Of a DNA stretch of 64,000 bases, positions 1 through 64,000 are shown piece by piece. The stretch is from assembly GCA_030390025.1 (NCBI GenBank), contig CM059431.1:119848001-119912000 (forward strand), written 5' to 3'. Position numbers and translations under genes: made by a program. Each line of letters begins with the position of its first letter. Within the stretch, counting starts at the first letter, position 1. The notes under the pieces were generated by a model that was not told where the DNA came from, searched no databases, and saw only the letters and a list, made by a program, of their open reading frames with translations. This DNA is from Squalus acanthias (Eukaryota).

Positions 1-582
1 GGAGCACGACACAGGAAATGGATGCGATCGAACTACTGACGACGGTCAGTCAGGCGGTGTCGCCGACTCCTCCACACGATTCTTGGCAACGCCTCAGAAA
101 TTGGATTCGCAAAAAGCCACAACCAAAACAAGTAAAGATCAACAAGTTACTTCAACGAAGGAGGAAAACACTGCGGATGGATAAGGAATCAACTGAGCTT
201 CTGGCTTGGCCTTTACGAAAACAAGACTCTGTCCTCACGCTGGATCAATGGAACAGCGTGTCAAGCTTCAGCCAGTTCCAAATGACGTCTTCTTGAATTG
301 TATGAATAACTCACCTCTACGGAACGTACATCTGCCAATTGGACATTCTAATTACATGTTGTTTCACTGATTGCATGAAAATGTACCTATCATTCGTTTA
401 ATTTGTGTTCAATTTAAAATAAGGCAAAATATTGTCCTAGGATGACTTAAAGAAAGTTTCATGTCACACATGATTGGGCTCTTGTAAATCTCGTGAAATT
501 AATGTACTAATGTAAACTTATTTGGAACATTGACCAAACACTGTCTTGATGCTCGAGTTCATTTTTTGGTCAAGAAGGGGGG
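1..582 (+). mobile_element. 3' internal region of an LTR retroelement (continues upstream of the window), ending in a polypurine tract
   Basis: PPT AAGAAGGGGGG (572-582) directly precedes the TG start of an LTR at 583. The ORF at 18-296 is not recognisable. Confidence 0.6.
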
Positions 583-2462
583 TGTGAAGGAATAAGCCAT
601 ATAACCTATTCAGAAAAATACACTGTCTCATGAAAGAATTCTGGCCTTATTAAAACATGACCAACTGGGTTTGGAAATTTAGAAACCTAACTATGAAACA
701 GTTATGAAAACATTCTGGCTATTGAGATAAGATAGTTGTTGACACTGAATCAATAACCTTATTAAAACAGAAGGTTAAAGGCTCCCAACAGGCTGACTTT
801 TGAGAACAAAACAATTGTTCATCCTGGATAAGGTGTTCTAATTTACACCTCGTAAAGAAGCACAAACATCTGCCTTCGTAAAAATTACATCAAGTAAAAA
901 ACACACCTGCCATCACACCGTTTTTTATGGTAAACTTAGAACACCTAGAGAGGAGACATAATTCTATAATGCTACCAGCTGAGGTGACTGTAAGAATTGC
1001 AGGGTCAGCAGAAAAATGACTAGAGATAATTAGCTTACATCAGCAGAAAACCTTAAAGGAAATACCACTGGAAAAGTGTATAAATATTGAACTCTCAAAT
1101 GGGATAGTAGTCTCGATTTAATCGGGCAAAGCGATTCTCGGCTTCAGAGGTGGCTCTGTAAGTCTCCAACTCTTTGGGCTGGATTTTGTCTTGGGGTCGG
1201 GTTGGGGTCATTTTACCCACATTTTGTGTTGCCCCCCCGACTCCAGATTAATGTGGATGAATGATGCAATGTTCACTTAATTGGGTAATTGAATTCCAGC
1301 ATGTGGGAACCCATGAACCAATTAGTGGTTTCAGTCTGAAAGTCGCCTCTGAAGATGTCATCATTGCAGGTCAGAGCCTGACTGCCTGGTCTCAGAGACT
1401 GCCTGGCTTTTGGTGTGAGAGGACCTGGATGCAAAATGAGCAGCAGCTCTAAGGAGAGAGAGAGAGAGAGAGAGAGAGAATTTTTTTTGCAAGGCCAGGC
1501 AGTTTCTGAAGACATTCAATGCAGCAGCATCAGAGGCGACTTTCAGACCTAATACTACTACTACCTTCATCACATCTCCGTTGTAATAGTGGACCTGCAG
1601 CTGATAGTCAGCTATCCACTTGTGCTCCCGCCAGGTTTCACTGGCATGTTTCACATCAGGCGTACTTCATGTTGGAAAAGGGTTAAACTAGCTAAAACGT
1701 TTCAAAATGGCATTACAGAGCCAATTTAAGGATAGTTAAGAGCGTTAATGGCCTCTTGCGCCTCTTGGAGGTGGGACGGAGTCGGGAACCCCGCGACCCA
1801 TTTTGTCAAAATTGCGTGGAGGCGTGTTGGAGTCGGGATTGGGTCGGGACCCCCGAATCTGCTACTTTAACCCCCCACACGCCTCCAAACCCGACTCCAC
1901 GGGTCATTCAAAATCCAGCCCTTTGTACCTCGGGGATCAAAGTTATTTGATTTTGGTGGATATCCTGTAGAACACAAAGAACTGTAAAACTGTAGCGAAG
2001 TTAAGATTTGAAAGTAAGGTTTTCTGATAATAAGATTGTAAGCTTTCTCTTTTTGGAACTGTTAATGTTGCGATTGACTCAGCAACTGTAAACTGCATGT
2101 CGGTTCTTTAATAAATCTATATATTGTTAGAATTGTCTCACGTAAGACTTCTGTATCAAACTCGCAAACTCAATCTCTGTACACTCTTTGGTGAGGAGTT
2201 GCAGAATTCTGGGGGAGTTTTCCGGATCCTCATAACATCCGGAACGTTACAGTCTAGCTAAACTTATTAAAAGTGCTATCTGGAGGACGGTAACATCTTC
2301 AGGTTGTTCCTTTCCTTTAGGGAGAGATAGTCCGGACCTTTAGACCCAATTAAGCGTCTTTAGGATTCAGCTACCTCAAATTTTAGTTGAAAGTGAACGT
2401 CTGAGGAATACGCCTGATGTGGGGTAGCCCTAAAGGGGTTAGGACTAGTAATAATCCCTTCA
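583..2462 (+). mobile_element. 3' LTR (family A, about 1.1 kb) interrupted by a Harbinger-type MITE
   Basis: TGTGAAGG...CCCTTCA termini, AATAAA near 2110, and colinear homology with the inverted copy at 9446-10532. Confidence 0.8.
1176..1921. mobile_element. Non-autonomous PIF/Harbinger element (MITE) inserted in LTR A
   Basis: TIR GGGCTGGATTTTG/CAAAATCCAGCCC and TSD TTT. The other LTR copy shows the empty site (CTCTTTGTACCTC). Contains a (GA)n run at about 1454-1478. Confidence 0.85.
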
Positions 2463-3920
2463 ACACAACGTGGAGAAACAATAAGACCAAGGAAATGGAA
2501 CATGCCAAGATTATGGAATGAATTAGGGTAGAATGATTTTACAGAATTGCCTACACAGCAAAATACCTGGGGCAGGAGTTTCCACCTGCTTTTATCAGCA
2601 AATTTTGCCCCGAAATCGGCCAAACAAGCACAAAATATCGAGGAATTTTAAGCAAAATTATATTAAGCGCAGCTCGAGTTTCTGCAATGTTTTGCGTTAG
2701 TTTAAATAACATTGTGCTAGAAGGTGGCCCCGCCTACAAAACTAGCCACAACCCCAGCTCAAATTAATCACCATTGCGAGTCTCCACTTATTGAGCCCCT
2801 TTGTGGGCCTTTGAGGAGGCTCTTACAATTAAGTTGGTTCTTTTAGGCACAAGAGGACACTAATTTAAAAGCTTTTAAATATTATTTTTTTTACATTTAC
2901 TAAGAAACTGGATTCCATCCACCAATAAAACTAATAATTGGTTCTGTATAGATTTTTAAAGTCATTTTCAGTTATTTAAAATTGGGTTACTCACACAGGT
3001 GGTGGACTCGACACTCTGATTAAAAATACTTATTTTTTGTGATAAACCCATTTTCAGCTGTATTAATAAAACTCTTGAATTTATCAAGGAATATTCTTTA
3101 ATGCAATTTTTTTTAAATTATGTTCTAAAGCATTGCCCGAATGTACTGATGTGGATGGGCTGGGCAGATCCATTAAAGCACTTGTGGACCAATCATCATG
3201 CAGCGTCTGTTGGCTGAAGTCTCAGCTTTCATTGCAGCACAAGCATAAGCCACCCAACGTCTGAGTGCTGCAATGGAAGCTCAGACTGAAGTCATGCAAG
3301 CACAGACTGCTGCCATCATGGCTGGGTTTACTAGTGTGGAAAGGGGCTTGTAGGGTGTCACAGCAGTCCAGCAGTCTGTACTCCAGCAGATTACTAGCAT
3401 TGCTGAGGTGCTGCCCCGAGGGAGTGGCAATGGATCCGAGGAAGCCGACTCTGCTGTCCTCTCTCAGGATGACAGTATTCATCCACCACTGCCACTCCAC
3501 CAGTGCTCTTGCTGTTGCCTGTCAGCCAGCCAGCCCAGACCGCTGCTGCCCATGCCGAGGTGATGCAATCCAAAGCTGGGCCTAGAGCTCCTCGAGATCA
3601 TCCTGCAAGTTCATCTGCAATCTTACCCACTGAAAGTCAGTACACTTCCAGCAGCCATGTTGCAGCCACTGGGGAAGCACTGCATTGGAGCACTAGAATA
3701 GGCAAAGTCAAACGCAAGACAGTCACTAAGGGAATGCACAAGGCTGATTCGTTAAATGTCTGATGTAATATTGCATGGATATATGGATAAAGTTTGATTG
3801 GAAAGTTTGCTTTATGGTGGCTTTTATTTCAGCATTGTGGCCAAGATGATGCTGTGATGGCCAGTAACAGAGGGATGGTAAGGTGTGGGACTATTGTTGA
3901 ATATGGAAAAGGGGTTGCGT

Positions 3921-4745
3921 TCAACAATCATATCGCAGGCGGATAACTCGATCCTGGATATCCCGGCTAGGAAGGGGCTGTCGGGGTTGCCTCCGTCCTT
4001 GCGCTTCCTCCTCCTCCTTTTCCAGTTCCTCCTTTTCTGCCTCCTCCTCTTTTGTGGACTGGTGCAGAATAAAAGCATCATGACTGCTGCCAGGAAATTG
4101 GATTTTCACCATCATGGTATGCTGAGCATGGTCGCACACCAACTGTACATTCATCGAGTGGTAACCTTTACGGTTGCGGTACAGCTCAGCATTTATATAT
4201 GTTGCCCACAAAACCACGTGCATGCAGTCGATGGCGCCCTGCACCATGGGGAAGTCCACTATCCTGGCAAAGCCATGTGCATATTCCGTCTCTCTGGTCA
4301 GAGAGAAGACAATGAAGTCCCTTCTCCTGGCATAAAGAGCATCTGTCAACTCTCTTACACAGCAGTGGACAGCGAACTGTGGGATGTTACAGATGTCGCC
4401 TGCTCCATCCTGGAAGGATCCCGATGCGCAGTATTCAGGGTCATGGTCACCTTCACAACCACTGGCAGCGCAGTCCTTGCCCTGGAGTGAGGCTGCAGGC
4501 TGGTTGCAAGAGGTGACAGCATTCTGTGAGCACTGCCTCTAAATCGCAGATGGGTCACACACTTCTCCTGGCTCAGGTTGAGGTAAGAGAATTTCTCTCA
4601 GAAGACCCTGGCCTCCTGCTGATAGCCTTTCTCCCCCTTCTCCTCCTCCCTCTGTGAGCAGCTTGTCCTCTTCTTCACTGCCTCTGCTCCATCTCCCTGT
4701 CATGCTGCAGGCCAAGGGGGATGACAGCTACAGCACCCATGACTG
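3921..4745 (-). pseudogene. Harbinger (HARBI1-like) DDE transposase remnant
   Basis: Motifs VQGAIDCMHV, YRNRKGYHSMNVQLVCD and FPGSSHDAFIL, with an acidic C-terminus. Frameshifted and internally deleted. Confidence 0.85.
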
Positions 4746-4914
4746 GGAGCAAGTGGTCTGAGCAGAACCCTTGATTTCCGAAGCAAGGCCTTCTCCACTT
4801 GTAACACCACTCCCTGTCACCTCACCAACTTTAAACAACTCTAGAAACCTCCAAACAATTCCATGAACTTACACCGAGCCAGTAGAAATCAAAAAGCAAG
4901 TTACCTGAAAGTTG

Positions 4915-7386
4915 CATATAGATTGGGCTACTCAAACTGGAAGCAATACGGTGGAGGAGGATTTCCTGGAGTGTTTAAGGGATGGTTTCCTAAACCAATA
5001 TGTTGAGGAACCAACTCGAGGGGAGGCCATCCTGGACTGGGTGTTGTGTAATGAGGAGGGACTAATCAGCAATCTTGTGGTACGAGGCCCCCTGGGGAAG
5101 AGTGACCATAGTATGGTGGAGTTCTACATTAGGATGGAGAAGGAAACAGTTAAGTCAGAGACCATGGTCCAGAACTTAAATAAGGGCAACTTTGAGGGTA
5201 TGAGGCGTGAATTGGCGAGGTTAAATTGGCAAGCGATATTTAAGGGGCTATCAGTGGAAGGGCAATGGCAGACATTTAGAGATCGCATGGATGAACTACA
5301 ACAATTGTACATCCCGGTCTGGCGTAAAAATAAAAAAGGGAAGGTGGCTCAACCATGGCTAACAAGGGAAATCAGAGATAGTATTAAAACCAAGGAAGTT
5401 GCATACAAATTGGCCAGAAGTAGCAGCAAACCCGGGGACTGGGAGAACTTCAAAACTCAGCAGAGGAGGACGAAGGGTTTGATTAGGGCAGGGAAAATAA
5501 AATATGAAAGGAAGCTTGCAGAGAACATTAAAATGGACTGCAAAAGCTTCTATAAATATGTAAAAAGAAAGAGGTTAGTAAAAACAAACGTAGGTCCCCT
5601 GCAGTCGGAAACAGGGGAAGTCGTAATGGGGAACAAGGAAATGGCAGATCAATTGAACAAGTACTTTGGTTCGGTGTTTACTGTGGAGGACACACACAAC
5701 CTGCCGGAAATAAAAGGGGTCAGAGGATCTGGTAAGAGGGAGGAGCTGAGGGAAATCCTTATTAGTCGGGAAAAGGTATTGGGGAAATTGATGGGACTGA
5801 AGGCTGAAAAATCCCCGGGGCCTGATGGTCTGCATGCCAGAGTACTTAAGGAGGTGGCCTTGGAAATAGTGGATGCATTGACGATCATTTTCCAACATTC
5901 CTTAGACTCTGGATCAGTTCCGATGGAGTGGAGGGTGGCCAATGTAACCCCTCTTTTTAAAAAAGGAGGGAGGGAGAAAGCAGGGAATTATAGACATCGG
6001 TCGTGGGTAAAATGATGGAAGCAATTATTAAAGATGTCATAACAGACCATTTGGAAAGTGGCGACATGATAGGTCCAAGTCAGCATGGATTTGTGAAAGG
6101 GAAATCATGCTTGACAAATCTTCTGGAATTTTTTGAGGATGTTTCCAATAGGGTGGACAGGGGGGAACCAGTAGATGTGGTGTAATTGGACTTTCAGAAG
6201 GCCTTCGACAAGGTCCCACACAAGAGATTGGTGAGCAAAGTTAAAGCACATGGGATTGGGGGTAATGTGTTGACGTGGATTGAGAACTGGTTGGCACACA
6301 GGAAACAAAGAGTAGGAGTAAATGGGTACTTTTCAGAATGGCAGGCAGTGACCAGCGGGGTACCGCAGGGTTCGGTGCTGGGACCCCAGCTGTTTACATT
6401 ATATATTAATGATTTGGACAAAGGGATTAAATGTAATATCTCCAAATTTGCGGATGACACTAAATTGGGAGGCAGTGTGAACAATGAGGAGGATGCTAGG
6501 AGGCTACAGCGTGACTTGGACAGGTTGGGTGAATGGGCAAATGTATGGCAGATGAAGTACAATGTGGATAAATGTGAGGTTATCCACTTTGGTGGTAAAA
6601 ATAGAGAGGCGGACTATTACCTGAATGGTGGCAGATTAGGGAAAGGGGACGTGCAACGAGACCTGGGCGTCATGGTACATCAGTCACTGAAGGTGGGAAT
6701 GCAAGTGCAGCAGGCAGTCAAGAAAGCAAACGGAATGATGGCCTTCATAGCAAGGGGATTTGAGTACAGGAGTAGGGAGGTGATGCTACAGTTGTACAGG
6801 GCCTTGGTGAGGCCACACCTGGAGTATTGTGCGCAGTTTTGGTCTCCTAACTTAAGGAAGGACATTCTTGCTATTGAGGGAGTGCAGCGAAGGTTCACTA
6901 GATTGATTCCTGGGATGGCCGGACTGACATATCAAGAAAGATTGGGTCAACTGAACTTGTATCCTCTGGAGTTCAGAAGAATGAGGGGGGATCTTATAGA
7001 GACATTTAAAATCCTGACTGGTTTAGACAAATTAGATGCGGGCAGAATGTTCCCAATGGTAGGGAAAACTAGAACCAGGGGTCACAGTCTAAGGATTAAG
7101 GGGAAGCCATTTAGGAATGAGCTGAGGAGGAACTTCTTCACCCAGAGAGTGGTGAATCTATGGAATTCTCTTCCACAGAAGGTTGTTGAGGCCAGTTCGC
7201 TAAATATATTCAAAAGGGAGTTAGATATAACACTCACAACTAAGGGGATCAAGGGGTATGGCGAGAAAGCAGGAATGGGGTACTGAGGTAGCATGTTCAG
7301 CCATGAACGCATTGAATGGTGGTGCAGGCTCGAAGGACCGAATGGTCTACTCCTGTACCTATTTTCTATGTTTCTATGTTTCTATG
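4915..7386 (+). mobile_element. 5'-truncated CR1-clade LINE (HER1-like); ORF2 with end of endonuclease and RT
   Basis: Motifs PTRGEAILDWV, GKSDH, KSPGPDG, DFQKAFDKV, GVPQGSVLGP and KFADDTKL. Frameshift near 5995, stop at 6183-6185, and a 3' UTR ending in a (TTTCTATG)n tail. Confidence 0.95.
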
Positions 7387-7859
7387 CTGATGGTCCCTTT
7401 AAATATCACTGGTGGAGGTCCTTCCTGCTGCTGAATGCAAGTTCAGCGGTGCGAGGTTAGGAGAGGGCATCAGCTCCAGTGCTGACAATGAAAATGGTAG
7501 GGCAGGCGTCAAATCAGCATTTCACTCTGATCGACGTCACAATCTGCTTACTTACCATACTTCTAACGCTGCTCTTAATGGCCGCTCCACCACCCTCACC
7601 AAGATGATATTTGGCACGGCCTGCACCTGAAGTGTGCGTGCTGCTCAGAAGTCACTTTGGTCCCAATTTGGCACCCGTAGCGCCCAAACAACAGGTGCTA
7701 CGAAACCAAATTTCCAGGCCCACCTATGCCTTCCATGTGCGAGAGGCTCATATCTCAGTATGACTCAGTATGCTTTAGACCTGCAGACTTGACTATCCAC
7801 CTTTGAACACATTGATTCAGGATTAATTTATTCAGAATTCACTATTGTTTTCATATATT

Positions 7860-8602
7860 GGCCCAGAAATTAAAGACGGAGCCTTCCTGCGGGGGTAAGG
7901 CTTCCCCGCGATATCTCACTGCGCGCCTGCCTTTTCCTTCCAAGCTCACACGAAATTTAGTTTCAAGGCTGCAGCTGTGCAGTGTGTGCGTATCCCACAG
8001 ACGCAGTTAATTCGTGCGAGCTGTGGGGTCACGTGATTCAGTTAGAGCCAATGGCAGCACACCATCTTTCATTCATAGTTTTGACAGCAAGGGCTGTCAA
8101 AGCTATGAATCTATACCCCCCCAAAAGAACAGCTAAACCTCAATTAAATTTTAAAAAAAACCATCATATTAATAAAATAAGTATAGTTAAATAAATTAAC
8201 CACTTTAAACAAAAAATTAAATTTTTGAAAAAATTTAAAATCTTTTTAACAGTTATAAAAATAAACTTACCTTTCTTTAAAGTCTCTAAAAAAGATAAAC
8301 CTGTTGAAAAATTTTTAAAATTATACTTAATTAACTACTTACCTTGTTAAAAGAGGGTCTTACGCCTCCTTTCTTTATGTGCAAAATCTTCCATGCTTAC
8401 CTGCGCGTTCAAAGCACTAAGTGCACTGCGTGCGCGCAGCCTGTAGCGCGCACGCGGTTCACTTAGGAACCGCCCCCTTTTGAGTTCACCTAGTGCCAGT
8501 TTTCAGCGCATGCGCAGTGCATGCAGAAAACCGGCAATTGGAGACAGAATACGCGAGAGTACACAGTGCGTACTCTCGCGTACTAAGACTAATTTTTGGG
8601 CC
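7860..8602. mobile_element. MITE (Harbinger-type) with AT-rich core
   Basis: TIR GGCCCAGAAATT/AATTTTTGGGCC and TSD ATT. A homologous partial copy lies at 35191-35701. Confidence 0.85.
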
Positions 8603-9445
8603 ATTGTTTACGCTGTAAAGATGAGTATTACAGAAAAGCTAAGCAGAATTAAAGATCCCCGCCCTGGTGCTGATTTAAAAGGCCCAGGTCCCAGAATGAG
8701 ATAGACCAAACTAGACAGATAGATGACCACAATTTGATTTTTGAGCTAACATGTTCCATATAGTTAAATAATACATTGAAAATGTAAACCGATTAAAGGA
8801 TGCGTTTCGCTTCCCTGAGTGCTCTGAGGTAAAATTAGTCCCAGGTTTAATTTCTAGTCAATCAGGTAGCTGGACAGGAAGTTAGGCAGTGACCTCTAAC
8901 CCTGTTCCTGTCCAGGGGTTGGTCAGTGATACTGCTAATTAAACTAGCTACTACCCCCTGGGTGCAGCCCTCCAGAAACTAACTCCTGCTATATTCACGT
9001 TAATACATTTACAGGAAAGGCTCAAAGACTATCATTTTGTTTCAGATTGCAGCGATATGTGTGAAGCAACATTACATATACCAGCCCATCTGACTTTAAT
9101 ATATATTTTGCCTCTTGCAGCTTCCTACCGCAGAATGGACTTTTTAATCCTGGTGAGCTCAATTTAACTGAAAAGTAGAACTTCAATGTGACTCATACCC
9201 ACATATACCATGGCAAAATGTTCGAACATCCTGAAATACAACAGTGACATTTTTGAATACACGCCATTCAAACCGTATAGGTGTTACTTAACAATGAACT
9301 TGAAAAGTTGTTTATTTGTTATGTGGATTAAAGTGCGAGGGATGATTATCCAACTTCATGCTTCTGGTATGTAGCCTCAACAATTTGGTTGTAAAATAGT
9401 GGGTAGCGTGCGCTCAATATCCAAGCCAGCAGATAAGGCTTCTCA

Positions 9446-10532
9446 TGAAAGGATATTTACTAGTCCTAGCCCCTTTGGGACTATCCTGGATCAGGCGTAT
9501 TTCTTAGATGTTCACTTTCAACTAAAGTTTGAGGTAGCCGAATCCTAAAGACGCTTAACTGGGTCTAAAAGTCCGGGCTATCTCTCCCTAAAGGAAAGGA
9601 ACAACCTGAGAATGTTACCGTCCTCCAGATAGTGCTTTTAATAAGTTTAGCTAGACTGTAACGTCCCGGATATTATGAGGGTCTGGAGATCTCCTTCAGA
9701 AATGTACCTCTCCACCAAAGAGTGTACAGAGATTGGGTTTGCGAGTTATTGATACAGAAGACATATGTGAGGCAATTCTAAAAATATATAGAGATTTATT
9801 AAAAGAACCGACATGCAATTTACAGTTGGTGAATCAGTCAATCGCAACGTTAACAGTTCTAAAAAGAGAAAAAATACGATCTCATTTTTAACAGAGAATC
9901 TTTCTTTTAAATCTTAACTTCGCTACAGTATTACAGTTCTTAAAGTTTTCTATACAAGATATCCATCAATATCAAAATACCTTTGATCCCTGAGGTACAA
10001 AGAGTGGAAGATCACACAGCCACCTCTGTAGTCGAGAATCGCTTTGCCCGATTAAAGCGACTCTGCTATCTCATTTGAGACTTCAATATTTATACCCTTT
10101 TTCAGTTGTATTTCCTTTAAGGTTTCTGCTGATGCAAGTTAATTATCACGATTCATCTTTCTGCTGACCTCTGCAATTCTTTACTGCCACATCAGCTTGT
10201 AATATTCCAGAATCTGCCGCATCTCCGGGCGTTCTGGGTTCACCATATAAAAAGCTATGAAAGGCAGGTGTCCCTTATTTTATCTGTCATCTTTACGAGG
10301 GCAGATGTTCCTTATCTTATGTGCCATCTTTATGAAGTTTAATTTATATCACATATCCAGGGTTGACCATTGTGTAGTTCCCAAAAAGTCAGCCACTCGG
10401 AGCCATCCCATTCTTCAGTTTCAATAAGGTTATTTATTCAGGGTCAACAACTTGTCCTGTTTCAACAAGGTCAGAATTCTTTCATAAGATAGTGTATTTT
10501 TCGAAAAAGCCTATATAGTATATTCCTTCACA
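9446..10532 (-). mobile_element. Solo LTR, family A
   Basis: Inverted homolog of 583-2462 lacking the MITE. TG...CA ends, with flanks CTCA/CCCA (4-bp TSD, one mismatch). Confidence 0.8.
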
Positions 10533-11239
10533 CCCATTAGATGCACAAAGTCAGAAAGTGGCGTCTGCTGTATATTAAAATATGTTAGAATACTGCAAAT
10601 AAGTCTTAGGTACTATTTCAAAATGTCAACACCTTGCCATGAATGTTAGGTGCAGTCAATGCCATGAATTATAATATGTGAATTTCTAAAGAGCTGCTTG
10701 AGCTGATAATTTAGCTTGTCCAATTAATTTTTAAAGGTGAACATGAAAAGATGATTTTAAAAGTGTTGTTGTAAATCTAAAAATGGATTTTGTGCTGTGA
10801 CATCAAAGTTGTATTTTGAGAAGTGATTTTATACGAGATACTAGGGCAGCTTTTCATCTGACAGACCTGATTTGTGTTGCCTGCAATCTTTCAGCTTTCA
10901 ATACATTCTGTACAAGAACATCATTATAATCTAGAAATTGATTTAAAATTGCATTTAAATTAACCCTCATGTCACCTTCTCACCAGGAATGAGCTGCGCA
11001 TTCAACTCGCCATTGTTGAGCCAGTGATGTTCTGGTTTTTCAGGAAGTGAATATTTAAAGACAACCTGTTAGATTTCTCACTGCAAATACCTAAATTCTT
11101 AAAATGGATATTGCATTGAGTGCTGCTCTCTGAGTTTTTTGCAGGCAAAAGAAGAGTACAGAAGAATGGACACAAGGCAGGTTTCCTTTTCCCACACAGC
11201 AGTGTGTACAAAGCAAAACAGCCAACCTGTAAATATCCA

Positions 11240-11790
11240 AAGACAACTATCTTGACAGGTTCTGCTATCTCAGGGAGACAATGGCTGAGTTGTGGCATCT
11301 GCTGGTATCTGATCTGCAGACAACATCAACAACAATGATGGCTTTGCCAGTGGCCATGAGTTATGACGACAGCACAGAACTGTTATGCCTCGGACACCTT
11401 CTTAGCTACCTCAAGGGACACATGCTACATCACAGATAATATTAAGCAATTCACTGATGTGTTATTCACGCGGATAAATACTTTAATCACTTTTTCCTGG
11501 GCAAACTGCAGCAGAATACGGAGGCACTGCAATTTTACTGCATTGCAGGTTTCCCCAAACACTTGAATGTACGTATATGGCCAGCCCGGCTTCTAAAAAC
11601 AATGCCATTGTGTTCATGAACCGCAAGGGGTATAAGGCCATTAATTTCCATCTGATCAGTGACTATCAACACAGGATTGTACAGATGAATACCCATTCCC
11701 TCAGCAGCAGTCATTGATTCCTTCATTTAAGGCAATCCTCTGTGCTTGGGTCATTTGAAGAAGCAAAAGTGATAAAAATGCCTTCTCGGA
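11240..11790 (+). pseudogene. Ancient Harbinger transposase remnant
   Basis: Manual translation gives VFMNRKGYKAINFHLISDYQHRIVQMN near 11610-11700, matching the NRKGxxSxNVQLVCD motif. Many stops. Confidence 0.6.
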
Positions 11791-11792
11791 GA

Positions 11793-11975
11793 CAAAGAAA
11801 GAAAGACCAAACATGCATTTATATAGCATTTTTCACAAACTCAGAACATTCCAAAGCGCTTCATAGCAAATAAAGTAATTTTGAATTGTGGTCACTGGTG
11901 TCATAAAAGGAAAAGCAGCAGCCAATTTGCCCATGGCAAGGTCTCACAGTGGCAATGGGATAAATACACAGTGAG
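11793..11975 (-). repeat. 3' fragment of a Deu-domain (SacSINE1-like) SINE
   Basis: Inverted similarity to the 3' part of the SINE at 40761-41215, with a TTTC-type tail. Confidence 0.55.
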
Positions 11976-12002
11976 AATACTGAGTGATGCTAGACATACA
12001 AC

Positions 12003-12497
12003 TGAGGTCATCCAAAACTTTGCTGCCTGTGTCCTAACTTGAACCAAGTCCCGTTCACCCATCACCCCTGTGCTTGCTGGCCTACATTGGCTCCCGGTTA
12101 AGCAACACCTCGATTTAAAAATTCTCACCTTTGTTTTCAAATCCCTCCATGGCCTCACCCCTCCCTAGCTCTGTAATCTCCTCCAGCCCCACAAACCTCC
12201 AAGATATCTGCGCTCCTCTAATTCTGGACTCTTGAGCATCCCCGATTTTAATCGCTCCACCATTGTTGGTCGTGCCTTCAGCTGACAAGGCCCTAAGCTC
12301 TGGAATCCCCTCTCTAAACCTCTCTGCTTCTCTACCTCTCTTTCCTCCTTTAAGATGCTCCTGAAAGCCTACCTCCTTGACCTAATATCTCCTTATGTGG
12401 CTCAGTGTCCAATTCTGTTTGATAATGCTCCTGTGAAATGCCTTGGGATGTTTTATTACATTAAAGGATGTATATAAATACAAGTTGTTGTTGTTGG
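12003..12497 (+). mobile_element. L2 LINE 3' fragment
   Basis: Near-colinear with 44038-44540 and ends in a (TTG)n tail. Confidence 0.85.
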
Positions 12498-12594
12498 ATA
12501 TAGAAAGCAACAATCATCAATCAGGGGGGCAATTGGACATCCAATAGACTGTACAATAATATCTCAGTTTCAACTAGCATGGTGATAAATCTAT

Positions 12595-13408
12595 GGGCTG
12601 GATTTTGCCAGCCCCGAGGAGGCGGGTATGGAGGTGGGACTCCCAGTAAAGTTGCAGAATGTATGGGGCGGGTGGCAAACCCACCCCCATCCCGCCTCTG
12701 TGCCCTTTTGCCAGGAGGTCGGAAGCCATCCTGCCCCGGGTCCCATCTCCTCAAGGCGAGAAAAGGATTAAATCCTATTAACTGCCTGTTAACAGGTAGT
12801 TAACAGGCAGAAAATAGGATTAGTCCCATTTTACCTTTCCAAGTGCAGGCTTCCCAACCTCGGAGAACCCCACCAGGGTGTAGGAGATGAGTAGGAGGTC
12901 TGCGGGGATCGGAGGGGTCTGAAAGTGAGATGTAGAGGTGAGTGATGGGTGCAAGTGTGGAGTGGTAAATATGTACGGTGAGTGTTAAGTGTTATAAAAT
13001 GTTCACTTACCTTTGTTTCTGCCTACAGCCTTCATTGTAAATTTCACAGACTGGCTGTTGGATCCTCCGAACCAACAGCCAGGTGATTTCTGCAAAGTTG
13101 AAAGGTTTGATGAGTCCTGAACACAGGTACTCATCAAAAAACACAGAATGTCAGTGTTTGACAGCTTCACAGAGCTGTCAAATGCTGACAATGCTTCTTT
13201 CAAGAAATCTTGACAGATGGCACGTTAGACATTGACGTGCTCTGTCATGGACTTCCCTCTAATTGGCCTGCTGAGCCAGCTGTGCGGGCTTAACAAGGTC
13301 AATCGGGGGAAAATCCCGTTGGTTGGCCAGAAGGTGATGGAGGCGGGAGTGAAAGCCGGCAAGCAGCAGTCCTACCTCCAAAAGCTTCCCATTGACAAAA
13401 TCCAACCC
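12595..13408. mobile_element. Harbinger-type MITE (uninterrupted relative of 29902-32279)
   Basis: TIR GGGCTGGATTTTG/CAAAATCCAACCC with flanks TAT/TTT. Inverted homology to 29902-30383 plus 32004-32279. Confidence 0.85.
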
Positions 13409-13500
13409 TTTATCTTTAGTACTACCAGTGCAAAACTTCCTGCAAAAGGAGAGTATAGCCGGAATTCCAGAATGTGCTTAATTTCCAATATGCACTCCTG

Positions 13501-15297
13501 GGGCTGGATTTTTCCAACCTCGGCGGGTCCGGGGCGGGCGACGTCGGTGGCATGTGGGGACTTCACATTTGTGTCGATCCCGGCCTCCAACAAGATATTC
13601 CGATGATTGGGCTTGTTAAACCCGCCCTGCGAGGTTCCCAACCAATTAATAGGAAGCAGGTCTGATGAGTTCACTTGATGACGCATCATCAGTCGGTTTC
13701 CTTAAAAGGGCCATGTCCAAATTGATTTTGAAAGTTGTGCTGTCAGTGTTCTGCAGCATTCAGGTGCTTCAAACACTGACAAGCACTGCACAGAGGTGCA
13801 CGGCTGCATCCAGGCTCTCCCATGACTCCCTCCATATGCTTATGGAGGGAGTCACAGCACGCAGGGAGGTTCCCTTCCCTTCCAATGGGCGTAAGACACC
13901 TCCCCAGGGCACCAACACAGCCTGGTTGCACATTGCACAGGAGGACACAAGCAGGGATGTCATCAGGAGGACCAGGCTGCAGTGGCGCAAACCTTTCCAT
14001 GATCTCAGTAGATCACAAAACGTTACTGCAACGCCACACTCAACCTCATCCTGCTGTGCCACTCATCACATCCCCATCACTCTGCCTTCCCTACCCTACT
14101 CCTGCACATCTTTACTCACACCAACTTACCTTGCACCTCCGCCCATCCCTCTCTATCTACATTATCACTTCCCCATCTCACTAGCCACCCCTCACACTCA
14201 CCCTCATCCTATTGCAAGCATACCAACTAACAAAACACAAGGGTAGGCACTTGGGCGCTTTAGCCAATGTTCATGTGAAGTTTCTGTTAATGTGTTGTCA
14301 AACATTGAAACCTTTATTTTCAACACTTTGCCTTCTTGGACATATTTGTGTGCACCTTTGAAAGTGTCTTAGTGAGTTGCAGTGAATGGTGAGACATAAC
14401 ATCCACCGCCCCCCCCCCCCACCCCCAATGGTGATGAGTGTGAAAGGAATGGCTTGGACATTGTAGGGATGCTTTATGGTGCTGGTGTGGGGTGGTGTCA
14501 ACCGGGTGCATCATGTGGCAGCCAGAGTGTACAGTGTTAAGTGAAACTAATCTGGACATGGTGAGGCCATCGCTGGCATCCCGGGCAGAAATGTGCATGG
14601 GTGATGATGCCCTGTGTCCAGTGCAGCATCAGTTGATTGCAGAGAAGGTTGGTGTGCACGTTAGTGCTGCTGGTGTGCCTGGTGCTGCTGGTGTTGGGGC
14701 TGATCGTTTTGGGATTCTGAGGACCAAAGTGAGATTTTTGCAAGGGCACCGATGCTGATGGAATAGATGGCAGGTGAGTTTGAGATGACAGAAGTAATCT
14801 GTCAATGGTGAGAGAAGTTGCTCCAAGGAGGTGACAGTGGATAGCGAGATTACTCTAAACACTTTAAAAGTGCATAAAGCTCAAAAGTGGGTTCCAAATA
14901 CTGAAGGCTGAAGCTTCTGAGATTGGAAAGTGACCAGCTGTAAAATAGAAGCTTTTATTTGCAGCTGTCACCTAATGAAACAAATGGAGAGTTGTTCAGA
15001 ACCCGACATACTTACCTGGCGAGATCCCCGAGCGATGGGAATCTCAAGGAAAACTTGGGAAAATGTTTTGGGCGTGGTAAAATGTAGATTCAGTTGCTTT
15101 AACTATCCTGCTAACTATAAGAATTGCCTGACCCGCCACTCAGTGCCGGATCTGCAAAGCGTAGGCAGAGCCAGCACTAGGGAAACTCACAAGGAGGCGG
15201 GTTCAGAGCGGGATACCGGCCCCGCTGTCAATCTTTTTGATTTTGACAGCGGACCTGCCTCAAAACCCATCCCCTGAGCACCAGCAAAATTCAGCCC
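13501..15297. mobile_element. Non-autonomous Harbinger element retaining a Myb/SANT exon-1 remnant
   Basis: TIR GGGCTGGATTTT/AAAATTCAGCCC and TSD CTG. The plus strand reads RLSHDSLHMLMEGV...AWLHIAQE...RTRLQWRKPFHDL (about 13810-14020). Confidence 0.85.
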
Positions 15298-16539
15298 CTG
15301 ATGTGAAAAACTCTATCGTTGGAAGTGCTGAAGACAAAAAAAAATGACCTCCCTTACATGCTGTTTGGTGACACCTGTTAGAAGACGGCCAACCTCGGCA
15401 ACATCTCCCCACAACAGACCAGAGAGCCGACAAAGAGAGAATTGAAATATTACATGCTAAAGAGTAGTAGGAGAGGGTAGTGATAAATTTGATTTTAATT
15501 TATAGGGTAGGGTAAAGAGAGTCAAAATTGGAGCATTTTAGCAGTTTCCTCTTTTGTTCAGATTGGTATCAGCGTGAGAAGCATTCTGAACAACTTATGC
15601 TGAGAAATCCTCCCCTAATATAATACTCCAGAGTGTTCATCAATGCATTAGTAAACAACTCGAGCTTATGTCAGAATAGCCAACACAAGCGTAACTCTGC
15701 CACATTATGCAGCATTTTAATAGGCAAGCACTTGCCTTATTTCAGAATATGAGCTGCAGATTTTGCTAAATCTTGGAACAATATTCTACCCATTCTACAA
15801 AGAAGATGAAGGGGAGGGGACTTTACTGAAGTGTATAAGATATTAAATGGAATGGAAAAGCTACATCTGGAGTACTATTTTAAGTAACACCATGACGCAG
15901 TTAATTCAGCATAGACTGGATGACAAACCTGAGACTTCCCTAATCCATATACTTCAACTAGTCACGCTTTACCGGCTGAGCATTTGGGGGAGCCTAATGT
16001 TATTTATAATAAGACGCTCGCATTATTGTTTCACAAAGAAGAAAAAAATAGTTCTTTCCAAGTTAAGATCTGCTCCTTTCCTGACATTTTGCAGAGTACA
16101 AGCCCTGTCAGCTCCCTCATATCATTGCTTTTAAGGGAACAAAAAAATCACCATCGATGTTGGAACAGAGTTTGACTGCCCTGAGGATGGGCTGAAAATA
16201 GCTCTGTGTTGCCAGACCTAGTATTTTTGCACAGTTGCAGTAAGTTTAAAATTTCAACGCTTAGATTCACAATGCTACTTAGTTCATTAAGGATGCTTTA
16301 TTTTTATGCCCCATGAACTTTATGACAACTGCCAGCTAATGTTGCTCATTAGTCAGTGCCTATAAAGCTTGAGAGAAGGAAGATTATTACATAAATATTT
16401 CCATCCCTGGAGTGTGGTGCTGTATATTGAGGGGGCAGCAGTATCTTCCAGTTGCATTAGGTTCACATTCTACTGATTGTGAGTAAGAATCTTTTTCGCC
16501 ATTTGAAGGACAGAGTATAATTTTTTTAACAATGTGTTA

Positions 16540-16890
16540 GGGAAGATAATGGAAACTATTATAAGGTGCACTATGAGTGGACATATAGAAGATATCCAAA
16601 AGGGCTCCAGAAACCAGAGATCATGTTTGATAAACCTAATTTGTTTTTTTTGAAGAGATGACTAGAACAGAAGATATGAAAGAGTCATTAGACATCAGCC
16701 ATGTGGATTTCCAAAAGGTTTTCAATAACGTGTCATTTGAGGGATTTGTGTGTGAAAATTAGATTGCATGGTGTGAGGGTGAAATGAGAAGATGGATAAC
16801 AAATCAACTAAGGAACCGCAAACAAGGATGGTTTTAAATGGAGTCCAGTCATAAGTGGGTGTCCATTTGTTCATTATATTTATTAACGAT
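16540..16890 (+). mobile_element. Highly degraded CR1 RT fragment
   Basis: GATTTCCAAAAGGTTTTCAATAACGTG (DFQKxFxxV-like) and flanking similarity to 6020-6420. Confidence 0.5.
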
Positions 16891-18009
16891 CGGCAGGAAA
16901 CTTTGGCATTGAAGAAGAAACAGAGAATCATGCCTACTCCACTATCTCGCTACAGCTCAGCTGCAATGGGGAGCCCACTTGGTGCTTGCAGCTCGCTAGA
17001 GACATTTAATGGAGCTATGAACCAGAATATGGTTCGGGCTTCACAAAACCAGCACAGCCGCTCCGCCAACATCATGTCTGTTAGTTTAAATACCTCGGCT
17101 GGCTGGCTGGCAGGTATGGCCTGGGATGGGAGGAGCTGATCTCAGAGGGGATTAAGCACAGGACAGCGGTGGCTGCTTCTGCTCCTCCTGGACCACAAAA
17201 ATTCTCCCAAATACATTTTTGGGCCTTTCCTTGGGTGGCCACCAGCTGTCCCTTTAAGAACTGCTGGTTAGGCTGCTCAACGCCTAGTAGAAATGGGTAG
17301 AATACGGCCCCGATTTGCATATTTAAGCTGGTTCCCATCGGAAACAGGGGGGCGTGCTGTGCACGCACTTAATAATCCACCTGAAAATTACATCAGGTGG
17401 GCCTTGGGTATCAAAGGAGCAACCAACTTCTCCCCTCCCCAATTTTTAACTGCAAGCCACCTGTTCTCGGGTGAGAAATGGGTGGATAGCAGTTAAAAAT
17501 TGCTCCGAATTGCTCTTGATCATTTTGGCATGCGTACTTTCATGCTGTGCCAGAGAAGGTATGACGTACAGTGGTTGGCGTCCTCCTGAGGAAGCATCAA
17601 ACAATATGGTTAATCAGGCATTCACACATTATAGTGGTGTCAACAGGTCTACTGTTCCAGATTCCTTTGGGAAAGGAACTTCAACTTGTACTAACTGTTT
17701 ACATCATGACCTTTCTTTGGGGGTGTAGGCCACTTCCCTGGCCTGAACCCCATTGATGCGACCCACATCCACCCATGTGGAGGCCAGTATGCTTAACCTC
17801 ATTGGATGTAAACTCCTTCAAGTTACACTGGGTCCCAACTGAACCCAGTGAGGGAGAGCTCCTTGGACCTAGCTCCACCCCCTTGGCGTAATTTGCCTTG
17901 TAAATGATGAAGGTAGACCGTCAGTACCACTGAGGAATTTCAGCCCCAAATGCAGGCCTCAAGGAAATAATTACTCTGTTAGAACCTCGGAAAAACCCAA
18001 TGCTTTCTA

Positions 18010-18360
18010 TAGTGGTTACTGTCCTGCTACCTCTTCAGCGTCATTCTTCACCTCCTGTGCAATTGTTTCTTCCTGCTCGTCAGTCACAAACATTTGTCTC
18101 TTGTTTTGTAGCACACAGCTTAATTATATCACTCTGCCAGCTTTCTCTGGAGCATATTATAGAGCACACCTGATGTGATTCAAACATTGGAATCATTGTA
18201 TGAGTATAACAAATGCCTTATGAATGATGTTTCTCGAATGTTGCTCATTGCATATTGTTTGTCAGGAGATACAAGAGTTAGATAGTTGTGCTGGAATGGT
18301 TACATCGGTGCAGTCATATGCATCGTCAACTCTGAATGACTCATCTGTTCCTTTGACTGC
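18010..18360 (-). pseudogene. Ancient Harbinger transposase C-terminal remnant
   Basis: Minus-strand pieces DCTDV, FQCLNH, YAPEKAGRVII and CVLQN, followed by an acidic tail. Confidence 0.5.
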
Positions 18361-18977
18361 ATTTTCAATCTTCTAGTTTCTACGGACCTGCTATTTCTTA
18401 CTCTCTATCAAAATCACATTGCCTTGCTACCTCTCTCCTTTCCTTCAAAAACTTCTTAAAAACTTACCTCTTCTACCATGTTTCATACCTCTTTCCACTT
18501 AATATTTCTCATCTCCTGCTCAGTGTCCTCCTGGAATTATATGGGCCAATTGTGTTGGGGCCCATGGAATTAAGCACAGTACGTGGGTTGCACAGAAAAA
18601 CAGCACTGAGCCTGAAGTGAGTATTGAGTGGCCTAATATTGTTTCAGGCCTAATTGGAATTCCTGGGCATTACACAGGAAGGTGCTGAGGCCTTCTATTG
18701 GACACAGTGATGATGGTCCACAAAATAAAAGTGGAGCTGCAGGCCTTAAGTGGCTGTGCATGTTTAAAGGGGCAGGTGCATCTTGGAACCTTGGGGAGTG
18801 CCGGTGGAGGAACCAGTTAACCCTGAGCCTTTTGGAAGCTGAGTGATCATTTTGAAAGCCCACAGGTTGCAAGGAACCATCCTGGAATGCTTCTGTGAAC
18901 TCATTTGTGCCAGTGTGGAAGAATTTGTGTTACGAGTATAAAAAAAGAGTGAAACTGTTCAGCCGGCTAGTAAATCC

Positions 18978-20605
18978 CTTAATCACTCTTGCCTTCCACC
19001 CTATCACAGACCTTCCATTTTGTTCTTTCCACCCCTCCCCCCTTTCCCTGCCCCTGAACTTGCTTAAAATCTGTTACATCTCTAACTTTTTCCAGTTCTA
19101 ACGAAAGGTCATCGACCTGAAACGTTAACTCTGTTTCTCTCTCCACAGACGTTTTCAGAATTATCATTCCACCTGGACCCCTCCCTCTGGCCTCTTACCC
19201 TCGCTAGATCATTTCATTGTGAACTGCCAGCATGACATTGGCCATCTCAATTGCTCTGCTCCCCTCACTCACTCCAACTTGCAGCACTCCGTTCTCTCAG
19301 ATCCAACCTCAACATTGTCATTAAACCTGCTGACAACGGTAGCACTGTTGTTGTTTGGCAAACCAACCTCTACCTTGCGGAGGCTGAACGTCAACTCCGC
19401 CTCCTCCTACCTCCCCCTGGACCATGACCCCACTACCGATCATCAAGCCATTGCTTCCAAGACTGTCACTGACCTCATCTCCTCTGGAGATCTTCCCTCC
19501 ACAGCCAGCAACCTCCGAGTTACCCAACCCCACACAGCCCACTTCTACCTCCTTCCCAAGATCCACAAACACGACTGTCCTGGTAGACCCATTGTTTCAG
19601 CCTATTCTTGCAGCAGGGAACTGATTTCTTCCTATCTTGACTCTATTTTTTCTCCCCTTGTCCAGTCTCTTCCCACCTACATCCGCGACTATTCCGACGC
19701 ACTCCGCCACTTTAACAATTTCCCGTTTCCTGGCCCCAACCATCTCCTTTTCACTAAGGACATCTAATCCCTCTACACCTCCATCCCCCACCAGGACGGC
19801 CTGAGGGCGCTCCACTTCTTCCTTCAACAGAGGCCCAACCAGTCCCCATCCACCACCACCCTCCTTCGCCTGGCTGAACTTGTTCTCACATTGAACAACT
19901 TCTCTTTTGACTCCACTCAATTCCTCCAAATTAAAGGTGTTGTTATGGGAACCCACATGGGTCCTAGCTATGCCTGCCTTTTTGTGGGATGTGTGGAACA
20001 TTCTTTGTTCCAGTCCTACTCGGGTCCCCTCCCTCACCTCTTTTTCCGATACATTGATGACTGTATCGGTGCCATTTCCTGGTCTCGCCCTAAACTAGAA
20101 AATTTCATTCACTTTGCTTTCAATTTCCACCCTTCCCTCACATGGTTCATCTCTGACTCTTCCCTTCCCTTTCTCAACTTCTCTGTCACCATTTCAGGGG
20201 ATAGGCTATCGACAAACATCTACTATAAGCCCACTGACTCCCACAGCTACCTGAACTACACTTCTTCTCACCTCACTTCCTTTAAGGATTCTATTCCATT
20301 CACCCAGTTTCTCCATCTCCGTCGCATCTGTTCTGACGATGCCACCTTCCATACTAATGCTTCTGATATGTCTTCCTTTTTCCTCAACTGAGGATTACCC
20401 TCGACCGTGTCCATTCTATTTCCCGCACTTCTGCTCTCACCCCTTCCCCTCCCTCCCAGAATCACAATAGGGTTCCCCTTGTCCTCACCTTTCACCCCAC
20501 CAGCCTCCACATTCAACAAATCACCCTCCGCCATTTCCGCCACCTCCAGCATGATCCCACCACCAAACATATCTTCCCCTCCCCTCACTTTTCACCATTC
20601 CGAAG
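18978..20605 (+). mobile_element. Penelope-like retroelement (RT region; GIY-YIG part missing) preceded by a pseudo-LTR fragment
   Basis: Motifs FYLLPKIHK, PGRPIVS, MGTHMGPSYACLFVG, FRYIDD and YYKPTDSHSYL. Stops at 19765 and 20389. Hammerhead-like motif at 19098-19124. Confidence 0.9.
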
Positions 20606-20815
20606 GATATTCCGAGTGGATACAAGCCTAGCCTGTCCAACCTTTCCTCATAAGACAACACGCCCATTCCAGGTATTAGTCTAGTAAACCTTCTCTGAAC
20701 TGCTTCCAACGCATTTACATCCTTCCTTAAATAAGGAGACCAATACTGTACACAGTACTCCAGATGTGGTCTCACCAATGCCCTGTATAACTGAAGCATA
20801 ACCTCCCTACTTTTG
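20606..20815 (-). mobile_element. CR1 LINE internal fragment
   Basis: MLQLYRALVRPHLEYCVQYWSP, homologous to 6783-6970. Confidence 0.9.
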
Positions 20816-21489
20816 ACTATGGGTCAGGAATGTCCATGTGGGTCTATAACCTGTTTCAGCAGGGTACCTCCGTGTTGGCGCGCTCTTGCTCTGGTGCTGC
20901 TTTACTGCTCTTGCAGCCAAAAGAGCTTCCTGCTTATCTTCCTTCTCTGTCAGTTAACAAAAGTTCAGAGCGATTCCAAAGAGGATCCCATCATGCAGCT
21001 TTGATAGTTGTCCTACTACAGTCACTACCCCTTTACAATCTAGAATAGCAACAAAGCAATAAAGTTTTCTCAATCAATAAAGATCTTCTACCTCAATTCT
21101 TGCTGACTCAGTGTTCAAAAAACAAATTATTTTTTGCTGGCCACCCCTTTTTATGTAGCTAGTTAGCATAGAACCTGTGACCGGCATTGGGGCAGGAATT
21201 GGCATTGCCAAGCCACGAGCAACTTGGTCTTGTATCCTGCCACCAACATGAGCAGGAATCTGCGGGGACTTTTTAGGGTCCATTTATGGCCTAACTCAGT
21301 AGGAGTTTTCCAACCTCACCAACGTACCTGAGGTGTTGCCAGCTGGATTTAGACAGATGGCATGTTTCTTTCTATGTTAGATACCTGACCCCGCAGTTTG
21401 AGATGGAGTCTGGACTGAGATGTCATGGCAGGCTGGAGTCATACTCTGCTTCACTTCTGAAAGCGCAACATCGGAATTTTGGAACCATA

Positions 21490-22437
21490 TGCTGGAATTT
21501 TCCTCGGGGAGGCAGCTTGGTGTGGGGGGGTGAGGCCACGGGGAGGGTCCAAGACGGGCGGGAAACCCGGGAAGCCAGGTTTCCCACAGGCCTTGCCAAC
21601 TTTACCGGCAGGGCCTAATTTGAGTGTGAGTCCTCGGTTTCCCGCCCGCAGCCAGCCAGCTTGAGAGGCTGGCTGGCTGCAGGCGGGTAGGCCTCAGTTG
21701 TGAGGGATCGGTCTGGGGGAGGGATCGTGGAAGGGGGGTCGGCAATAAGTGGGGCCGAGTGGGGGGGAGAGAATCGGCGGGGTTGGCGGTGGGGGTTGCA
21801 GGATCGGCAGGCGATTGGGGGGTGGTCAGGGATCGAAAGGTGATGTGGGGTGATTGGGGAGGGAGGATCAGGGTGCGTGGGGGTATTGGGGATTGCTTAG
21901 GGTGGTGTTGACCAGGGATTGGGGGGGGGGTGGGTGCGGATGATCGGCGGGGGGGCCAGAGGTCGGGGCCGGCTATCAGAGGATTGTTGGGGAGGGGGGA
22001 GGTTTGTGGGGGAGGCCTGGGCATGTGATCAGAGGCCTCATGGGGGGGAGGTCTCCGATCACGGTAGGTGGGTGGGTATGGTCGGGTCCCTGGATCCAGG
22101 AGGTAGGTATAAATCCACTTACCTCCTGGAAGCAGCAGTCCCCGCCTTGATTTAACTGTTGGATTTCATGAACTGTGTGAAATTCGTCGCCAGGCAGTTA
22201 AATTCAAAATGGACAGGGGGAGAAAGAGGCTTCCAGCCTCATTACGATATTTAGATTGAGGTAACGTCCGCTGGGAGCGAGTTGTTATCCGCCTCCCCCA
22301 CCACCCCCAGACCCGCCTCCGGCAAAACCAGAAGTGGGTAGGTCGGAGGGGGGATCAGGTGGGGAATCCCTTTTTTAACAATTTAACTACCCCCATGCTC
22401 CAAACCCACCCGTTTTTTTAACGGGAAAATTCCGGCC
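21490..22437. mobile_element. Harbinger-type MITE with G-rich core
   Basis: TIR-like GCTGGAATTTTCC/GGAAAATTCCGGCC and subterminal GGCGGG motifs shared with the other MITEs. Confidence 0.7.
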
Positions 22438-24292
22438 TTAGTGTTTGTCTTTCATCTATTGTTGTTTCCTGCTGAAGTTATTCCAGCTACATTGCATTTT
22501 GCAGTCATATTAAAAAAAAAGGAAACTTTTTTCCTCAGAAGGCAGTACTTTTGCTCTGGCCACAAAATGTCGCCTGCACAAACTATTTTCAGAATTTAAT
22601 TGCATCACAATAACCCTCTGGCATGACAATATATTACTGTAGCTTTTACTTACAGTGAATCATCCAAATGTTTCACAAAGTCTTGACGGTGAAAGCAAAG
22701 TTTTCTCACAAGGTAGCTTGTTATCCCATGAGGCTGAGTGAGAGAAGGTGGAAGAGGTGTTAATAATGGACAGGGGAGGGCTAGGAGAGAGTCTTATTCT
22801 TAAATAGGTCTGGTGGGTAAACCTTCTGTAGATATTACCTAGATGGACAGTTGACAGCTGATTTCTACAAGGGGTAGATCTGGAGAGTTCAAACATCAAG
22901 AGAAATGATCCAATGGTTCTGGGTAACCTAAGAGATTCAGGTAAAATATCTGACACATGTTATCCCTCAATGAAAAAAGTGATTAAGTAACTGCTGCCCT
23001 GCTAAAGAGAACACTTCATAAATTTCTCTTTCCTGAATAGTAACAGCAATGAAATGCATATATATCTCTATCCATTTTTTTAAGACAGGTTTATAATGAT
23101 TGACAACAGGTGCTCTGCAAACTACAAGATTACTGGTAGCTGAGTTTCCAGGATCCTGTTACGACTTCTTGGGATACATTTTCATCCTTACCACCCGGGC
23201 GTTAAGCATTGCCTGGGCAGAGCGCAGTAACAAAAATCTATTGAGGAGGAGTGCAGGCCTCTTGCAGCGCCTGTCTGACTTTCATAGAAATTTATTTAGA
23301 AATTTACGGCACAGAAGGAGGCCATTCGGCTTATTGTGTCCATCCTTTTATTAATTTGAATGGAAGGAAATCAGCAGGTTCTATTACCAGTGCACAGTAG
23401 AATTTGTCCTTTCCGCCTCCACCCAGGCGATGTTTAAAATCCACCATCTTGTATTGACTAATTTCAATGTGAATACTTGCTTCCCAGGATTGATGGGAAG
23501 CTGTTCTGTGGGTAAGTTAGCTCTGGATTTTTTTCTTTGGTTAATGCATTTATTCTTCCACACATATTTGAAGATGCCAGCTACCTGTGTTTAGCCCAGA
23601 GGCTGCGGGGTTCAGGCCCAGAAAACGGGGTGCACACAGGGCGCAGGGAACAATCCCTGTGCCTGAATGGATAGGCCTGAGGCACATCTAATATTGGGCC
23701 TTAGGCCTCATTATCATCGAGCTGGCGAGCTGATGGTTAAATCTTTTCACTTGACATTCATAGGGCTCAATTTTGCCAGGCCCGAGGAGGCGGGTTTGGA
23801 GGTGTGTGAGGTGTTAAAATAGCAAAAAATGGCGGGCGGAGCCGATCCTGCCTCCAGCCCGCCTCTGAGCAATTTTCCCACAATCAGGGTTTCAGACCCC
23901 GTTTCCATCCCGCCTCCAAGAGGCGAGATAGGACCTTAAGGCCCTTAGCAACCAGTTAAGTGCCTCTATAATCCCATTTTGAGAGGCCTTTTGGAATTTA
24001 ACACATTTCCCCTGTGCTGCACATCTCCTCTGGAACACGCCAGTTAATCCTGGCCGGCTCACAAGTCGATAGCTTACTAACAGCTGCTGCTCAACCATTA
24101 AAAAGGAGTTTTCAGCAATGATCATTTGCAAGTGGCAGAACTTTGTTGTCTCAGGTCTGGGAGAAATTTTAGCAGGCATACTCATTGTTGTGGAAGTTTG
24201 GAGCCTGAGACCCATCTCCAGTGTGATCTCCTGGGAAACCCCTCTCCCCACCTTGACTGAGCGCTTCCTCAACTGAGGTATATACCAGAAGC

Positions 24293-25530
24293 ATGGGAAC
24301 CATTTATTTCCTTTCCTCCTGGACATCAGATTCGGATGAAGACCAGCAGCAGAACCCTGAACAACAGCAGCACCAACAGCAGGAGCAACAACAGGAGCAC
24401 CAAGCTGCTGCTCACCCACCTGAAGCTGCACAGGCCAGAAGGCGCCAGCGCATGGAAGCACGTCGCCGCAGGAGATACCCCCAAAACAGGGTTTACAGAC
24501 AAAGGATGAACTAACTCAACATGACTGAGCAGCAATGCCAAAAGAGGCTCAGACTTTCGCGAGAGATAGTGGGTCACATCTGCGCAATGCTGCAGCAAGA
24601 CCTGGAGCCCAGAGGAACGGGTGGACACCCCTTACCAGTGGCTGTCAAAGTCATGACCGCACTCAACTTTTTTCCTTCAGGCTCATTCCAGGGATCAACA
24701 GCAGACATCAGCAGCGTCTCCCAGGCGGCCGCACACACTTGCATCACACAGGTAACTGATGCCCTCTTTGCCATCGCGCACAATTACATCAACTTCTCCA
24801 AGGATCAAGCAAAGTGTAACCGCGTGTGCGGTTGGATTTGCTAATCTGACAGGCTTTCCAAGGGTGCAGGGCATCGTTGACTGCACACATGTGGCCCTTA
24901 AGGCACCCCATCACAATCCAGGTATTTTTGTCAACCGCAAGGGCTTCCAGTCCCTCAATGTGCAGCTGGTGTGTGACCACAAGAAGGAAATTTTGCATGT
25001 TTGCGCCAAGTACCCTGGCAGTTGCCATGACTCCTTCATCCTGTGCCAGTCTAGTGTGTCTCCGCTCTTCAGTCCGCCAGACCAACTTTTTGGATGGCTA
25101 CTTGGAGACAAGGGCTAATCCCTGAAGACGTGGCTAATGACGCCGTTGAGAAGCCCATCCAACAAAGCTGAGGAGCGCTACAACTCCAGCCACATGTCCA
25201 CCAGAGCCATAATCAAGCAAACCATCGGCTTGCTGAAGATGCGATTCAGATGCCTTGATAGATCAGGTGGAGCTCTGCAGTACTCAGCAGCCAGAGTCGC
25301 CAGAATCATTGTGGTTTGCTGTGCACTTCACAACATAGCACAGCATCATGGCTTGCAGCTGCCTGAGGTAGAAGTGGCTCATCGCATAGCCTCCTCAGAT
25401 GAGGAGCAGGAGGAGGAGAGTGACGACTAATAGCTTGCGGAGGCGCATCAACCAGTGGCAGCAGTATGCTAGCACATTGCTGCCCGGGATGCAAGGGACG
25501 CACTCATCTTTGCCAGATTTGCTTAGACTG
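24293..25530 (+). pseudogene. Harbinger (HARBI1-like) DDE transposase, disrupted
   Basis: Motifs [50 protein letters not shown] and CCALHN. Stops at 24512 and 25116 and a frameshift near 24815. Confidence 0.93.
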
Positions 25531-25842
25531 CCCAATCAAACACTTTTGCCTTGCACCTTCTTACCAGAGCATCGAAAATGGCCAAGAACCTATGGATTTC
25601 TATCAGTCTGACCACCATACTGACAATTGCAAGTCGCCCTAAGCCCTCAATGTGGAAGTCCCATTTGCGAAATGACACAGGCCACAACTTCAACAGTTTG
25701 CCATCAAATTTTTTGATCACATCAATTAATGGATGGCTTTTGAAAAATAAACACAATAGAACACCCAAGTGACTACCCTTGTGACTACTTGTGCTTTATC
25801 TTCCTCTTACATGTGCACCTACGTGGTGCTTCCCCAGTGGCT

Positions 25843-28053
25843 TCAGCCTTGCTCACTTTCTTGCTGCTCCTGCCTCGACACTTTTGGTGGGTGTCCTCTG
25901 GGGTTGCGAGCCTGTGAGAGCTCGGCAACAGTCTGCTGCTGCTGCGGCTGTGCAGGGGCTGAGACGCCGATCTCCGTTGGGTGAGGACTCTGGTGGGGCT
26001 CTGACCGAGGGCTCTGCAGTGGCATGGTCATGTGAGTGCTTGGAGAGGAGCCCCCACTTCCTTGTTCTCTGCCACCTAGATCCCTCTCATGGGTCAGCTC
26101 CACTTCAGAGCTAGCAAGTGGCTTCACAGCACCTTGCTGCACTTCAGGAGGGCCATGAGGACCTATTTCTGCACTGGAAGCCCTACTCCAGAGGAGTTCC
26201 ATGAAGGTCTGGTTTCTCTGCTCAATAGAAGACCATCGCTCCTCAAGAGATGTCAGTCTATTCTGAATAATGACCATGTTTTCAAGACCTTGGCGACTAA
26301 GCCCCTTCATGGCCGTAGCCATTCTCTCCTCTACCGTTGCCAACCTCTCCTCTACGGTAGCCAGCCTTACCACGGAGGTAGCGATCCTTTCCATGGAGGT
26401 TGCCATCCTTTCCGTGGTGATGCGTTCATGCGCCAATGCCTCCACAAAGGCCCTGCTCATGTTAGCGATGGACTCCTCCATTCGCTCCACACTCGCAGCG
26501 ACCCTAGAGACAAAACCTGCCAGAGACTCCTGCACCTGTTCCTGGAGTTCCAGCACTGCTCTCCTTCTGGATAGACCCGGATGCACAGGGTCGACATGCA
26601 GCTGAGCCGAGCTGGCAGAGTCCTGTGCCCTCCGACGAGGACTCTCCACTGCTGTCCCTGTCTCCACCATCATCTGATGCTCACTTGTGAGCTGTGATAC
26701 ACCAGGTGACAACACTACTCTATCTCGCGAAGGTCCCACCGAGGTGTGAGTGTCTGCGCTGGTGCTGGGTGCGCTTAATTCTGCTGACGCTGTGCCCTCA
26801 GAGGTTGCAGCTTCCTCTGAGGAGTCTGGGGGCTCAGGCTGTTCCTCCTGGACAGTGTGGAGGGGGGCTGTCGATGGTCCTGTGGGGGAGTAAAGGAAAG
26901 AGTTAGACATGTGAGATAAACGTTGCATGCATATTGAATTGTGCAGATGATCATAAGTCAATCTGTTAGAGAATCAGAATCAATATCAGTCACTCATGCA
27001 ATGTCAATCAGAGAGATGCAAAACTATTCTGTCACCAGCTCGTTCTGATGCGCCCGTCTGTCCGTCCCCCACTTGCGAATTCTCCTCCACTTCCACAATC
27101 TCCAGGGCCACCTCCTCTGCTGTGGTGAGCTGGGCTATTGAGGGTGGCCCTATTCCTGTCCTGGCCCTCTCCCTCTTATTGTGGGCTCTCTTTTCCTGCA
27201 ATGAGGTACACAAGTGGAGTTTGAGTGAGAATGAAGGAGTGAGTTTCGAGAATCTATAGCATAGATGCTTAGAAGGACACAAAGCTGGAGTGAGGTGCCA
27301 AGACCAAGGGCCCTCCCTGTGTGTTGTAAGTTGTTGTCATTGCATCACAGTGATAGAGAGTGTGAGGGCTGCATAGTCGAATAGTTAAGTGAATGTGAAC
27401 ATAGAGAGAGAGGAAATGGTTAAACATAGAAACATAGAATCTAGGAGCAGGAGTAGGCCATTCGGCCCATCGAGCCTGCTCCACCATTCAATACGATCAT
27501 GGCTGATCATCCAAATCCAGTACCCTGTCCCTGCTTTAATCCCCACAGTACACAAATCCCACCCTACCCCCGTAACCCCACGTATTTAATTCCCCCTAAC
27601 ATATCCCATCCTATCCCCATAACCCCACATATTTAATCCCCCCCTAACACTAAGGGTCAATTTATCATAGCCAAATCAACCTAACCCACACACATTAAGG
27701 GTGCAGGGATGTAAGGGTCAAGTGGGATGTGGAGGAGGAGGTTGACAAAGCAGAGTGCTGGTGATGAGAGGCAAAGGGGATCAGATTGAGAGTCATGGGG
27801 ATGGAATACTCACTTTTCCTGTGCGGAGAAGGTCAAGAAACCTCTTTCTGCACTGCAGCCAGGTTCTGCTGCACATTGAAACGGCATTCACCTCCTGGGC
27901 CACTTGCAGCCACACAGCTTTGGTCTGTTGTGGAGGCTTTTTCCTCCCTGAAGAAGGAAACAGCACTTCCTTATTTGCTCTTGCTCCCTCCACCAGAGCT
28001 TGTAGGGAGTTCTCATCGAATCGGGGTGCACACTTTGGTCTGGTGCTGGACAT
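25843..28053 (-). CDS. Harbinger Myb/SANT-like DNA-binding protein; 3 exons (28053-27814, 27195-27036, 26879-25843), 478 aa spliced
   Basis: Exon 1 reads PRFDENSLQALVE...WLQVAQEVN...RTWLQCRKRFLDL. Both introns are GT-AG with compatible phases (0 and 1). Exon 3 has heptad repeats. A 13-bp deletion versus the 48-51 kb copy truncates the C-terminus. Confidence 0.8.
27424..27694 (-). repeat. 5'-truncated HE1/V-SINE-like SINE in Myb intron 1
   Basis: CR1-derived 3' tail (TTTCTATG)n and a V-domain-like GGTTAGGTTGATTTGGCTATGATAAATTG. TTAA on both sides. Absent from the homologous site at about 50785. Confidence 0.85.
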
Positions 28054-29901
28054 GGTTGCTGCAGGAATTCCTCAGAAGTATTATGCTAAAGCTGAAAGGC
28101 TGAAAAACAACCAAGGCTGCTTGCAGGCCTTAAATGCAGCTGCATAGATGACATCATCGGAGGCGAGTTTCAGCATCAAAATACTCATTGGGCCAGGGGT
28201 TCCTACACGCTGGAAATCAAGTGCCCAATTAGGGCAAAAATCGCTCATTTGTCCCGCCTCACATCGGAGGCGGGGTCCTGACACGCAAACCACCTGACAC
28301 GCCCCCAACCCTCCCCCAGTGACAAAATCCAGCCCATAGCTTCAGAAGGCTCAAACTCAAGACTCAGGCTGTTCAGAGAGTCCCAGACATCTGGCAGGAA
28401 TCAGTGTTAAAGCCACTTCCAACAGGGAAATTTTACAGTATTGATAAGTTTGATCATTTTCTTGTAGGTTTTGTAACTTTATATATTTTTATTTCATTAC
28501 AAAAATTAGGAACAATTTTCCTTTGTTTTTTTTTCCTGGGCAATGCTTATTTCAGGGTGCAAGGTGGAGGCAAATGGACAGAGACTCATGACACCAGGGG
28601 GGCAATTTTCCCAGCCCCGAGGAGGCGGGTTTGGAGGCGGGACAGTTGGCAAAATGGCAAAAACTGAGGGCGGGTTTGGAACCCGCCTCCAAGCAATTTT
28701 GCTGGAGGCGGGTTTGATGGGTGCGATTCGGTCCCACTTCCATCAGTCGGGAGAGGTAGTTAAGACCCTTAAATAGTAGTTAAGGGCCTCTATAATCCTA
28801 TTTTGACAGGCCTTCGTTATTTTACCACATTTTCAGCGTGTTGCACAACCCTCCTAAACCACGCTGGCTCAACCTGGCGGGTTGACAAGTGGGTGACCTC
28901 CTCACAGCTGCAGCTCCACCATTAAAATGGAGCTTTCATCAGGGAGCAGTTGCAGGTGGCAGAACTTTTGTTCCAAAGGTCTTTCAGCACTTTTAGCAGG
29001 CCTACCGAAGTTGGAAGTGCTGCAGCTTCTATCTCTCAACTGTGGGACCTCCTTGGAAGACCCTCTCCCCGCTTGAACTGAGCGCTTCCCCAACGGAGGT
29101 ATCTGCCAGCAGCATGGGAACCATTTGTTTCCTTTCACTATGGACCTCAGATTCGGATGAGGAGCAGCCACGGCAGCAGCAGAACCAGGCAGCTCAGCAG
29201 CAACAGCAGCAGGAGCCCCAACCTCCTGCTCACCCCTGATGCTGCACAGGGCAGAAGGCGCCAGCGCATGGAAGCACAACGTGCAAGGAATGCACTTATC
29301 CTGGCCAGATTTGCATAAGTTGCCCATTGTGCCACATGTGCTAGGTTCCTTCTTAACACATGATAGACAATGGACATGACTCTCTGGCCTCTTTTCACTC
29401 TGACCACATACCTGACCACGCAAGTGTCGTGGAGCCCGCAATGTGTAGCTGCCTAAGCCAAAATAACAGATGCCGTCACGCCAACAGGTTGCCATCACCT
29501 AATTTTAATACATTCCCACAGGGAAGGCATTTCATCAATAAACAGAAACAATCATCCAATCTGCACACAGATCTGGAGGTTATAGCCCTTGCCAGCTGGA
29601 TCCACACAGCCTTGGTTTCTTTGGGAGGCCTCTTCCTCCCACATGAGGGGAAGAGCACCTCCCTGCTAGCTGTTGCCCCCTCAACCAGCATACCCAGCGC
29701 CTCATCCGAGAACCTCAGGGAGGCCCTTGCCTTGGAGCTGGCCATTCTTCAAGGAGATAACAGCTTGGAGGTGGTGCAGCATCGACCAAAAACCAGTGGA
29801 ATGAGCCAAGGCAGCAAGCAGCCCTTAAATGAAGCTGGATAAGTGACGTCAGCAGAGGCGAGTTTCAGTCCCAAAACACTAATTGGTCCAGGGGAACCCA
29901 C

Positions 29902-32279
29902 GGGCTGGATTTTCTCAATGGAGACGTGATGGAGGCAGGACTGCTGCCGGGTCTCAGTCCCACCTCCATCAGCCTCTGGTCAACCAGCGGGATTTTCCCC
30001 TGTCTGACGTTGTTAAGCCCGCCCTGCGGGCTCTGCAGGCCAATTAGGGGGAAGTCACTGATAGAGCAAGTCAACATCTGACGTGCCATCTATCAAGATT
30101 TCTTGAAAGAAGAAATGTCAGCGTTTGACAGCTCTGTGAAGCTGTCAAACACTGACATTCTGTGTAGTTTGATGAGTGCTTGTGTTCAGGACTCAACAAA
30201 CCTTTCTACATTGTAGATTTCAGATGACTGTTGGTTCGGAGGATCCAACAGCCAGTCTGTGAAATCTACAATGACGATGTCAGGACTCCGGATCCAGAGC
30301 GGCTGAAGGCTGTCGGCAGAAACAAAGGTAAGTGAACATTTTCTAACACTTTATACTTACCACTCCACACTTGCACCATTCACTGTAAGGGGTTCTGTGT
30401 CGTGCTTGTATCGCAGACAGTGCTGGTGCGGGGTTAGGCCTTCGTTGCCCAATACTATTGCTTGCTCTGGTCTCTGGCCAGCCTTGTTGCAATAAGCACC
30501 TGTGAGTGGTTCGACCCACTCGCCCTTACGGTTCTAACACTGGACTTAGGTGCGAGAGCAGTAATGCAGAGAAAAACTCAAATAGACCCAGTTGAATAGT
30601 ACGAAATGGAAATCTTTATTGCATAGCGTCCAAGATCATGAAGTACATGTCATAGGCGCAAATTAACAAGAGTACAAGTATACATACATTCATAAAGCTT
30701 GGTCTATGGTAATGAAGAACGCACGGCACATCGTAAAAAGGGGAACACATTATACTTTATCCTTAATAAAACCACCCTCCCCTATCAATACCTACACTAC
30801 ATCTAGATTTGTAGGGTCGGGAAACATGCTCACCACTCGTGATACTTCGGAGAATTTTAAAGTGAGGTGCTCGGCTCGTTTCGCTGCAGCGCCTGACTGT
30901 CACGTGTTTTGAGAGGTCTTTGTACCCCACTTGTTTACTTTCGCTGCTGCTGCAAGCAGGCTGTGCTCCCCGTTGTCATGAAGAACTCGACAGTGCTCGG
31001 GCCCGGCTGTAGAACTCAAAGAAGAGTCTTCCTGTATCGACACCGGTTGTCGATAAAATTCGAGGAAGAGTCTATGACCAGTTCGTGCAGTAACTGATAG
31101 AGTTCGTATAAATTCGGCGCGGTCGGGGTTTACTGACCGCGGCGGCACGTGGATTCTTCTTCTTCTCTTCTCGTCTCGTCTCTTCGGGCCTTCGGGTCCA
31201 GAACACCGTTTACCGACACTCGGGATGGTGCACCCGGTTACCGGCCTTCGTCGAGGCGGCTCCTTCCGTTTGAGCTGCACCCAACATTCGAATAACCGTC
31301 CAGTGCGGCTAAAAGTCCAGAGTCAACAGTCCAGAGAAACAAGAGCACGAATCAAGCGAATAAGAATCAAATCAAGGGAGTAAGAGAGCGATGGACATTT
31401 GTTGTCTATAGTTATAGTGCTGTGTTCCCTTATCTCCCGCTCAAATCTTAATGTTTGTCCTTTGTGAAATATTGGCGCTCAAAACTCCCAGCATGGGGTG
31501 ATTCTTGTCTTTAACGGGTTTCGGTAGCACCTGAGACTGGCCAACTACCCGTTAATGTTTTCCCCATTGTTGAACCGGCTCGGAGCCTCCCTGGCTGGGT
31601 TTTGGGGGCCCCCGAATACTTGTTTAATCACCCGAGAATGGCTCTCTCATTGTAGAGTCGTGGGGGTATTTGCATATTGATGTGTCTGGATGGGCCTTCG
31701 ATTGCCCAGTACAATGGTCCTTACTTGTGCATGGAAAACGATTCCAGCACTCATATCTTTTGCTATTGTCACAAATGCAAACAGGTTGCATCCTGTCTTT
31801 ATCAGTGCTTATCGAAAATGTTTATTCGAACGCCATCTTGTCTGCCCACTGTACTTCTGGAAACTTCTGCCACAATGCGCGGCGGCCATTTTACAGGCTT
31901 CTGTGTCCTGTTTAATCATGACAGCATTTCGTTTAAATAAACTGATCAAACGAATCTGCTTCTATCTCGTTATTTCGAATCGCGATAATTGCGAAACTTT
32001 ACATCACTCACCTCTACATTGCACTTTCAGACCCCTCCGACCCCCGCAGACCTCCCACTCAACTCCTCCACCCCAGCGGGGTTCTCCCAGGTGGGGAAGC
32101 CTGCACTTGAAAAGGTAAAATAGGACTAATCCTTTTTTCTGCGGCAGTTAAAAGGATTTAATCCCTTTCCCGCCTTGAGGAGTTAGGACCCATGTCAGGA
32201 CGGCCACCACCACTTTCTGCAACTTTACCGGCAGTCCCGCTTCCATACCCGCCTCCTCGGGGCTGGCAAAATCCAGCCC
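29902..32279. mobile_element. Harbinger-type MITE nested in the 28598 element and carrying a solo LTR
   Basis: TIR GGGCTGGATTTT/AAAATCCAGCCC, TSD CAC, and homology to 12595-13408. Confidence 0.88.
30384..32003 (-). mobile_element. Solo LTR, family B
   Basis: TGTAAGGGG...TTTACA ends, perfect TSD TCAC, and homology to 35802-37468. Confidence 0.92.
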
Positions 32280-32834
32280 CACACCTCTGAAATCAACTGG
32301 CCAATTAGGGGAATATTTTTACCACCTCTCAGTGGAGGCAGGTTTGGAACCCATTGTAAGGGGTGACCTGCGGCTCTGTGCTTAGCCTGGGTGCTAGTGC
32401 GAGGTTAGGCCTTGTTGCCTGTTCTGGTCTCCAGCCAGCCTGGTAACACTAGACACCTGTGAGTGGTTCGACCTACTCGCCCTTACGGTTCTGACACTGG
32501 ACTTAGGTGCGAGAGCAATAATGCAGAGAAAAACTCAGGTAGACCCGGTCGAATAGTGCGAAATGGAAAATCTTTATTGCATATTATTCAAGATTACGAG
32601 ATACATGTCATAAGCACAGCTTAATGACAGTACAATCTTACACACAGTTATGTAACTAATTTTAGGGAAACGAGGAGCGCATGACACATCGTAAAAAGGG
32701 GCACACATTACAATTATCCTTAAAACTTAAACCCTCCCCTATCAATACCTGTCCTAAACTAGATTTGTAGGATCGAGACTCATGCTCACCACTCGTGATA
32801 ACTCGGAGAATTCCGAAACTCTGCTCGGATGTTT

Positions 32835-33440
32835 TTACCGCAGCACCTGACTATCCACGTGTTGATCAGGGGTCTCTGTACCCCACTTGTTTACTCGTTT
32901 CTGCTCCTCGAGCTCTTCCTCATCTGACTTCCAACCCAAATAAAAGATCTTACATTTTTCTAGGATGTCCTCTCCCCTGATGCAAGCTGCTTTGCCTGCC
33001 TGTGTGCCCTGTGGCCCTACCTGGGGCTGCGAGTCCCCACTCGCAGGTTTGGCCCCTGTTGTAGGCCCTTGTGCACCCGGCTTATACAGTTTGCACTGGT
33101 CAAAATCCCTGCTTCTGGCTACCCTGCAGGCTGCCTTTATCTCTCTAAGCTGTGCTTCTAGCATGAGCACGTCTAACTTTCCCATTAAGCGGGCGTTCTC
33201 CTCCCGCAGGGCCTGCTCTCTAAGCTGCCCTTCCAGCCCATCTATTTTCCCTATTAAGCGGGCGTTCTCCTCCCGCAAGGCCTGCTCTCTAAGCTGACCT
33301 TCTAGCCCGTTTACTTTCCCTATTAAGTGGGCGTTCTCCTCCCGCAAGGCCTGCTCTTTTAACCTGGCCTCCTCACAGGAGACCCCCTCCTGTGCGTGTC
33401 TTTTAAAAGGACACAGGTAGGCAGGCTGCGTGGGCTCTAG
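32835..33440 (-). CDS. Open frame continuing gag after its stop codon: 201 codons, Gag-like coiled coil with 69-bp (23-aa) tandem repeats
   Basis: No stop between 33440 and 32838 in the gag frame. The unit REENARLIGKIDGLEGQLREQAL is repeated about 3 times. No upstream ATG of its own. Confidence 0.55.
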   Translation of the reverse strand, partial: LEPTQPAYLCPFKRHAQEGVSCEEARLKEQALREENAHLIGKVNGLEGQLREQALREENARLIGKIDGLEGQLREQALREENARLMGKLDVLMLEAQLREIKAACRVARSRDFDQCKLYKPGAQGPTTGAKPASGDSQPQVGPQGTQAGKAACIRGEDILEKCKIFYLGWKSDEEELEEQKRVNKWGTETPDQHVDSQVLR

Positions 33441-35171
33441 TCATTGGGTACTATTGGACGGGGCTGCGGCATCTGCGGGGCCGGTAGCAACTGCCACCCT
33501 TCCATGCGAAATCATGAGGGTGCGCATGGCTCCCAACATTGATTCGATCGCATCGGGATGGATAGGTGCACTAGCTCCCCTATCGGAGACAGGCGCCTGG
33601 GCTCGGACTGCGGGATTTTTATCCCTGGACACCTTCCAAGGGTTCCTGCAGTTCTTGCGCCAATGCCCTGTCTTCCCACACCCGTAACAAGCATTACTGG
33701 CCTGCGGGGCGCGGTTACCCTCCTGATGCCACTCCTTCTGAGCCGGGGCTGTGGGCCGCGCCTCATGCACCTTTCCCTTAAGGGGACGTGCTCCCGTACT
33801 CCTGGTATTACGGTACCCTACCGTGAGTCGATTTAGGACCGACTCCTCTGTAGTGGCGGGGTTAGTGGGATCAAACCACGCTTTGGCCTGCTCCCTGACG
33901 GCTGGCAAACTGTTGGCTACTATACACCTGAGCCAATTAGTTAAACCGACGCCGTCCAAATAGGCGCGCGCTGGTGCGCCTGGGCAGCTACGCTGGTATA
34001 CTGGCCACAGCCTGTCGGCGAAAACCTTCGGGGGTTCTCCCTCCATCTGCACTGTTTGTCCCAATCTAACGAACGGACCTTCATCGTCCGCTCCCAACAC
34101 TTCTAGGACCTCATCTCTCAATTCCCCATAGGTATTATTTCCCCTCTTGCTCTCGTCTGAGAGACACTGAAGGATCGAGCTGTCTAATGAGAACAACAGC
34201 ATTTTTGCTTTTTCCCCATCGTCGCAGCCGTTAATGGCTGCGGTTTGCTCTACCTCCCTGAAATGTACGGAAGGGTCGTCTGACTCGGCCAGCTTCCGTA
34301 CGTGACTGATCATAACCCTCAGCTGGTGTGAGCTGTGAGGCAACACAAGCTGGTTGAGGAGATCCCCCTGTGCCCCACCGTCTCTGTTCGGGCCCCTCTT
34401 GATACCCGTGACCGGACATAACGGTCCCGGCTTCACTTCTACCTCAGTGGGCTCTTCCTCTACTTCTACCACTTCCTTCCTCACACAGGTTGCCGAATAG
34501 CTGGGTGGCGCAGAGGGCACAGTGGCAAATACCTCCTCTGCTTTGTTCGGTGGGGATTTCTGAAATTCCTCACCCACCAGCGGCTGGTGTGCTGACGGGC
34601 TGATAAGGCACACCATGCCGTGCGCTTTATTCAGGGCCTTTTTAAGGTTCCCTATCTCTCTTTGGCAGACGCTGTGATCGGCCCCCTGATGTTTATCCTC
34701 GAGGGCCATCTTATATGCCGCCCTAACCCCCGTTAAGCTCTCTTCCTGGGCTTTTATTTGGGCAGCTAGGCGGGCACATCGTTCCTTTATTCTGCCCTCA
34801 TTTAACTTTGCCTCAGTGACCTGGCACTCGAGGTAATCTATTTTCGCCTCATGGTGGTTGGCGACTAATTGGCGTTCTTGATGTAACGCATTTAAGGACG
34901 CGATGAGCTGCTGCCCCCCCGCGACCTTCTCGTCCATTTCCACCTCTAAACCCTTGATCTGAGCTGCCTGCGCTAAGATGACCTGGTCCGAAATTTGGAC
35001 TTGTCTTTTATAGCACATCAGCCAGACCGCTTTCTCTGCTGTTTTTTTATGTTCCTTGCTATCTGTCCACCTCTCGGCTGCCTCTAGTGGACGCTTATCC
35101 ACCAGCAGGTCACTTATCCATTTCTTAGTCAAATTCACTTTTCCAAACAATGGCAGCACACCATCTTCCAT
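33441..35171 (-). CDS. gag: Ty3/Gypsy-type Gag (coiled-coil N-terminus, capsid-like region, CCHC zinc knuckle)
   Basis: 576-aa uninterrupted ORF with CYGCGKTGHWRKNC, located downstream of the 5' LTR and PBS. Confidence 0.9.
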   Translation of the reverse strand: MEDGVLPLFGKVNLTKKWISDLLVDKRPLEAAERWTDSKEHKKTAEKAVWLMCYKRQVQISDQVILAQAAQIKGLEVEMDEKVAGGQQLIASLNALHQERQLVANHHEAKIDYLECQVTEAKLNEGRIKERCARLAAQIKAQEESLTGVRAAYKMALEDKHQGADHSVCQREIGNLKKALNKAHGMVCLISPSAHQPLVGEEFQKSPPNKAEEVFATVPSAPPSYSATCVRKEVVEVEEEPTEVEVKPGPLCPVTGIKRGPNRDGGAQGDLLNQLVLPHSSHQLRVMISHVRKLAESDDPSVHFREVEQTAAINGCDDGEKAKMLLFSLDSSILQCLSDESKRGNNTYGELRDEVLEVLGADDEGPFVRLGQTVQMEGEPPKVFADRLWPVYQRSCPGAPARAYLDGVGLTNWLRCIVANSLPAVREQAKAWFDPTNPATTEESVLNRLTVGYRNTRSTGARPLKGKVHEARPTAPAQKEWHQEGNRAPQASNACYGCGKTGHWRKNCRNPWKVSRDKNPAVRAQAPVSDRGASAPIHPDAIESMLGAMRTLMISHGRVAVATGPADAAAPSNSTQ

Positions 35172-35190
35172 TCATAAGTTTCATATACCT

Positions 35191-35701
35191 GCTGTGAAAT
35201 CTATGAATCTTACACCCCCCCAAAATAACAGCTAAACCTCAATTAAATTTAAAAAAAAACCATCACATTAATAAAATAAGTATAGTTAATTAAATTAACC
35301 ATTTTAAATAAAAAATTAAATTTTTGGAAAAATTTAAAATCTTTTAAAAAGTTATAAAAATAAACTTACCTGTCTTTAAAGTCTCTAAAAAAGATATACC
35401 TGTTAAAAAAAATTCAAAAAAATACTTAATTCACTACTTACCTTGTTAAAAGTAGGTCTTACTCCTCCTTTTTACATTTCTAAAATCTTCAGTACTTACC
35501 TGCGCGTCCAAAGCATGAAGTGCACAGCGTGCGCGCAGCCTGTAGCGCGCACGCGATGCACCGAGGAACCGCCCCCTTTTCAAAAGAGCAATTGCCGGTT
35601 TTCAGCGCATGCGCAGGGCATGCAGAAAACCGGCAATTGGAGTGGGAATACGCGAGAGTACGCAGTGCGTACTCTCGCGTCGCGGGATCAATTTCTGGGC
35701 C
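35191..35701. mobile_element. One-ended copy of the 7860-8602 MITE between the PBS and gag
   Basis: Colinear with about 8093-8602. Retains the AATTTCTGGGCC TIR and lacks the other end. Confidence 0.85.
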
Positions 35702-35778
35702 ATAATCTGCTATTCTCTCTTCCATGACATTTCGCCCATTCATACCAGGGTCCAACACATTATTTTCTCGCTGCCAGT

Positions 35779-35796
35779 GTCCCTTCGTGGTCGCCA
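35779..35796 (-). promoter_or_regulatory. Primer binding site, tRNA-Arg(TCG)-type
   Basis: TGGCGACCACGAAGGGAC lies 5 nt after the LTR's TTACA end. It is complementary to GTCCCTTCGTGGTCG-CCA, the 3' end I recall for vertebrate tRNA-Arg(TCG). Confidence 0.8.
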
Positions 35797-38700
35797 TTTT
35801 CTGTAAGGGGTGACCTGCGGCTCTGTGCTTAGCCTGGGTGCTCGTGCGAGGTTAGGCCTTGTTGCCTGTTCTGGTCTCCAGCCAGCCTGGTAACACTAGA
35901 CACCTGTGAGTGGTTTGACCCACTCGCCCTTACGGTTCTGACACTGGACTTAGGTGCGAGAGCAATAATGCAGAGAAAAACTCAGGTAGACCCGGTCGAA
36001 TAGTGCGAAATGGAAAATCTTTATTGCATATTATTCAAGATTACGAGATACATGTCATAAGCACAGATTAGTGACAGTACAATCTTACACACAGTTATGT
36101 AACTAATTTTAGGGAAACGAGGAGCGCATGACACATCGTAAAAAGGGGCACACATTACAATTATCCTTAAAACTTAAACCCTCCCCTATCAATACCTGTC
36201 CTAAACTAGATTTGTAGGATCGAGACTCATGCTCACCACTCGTGATAACTCGGAGAATTCTGAAACTCTGCTCGGATGTTTTTACCGCAGCACCTGACTA
36301 TCCACGTGTTGATCAGGGGTCTCTGTACCCCACTTGTTTACTCGTTTCTGCTCCGGCTAGCAGGCTGGACCGTCTGCTGTCATGAAGATCTGTGTTGTCC
36401 TCGGAGTTCTGATACTACTCGAAGAAGAGTCTTCCTGTGCCCTCACCAGTTTGTAAAATTCAAAAAATGGTCTTCCTGGGCAAGGAAAGTGTTTATTCGA
36501 CCTGCAGGCGCGGTCGGGGCTTACTGACCGTGGCGATACGTATTGTCGTCTTCTTCTCTTCTCATCTCATCTCATCTTATCTCGGGCCTTCGGTTCCAAC
36601 ACCGTTTACCGACTTCTCGGGATGGTGTGCCCGTTTCAAGGCCTCACAGCCCAGTTCTACACAGATCTTCGCGACATGCCACGAGGTTGATCCTAGCGGA
36701 TCAGAGTCCAGAGCCGTCAGGCAAGAGAATAAAAGTTCAACAGTCTTCCAGCGAGTCAAGGCAGCAAGTGCAAAAAGAAGCAGAGACTGCAGTCAGCAGC
36801 AAGAGTAGCAAGAGGCAAGAGAGGCAAGAGCAACAAGAGACAGATGGACGGTTGTACCTTACAGTTATAGTGCTGTAATTCCTCTTTCCCCGCCCAATCT
36901 TAATGTCTATCTTTTGTCAGGTTTTGGCGCTCAAACTTCTTGTATAGGGTGATCTCCGTTTTTAATGGGTTTCGGTGATACTTGTAACTGTCTGAGTACC
37001 CGTTAATACTTCTCCCATTGTGGAACCGGCCAGTAGTCTCCCTGGAGGGGTTTTGGGGCTTCCAAATGCTTTCTGTAAGTACCCGCAAACGGCTCTCTCA
37101 TCGTAGAGTCGTGGGGATTTTGCATATTAATGTCTTTGGATCGGTTCTTGATCGCTCGGTACAATAGCCCTTATTCGCACCTGGGAGACCGATTCCAGTA
37201 TTTATGTATAAAATGCAAACCCATTATGTCTTGTCAATTATCTCAAATGTGCTGAGTCCTGTACGATCTCGCACAAATGTTTATTGGAACGCCATCTTGT
37301 CTGCTCATTGAAAGTCTAGAACGTTCTGCCACGAGGCGTGGCGGCCATTTTACAGGCTGTTTGTGTCCGCTTTGAAAACCTGACAGCATTCTGCTGAAAT
37401 AAAGCTGTTTGTACGAAACTTTATGTCTCCTTATTTTATAAAATCGCGATAATTTTGCGAATTCTACACCATCCAAACTGAAACCCGCCTCCAGCCCACC
37501 TCCATTGGGAAAATCACGCCCTAGGTTTCCACCCACATTGCATTGCCCAGGGACTCTTGGGGTCCTCCCAATGGAGGCGAGCAAAGGTGGAACACTGGTG
37601 CCTGGAGCGGGCAGAAGCAAGCTAAGTTAATGCTAGTGAGGCAGGAGTGACATCATGATGCCATCCACCGCATTTTCCTGGGTCTCTGACTGACAATAGT
37701 AGGAGAACCCATTGTTGGTGGGACTTAATCCTCGTGCCCAGCTCACTCAGGTGGTGGGGTGGTGGGGGTGGGTATATAGACTGAGCAGGGTATAGAGCAA
37801 GCAACAGTAACCAAGAACAGTGAAGGAAATAAAAATGTAAATATGATAGGTGACCCAACAAAATCAACTAATTCAGAAGAGCAAAATGCTGCTAATAAAA
37901 AACCAGGAACTCAAACTGTCAGCTTCTTTTAACCAGTCTGCGAGACCAGCACAACTCCCGGGACCCCCATGCACCCAGGTGATGTGAGGAAAGTGATGGA
38001 AATAGTGCTGAAATTTATTATCAGTTTGACTTTGGTTGTTTCTGTTTAAGGCTTGCTCAGCAAAGGAATCCTTCCCTGATTTGTTGCTGGCTTTTAGGAT
38101 GCCATCCTTAGATGTAGACCACAACTGTTGTCTTTTTGCCTTGCTGGTAATGTTTTCGATTTGTAAAATGTAAATTTTAGTTACCGTATATAAATAATCT
38201 TTACTCTGCTATGCGACCACTATATTGTGTTCTTTTATCTGTTGCTTTCTTTTTCGATCACCGTACCATGTCTACTGCTTTCTAGGTTTCAGGATAAAAT
38301 GCGTAATGGGACCCATTTGTGTCCCGAGTGTGAGAAAATTGAGATCTCAGCCCCAGATCCATTATCATAATGCCTCAAGGTTTCATGACTACTAACAAGA
38401 ATGTGACATTTCTATCTTTTCTGAGTTAGGTGCCAAGATTTTTTTTTCATATGACTGAACATTTAGATCAAATGAATTTAATGTCAGAACCAGGGTGTTC
38501 AAGACATTGCTCTGAATCTCACAACCTGCAGAATCCTGAGGGTCTCTTTTGCAAACATTCTGATTTTTCTCTTATTTTGTGCCACTTTTGGACATGCTGT
38601 ACAATACAGATTTTTTTTAAATATGCAGTTTTTTTGCCAGAGCAGATGTATTGTAGGAATAATATTCCAATTATATATTTGGTACAATCTGGACAATCAT

Positions 38701-38953
38701 TTTTTTATAGCTAACCTATTATATAAATGAAGCAGCTGTGCATCGCAGCCCTCATGGAACAATTTGGTGGCGGAAGTATTAATTTCAAATATATATTGTT
38801 GAAACGTTTTGTGGCTCAAAGGATTAAGTCCAGTTTTTCAGCTGTGTAACATTTGAGTATTTACAAAACTCAGGTCCCAATTTGTCCAGCACATGAACCT
38901 CCCGTACTGTTCAAAGGTGCAGCAAGGTGCGTCAGTTTTCTGATGGATGGTAG

Positions 38954-40633
38954 TGTAAGGGTTTGCGTGCGTGTCTCTCAGCCTGTGAGATTCGCGCGGC
39001 TTCTGTGCAGCCTGTATGTCAGTGCGGGTTTAGGCCTTGTTGCCTGTTCTGGTCTCCAGCCAGTCTGGGAACACTAGACACACCTGTGAGTGGTTCGAAT
39101 CACTCGCCCTTACGGTTCTAGACACTGGACTTAGATGCGAGAGCAGTAATGGAGATGAAACTCATGTAGACTCGGTTGAATAGTACGAAATGGAAAAAAT
39201 CTTTATTGCATGATATTTAAGATTACGAAATACATGTCATAAGCACAGATTAATGACAGTACAATCTTACACACAATTATGTAGCTAATTCTAGGGAAAC
39301 GAGGAACGAACGACACACCGTAAATAGGGGCACACATTACAAGTATCCTTAATACTTAAACCCTCCCCTATCAATATCTGTCCTAGCTGGATTCGTAGGA
39401 TTCGAGACTCATGCTCACCACTCGTGATAACTCGGAGAAATTCCGAATAGCTGATCGGATGTTTTCACCGCAGCACCCACGTGTCGATCAGGGGATCTCC
39501 TGGCCCCACTTGTTTACTTGCTTCTGCTCCGGCTAGCAGGCTGGAACGTCTGTTGTGATGAAGATCTGTGTTGGTTGGTTTAACATATCAGTCAACACTT
39601 ACGAGAATATTCTCTCGGTGTCCGTCATGAGGAACTGCCCTGATGGGTTTCACAGACCGGTCAATATCTTCACGGAGAATCTTCCGGGGTCCGTTCTTCA
39701 AAGTTCAAAGAAGTCTTCCTGGCAAGGAAAAATGGCTATTCGACCTACAGGCGCGGTCGGGGCTTACTGACCGTGGCGATAAGTATGGTCTTCCTCTCTT
39801 CTCATCTCATCTCATCTCTTCTCGGGCCTTTGGTTCCGATGCCAGTTACCAACATAGGTCTTCGTTACACGACACGAGGTAGATCCGAACGGATCACAAA
39901 GTTCAAACAGTCCTTTAAAAAGAGACACCAGGCAAGCAGGAACAAGACGGCGAGTCAAAACACAGGAGCAGCCACGAGGATACGAGTCAATCGGATAAGA
40001 GAAAGATGGACGGTTGGAGCTTGTAATTATAGTACAAAATCTTCCGTTTCCCGCCCAACCTTAATGCCTTTTCTTTTGTTTGGGTTTGGCGCTCAAATGT
40101 CTTGTATAGGTGATCTCCGTTTTTAATGGGTTTCGGGGCTACTCGTAAATGTCTGAGTACCTGTTAATATTTCTCCCATTGTTTAATCGGTCGGTGTTCT
40201 CCCTGGAGGGGTTTTGGGGCTTCCAAGTGTCTTGTATAACTACCCGCTAACGGCTCTCTCATCGTGGAGTCGTTGGGATTTTACATATTAATGTCTTTGG
40301 ATGGGCCCTTGATTACTTGGTACAATAGCTTTCATTCGTACCTGGGAGACCGATTTCAGTATTTATGTGTATACTGCAAACCCATAATGTCTCGTGTATT
40401 ATCTTCAATGTGCTGAATCTTAATCGATCTTGCACAAATGTTTATTGGAACGCCATCTTGTCTGCCTGTCGAAAAGTCTAGAATGTTCCGCCACGAGGTG
40501 CGGCGGCCATTTTACAGGCTGCTTGTGTCCACTTTGAAAACCTGACAGCATTCTGCTAAAATAAAAGCTGTTTGAACGAAACTCTGTGTTTTTCTCCTTA
40601 TTAATAAAATCGCGATATATTGCGAATTCTACA
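38954..40633 (-). mobile_element. Solo LTR, family B
   Basis: TGTAAGGG...TTCTACA ends, perfect TSD GTAG, and homology to 35802-37468. Confidence 0.92.
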
Positions 40634-40760
40634 GTAGAGATATTGCTGGAAAAAATTTGGGAGAGGAAGGACATCTTTTTTGCCACCAGTGAGTACCATG
40701 TTCCATGGAGAGTTGGGAAAAGAGATTTGTCAGAAGTTTGGAGGGGGGGGGGGGCGGGTG

Positions 40761-41215
40761 GTGGCTTAGTGTTAGCCCTCTCGCCTCTGAGTCAGAAGGT
40801 TCAAGTCCTGATCAATAGACTTGATGACAAAATCCAGGCTGGCATTCCAGTGCAGTACTGAGAGACTGCTGCCCTGTCAGAGGTGCCGTCTTTTGGCTGA
40901 GATGTTAAACTGAGGACCCGTCTTCCCTCTTGGGTAGACATAAAAGATCCCATGGCACAATTTTTCGAAGAAGAGCAGGGGAGTTCTCCCCAGTATCCTG
41001 GCCAATATTTATCCCTCAATCAACATCACTAAAAAAAAAATTAGCTGGTCATTATGACATTGCGGTTTGTGGGACCTTACTGTGCAGAAACTGGCGACCA
41101 TGTTTCCTACATTACAGCAGTGACTACACATCAACATTACTTCCTTGGCTGTAACAGCGCTTTGGAACATTCTGAGGTTGTGAAAGGTGCTATATAAATG
41201 CAAGTTATTTATTTT
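40761..41215 (+). repeat. tRNA-derived Deu-domain SINE (SacSINE1-like)
   Basis: A/B-box-like head (TGGCTTAGTG...GGTTCAAGTCC), Deu-like core GGTGCCGTCTTTTGGCTGAGATGTTAAAC...AAAAGATCCCATGGCAC, and an L2-type tail GCTATATAAATGCAAG. Confidence 0.8.
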
Positions 41216-43524
41216 TAAGAAATAAGCTACTTGGAAGACAGTATGCTATCTTATGAAGGTCTATTATTTAGCTCTCCAACACTTCTTAGAGAAAGAAAAT
41301 GCTACAACAAGAGGAATGAAGCTGCATCAGGGTAACCCCCTATCCATCAATTTCCATTCGCTCACCTTTTTGAAAAATAAGCACAAGAAATCATTTGGAG
41401 AGGCTATCTGCACAAAGCAGGGACTGGGGGAAGCTCGAGGACTGGTCCTGGATGAGGGTGTGTGGCAACTTTTCCCAATCCTTTTTCATGTATCTCTCCT
41501 TCATGACTGCCTCATTCATCAATTCCTTCCCTATCATTGTGTGCAAAGTGACCTTAAATGCCCTTCCCATCGAAGCTACAACTGTCCCTCCTCTCTTTCC
41601 CCAGTTTTGTCAGATGACCCGGAATTAAGATCTAGGGAAATGGCTGTGCAAAGCCCTCCTGAAGATGCATCATCTCTGATTCTTACCTTGCCAAGCACTT
41701 GCTGAGCAATATCCACCCTGCAGGATTTTCACAGTGATTTTGAGGGGAGTTGACTGGATGATACACAGAGCACAATTGAGCAGATGTAGGTAGCGGCGAC
41801 AAAGGAGGAAAAGGAACTACGACCTAGTAATTCAGTTGTGTTGCACCCATTTTACAAGCACAAAACGGACGCCTAACCATCCAATATGAGGGGCGGGTGT
41901 GCACGCTCATTACGCACCAGAAATGGTTCACTGGCCATATTGGTAAAGGCAGAAAAAGTGTCATCCAACATCCATGTCTGAAAACGGTAATGTAAATACA
42001 GATAGGGGGCCTACCTTCTGTTTGAAGCCCCCTTTGTAAAATTGGGCTGCCCTGAATGTAGCTGGCACTGGCTGTGTTCAGGAAAATGCGGTCTACATGA
42101 GTAACCAGTATTCCTTAAAAGGACCATTGCAGGCTGCCACCGAAAAGGAAATGTTTGAAAAATATACTTAGCTGAATGTGGAGCCGAAAGATGCAGGTGT
42201 GCTTCCCCCATGTTCACTGCTGTGCTGAAGATCATTGCTGGCTCCCTGCTCGGTCCCCTCTCAATTTGTCCCCCTCCATCTACTAATCGCTACTCTTCTC
42301 CATCACCCGGTCGCCACCACCCCCACCCCCTTAACCCACCCCCAGATCATTCCCTGTGCTCAATTTTCGCCAGCCTGACTGTACAGAGATCCAGTTCTCT
42401 GCTGAAGAGGTAGGGATGTGGACCTAAGAGGCCAATTGTTTTTAAAGAAATATGCTTACTACGCTTGATAGACTGCTCGAGGCATTGCAGAGCATGCTTC
42501 AAAGCTTTCAGTACATGATGGCTATTGTGGAGCATGCCACAACTAATATGTGGGGTTTTCAAAACTCTGCAGTCCACCACGAAGCATATGGTTACTCCAG
42601 GATTATTTGTAGTAAATCTACCGATGAATGTAACTCCAGAAATAGCGCATCTCAGGGATAATCATACTTTTTCCATGTAGACCCTGGGCTCTGCTATCTC
42701 CTCTTCCTTGAATGGGTGAGGAGAATCTATGGATGGAGTGTTCTCTCTGGGTCTGCTGTCCCACAGATCAGTATTAGTGTTGAGGCAGAGCAAAGGAGTT
42801 GGGCAAGCATGCAGTGGACATAGATAACGTTGATGACTGGATGACAACACCTCTGTACAATATTGTCTCCTCCCCTCAACCAATAGCTTCACAGGAGCCA
42901 GAAAGCATGCAGAAACAAATTGTAGGTAAAATGAATGGTTAGCTTGGCAGCTGGGCTGTATTAGTTAATTGTGGTGGGGAGAGAACACATTTCCAGGGTA
43001 TTGAGAAGATTCTGACAGTTGGCAGGACTATTAATCCAAGGGGCCTAAGGGATTATTATGTGAAACACTAATTAATCTTCTGGATGTCTCTGTTGTTGCC
43101 CAGCTGCCTCCTAAATATCCTCAATGTTGAATGTATCTTCCCCCTCAGGAAGGTGAAAGCCTCCTCTCATGGCATTCTGCGATGTACTAAAAAGTACAGT
43201 TTGTCCTTCTCTAGATTCACCTTGCTATTTATTGTAATGGGACAGTACAGTCATAGCCATGATAAATGAAACTGGACAAAATTCATATGGGCAAATTGAC
43301 TGAAAGTGGTTGACATTGGCTTACATCAGACTTAGCATTCATTGCAATGTTTATCTTATATATTACTACAAACATTTTATTCATCCTTGTTTTCCACAAG
43401 CACATCATCACTTTTATAAATTTACCCTTTCGTTCATAGTAAATGGACGCAGGTACAAATCAATTTAACTATAACATTTATTTGGATATGACAATTGACA
43501 TTTCAACAGATATGACTTTATATT

Positions 43525-44545
43525 GGTCCCCTTCTATTTCTCATCTACATGCTCCCCCTCGGCGACAACATCCGAAAACACAGCGTCAGTTTTCACATGT
43601 ATGCTGACGACACCCAGCTCTACCTCACCACCACTTCTCTCGACCCGTCCACTGTCTCTAAATTGTCAGACTGCTTGTCCGACTTCCAGTACTGGATTAG
43701 CAGAAATTTCCTCCAAATAAACATTGGGAAGACCGAAGCCATTGTCTTCGATCCCTGCCACAAACTCCATTCCCTAGCCACTGACTCCATCCCTCTCCCT
43801 AGCATCTGTCTGAGGCTGAACCAGACTGTTTGTAACCTTTGGTGTCATATTTGACCCTGAAATGAACTTCCGGCCACATATCCGCGCCATAAATAAGACC
43901 ACCTATTTCCACCTCCGTAACATCGTCTGTCTCCGCCCCTACCTCAGCTCATCTGCTGCTGAAATCCTCATCCATGCATTTGTTACTTCTAGACTTGACT
44001 ATTCCAACGCACTCCTGGCTGGGCTCCTACATAAACTTGAGGTCATCCAAAACTCGGCTGCCCGTGTCCTAACTCGCACCAAGTCCTGTTCACCCATCAC
44101 CCCTGTGCTCGCTGACCTACGTTGGCTCCCAGTTAAGCAACGCTTCAATTTCAAAATTTTCATCCTTGTTTTCAAATCCCTCCATGGCCTTGCCTCTCCC
44201 TATCTCTGTAATCTCCTCCAGCCCCACAATCCTCCAAGATATCTGCGCTCCTCTAATTCTGGCCTATTGAGCATCCCTGATTTTAATCGCTCAACCATTG
44301 GTGGCCGTGCCTTCAGCTGCCTAGGCCCTAAGCTCTAGAATTTCCTCCATAAACCTCTACACCTCTCTTTCCCCCTTTAAGACACTCCTTAAAACCTACC
44401 TCTTTGATCAAACTTTTGGTCATCTGCCCTAATTTCTCCTTATGTGGCTCGGTGTCAAATTTTGTTTTATGACAGTCCTGTGAAGCACCTTTGGATGTTT
44501 TACTCCATTAAAGGTGCTATATAAATACTTGTTGTTGTTATTATT
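43525..44545 (+). mobile_element. 5'-truncated L2 LINE (RT C-terminus and 3' UTR)
   Basis: Motifs HMYADDTQLY, HAFVTSRLDYSNALL and QNSAARVL, with a (TTG)n tail. Confidence 0.92.
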
Positions 44546-44774
44546 GAAATACCATATGATTGAAACGCATGGGAAAATATCACGAGCCACATTAACCCTG
44601 CATAAATATTCAGTAGACTTTTGCTCTGTAGCTTTACTTCAAAAAATTTAATAAACAAGTGGCTATATTTCAAAAGTTTTGTTACGGTAATGTTTAAATT
44701 GAGTATTTGTTTTAACAGAGGCTGTGTGTGAGAGTAAGAGAGACATAGAAGCAAATGATAGTAAGAGAGACTTA

Positions 44775-45648
44775 GGGCTGGATTTTGCCCACGCTCAGAG
44801 GGTGGGTTTGGAGGCGGATCAAAGGGTAAAATTGTTTTGATTGATGGCGGGTTGCGATCCCGCCATCAACCCACCGCCAAACAATTTTCCCAAGGGTCGG
44901 GTCCCCGATTTGCGCATGGACCCGACACCTAGCGGTGGGAAGAGGATTAAAGCCAATTACCTGCCTGTTAACAGGTAGTTGAAAATAGTTGCCAGTATAT
45001 TTTTTAATTTTGCCGCTTCTGCCTCGGGTTTCCCGACGTCCAGACACCACGCCAGGTAAGTGTGGCATGTTGTGAGTCTGCTGTAATGTTCCTGCATTGA
45101 TGACAACTGCAGAAGTAGTGTGAAGGATTCAATGATGCACTGGTGAGTCTCAGAGGTAAGAAAATGTTGGGAAATTCATTTTTAATGCATTTACAGATTT
45201 CTTTAGGTAACAAGTTTTGAAATCCTTGTACAGTGCCACCTCATTGTGAGAGCCTCTCTCACCAGTGACAGATCACTTCTATCACCTCACCTGCAGCTGC
45301 CATCTATTCCAGCATATGGAGGGCATCATTGGAGAGCCTGGGTGCAAGAGGTCACCTTTGTACAGTGATTGTCAGTGTTTGCAGCACCTCAATGCTGTCA
45401 AACACTGAGAAATCAGCTGTCAAACAAAATGTGCGTGGTCCCTTTAAGAAAACCGGCAGATGACGTGTCATCAAATGACGTCATCTGACTGGCTTCCTCT
45501 TAATTGGCTGGCAAGCCCTCAGTGTGGGCTTAACAAGGTCAATCAACGTAAAATCACATCTGTGGGCCGGATGCAGTTGGGGGCAGGACTGGAAGCCGGA
45601 AACCACCTGACCCACACCCAACCCGCCTCCAATGAAAACGTCGCGGCC
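44775..45648. mobile_element. Harbinger-type MITE (donor of the duplication)
   Basis: GGGCTGGATTTT start, degenerate right TIR ending GCGGCC, and TSD TTA. Confidence 0.85.
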
Positions 45649-46199
45649 TTAGAAACAAATGATAGTATGTTGATTAAGCACCTGTTGTATGTTTTGCTTT
45701 GTGTTCTATAAACTACAGAAAGTATATTAAGCTGAGGGAGGAAGAGACTGGGATTAGGTAGAGTCATATATTTCTTCATTTCAGTGTTTGTTCAATTTAT
45801 TTTTTTAAGTTTAATTTTGAAGCCAACCAATTAACTTACTTGTGTTTTTTTGGCACTTATCATAAATCATCACACTCTTCTCTGCCACAAAGCTTCACAT
45901 GCCTAGGCATTACTATTGTATTGGCAAGGACAGTAGCATTACAGGACTCTGGCAGGTGTTGACAGAGGAGCAGATGGGCCTGAAAAAAATATGAATCTGA
46001 AAGAAATATTTGGATATTTATAAGTGCAATTATTTGAACTGCAAATTTATCTTTTTAGTAAACATTTTAAGCAGTGATTATGTAGAGTATCCCAATAAAT
46101 ATTATGTTGAAACTGTCCTTATCTATGCTATGATAATATATTTGAATAATCCATTTAATAACTACTGTATATATTATAATGAACCTGCTTGATGATGAT
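45431..46199 (+). repeat. Donor copy of a 770-bp direct duplication
   Basis: Matches 61653-62423. The non-TE part (45649-46199) has about 5 differences. Confidence 0.95.
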
Positions 46200-46689
46200 T
46201 ACATCCATTTAACCTATCTCTCTGTTAAAGGTAGCCAAACCAGTTTCAAAGTTAGAATCATCTTCAAGAGTGTGGTCCTGAAATTATGCTGTTGAATAGA
46301 AGTATATGAATGTTGAACACATTGATCGGGAAATCTCCTATTTTAATTATTTGTTTCTCACAGCATTATTTGAGGGCCAGTCGATTTCACTAAATAGCTT
46401 AGCACCTCATAGAAATAGTTCTATACTGTTTCACAAATCATAATGAAACAGAACATCAAACTGTGTAATTGTTCTGCGTTTTATATAGAAATACTGAATG
46501 AATAATACACATATTTTCCAACATGGAAATGATAATCTGTAAGTTGTCGAAACATTTGTCAAAAATTTCCCCAAGCCAGCACTGCAATTATTTTTATAAA
46601 TAAAATAAAAATATTGCAATAGTTAGCTGTGTTGATTATAGCAAAAAATAGAAATAGGTATTGAATAAAATTAAGGTTAATTATGGATA

Positions 46690-46950
46690 TGATTAAAAGA
46701 ACGTGTTGTATTTATATAATGCCTCATCACATCTCTCAGAAGTAACTTTCAGCAGAAGCACAGTAATTGTGTGTAAATACAGCTGTAATTTTGTTGACCT
46801 GAGGATGAAATGAATCATCATTTAACCTACCTTTGGTGATATGATTTTAAGAAAAATCTTAAGCAGGATACCAAGAACTTCCTACTCTGCTTTGAATAGT
46901 ACTATGGGACTCTAATATCCACTTGTAACATTGGAATTGGCATAAGGGCT
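46690..46950 (-). repeat. Degraded Deu-type SINE
   Basis: Weak inverted similarity to 40930-41210. Confidence 0.4.
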
Positions 46951-47283
46951 TTGACTGAATTTCCGCAGGGGTTCTCCCGATTGTCCGCTGTAAGAAGATC
47001 TGCGGAAACCCCAAAGAAATGGTGTAAACGTAGAAACAGTAGACAATTGGGAGAACTCTCGTGAAAATTCAACCCCAACATTTCATCCGAAGAATCTTAT
47101 TAAATCTTTGTTGCTACAACTGGCATTTAAATATAGAACTGAGTTAATTAACTTATTTTTATGTTCTGTCTATAAAACACTAGAAAATCAATGATGTTTG
47201 AGGCAATTTGCTACACTAGATAGAAATCGATAAGAATATAGCAAGGGTACACTTGGTACTGGACTTACAACCCACAGAGCATT

Positions 47284-47417
47284 GGGGTGAGATTGGTCTT
47301 GGGTGGCAGTGCAAAATGGCCAATAGCGAATCGGCATTTAGTTTTAAACCCATCCCGATTTTCTTTTCTATTGAATTGGCTGCTGATTCACTACTGCCCA
47401 TGACCAATTTCACCCCC
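47284..47417. mobile_element. Small palindromic MITE
   Basis: GGGGTGAGATTGGTCTTGGG...CCCATGACCAATTTCACCCC inverted ends. Confidence 0.6.
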
Positions 47418-47425
47418 GCCCATGT

Positions 47426-47713
47426 AGGGTTGCAACCCTCTAGGATTGTCCTGGTGTCTGTAGGAATTAAAGATTAACCTCCTGGACACTGCCGCAGGCA
47501 ATCGTAAGAAAATTCATAGGGCCATTGAAAAAATGTATCTTTTTTAATGTTATTTGAACACTTTATTAGTTATACAAATATTGGCGATGGGGTGAAAGAA
47601 AGACTATTTGACTGAATGGAACGGCTGGAAGCGGGGTCGGGGTGGGGGTGGGGGGTGGGGGGGAGTCATGTGTTGAAAGCTCCAGGGATACATCCAACAA
47701 GAGCTGGCAACCC
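47426..47713. mobile_element. MITE with AGGGTTGC(C)A-type ends
   Basis: TAGGGTTGCAACCC...CTGGCAACCC inverted termini. Confidence 0.45.
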
Positions 47714-47719
47714 ACCTCC

Positions 47720-48005
47720 CATGAGTTCATAATCCTATTGTTGTAAAATTGAATTTAATAAATCTGGTAATCTGTGAGCTAACAGCAGGAAAAATGAAAG
47801 CTGCAAAATTGTTGTAAAAATGTAACCTGCTTACTAATGTCCTTCAGGGAAGAAAGTCTACTTTGTCTGGCTTATAAGTGACTCCAGTCCAACAGTATCC
47901 TCTGAAGTGGCCTAGCAAGTCTCTCAGTGGTTAAAATCAATCAATCACTTAAAACCGTGGGAAGGATAATCAAAGCAGCCTTGCCAGCATTGTCCATGTC
48001 CTGAC
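47720..48005 (+). repeat. Degraded SINE sharing its head/body with 58690-59037 and its tail with 55811-55880
   Basis: Shared blocks GAGTTCA, ACTAATGTCCTTCAGGGAAG, GTGACTCCAG, CTCTGAAGTGGCCTAGCAAG and GCCTTGCCAGC. Confidence 0.55.
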
Positions 48006-48145
48006 AGCTGTTAACATCAGCTGGAAGCTGGTTTTAACAGTTAGCTGCCTACATAATAAAGGGACTGAGCTACAAAGGTACAACATCAAATGAAGTTACT
48101 CTCAGGCAGTTATGTTCTGTATGGAGCTTAGAACACAGACAAATT

Positions 48146-51100
48146 GGGCTCGATTTTGCCAGGCCCGAGGAGGCGGGTTTGGAGGCGTGTGAGTTGTTAA
48201 AATCGCCAAAAATGGCAGGCGGGCCCGATCCCACCACCATCCCGCCTCCGAGCAATTTTCCCAAATGCGTGTTTTCTGATCCACTTTCCATCCCGCCTCC
48301 AAGAGGTGGGATAGGCCCTTAAGGCCCTTAACAACCACTTAATTGCTGCTATAATCCCATTTTGAGAGGCCTTTCTGATTTTTATACATTCCCCCCATCC
48401 TACATGCCTCCTCTGGAACGCGCCAGGTAATGCTGCCGGCCTCACAAGTGGATTGCTTACTCACAGCTGCAGATCCACCATTACAAAGGAGTTTTCACCA
48501 ATTATCATTTGCACGTGGCAGAACTTTGTTGTCTCAGGTCTGGGGGAACTTTTAGTAGGCCTACTCAGTGTTGTGGAAGTTTGGAGCTTGACACCCATCT
48601 CCAGTGTGACCTCCTGGGAAATCCCTCTCCCCACCTTGACTGAGCGCTTCCTCAACTGAGGCATATACCAGAAGTATGGCGACCATTTAATTCCTTTCCT
48701 CCTGGACATCAGATTCGGACGCAGACCAGCCGTGGCAGCAGCAGAACCATGAGTAACAGCAGCACCAACAGCAGGAGCATCAACAGGAGCGCCAAGCTGC
48801 TAGTCACCCACCTGAAGATGCACAGGCCAGAAGACGCCAGCGTGCGACAACATTGCTGCCCGAGATGCAAGGGACACACTCATCCTGGCCAGATTAGCCT
48901 GCACAATCAAACACTTTAGTCTCGCTCCTTCTTACCAGAGCATCGACAATGGACAAGAACCTGCGGAATCCTATCACTTTGCCCACCATTCTGACAATCG
49001 CAAGGCGCCCGAAGCCCTCAATGTGAAAGTCCCATTTGCGAAATGACAGAGGTCACAACTTCAACAGTTTGCCATCAAAACACTTTATAATACAATCACA
49101 ATGATGGCTGGTCCAAAAACAAAACAACACAGCACCCAAGTGACTACCCTTGTGACTACATGTGCTTTATCTTCCTCTTATGCATGCTCCTACGTGGTGC
49201 TTCCCCTGTGGCTTCAGCAGATGTGGAGGCCCCTTGCTCACTTTCTTGCTGCTCCTGTCTCGACGTCTTTGGCGGGCGTCCTCTGAGGTGGCGAACCTGT
49301 GCAGTCTCGCCAACAGTCTGCTGCTCCTGTGGCTGTGCAGGGGCTGAGACGCCCATCTCAGTTGGGTGAGGACTCTGGTGGGTCTCTGACCAAGGGCTTT
49401 GCTGTGGCATAGTCATGTGAGCGCTTGGAGAGGAGCCCACACTTCCTTGTTGTCTGCCACCAACATCCCTCTCATGGGTCAGCCCAACTTCAGAGCTAGC
49501 AAGTGGCTTGACAGCACCTTGCTGCACTGCAGGGGGACCATGAGGACCCGTTTCTGCACTGGAAGTCCTACTCCAGAGGACTTGCATGAAGGTCTGGTTT
49601 GTATGCTCAATAGCTGACCATCGCTCCTCAAGAGATGTCATTCTATTCTGAACAATGACCATGTTTTCATTCCCTGGCGACTAAGCTCCTCCATGGACGT
49701 AGCCATCCTCTCCTCTACCATAGCCATCCTCTCCTCTACGGTAGCCAGCCTTACCATGGAGGTAGCCATCCTTTCCACGTAGGTTGCCATCCTTTTCGCG
49801 GTGATGCGTTCATGCAACAATGCCTCCACAAAGGCTCTGCTCATGTTCGCGATGGACTCCTCCATTTGCTCCACACTCGCAGCGACCCTGGAGACAAAAC
49901 CTGCCAGAGACTCCTGCACCTGTTCCTGGAGTTCCAGCACCACTCTCCTTCTGGATGGACCCGGAGGCACAGGGTCGACATGCAGCTGAGCCGAGCTGGC
50001 AGAGTCCTGCGCCCTCCGACGAGGACTCTCCACTGCTGTCCCTGTCTCCACCATCTGCTGATGCTCACTTGTGAGCTGTGATACACCAGGTGCCAACACT
50101 ACTCTATCTCATGAAAGTCCCACCGAGGTGTGAGTGTCTGCGCTGGTGCTGGGTGCACTGAATTCTGCTGACGCTGCGCCCTCAGAGGTTGCAGCTTCCT
50201 CTGAGGAGTCTGGAGGCTCAGGCTGTTCCTCCTGGATAGTGGGGTTAGGGGGCTTTTGATGGTCCTGTGGGGGAGTTAAGAAAAGAGTTAGAGATGTGAG
50301 GCCAAGGTTACATGCATATTGAATATTGCAGATGATCATAAGTCAATCGGTTAGAGCATCAGAATCATTATCAGTGACTCATGCTATGTCAATTAGAGAG
50401 ATTCCAAACTATTCTGTCACCAGCTTGCTGTGATGCGCCCGTCTGTCCGTCCCCCACTTGGGTATCCTCCTGGATCCCAGCAATTTCCAGGGCCACCTCC
50501 TCCCAGCGGGTGAGCTGGGCTACTGAGGGTGGCCCTCCTCCTGTCATGGCTCTTTACCTCTTATTGTGGGCTCTCTTTTCCTGCAATGAGGGACACAAGT
50601 GGAGTTTGAATGAGAATGTAGGAGTGAGTGTAGATAATCCATAGCATAGATGCTTAGAAGGATACAAAGGACCCTCCCTGTGTGTTGAAAGTTGTTGTTG
50701 TCATGGCATCACAGTGATAGGGAGTGTGAGGGCTGCATGGTCGAATAGTTAAGTGAATGTGACCATAGAGAGAGAGGGAATGGGTGAGGGTGCAGGGATG
50801 TAAGTGTCAAGTGACATGTGGAGGAAGAGGATGGCAAAGCAGAGTGCTGGTGAAGAGAGGCGATGGGGATCAGATTGAGGGTGATGGGAAAGTCATACTT
50901 ACTTTTCCTGTGCAGAGAAGGTCATGAAACCTCTTCCTGCATTGCAGCCAGGTTCTGCGGCTCATCAAGATGGAGTTGACATCCTGGGCCACTTGTAGCC
51001 ACACAGCTTTTGTCTGCTGGGGTGGTTTTTTTCTCCGTGAGGAAGGGAACAGCACCTCCTTATTACAGCTGGCTCCGTGCACCAGAGCTTGGAGGGAGGG

Positions 51101-51422
51101 CTCATCAAACTGAGGAACACACTTTTGCTTGATCGTTGACATTTTCCACAATTCAACTCCTTCATATAAAATGCAGAGCCTTTGCAGTCTCCAGAAGAAT
51201 CAAGGCTGCTTGCAGGCCTTAAATCCAACAACATTGATGACGTCATCGGAGCCGACTTTCTGTATGAAAAGACTCATTGGGCCAGGTGTTCCCACACTCA
51301 GGAAATCAATTGCCCAATTAGGGGAAAATCCCACTTTTTCAACACATCACTTAGGAGTCGGGGTCCTGACACGATTTCCACCTGACACGCCCCAGCCCGC
51401 CCACGCTGACAAAATCCAGCCC
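48146..51422. mobile_element. Harbinger deletion derivative of the 23763 family (transposase core deleted, Myb gene degenerate)
   Basis: TIRs GGGCTCGATTTTG/CAAAATCCAGCCC, colinear with 23763-28335 except for a deletion of about 1 kb at about 48843. Flanks ATT/AAA do not form a clean TSD. Confidence 0.9.
49156..51142 (-). pseudogene. Harbinger Myb/SANT gene, disrupted copy
   Basis: Same three-exon layout as 25843-28053, with a stop at about 50109 and a frameshift near 49670. Confidence 0.8.
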
Positions 51423-51747
51423 AAAGGTTCTATAGGAACTTATCAGGCCAAAGTATTGACCTTTGTAGATAATTACAAGCTGTTCTACATAGTGAGCCAA
51501 TTATTATGATAGACAAGCGAATATAGTAATAATAAAGGCAGCCACCTTCTGTGCTATTTGCTTGTCCTAATTACCTGTTAAGAAATTTTGGGCTATCAGT
51601 TAATCCATCATATTAGTCAATAGAGCAGATCACAATAGAACCAATTTTCCTCCCCTCTCCCACCTGAGCATAAGTCAGGTGCCGCACACCTGATCTGACC
51701 TGAACCTATATTTCTGGGTTCAATTCAGTACCCAACACTGTCATGGT

Positions 51748-52063
51748 ATAGAAACATAGAAACATAGAAACATAGAAACTAGAAGCAGGAGTAGGCCATT
51801 CGGCCCGTCGAGCCTGCTCCACCATTCAATATGATCATGGCTGATCATCCAAATCCAGTACACTGTCCCTGCTTTCTCACACAGAATCCCCATCGAGCCT
51901 GCACCGACACATATCCCACCCTATCCCCGTAACCCCACGTATTTAATTCCCCCTAACATATCCCTTCCTATCCTATCCCCGTAACCCCACATATTTAATC
52001 CCCCCCTAACACTAAGGGTCAATTTATCATAGCCAAATCAACCTAACCCGCACATTTTTGGAC
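51748..52063 (-). repeat. 5'-truncated HE1/V-SINE-like SINE
   Basis: Homologous to 27424-27694, with a (TTTCTATG)n tail and an internal tandem duplication of about 45 bp. Confidence 0.85.
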
Positions 52064-53848
52064 TCACCTCGAGGAAGGGATTTGTGCCTGGAAGTGCGGG
52101 AGGAAAGCCAATTGCTGCTGTAGGTCAGCAGTGGAAATTAGCACTGGCTTAGGGGCTGTCAGGCTGCTGTCCAATAGTAGCAGCCAGAAGGCCTCCTAAG
52201 TCTGCCCTGATGGGAGGAGAAAAAAAGTACTTTCTGGCTAGCCACTTATTCGCACCTAGGCCCTGTTCAGATCAGAGGATCTGAGCAGGGTTTGGCACAT
52301 TCCCGTTAGCAGAAGATGCTCCATGTTTGGGCCACCATCAGGTAGTGACATCACTTCTGCCTCACTTCCTTACTATTTGAAAACGTGCACCTGTTGGCGC
52401 AAACAGTTCCCCTCCACCACCTCAGAAGTCCCTGTGCAATGCAAAGGGGCAGAGATCTGGCACCATGCTCTCTGCCCCTTTTTTTGTTTTGCAATGCACT
52501 CTGTGTGTACAGCAGAGGAAAATCAGTCCTAATATCTGTTCTCCCATGGTTATCAAGCATTGAATGAAACAAAGTGCATTACACAATTATGGTGTTAACA
52601 ATTTGATCCAGGGAGCAATTAATGGCACAGATTTAGAATGGCAAACATTTCTCAGTTAATGAGTCCAATTTTTACAATGGAAAAGGATGGCTGTTAATGT
52701 GCTGGATCCCATCCATGACAATTCAGATAATGTTTATTTCAACCCAATCTTGCTAAGACCCCTTTACTCTGTGCATAGGATGCTTTGAAGCACATCTCTT
52801 TGCATTGACTGAGGCACTTGGTATGAGGAATTCTGACTGATCTCTCAATACTTCCTAATCCACCAATCTCTGGTGCAGTCAGGTAAAATGACCATATTCA
52901 CCATCATGAGAATGCTATCTACTTGGTACCTTGATGATCTACTTTACAAGACTATCCTCAGAAAGTCTGCCAGGTTTCTGTGCAATTTACACAACACAGC
53001 CAGTGTGTAAACATCTAGTAGGATCCTAGTAAACAGTACAGATGTTGCTTTATGCAAGTATTAATGAGAAGATACTGGGCTAAATGACCAAGTAGAGGTA
53101 TTCACTACCACAGAAAGAGCAAGTGAACATTGGACAAAGTTAATCTAACAGTTCTCATGTGAGTGAACCCATGACGCTATTGTTCGCCTTAAATTAGTCT
53201 AGTTTTAATATTCCTGTGGTTTGCCATGTTTGCAAGGAAAGCAGTCAAAACCAAGGATTCTAGAAATGGAAGAAGTACAATATATTAGGTTTATATTTTA
53301 AGTGACAGAATAAATTTAAAATGTCTCTGGGGCATACCGTCAAGTTACCGATAATCATCTGCAGAAACAAGTCACTAGTTCCAAGCTGCTATGAACTTTA
53401 ATGTGATGTTAAGTGCGCTCAATGAAAATCAAGCTCTAACTTTCATTCTATGCCACAATAATAGGACATCTCAGGTCAAAGTATATACAGTAATATTTTT
53501 CTCTCTTGGACTGAAGCAAACAACTGGAGCATTAACATTAGTTGGATGTTGAGTTTAATGGCGAAGAAGCCAAATTAAAGAAAAAAAATTTCTAAGACAC
53601 AACACACAGACTAAATTGGCCTCAAGCCATGGAATACGGCAATCAATTAAATCAAGAAGGGATACAAGGTATGGAAAGCACTCACAGAGGTGATATATCA
53701 ACTCATGAAAAGGTTCCAATCCTGACCACCAAAGGTCACAAGTGATTAGAAAACATGAACACCGTAGGAATAGTGGAACACAGTGCAACGTAGTGCAAGT
53801 AGAGAAATAAGCACAATAGTTCAATTGTTCTATTATTTAAGTCTTAAT

Positions 53849-53970
53849 TATGGGGAGAAGGCAGGTACAGGGTACTGAGTTTGGATGATCAGCCATGATC
53901 TCATCGAATGGCGGAGCAGGCTCGAGGGGCCGAATGGCCTACTCCTGCTCCTATCTTCTATGTTTCTATG
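53849..53970 (+). mobile_element. CR1 extreme 3' end
   Basis: Matches 7257-7386 including the tail. Flanked by a repeated TAAGTCTTAAT (probable TSD). Confidence 0.85.
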
Positions 53971-55810
53971 TAAGTCTTAATTAGCAAAGATGTCATGAAG
54001 AAGAAATTAAGGGCCATAATTTCTTACAGTAGAAAAAGGGTGATTTTAAACATAAAATATGACTGAAGACAAATAAAGGATTACAACATTAAGAATATGC
54101 TCGTAAACCTTGCAGAACTTTTTGATACATCAGCCAATCTTAGTTGAAACTAAGGTGCCATGGAAGTAGGAATATCCTTAAAGTCTGTTTAGATATGGAT
54201 TAGGAAGACTTGGCCATGTTCTGTAATGAAATCTGAAAAGTGTCTGAAGTATACCTTTTAAAAGTGTCATAAAATGGCTGGCCAGATAATTATTACTGAA
54301 CTCTGAGAGTAACCTCATCTTGAAGGTTCAGGATGTTCCAAATAAGTGTTAACATGTGATCAGATTGTAGACTGTTTTAAAAGCATGGATCTGAGTGTGA
54401 CTGTTGACTGGACATATCATCTGGCCATAAATTTGGCCTGCCCAGCATGGACATCTCTTTGAGTTACTTAAATCTAATTTGGGCTGCTTCATAGAGAAAT
54501 ACAAATCAAACCTGGAAAATCTCCATGGTACTGTTTATTTCCAGCCTGGGCAATTCAGGAAGTTCTTTAAAACTTGACAATCCTGATAGAGTCATAGAGC
54601 AGAGCAAAGCCATTACAGGTAACATCCTAGAGCCCAAAAATTCCTTATTTTGAGGGGTATAATACTGTTGAATTTTAGGAATTATCCAGTTAGACCTTTC
54701 CATCCTTTTCTTTGCGTTGCTCACTTCTGCTGATAGTAGGGATGGGAAATATTTAATTTGCCGCCTTCTGTGTAGATGTCACAGAAAGAGATATCACTCG
54801 TGGGATGGCATCATCTGCCAGAAGTTCCATAGGTTCCACCTCCCTTGCCCCAACGCTGTGGCACACTAGTATGTCAGGTCCTGACTCTGGCTGAAGTGGG
54901 GTCCACTATTATTTCAAGTTTTAAATTTTGAGGCATGGGACATTTTTCTTACCATCCCTGGCTGGAAAAGCCACTGGGATATCCCTCCTCCCTTGCTGAG
55001 GGGGGCACCACAATAGCACCGAAAATGTCATTGGTTTTCATCCAAAATATGCGAATACTCGTGACTCCAGAATTTTAGATGGGGTCAGAAGCACATGCAT
55101 GGACTAGGCGGAAGATCTGTCCAGCACAAGATCTGTTTCTAGGAGGCTACTATCAAAATATTAGGACTATATTTGATATAGTTTGGGCTACTTTTATTCT
55201 TCTCCAACCTACACTAATGGATGGAATTATTGCAATCAATGGGGTAGAATTTTGGAACTATCAGAATCCCTGTTTAAAGCTGCCAATCCCTCCATCCAAG
55301 AGACAAGGGTCTATCCACTTGGAAGGAAGTTATAATTTTACGAGGAAAGTATGAATCAAAGCATTTCGATTTTTGTTTGCTGATGGCTTGTATATCAGTC
55401 AGCGGTATCTATCACCAATATTTACTAAATACTCTGAGGGTACAGTAAGTCAAAGTATTTCTGTTTGCACTCATAAGATTTAAAGTTAAGTTTAGTAACG
55501 GAATGTAAATATGATCAGAATATTTAAAAACCAGTGCATGTTTGTAAACTGTGATCAGAGCATATTTTAGCATTTAACTTCCCACCACCCAGTTAAATAT
55601 CTGATTAAAAGGTAATAACCAATGTTTTATTCTTATTAGAAATGTTAGAAAAATTTCACAAATATAAAGACCCAACACAAACTGATTTGATTCACACATT
55701 ACATAAAAAAGCCTTCCCCTGAAGGCCAAGGAAATTGATTTTAAATGGCCAAGTAATAAAATGGTGAGAATGAATATTGATCATTGCTGAGATTTGTTCT
55801 CACTGAATTA

Positions 55811-58800
55811 TTTTTTTTATTCGTTAATGGGAGTGGGCACCGCTGGCAAGGCCAGCATTTATTGCCCATCCCTAATTGCCCTTGAGAAGGTGGTGGTGAG
55901 CCGTCTTCTTGAACCGCTACAGTCCGTGTGGTGAAGGTACTCCCACAGTGCTGTTAGGGAGGGAGTTTCAGGATTTTGACTCAGCGACGATGAAGGATCG
56001 GCGATATATTTCCAAGTCAGGATGGAGTGTGACTTGGACGGGAACTTGGAGGTGGTGGTGCTCCCATGCACCTGCTGCCCTTGTCCTTCTAGGTGGTAGA
56101 GGTCGTGGGTTTGGGAGGTGCTGCCGAAGAAGCCTTGGCGAGTTGCTGCAGTGCATCTTGTAGATGGTACACTCTGCAGCCACGGTATGCCGGTGGTGGA
56201 GGGAGTGAATGTTTAAGGTGGTGGATGGGGTGCCAATCAAATGGTTTGCTTTGTCCTGGATGGTGTCGAGCTTCTTGAGTGTTGTTGGAGCTACACTCAT
56301 CCAGGCAAGTGGAGAGTATTCCATCACACTCCTGACTTGTGCCTTGTAGATGGTGGAAAGGCTTTGGGGAGTCAGGAGGTGAGACACTCGACGCAGAATA
56401 CCTCGCCTCTGACCTGCTCTTGTTGCCACAGTATTTATGTGGCTGGTGCAGTTAAGTTTCTGGTCAATGGTAACCCCCAGGATGTTGATGGTGGGGGATT
56501 CGGCGATGGTAATGCCGTTGAATGTCTAAAGGTGGTGGTTAGACTCTCGCTTGTTGGAGATAGTCATTACCTGGCCCTCTTATGGCGTGAATGTTATCTG
56601 CCACTTATCAGCCCAAGCCTGAATGTCGTCCACGGTCTTGGTGCATGCGGGCATGGACTGCTTCATTATCTGAGGAGTTGTAAATGGCGCTGAACACTGT
56701 GCAGTCATCAACGAACATCCCCATTTCTGACCTTATGTTGGATGGAAGTTCATTGATGAAGCAGCTGAAGATGGTTGGGCCTAGGACACTGCCCTGTGGA
56801 ACTCCTGCAGCGATGACCTGGGGCTGTGATGATTGACATTCAACCACCATAACCATCTACCTTTGTGCTAGGTATGACTCCAGCCAGTGGAGAGTTTTCC
56901 CCCGATTCCCATTGACTTCAGTTTTACTAGGGCTCCTTGATGTCACACTTGGTCAACTGCTGCCTTGATGTCAAGGGCAGTCACTCTCACCTCACCTCTG
57001 GAATTCAGCTCCTTTGTCCGTGTTAGCACCAAGGCTGTAATGAGGTCGGGAGCCAAGTATTCTTGGCGGAACCCAAACTGGGCATCAGTGAGCAGGAGCC
57101 GCTTGATAGCACTGTCGATGACACCTTCCATCACTTTGCTGATGATTGAGAGTAGACTGATGGGGTGGTAATTGGCCGGATTGGATTTGTCCTGCTTTTT
57201 GTGGACAGGACATAGCTGGGCAGTTTTCCACATTGTCGGATAGATGCCAGTGTTGTAGCTGTACTGGAACAGCTTGGCTAGAGGCGCAGCTAGTTCTGGA
57301 GCACAAGTGTTCAGCACAATAACTGGGATGTTGTCGAGGCCCATATCAAATGTGCTCAGCTGTTTCTTGATATCCGGTGGAGTGAATCGAATTGGCTGAA
57401 GACTGGCTTCTGTGATGGTGGGGACCTCAGCAGTAGGCCAATATGGATCATCCACTCAGCACTTCTGGCTGAAGATGGTTGCAAACACTTCAGCCTTGTC
57501 TTTTGCACTCACGTGTTGGGCTCCACCATCATTGAGGATGGGGATATTCATGGAGCCTCCACCTCCCGTTAGTTGTTTAATGATCCACCACCATTCACGA
57601 CTGGATGTGGCAGGACTGCAGAGCTTTGATCTGATCCGTTGATTGTGGGCTCACTTAGCCCTGTTATAGCTTGCTGCTTCTGCTTTATAGCATGCATGTA
57701 GTCCTGTGTTGCAGCTTCCCCAGGTTGGCACCTCATTTTTAGGTATGCCTGGTGCTGCTCCTGGCATGCTCTTCTACACTCCTTATTGAACCAGGGTTGG
57801 TCCCCTGGCTTGATGGTAATGGTAGAGTGAGGATATGCCGGGCCATGAGGTTACAGATTGTGGTGGAATACAATTCTGCTGCTGCTGATGGCCCACAGCA
57901 CCTCATGGATGCCCAGTTTTGAGCTGCTAAATCTGTTCTGAATCTATCCCATTTAGCACGGTGGTAGTGCCACACAACACGATGGAGGGTGTCGACGAGA
58001 CTTCGTCTCCACAATGACTGTGCAGTGGTTACTGCTACCAATACTTTCATGGACAGATGCATCTGCAACAGGTAGATTGTTGAGGACGAGGTCAAGTAGG
58101 TTTTTCCCTCATGTTGGTTCTCTCTTCACCTGCTTCAAGCCCAGACTGGCAGCTATGTCCTTAAGGACTCAGCCAGTAGTGGTGCTACCGAGCCACTCTT
58201 TGTGATGGACATTGAAGTCCCCCTCCCAGAGTACATTCTGTGCGCTTGCTACTCTCACAGTGTTTCTTCCAAGTGGTGTTCAACATGGAGGAGTACTGAT
58301 TCATCAGCTGAGGGAGGGCAGTAGGTGGTAATCAGCAGAAGGTTTCCTTGGCCCCATGCTTGGCCCGAAACTTCATGGGGTCCGGAGTCAATGTTGAGGA
58401 CTCCCAGGGCCACTCTTTCCCAACTGTATACCAGCACCGGCAAGACATGCCCAGGGATGGTAATGGAGGATTTTGGGACATTAGCTGAAAGGTATGATTC
58501 TGTGAGTGTGACTATGTCAGGCTGTTGCTTGACTAGTCTGTGGGACAGCTCTCCCAATATTGGCACAAGTCCCCAGATGTTGGTGGAGGAGGACTTTGCA
58601 GGGTCGACTGAGCTGGGTGCACCTTTGCCGTGTCCGTAGCCAGTGCTGAGGTTGATGCTGGGTGGTCCGTCCGGTTTCATTATTATTATTGTGTTTCATA
58701 GCGGATTGTTACAACTGAGTGGCTTGCTAGGCCATTTCAGAGGGCACTTAAGAGTCAACCACATTGCTGTGGGTCTGGAGTCACATATAGGCCAGACAAG

Positions 58801-59037
58801 GTAAGGACAGCAGATTTCCTTCCCTAAAGGACGTTAGTGAACCAGATGGATTTTTACGACAATCCGATAGTTTCATGGTTACCATTACTGATATTAGCTT
58901 TTTATTCCAGATTTTTTACTTAACTGAATTTAAATTCCCCAGCTGCCGTGGTGGGATTTGAACTCACGTCTCTGGATCATTAGTCCATGCCTACTAGATT
59001 ACTAACCCAGTGACATTACCACTATGCTACCGTTCCC
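55811..59037 (-). mobile_element. Degenerate single-ORF LINE (CR1/L2-group, APE endonuclease and RT) with a tRNA-like 5' head
   Basis: EN motif NIWGL...QPDIVTLTESYL. RT motifs PANYHPISLLSIISKVME, QFGFR, LDIKAA, GVPQGSVLGP and FVDD. A-rich 3' end. Confidence 0.85.
58954..59029 (-). promoter_or_regulatory. Putative Pol III type-2 internal promoter (A and B boxes)
   Basis: A-box-like TAGCATAGTGG (59029-59019) and B-box-like GAGTTCAAATCC (58965-58954). Confidence 0.6.
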
Positions 59038-60231
59038 ATGATATCAACCACAACATTTAATAATGCATCAAAATGATTTGAGAGCCTTCATTTAAAAAAA
59101 ATCTATGGCAGGACTGCATTGGATCAGATTCACATTTCAATTATGCTTTCTGGAAAGTGAACATTTATCACGCAATATTTTCATTAAATATAGGAATCTA
59201 CATATGTCTGAAATTTTGAAACAGCCATTGTAGAGCAGAAAAATAGCATTCTTAAGCACAAGTCATCGTCGAGCTCTGCCTGGAGATTTCTGTGACTATT
59301 ATTATGCACGAGGGATGACTAACAATAGAAAAGGAATTGTGCAGTATCTCAAGCGTATGTTTATTGTAAAAGTCTCCCACTCTGCTGTTTTGGAGTAAAA
59401 GGAATCCATCTGTAACATAACAGATGTCTGAACCAATTATCAAATATTAAAAACTTTAATGGTACAGCATGCAGTTGACAGAATTAATGCATGAATCTTT
59501 TACACTTTTAGTATTGCCAGAAGTGATGCATTGAAGAAACAGCTGAAGTATGAAAAGATGAAAAGATTATCCAATAAACTGGACCCATGCCAGAAAGGAA
59601 CCAAGTCATAAATAATTGCTGCAACAGAATGTCTACAGAAGGTGGAACTGCAGGGGGACTATCAACATATACCCAACTCCTCAGCTGCTGATAGCTATGA
59701 ATGCATAAAGTTCCAACTGAACGCAATGGCCATACAGTGCAGAATGGGCCCCTTTCTTTTTCATTCCTCCCTTGTTATCTATTTCCTTTCTTATTAAAGC
59801 TGTTGTAAACCAGAAAGGTTCAGTATGATAGATACTACTGGCAAATAATTCTGACTGGTGTGTCTGTTGAAAATACATGCACAACATTTATTAAATTGTA
59901 CAGTTAGGCCTGTAAATAGCCCATTTTCCAACTTTGGGCAGGACTCCGCTCATAGTGCGAGCCTCGCCATTAAAATTGGGTGAAATGGAGCTGAATCTGG
60001 GAGGCCTACTTACTCGGTCTTCTTAAAGGAAAAAGGCATGATCTTATCATCTTTTATTTTGTGTTTCAGGGGATCTTGGCTGAGTTTTGCTCCATGCATT
60101 AGTTGGTTTTGCTGGTTTGCCCTCCAGTTTTGCAATTGCTTTCTTGCTAGTACTTTAATTTATTATTTTTGTTTCTGTTGGCTTTGACTTTTTACCTTAC
60201 AAAGAGGTAAGGATGGATACTCCTTTGGAGG

Positions 60232-60382
60232 TTAGGCAGCATCTGTGGAGAGAAGAATGTAGGGTTAACCTGAAACATTAACTCTGTTTCTCTCTCCACA
60301 GATGCTGTCCGACCTGCTGAGTGTTTCCAGCATTTTCTGTTTTTATTTCCGACTTCCAGCATCAGCAGTATTTTGTTTTTTG
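60232..60382. repeat. Penelope pseudo-LTR remnant in inverted arrangement
   Basis: GCAGCATCTGTGGAGAGA...TCTCTCCACAGATGCTG inverted repeat. Shares ACCTGAAACxTTAACTCTGTTTCTCTCTCCACAGA with 19115-19149. Confidence 0.7.
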
Positions 60383-60988
60383 GATAATCCTTTATTTCTG
60401 TTGCAAATATGTTTCATAAGAGGAATGATGCATAAGAGTTTGTGAAGGGGCACAGATTCAGAGGAAATGACATCTCAATTGCTCTCGATACATCTGTCAC
60501 AATCCTGGAACCTGTACCTGGATATAACAGAGGAGTCCTTCCTTCATTGCTTTTACTTCAGCAAACAAGCAGACACAAAATTGTGTGATCTGCTGCACAA
60601 TGATCTAAGCACAGCATGTGGATCAGCCTCTTCTCGGAGAAGTTAAGGTTACCATAGTGTGAATGACATATCACATAGAATTTACAGAACATAAGTAGGC
60701 CTTTTAGCCCAACTGATCTATGCCGGTGATTAAAGTCCGCACAGGCCTCCTCCCACCTACTTCATCGAACCCTATCAGCATATTCTTCTATTCTTTTTTC
60801 CCTCATGTACTTATCTAGCTTCCCCTTAAGTAATCTATGCTATTCATCTCAACTACTCCATCTGGTAGCAAATTTGACATTCTAACCACTGGGTAAAGAA
60901 GTTTCTCCTGAATTCCTTATTGGAATTATTACTGACTATCTTATATTTACGATGCCTAGTTTTGGATTCTCCGACAAGTGAAAACACC

Positions 60989-62640
60989 AGCCACGATTTT
61001 GCCCGCGCTCAGAGGGCGGGTTTGGAGGCGGGTCAGAGGTTAAATTCGATTTGATTGACGGCGGGTTCCGAATCCACCGTCAACCCGCCTCCAAACAGCT
61101 TTCCCAAGTGTCGGGTCCCCAATTTGCGAATGGACCTGGCACCTAGCGGCGGGAAGCGGATTAAAGGCAATTACCTGCCTATTAACAGGTACTTGTCAGT
61201 AGTTTCCAGCCTGTTTTTGGATTTTCCCGCTTCTGGAACGGGTTTCCCGATGTCCGGACACCACGCCAGGTAAGTGTGGCGTGTTGTGAGTCTGCTGTAA
61301 TGTTTGTGGAATGATGGCAGCTGCAGAAGCGGTGTGAAGGATGCAATGTTGCACATGGTGAGTTTCAGAGCAAAGAAAATGTTGGTTACTGCATTTTTAA
61401 AACATTTACAGATTTTTTTAGCTTACAAGTTTTTAAATCCAACTATATGTCCAGTGCCACCTCACTGGGAGAAACTCTCTCACCAGTGAGAGATCGCTTC
61501 TGTCACCTCACCTGCAGCTGCCATCTATTCCAGCATATGGAGAGAGTCATTGGAGAGCCTGGGTGCAAGAGGTCACCTTTGTGCAGTGATTGTCAGTATT
61601 TTCAGCACCTCAATGCTGTCAAACACTGAGATATCAGCTATCAAAAAAAATTGTGCGTGGTCCCTTTAAGAAAACTGGCAGCTAACGTGTCATCAAATGA
61701 CGTCATCTGACCGGCTTCCTCTTAATTGGCTGGCAAGCCCTCAGGGTGGGCTTAACAAGGTCAATCAACGTAAAATCACGTCTGTGGGCCGGATGCAGTT
61801 GGGGGCAGGACTGGAAGCTGGAAACCACCTGACCCGCACCCAACCCTGCCTCCAATGAAAACATCGCGGCCTTAGAAACAAATGATAGTTTGTTGATTAT
61901 GCACCTGTTGTATGTTTTGCTTTGTGTTCTATAAACTACAGAAAGTATATTAAGCTGAGGGAGGAAGAGACTGGGATTAGGTAGAGTCATATATTTCTTC
62001 ATTTCAGTGTTTGTTCAATTTATTTTTTTTAAGTTTAATTTTGAAGCCAACCAATTAACTTACTTGTGTTTTTTTGGCACTTATCATAAATCATCACACT
62101 CTTCTCTGCCACAAAGCTTCACATGCCTAGGCATTACTATTGTATTGGCAAGGACAGTAGCATTACAGGACTCTGGCAGGTGTTGACAGAGGAGCAGATG
62201 GGCCTGAAAAAAATATGAATCTGAAAGAAATATTTGGATATTTATAAGTGCAATTATTTGAACTGCAAATTTATCTTTTTAGTAAAAATTTTAAGCAGTG
62301 ATTATGTAGAGTATCCCAATAAATATTATGTTGAAACTGTCCTTATCTATGCTATGATAATATATTTGAATAATCCATTTAATAAATACTGTATATATTA
62401 TAATGAACCTGCTTGATGATGATGTGCGTGGTCCCTTTAAGAAAACCGGCAGATGGCACGTCATCAAATGATGTCATCAGACCCGCTTCCTGTTAATTGG
62501 CCGGCAAGCCCGCAGGATGGTCATAACAAGGTCAATCAAGGTAAAATCACGTCTGTGGAGCAGAGGCAGCTGGGGGCGGGACTGGAAGCCGGAAACCAGC
62601 TGTCCCGCACCCATCCAACACCGATGACAAAATGGCAGCC
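60989..62640. mobile_element. Harbinger-type MITE (44775 family) containing a 770-bp copied insert
   Basis: Flanks ACC/ATC (TSD, one mismatch). The right end is present twice (61653-61871 and 62424-62640). Confidence 0.85.
61653..62423 (+). repeat. Recipient copy of the 770-bp duplication
   Basis: Near-identical to 45431-46199. Confidence 0.95.
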
Positions 62641-63004
62641 ATCTTCTCTACATCTACCCTATCAAACGCCTTCAAAATTTTAAAGACCTCTATTAGGTCA
62701 TGAATCTTTGATGCCATCAGATCCTTCCAAGCCAGCTTGGCCAGTATGTCATGCATACCTGAATCAAGGAACTGACTACCGTTATATTTTCCATGGGCAA
62801 CACCTTCCTAATTTTTCTGATGGAAAAGTGACATCAGCTGGACAGGGCACATAGCTTGCACTGGATGACAGAAATCCCTCAAGTACAAAGAGTTACACAT
62901 GGTAGACCTGTGAGCACTGGGGCTTTCAAGTATATTGCTATACCATGAAATGAAAGGGTTTGCACTTCATTAATGTGCAGGTGGTAACTAATCACAGAAA
63001 TATC

Positions 63005-64000
63005 AGCCGGAATTTTACCAGCGCTCAGAGTGCGGGCTTGAGGGGGGTCTGCTGTCAAAATCACAAAGATTGACAGCGGGTCACTATCCCACTGTAAACC
63101 CGCCTCCTTGTCAGTTTCCCAAGTGTCGGGTCTGACATCCCTGAACAGACCCAACACCAAGCAGTGGGTCAGCCAATTTAGATACTTAAAAGCTTGTTAA
63201 AAGGTAGTTAAGAAGCATTTTCCCATGAACTTACCATTTTACCAGGTTTTTAACAAGGTTCCTGGAGAGCGGATATCACGCCAGGTATGTAGGTTGGGTG
63301 TTGTGTCGGCATGGAATGATTTACTAACCTGGCAGCTGCAAATGGTCTATGAAAGCTCCCATTTCATAGGCCTTCACTTTCCAAGATAAGAAGCTGTTGC
63401 TTACTGCATTTGAAAGACAGATTGAGCTTTATGCAGGTTGCAAGTGTTTGGAGCAAACACTCTATCCAGTGTCACCTCATTGGAACAATCTCTCTCACCA
63501 TTGACAGATCGCTTCTGTCATCTCATCTTCACCTGCCATCTATTACATCCGCATCGGTGCCCTTGAAAAAATCTCACCTTGGTCCTCAGAATCCCAACAT
63601 GATCAGCCCCAACATCAGCATCACCGGGCACACCAGCAACACCAACATCACCAACAACAATACCAACCTTCTCCGCAATCAACTGATGCTGCACAGGACA
63701 CAGGGTATCTTCACCCGAGAACATTGCTGTTCGGGACGCCAGGGATGGCCTCAACATGTCCAGATTTACTTCATTTAACACTGTACATCCTGGCTGCCAC
63801 ATGATGCACCAGGTTGGCATTACCCCAAGCATCCCTACAATGTCCAAGCCATTCCTTTCACACACATCACCAATGTGGGGGTTGGGGGGGGGGTGGGAGG
63901 GGGAACCGTTATGCCTCACCATTCACTGGAACTCACTAAGACACTTCCAAAGGTGCACACAAATCTGTCCAAGAAGGCAAAGTTTTAAAAATAAAGATTT
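63005..64000. mobile_element. Non-autonomous Harbinger element of the 13501 family, inverted, running off the window
   Basis: GCCGGAATTTT terminus and inverted homology to about 14310-15297. Confidence 0.85.

What the first reader, a model, noticed from the sequence alone, without database searches (positions are those of the whole stretch)
32835..35171. Pol-less Gypsy element: gag UGA-CUAG readthrough context leads into a Gag-like tandem coiled coil instead of Pol
Seen: gag ends CAA-TGA-CTA-GAG, and the same frame stays open for 201 more codons (LEPTQPAYLCPFKRHAQEGVSCEEARLKEQALREENA...). An 8-bp hairpin (CACAGGAG/CTCCTGTG, 33374-33394) lies about 45 nt after the stop. Established: UGA-CUAG is a programmed readthrough context (alphaviruses, mammalian AQP4 and OPRK1), and readthrough is one way retroelements make Gag-Pol. 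Seen: the extension has no protease, RT or integrase motif. It resembles this Gag's own N-terminal coiled coil (CEEARLKEQALREENARL...IKAACRVA versus CQVTEAKLNEGRIKERCARL...VRAAYKMA). Inference: a non-autonomous element that would make Gag plus a minor Gag-coiled-coil fusion of about 778 aa, which might alter capsid assembly or interfere with the autonomous partner.
Basis: partly seen in the sequence, partly recalled or inferred. Interest (0 to 1): 0.72.

Follow-up and report, generated by a model that had tools for sequence, protein, structure and literature searches.

The report
Pol-less retrovirus keeps its leaky stop
In what is likely a shark or ray genome, more than a hundred copies of a retrovirus-like element have lost the enzyme gene and carry a piece of coat gene in its place, in frame behind the same UGA stop, so they likely make a little extended coat protein that may help them get copied by their complete relatives.

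Summary
The stop, its CUAG context, the 201-codon frame and the hairpin are all real, but this is not a Gypsy element and the window copy is damaged. It belongs to a large lokiretrovirus-like family (Pol with tether plus second RNase H; paramyxovirus-F-like Env). Of 180 gag-selected loci, 63 have gag-UGA-protease and 113 have gag-UGA-coiled coil, so this stop is the family's Gag-Pol junction. The usual pol-less form is LTR-gag-UGA-ORF2(~370-420 aa)-env-LTR. ORF2 = Pol residues 1-11 + a gag-derived coiled coil (E 1e-13 in longer copies) + Pol's post-integrase tail. Eight junction forms are all in frame, and variants shared between copies lean synonymous (pooled p=0.005, weaker than gag). The window copy has a 551-bp insert in gag and has lost about 4.8 kb, so its '778-aa' product is an artefact. 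Readthrough is inferred, not measured. Best reading: a minor Gag-X fusion that helps the pol-less RNA in cis, like mouse IAP 1Δ1. Side result: 4 of 4 separately annotated published lokiretrovirus gag genes also end UGA-CUA, which my searches did not find remarked on.

The parts
35802..37468 (-). 5' LTR, complete (1667 bp, TG...CA)
   Evidence: full-length match to LTRs of other copies
37469..37472 (-). target-site duplication, 4 bp (ATGG), 5' side
35779..35796 (-). primer-binding-site-like 18-mer just inside the LTR; overlaps the gag ATG (tRNA type not tested)
   Evidence: sequence
35701..35797 (-). native 5' end of gag (about 32 codons from the ATG at 35797), cut off from the rest by an insertion
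   Evidence: 97.6% to a pol-bearing copy
35150..35700 (.). 551-bp insertion of another repeat into gag; supplies the ATG at 35171; related copy at 8049-8604 (87%)
33444..35149 (-). rest of gag: N-terminal coiled coil, capsid-like region, CCHC zinc knuckle
   Evidence: Atlas top hits are retrotransposon gag clusters (on a relative's gag)
33437..33443 (-). gag stop TGA plus CTAG context, the family's gag/pol junction
33408..33440 (-). ORF2 codons 1-11 = first 11 codons of pol
33099..33407 (-). gag-derived coiled-coil cassette with three tandem units (period 69-75 nt) replacing protease-RT-RNase H-integrase
33374..33394 (-).
32908..33098 (-). start of the post-integrase Pol tail (Pol about 1218-1281), cut by a deletion
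   Evidence: 99% over 191 nt
32355..32907 (-). truncated 3' LTR (last 553 of 1667 bp; 6 mismatches to the 5' LTR). The deletion joint has 5-nt microhomology and removed the rest of ORF2, env and most of U3; the last 24 codons of the frame lie here
32351..32354 (-). target-site duplication, 4 bp (ATGG), 3' side

Best explanation
This is a damaged copy of a large pol-less subfamily of a lokiretrovirus-like endogenous virus, in which a gag-derived coiled coil plus the tail of Pol sits in frame behind the family's gag UGA stop, so intact pol-less copies likely make a minor Gag-coiled-coil-tail fusion by readthrough that probably favours copying of their own RNA by pol-bearing helpers. Shown: the anatomy (LTR-gag-UGA-ORF2-env-LTR versus LTR-gag-UGA-pol-env-LTR), the origin of the three parts of ORF2, in-frame junctions, a synonymous bias among shared variants, and intermingling of pol-bearing and pol-less copies on the gag tree. 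Inferred: readthrough at a few percent (the pol-bearing form has pol in frame with gag and no ATG before the protease region); co-packaging with helper RNA, with template switching at the 11-codon and tail homologies swapping the Pol and coiled-coil cassettes; entry of the fusion into particles through its Gag part, where the extra Gag-type coiled coil could pair with Gag's own. The cis benefit is by analogy with IAP 1Δ1. The window copy is a dead end: its deletion most likely arose after reverse transcription, because the 5' LTR still has the U3 that the 3' LTR lacks.
For: Same stop before protease in 63 of 180 and before the coiled coil in 113 of 180 gag-selected loci; TGA kept in 63/63 and 110/113. 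20 of 20 coiled-coil copies followed downstream have env and 0 of 20 have protease, RT, RNase H or integrase core. Insert versus Gag 109-193: 32-36% identity, E 1e-13, z 13-15, 0 of 500 shuffles. Eight junction forms, each read in frame 0. Shared variants in gag-selected copies: coiled coil N/S 15/18 against singletons 36/13, p=0.019, other frames p 0.62 and 0.79 (44 copies). Larger set: pooled 30/31 against 84/34, p=0.005, other frames 0.49 and 0.73; no shared stop in frame 0 against 2 and 5 in the other frames. On the gag tree the pol label needs 11 changes (shuffled mean 13.1; starred branches force at least 3). Pol cores are 94-97% alike between lineages whose gags are 77-80% and tails mostly about 50% alike. 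UGA-CUA alone gives 1.5% readthrough (PMC4132726, abstract). The IAP 1Δ1 gag-pol fusion acts in cis (PMC6466679, passages).
Against: No readthrough, RNA or protein measurement; no run on record as RNA. Selection is weaker than in gag (shared ω 0.2-0.6 by segment against 0.13), no single segment of the larger set is significant alone (p 0.11-0.35), pooling was done after seeing the data, and the whole tail is near neutral (ω 0.74, p 0.45). ORF2 is open for 330 aa or more in only 63 of 113 copies. The most Gag-like part of the insert is missing from most copies (kept in 29 of 113), so exact Gag mimicry is not required. Some in-frame junctions could follow from unit lengths that are multiples of three or from homology-guided switching. 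No 3' stimulatory structure is shared by both forms.
Confidence: 0.58

Rival explanations
1. Translation matters, not the product: the open frame behind the leaky stop keeps the pol-less RNA stable or exportable (for example by limiting nonsense-mediated decay), and any hydrophilic filler would do.
For: Insert length and content vary widely (1-4 units, Gag-like part often lost); tail near neutral in amino acids; all junction forms in frame.
Against: Shared variants in the coiled coil lean synonymous, which points to the protein; readthrough of a few percent protects little RNA; a coiled-coil unit is present in all 113 classified copies, although it was the classifier.
Confidence: 0.17
2. Neutral relic: an old recombination accident put a gag fragment in place of pol; the frame survives because copies are young and recombine in register, and any fusion protein is tolerated.
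For: 50 of 113 copies have a broken ORF2; per-segment tests not significant; LTR pairs are 95.5-100% identical in the 17 of 20 copies that could be compared.
Against: The cassette is shared by lineages whose gags differ by about 20%; pooled p=0.005 with frame controls near neutral; eight junction forms in frame.
Confidence: 0.13
3. ORF2 is a separate accessory protein made from an internal AUG or a spliced RNA, not by readthrough.
For: First Met is codon 40 in 29 of 44 copies.
Against: It is codon 63-86 in 12 of 44 copies; codons 1-39 carry no shared stop and codons 1-12 lean synonymous (2/5); no GT..AG joint into ORF2 was listed in contigs (weak).
Confidence: 0.07
4. The fusion is an interfering factor that poisons helper capsids (copy-number control, first reader's idea).
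For: A truncated Gag domain fused to Gag could act dominantly (analogy with Ty1 p22, recalled; listing only).
Against: The cassette spread through at least 150 insertions per query that need helper enzymes, so the selection acts on the element, not on one host locus.
Confidence: 0.05

Closest known systems
Lokiretroviruses / lokiorterviruses (PMC7947760: parts 1-2 of 4 of the text, term finds, supplement finds and supplement part 59; PMC9040795: passages)
   Same: gag-pol-env between LTRs; tether plus second RNase H; NYNRIN/CGIN1-like relatives; Env with an RxxR site and F-like fold; N-terminal coiled coil on Gag (their 'smc', annotated as smc-gag-pol); gag ending TGA-CTA in 4 of 4 separately annotated published gag genes.
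   Different: The paper lists lampreys, ray-finned and lobe-finned fish, amphibians and reptiles, not cartilaginous fish. It does not mention stop codons or frameshifts in its main text. 8 of its 22 pol entries seen are annotated as fused gag-pol frames. Here Pol has a tail of about 280 aa after the SH3-like domain, and a pol-less, env-bearing form with a coiled-coil cassette exists.
BHIKHARI (Bik-1, Bik-2) of zebrafish (10.1101/2024.03.25.586437: section 5 and passages)
   Same: Non-autonomous lokiretrovirus relatives; Gag of about 600 aa with an N-terminal coiled coil; rely on a helper for pol.
   Different: Bik-1 has one long ORF and Bik-2 has neither pol nor env; no second in-frame ORF is described, and the helper was not found. 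Here env is kept and the helper is abundant.
Mouse IAP 1Δ1 (PMC6466679: passages)
   Same: Non-autonomous deleted provirus whose deletion makes a new in-frame Gag fusion that acts in cis; very successful relative to the full-length form.
   Different: 1Δ1 is a plain gag-pol deletion in an unrelated ERV group. Here Gag stays whole, the fusion would be a minor readthrough product, and a gag fragment replaces pol.
Gamma-/epsilonretrovirus Gag-Pol readthrough and alphavirus UGA-CUA readthrough (PMC13517186: passages; PMC4132726: abstract)
   Same: In-frame stop between gag and pol; the context equals the alphavirus type II motif.
   Different: The retroviral cases listed use UAG, or UGA with AGA/CGA/AGU; the review has no mention of lokiretroviruses or retrotransposons. 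No conserved 3' structure was found here.

Membership tests
Lokiretrovirus | Dual RNase H (tether plus second RH) in Pol | tested here: met
   Pfam RT_RNaseH/RT_RNaseH_2 at 470-602 and RNase_H PF00075 at 650-792 in a pol-bearing copy
Lokiretrovirus | Env related to paramyxo/pneumovirus F, with RxxR site and TM | tested here: met
   Model from a 40-sequence alignment, pLDDT 73; Foldseek top hits hPIV3 F E 1.7e-11, RSV F, NDV F. Sequence scans alone missed it; the profile's best PDB hit was an envelope gp130 at E 0.017
Lokiretrovirus | Integrase close to CGIN1/NYNRIN | tested here: inconclusive
   Closest named Pol relatives are 'NYNRIN-like' frog and coelacanth proteins at about 50%, but the search scored the RT region and no integrase tree was built
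Lokiretrovirus | RT falls inside the Loki clade | not tested
   No tree with published Loki/Odin RTs; only by-eye motif likeness to Loki-Rca Pol
Lokiretrovirus | SMC-like coiled coil in front of capsid (some members) | tested here: inconclusive
   Coiled-coil-like N-terminal region in Gag by sequence; no comparison with published smc regions was run (one search shows smc-gag-pol annotation)
Ty3/Gypsy (Metaviridae) | Single RNase H, no tether | tested here: not met
   Two RNase H-like domains; PMC12440569 passages name the tether for Retroviridae, Loki and Odin
Programmed UGA-CUA readthrough | Conserved in-frame UGA-C(UA/UG) with conserved coding frame behind it | tested here: met
   (pol codons 13-132 shared ω 0.08, p 3e-5)
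Programmed UGA-CUA readthrough | Conserved 3' stimulatory stem-loop | tested here: inconclusive
   Folds differ between forms; z from +1.1 to -3.6 by copy and window length; hairpin absent in pol-bearing copies
Programmed UGA-CUA readthrough | Measured readthrough product | not testable with these tools
   no Ribo-seq, proteomics or reporter

The most novel reading that the evidence does not exclude
A two-cassette endogenous virus: one gag-UGA-[cassette]-tail-env backbone swaps by recombination between an enzymatic Pol cassette and a Gag-derived coiled-coil cassette, and the satellite form uses the Gag-Pol readthrough slot to put a purpose-kept Gag-X protein into particles that gains it priority for helper enzymes; UGA-CUA readthrough is an unrecognised Gag-Pol rule of many lokiretroviruses, here in cartilaginous fish.
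Probability: 0.3. Interest if true: 0.75.

Novelty: new variant of a known kind. Interest (0 to 1): 0.52.

Why it matters
Defective retroelements usually just lose pol. Here the pol slot was refilled in frame with a structural domain and kept through many insertions and several recombinations, which suggests the readthrough product can be repurposed by a satellite element. The family also gives a natural paired test of one readthrough site with two different downstream RNAs. Separately, the junction points to UGA-CUA readthrough as the Gag-Pol mechanism of several lokiretroviruses, the sister group of retroviruses, and likely extends the group to cartilaginous fish. I did not find either point in the papers searched (term finds 27, 51, 70, 116); most subscription journals and Repbase are not covered.

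Tried and rejected
Single-sequence fold of Env: pLDDT 33, unusable. Pfam and PDB sequence scans of Env: nothing. Pfam hit of the extension to Rab11-FIP3 treated as generic coiled-coil similarity. Protein search with a 370-aa ORF2: no hit at E<=0.001 among 7998 candidates; Atlas hits under 0.9. Complex prediction of Gag 60-222 with ORF2 12-142, without alignments: no answer, score 0.00, not used either way. Donor gag for the insert: none among the 150 scored of 6346 candidates; all 30 loci read were ORF2-type. Pattern for the TGA-CTGG junction followed by protease: 0. Sequencing runs: no RNA holder listed; contigs of 8 runs laid cover both forms but cannot show expression or splicing. First dN/dS set aside because copies were partly chosen by ORF2 protein. 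Pairwise indel count set aside because recombined segments split into false frameshifts. In one search the NHGPC segment was mis-framed (its true frame is the 'frame+2' row, no shared variants) and was left out of the pool; the script stopped on a display error after the tests printed. The idea that ORF2 is the Loki 'smc' gene left behind was rejected because smc is annotated in front of gag. Earlier-findings look-ups found nothing on this sequence.

Full report
Observation. The window holds an LTR element on the minus strand: a complete 5' LTR (37468-35802), a gag frame ending CAA-TGA at 33443-33441, CTAG, and 201 open codons to 32835. A 4-bp target-site duplication flanks it, so it is one insertion. 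The copy is damaged twice. The 3' LTR is only the last 553 bp (6 mismatches to the 5' LTR), joined to the extension at 32908/32907 through 5 nt of microhomology. The last 24 codons are therefore LTR sequence. A U3 deletion in the RNA would be copied to both LTRs (established), so this one most likely happened after reverse transcription.

The family. The genome (3.7 Gb) holds many copies: 3623 candidates for the junction DNA, 40 scored, and each protein query filled its list of 144-158 matches. All 30 junction loci have TGA-CTAG in frame, and 23 of 30 stay open for 367-420 codons. To avoid choosing on the extension I took loci by gag alone: 90 of the 144 listed for the window's gag and 90 of the 150 listed for a gag about 78% identical to it (top 30 of each, then 60 more down each list, skipping places already fetched and obvious duplicates). 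Of these 180, 63 continue into protease and RT, 113 into the coiled coil, and 4 could not be anchored. TGA is kept in 63 of 63 and 110 of 113 (one TGG, one GGA, one mis-anchored). Contexts are CTAG, CTAA or CTGG in 62 of 63 and 109 of 113. The stop is thus the family's gag/pol junction. In pol-bearing copies pol is in frame 0 and under strong constraint (shared ω 0.08), so readthrough is the simplest way to make Pol (inferred).

What the helper is. A pol-bearing copy encodes protease, RT, tether, a second RNase H, H2C2, integrase, an SH3-like domain and a tail of about 280 acidic/Pro-rich residues, followed by an ORF of about 840 codons and an LTR. The closest named Pol relatives are frog and coelacanth 'NYNRIN-like' proteins at about 50%. 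The last ORF has a signal-like N-terminus, RQRR and a C-terminal TM stretch by eye; modelled from 40 homologs it matches paramyxovirus and pneumovirus F proteins (E 1.7e-11). These are the marks of lokiretroviruses (PMC7947760), not Gypsy; an RT tree was not built, so membership is likely, not proven. The nearest named Env relatives are from a skate (76%) and a sawshark (54-58%), so the host is likely a cartilaginous fish, a group not listed in that paper.

What ORF2 is. Pol-less copies run LTR-gag-UGA-ORF2-env-LTR: 20 of 20 followed have env and none has the enzyme cores; three keep only the last 99 residues before the tail. ORF2 is Pol 1-11, then about 100 residues with 1-4 coiled-coil units, then the Pol tail (88% over 292 aa for a close copy; 99% in DNA for the window). 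The window's coiled coil matches Gag only marginally (z 1.9), but longer forms (29 of 113 copies) continue with a segment that aligns to Gag 109-193 at E 1e-13, z 13-15, 0 of 500 block shuffles. The insert is a diverged gag fragment; no donor was found among 150 scored hits.

Is it kept by selection? Eight junction forms between coiled coil and tail were seen (six in the gag-selected classification, one more among its unclassified rows, one among coiled-coil-selected loci), and each reads in frame 0. I compared variants shared by several copies (arising while the element replicated) with singletons (mostly after insertion), assuming a transition bias of 4. In 44 gag-selected copies the coiled coil gave shared N/S 15/18 against 36/13 (p 0.019; ω 0.34; other frames ω 0.74 and 1.46), gag ω 0.21, whole tail ω 0.74 (p 0.45). 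In 110 de-duplicated copies, four ungapped segments (n = 110, 104, 47, 87 rows after dropping gapped or unanchored rows) gave ω 0.20, 0.59, 0.31 and 0.40, none significant alone; pooled after the fact p = 0.005, frame controls 0.49 and 0.73, and no shared stop in frame 0. This is moderate evidence, weaker than for gag (ω 0.13). Against it, ORF2 is open for 330 aa or more in only 63 of 113 copies, as expected for ageing insertions but also for a dispensable frame.

Exchange with the helper. On a gag tree (16 pol, 14 pol-less, and 12 of 30 divergent pol-less rows) pol-bearing and pol-less copies intermingle: 11 changes against a shuffled mean of 13.1, at least 3 forced by strong branches; resolution is low. 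A second pol-bearing lineage has a gag 77-80% and mostly a tail about 50% identical to the first, yet a Pol core 94-97% identical (12 loci read, 10 reach the tail). Cassettes therefore move between backbones, as expected from co-packaging and template switching (inferred).

RNA structure. No shared stimulator was found. The context alone supports about 1.5% readthrough in reporters (PMC4132726, abstract).

Mechanism. Most likely, intact pol-less copies make Gag, Env and a few percent of a Gag-coiled-coil-tail fusion of roughly 970-1020 aa, which enters particles through Gag and favours its own RNA in cis, as reported for IAP 1Δ1 (PMC6466679, passages). I put this at 0.58; frame-only benefit 0.17, neutral relic 0.13, separate accessory protein 0.07, interference 0.05. 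No expression data were available.

Literature. In the supplement of PMC7947760 (held cut at 605,073 characters) the four separately annotated gag genes end TGA-CTA-A, TGA-CTA-G, TGA-CTA-G and TGA-CTA-G, each followed in frame by a similar V-Y-(L/F)-V motif by eye, while 8 of 22 pol entries are annotated as fused frames. The main text does not mention stop codons, and a 2026 readthrough review does not mention lokiretroviruses. Searches found no description of this junction, of a cartilaginous-fish lokiretrovirus or of such a cassette; unseen supplements, subscription journals and Repbase may hold one. Earlier scan notes report gag-UGA-CUAG-pol junctions in unrelated elements, so the readthrough motif itself is common; the refilled pol slot is the unusual part.

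Verdict. Real, better supported at family level than in this copy, and a new variant of a known kind. Interest 0.52.

Noticed in passing
PMC7947760 supplement: 4 of 4 separately annotated lokiretrovirus gag genes end TGA-CTA; UGA-CUA readthrough may be a common Loki Gag-Pol mechanism that the main text does not mention. 8 of 22 pol entries are fused frames.
   Followed up: partly
window 35779-35801: The gag ATG (35797) lies 4 nt inside the 5' LTR end and overlaps the primer-binding-site-like sequence; the frame is open from there in many copies (619 codons stop to stop). A later ATG may be the true start.
   Followed up: no
window 30383-31996 and about 38996-40633: Two older solo-LTR-like copies of the same family flank the element (72-75% and 84-87% to its 5' LTR).
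   Followed up: partly
window 35150-35700 and 8049-8604: A 551-bp non-coding repeat of unknown class, two copies 87% alike; one interrupts gag.
   Followed up: partly
L301-L312: A second pol-bearing lineage (junction often TGA-CTAA) with divergent gag and tail but a Pol core 94-97% identical to the first: recent Pol exchange between backbones.
   Followed up: partly
L100 Pol residues 1218-1496: Pol carries an acidic/Pro-rich tail of about 280 aa after the SH3-like domain; the related frog and coelacanth Pols read (P0004-P0007) end right after that domain. Origin of the tail unknown.
   Followed up: partly
L041 env residues 159-238: Weak Ig-like signal in the N-terminal part of Env (Pfam Ig_3 E 0.49; a homolog V-set E 0.045), in front of the F-like part.
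   Followed up: no
L076/L082: One pol-less copy has GGA in place of the stop, giving a continuous gag-ORF2 frame; another has TGG. Both are single copies.
   Followed up: no
P0122, P0123: Sawshark gene models ('Niban 1-like', 'ZFP2-like') contain fragments of this Env, probably annotation chimeras.
   Followed up: no
L109 (about 28 kb before the window start): Another pol-less copy of the family lies close to the window, on the opposite strand.
   Followed up: partly
window 23760-29934 and 48143-51328: Two diverged copies (83-92%) of a multi-kb repeat with ORFs such as 25843-26973; class not tested.
   Followed up: no
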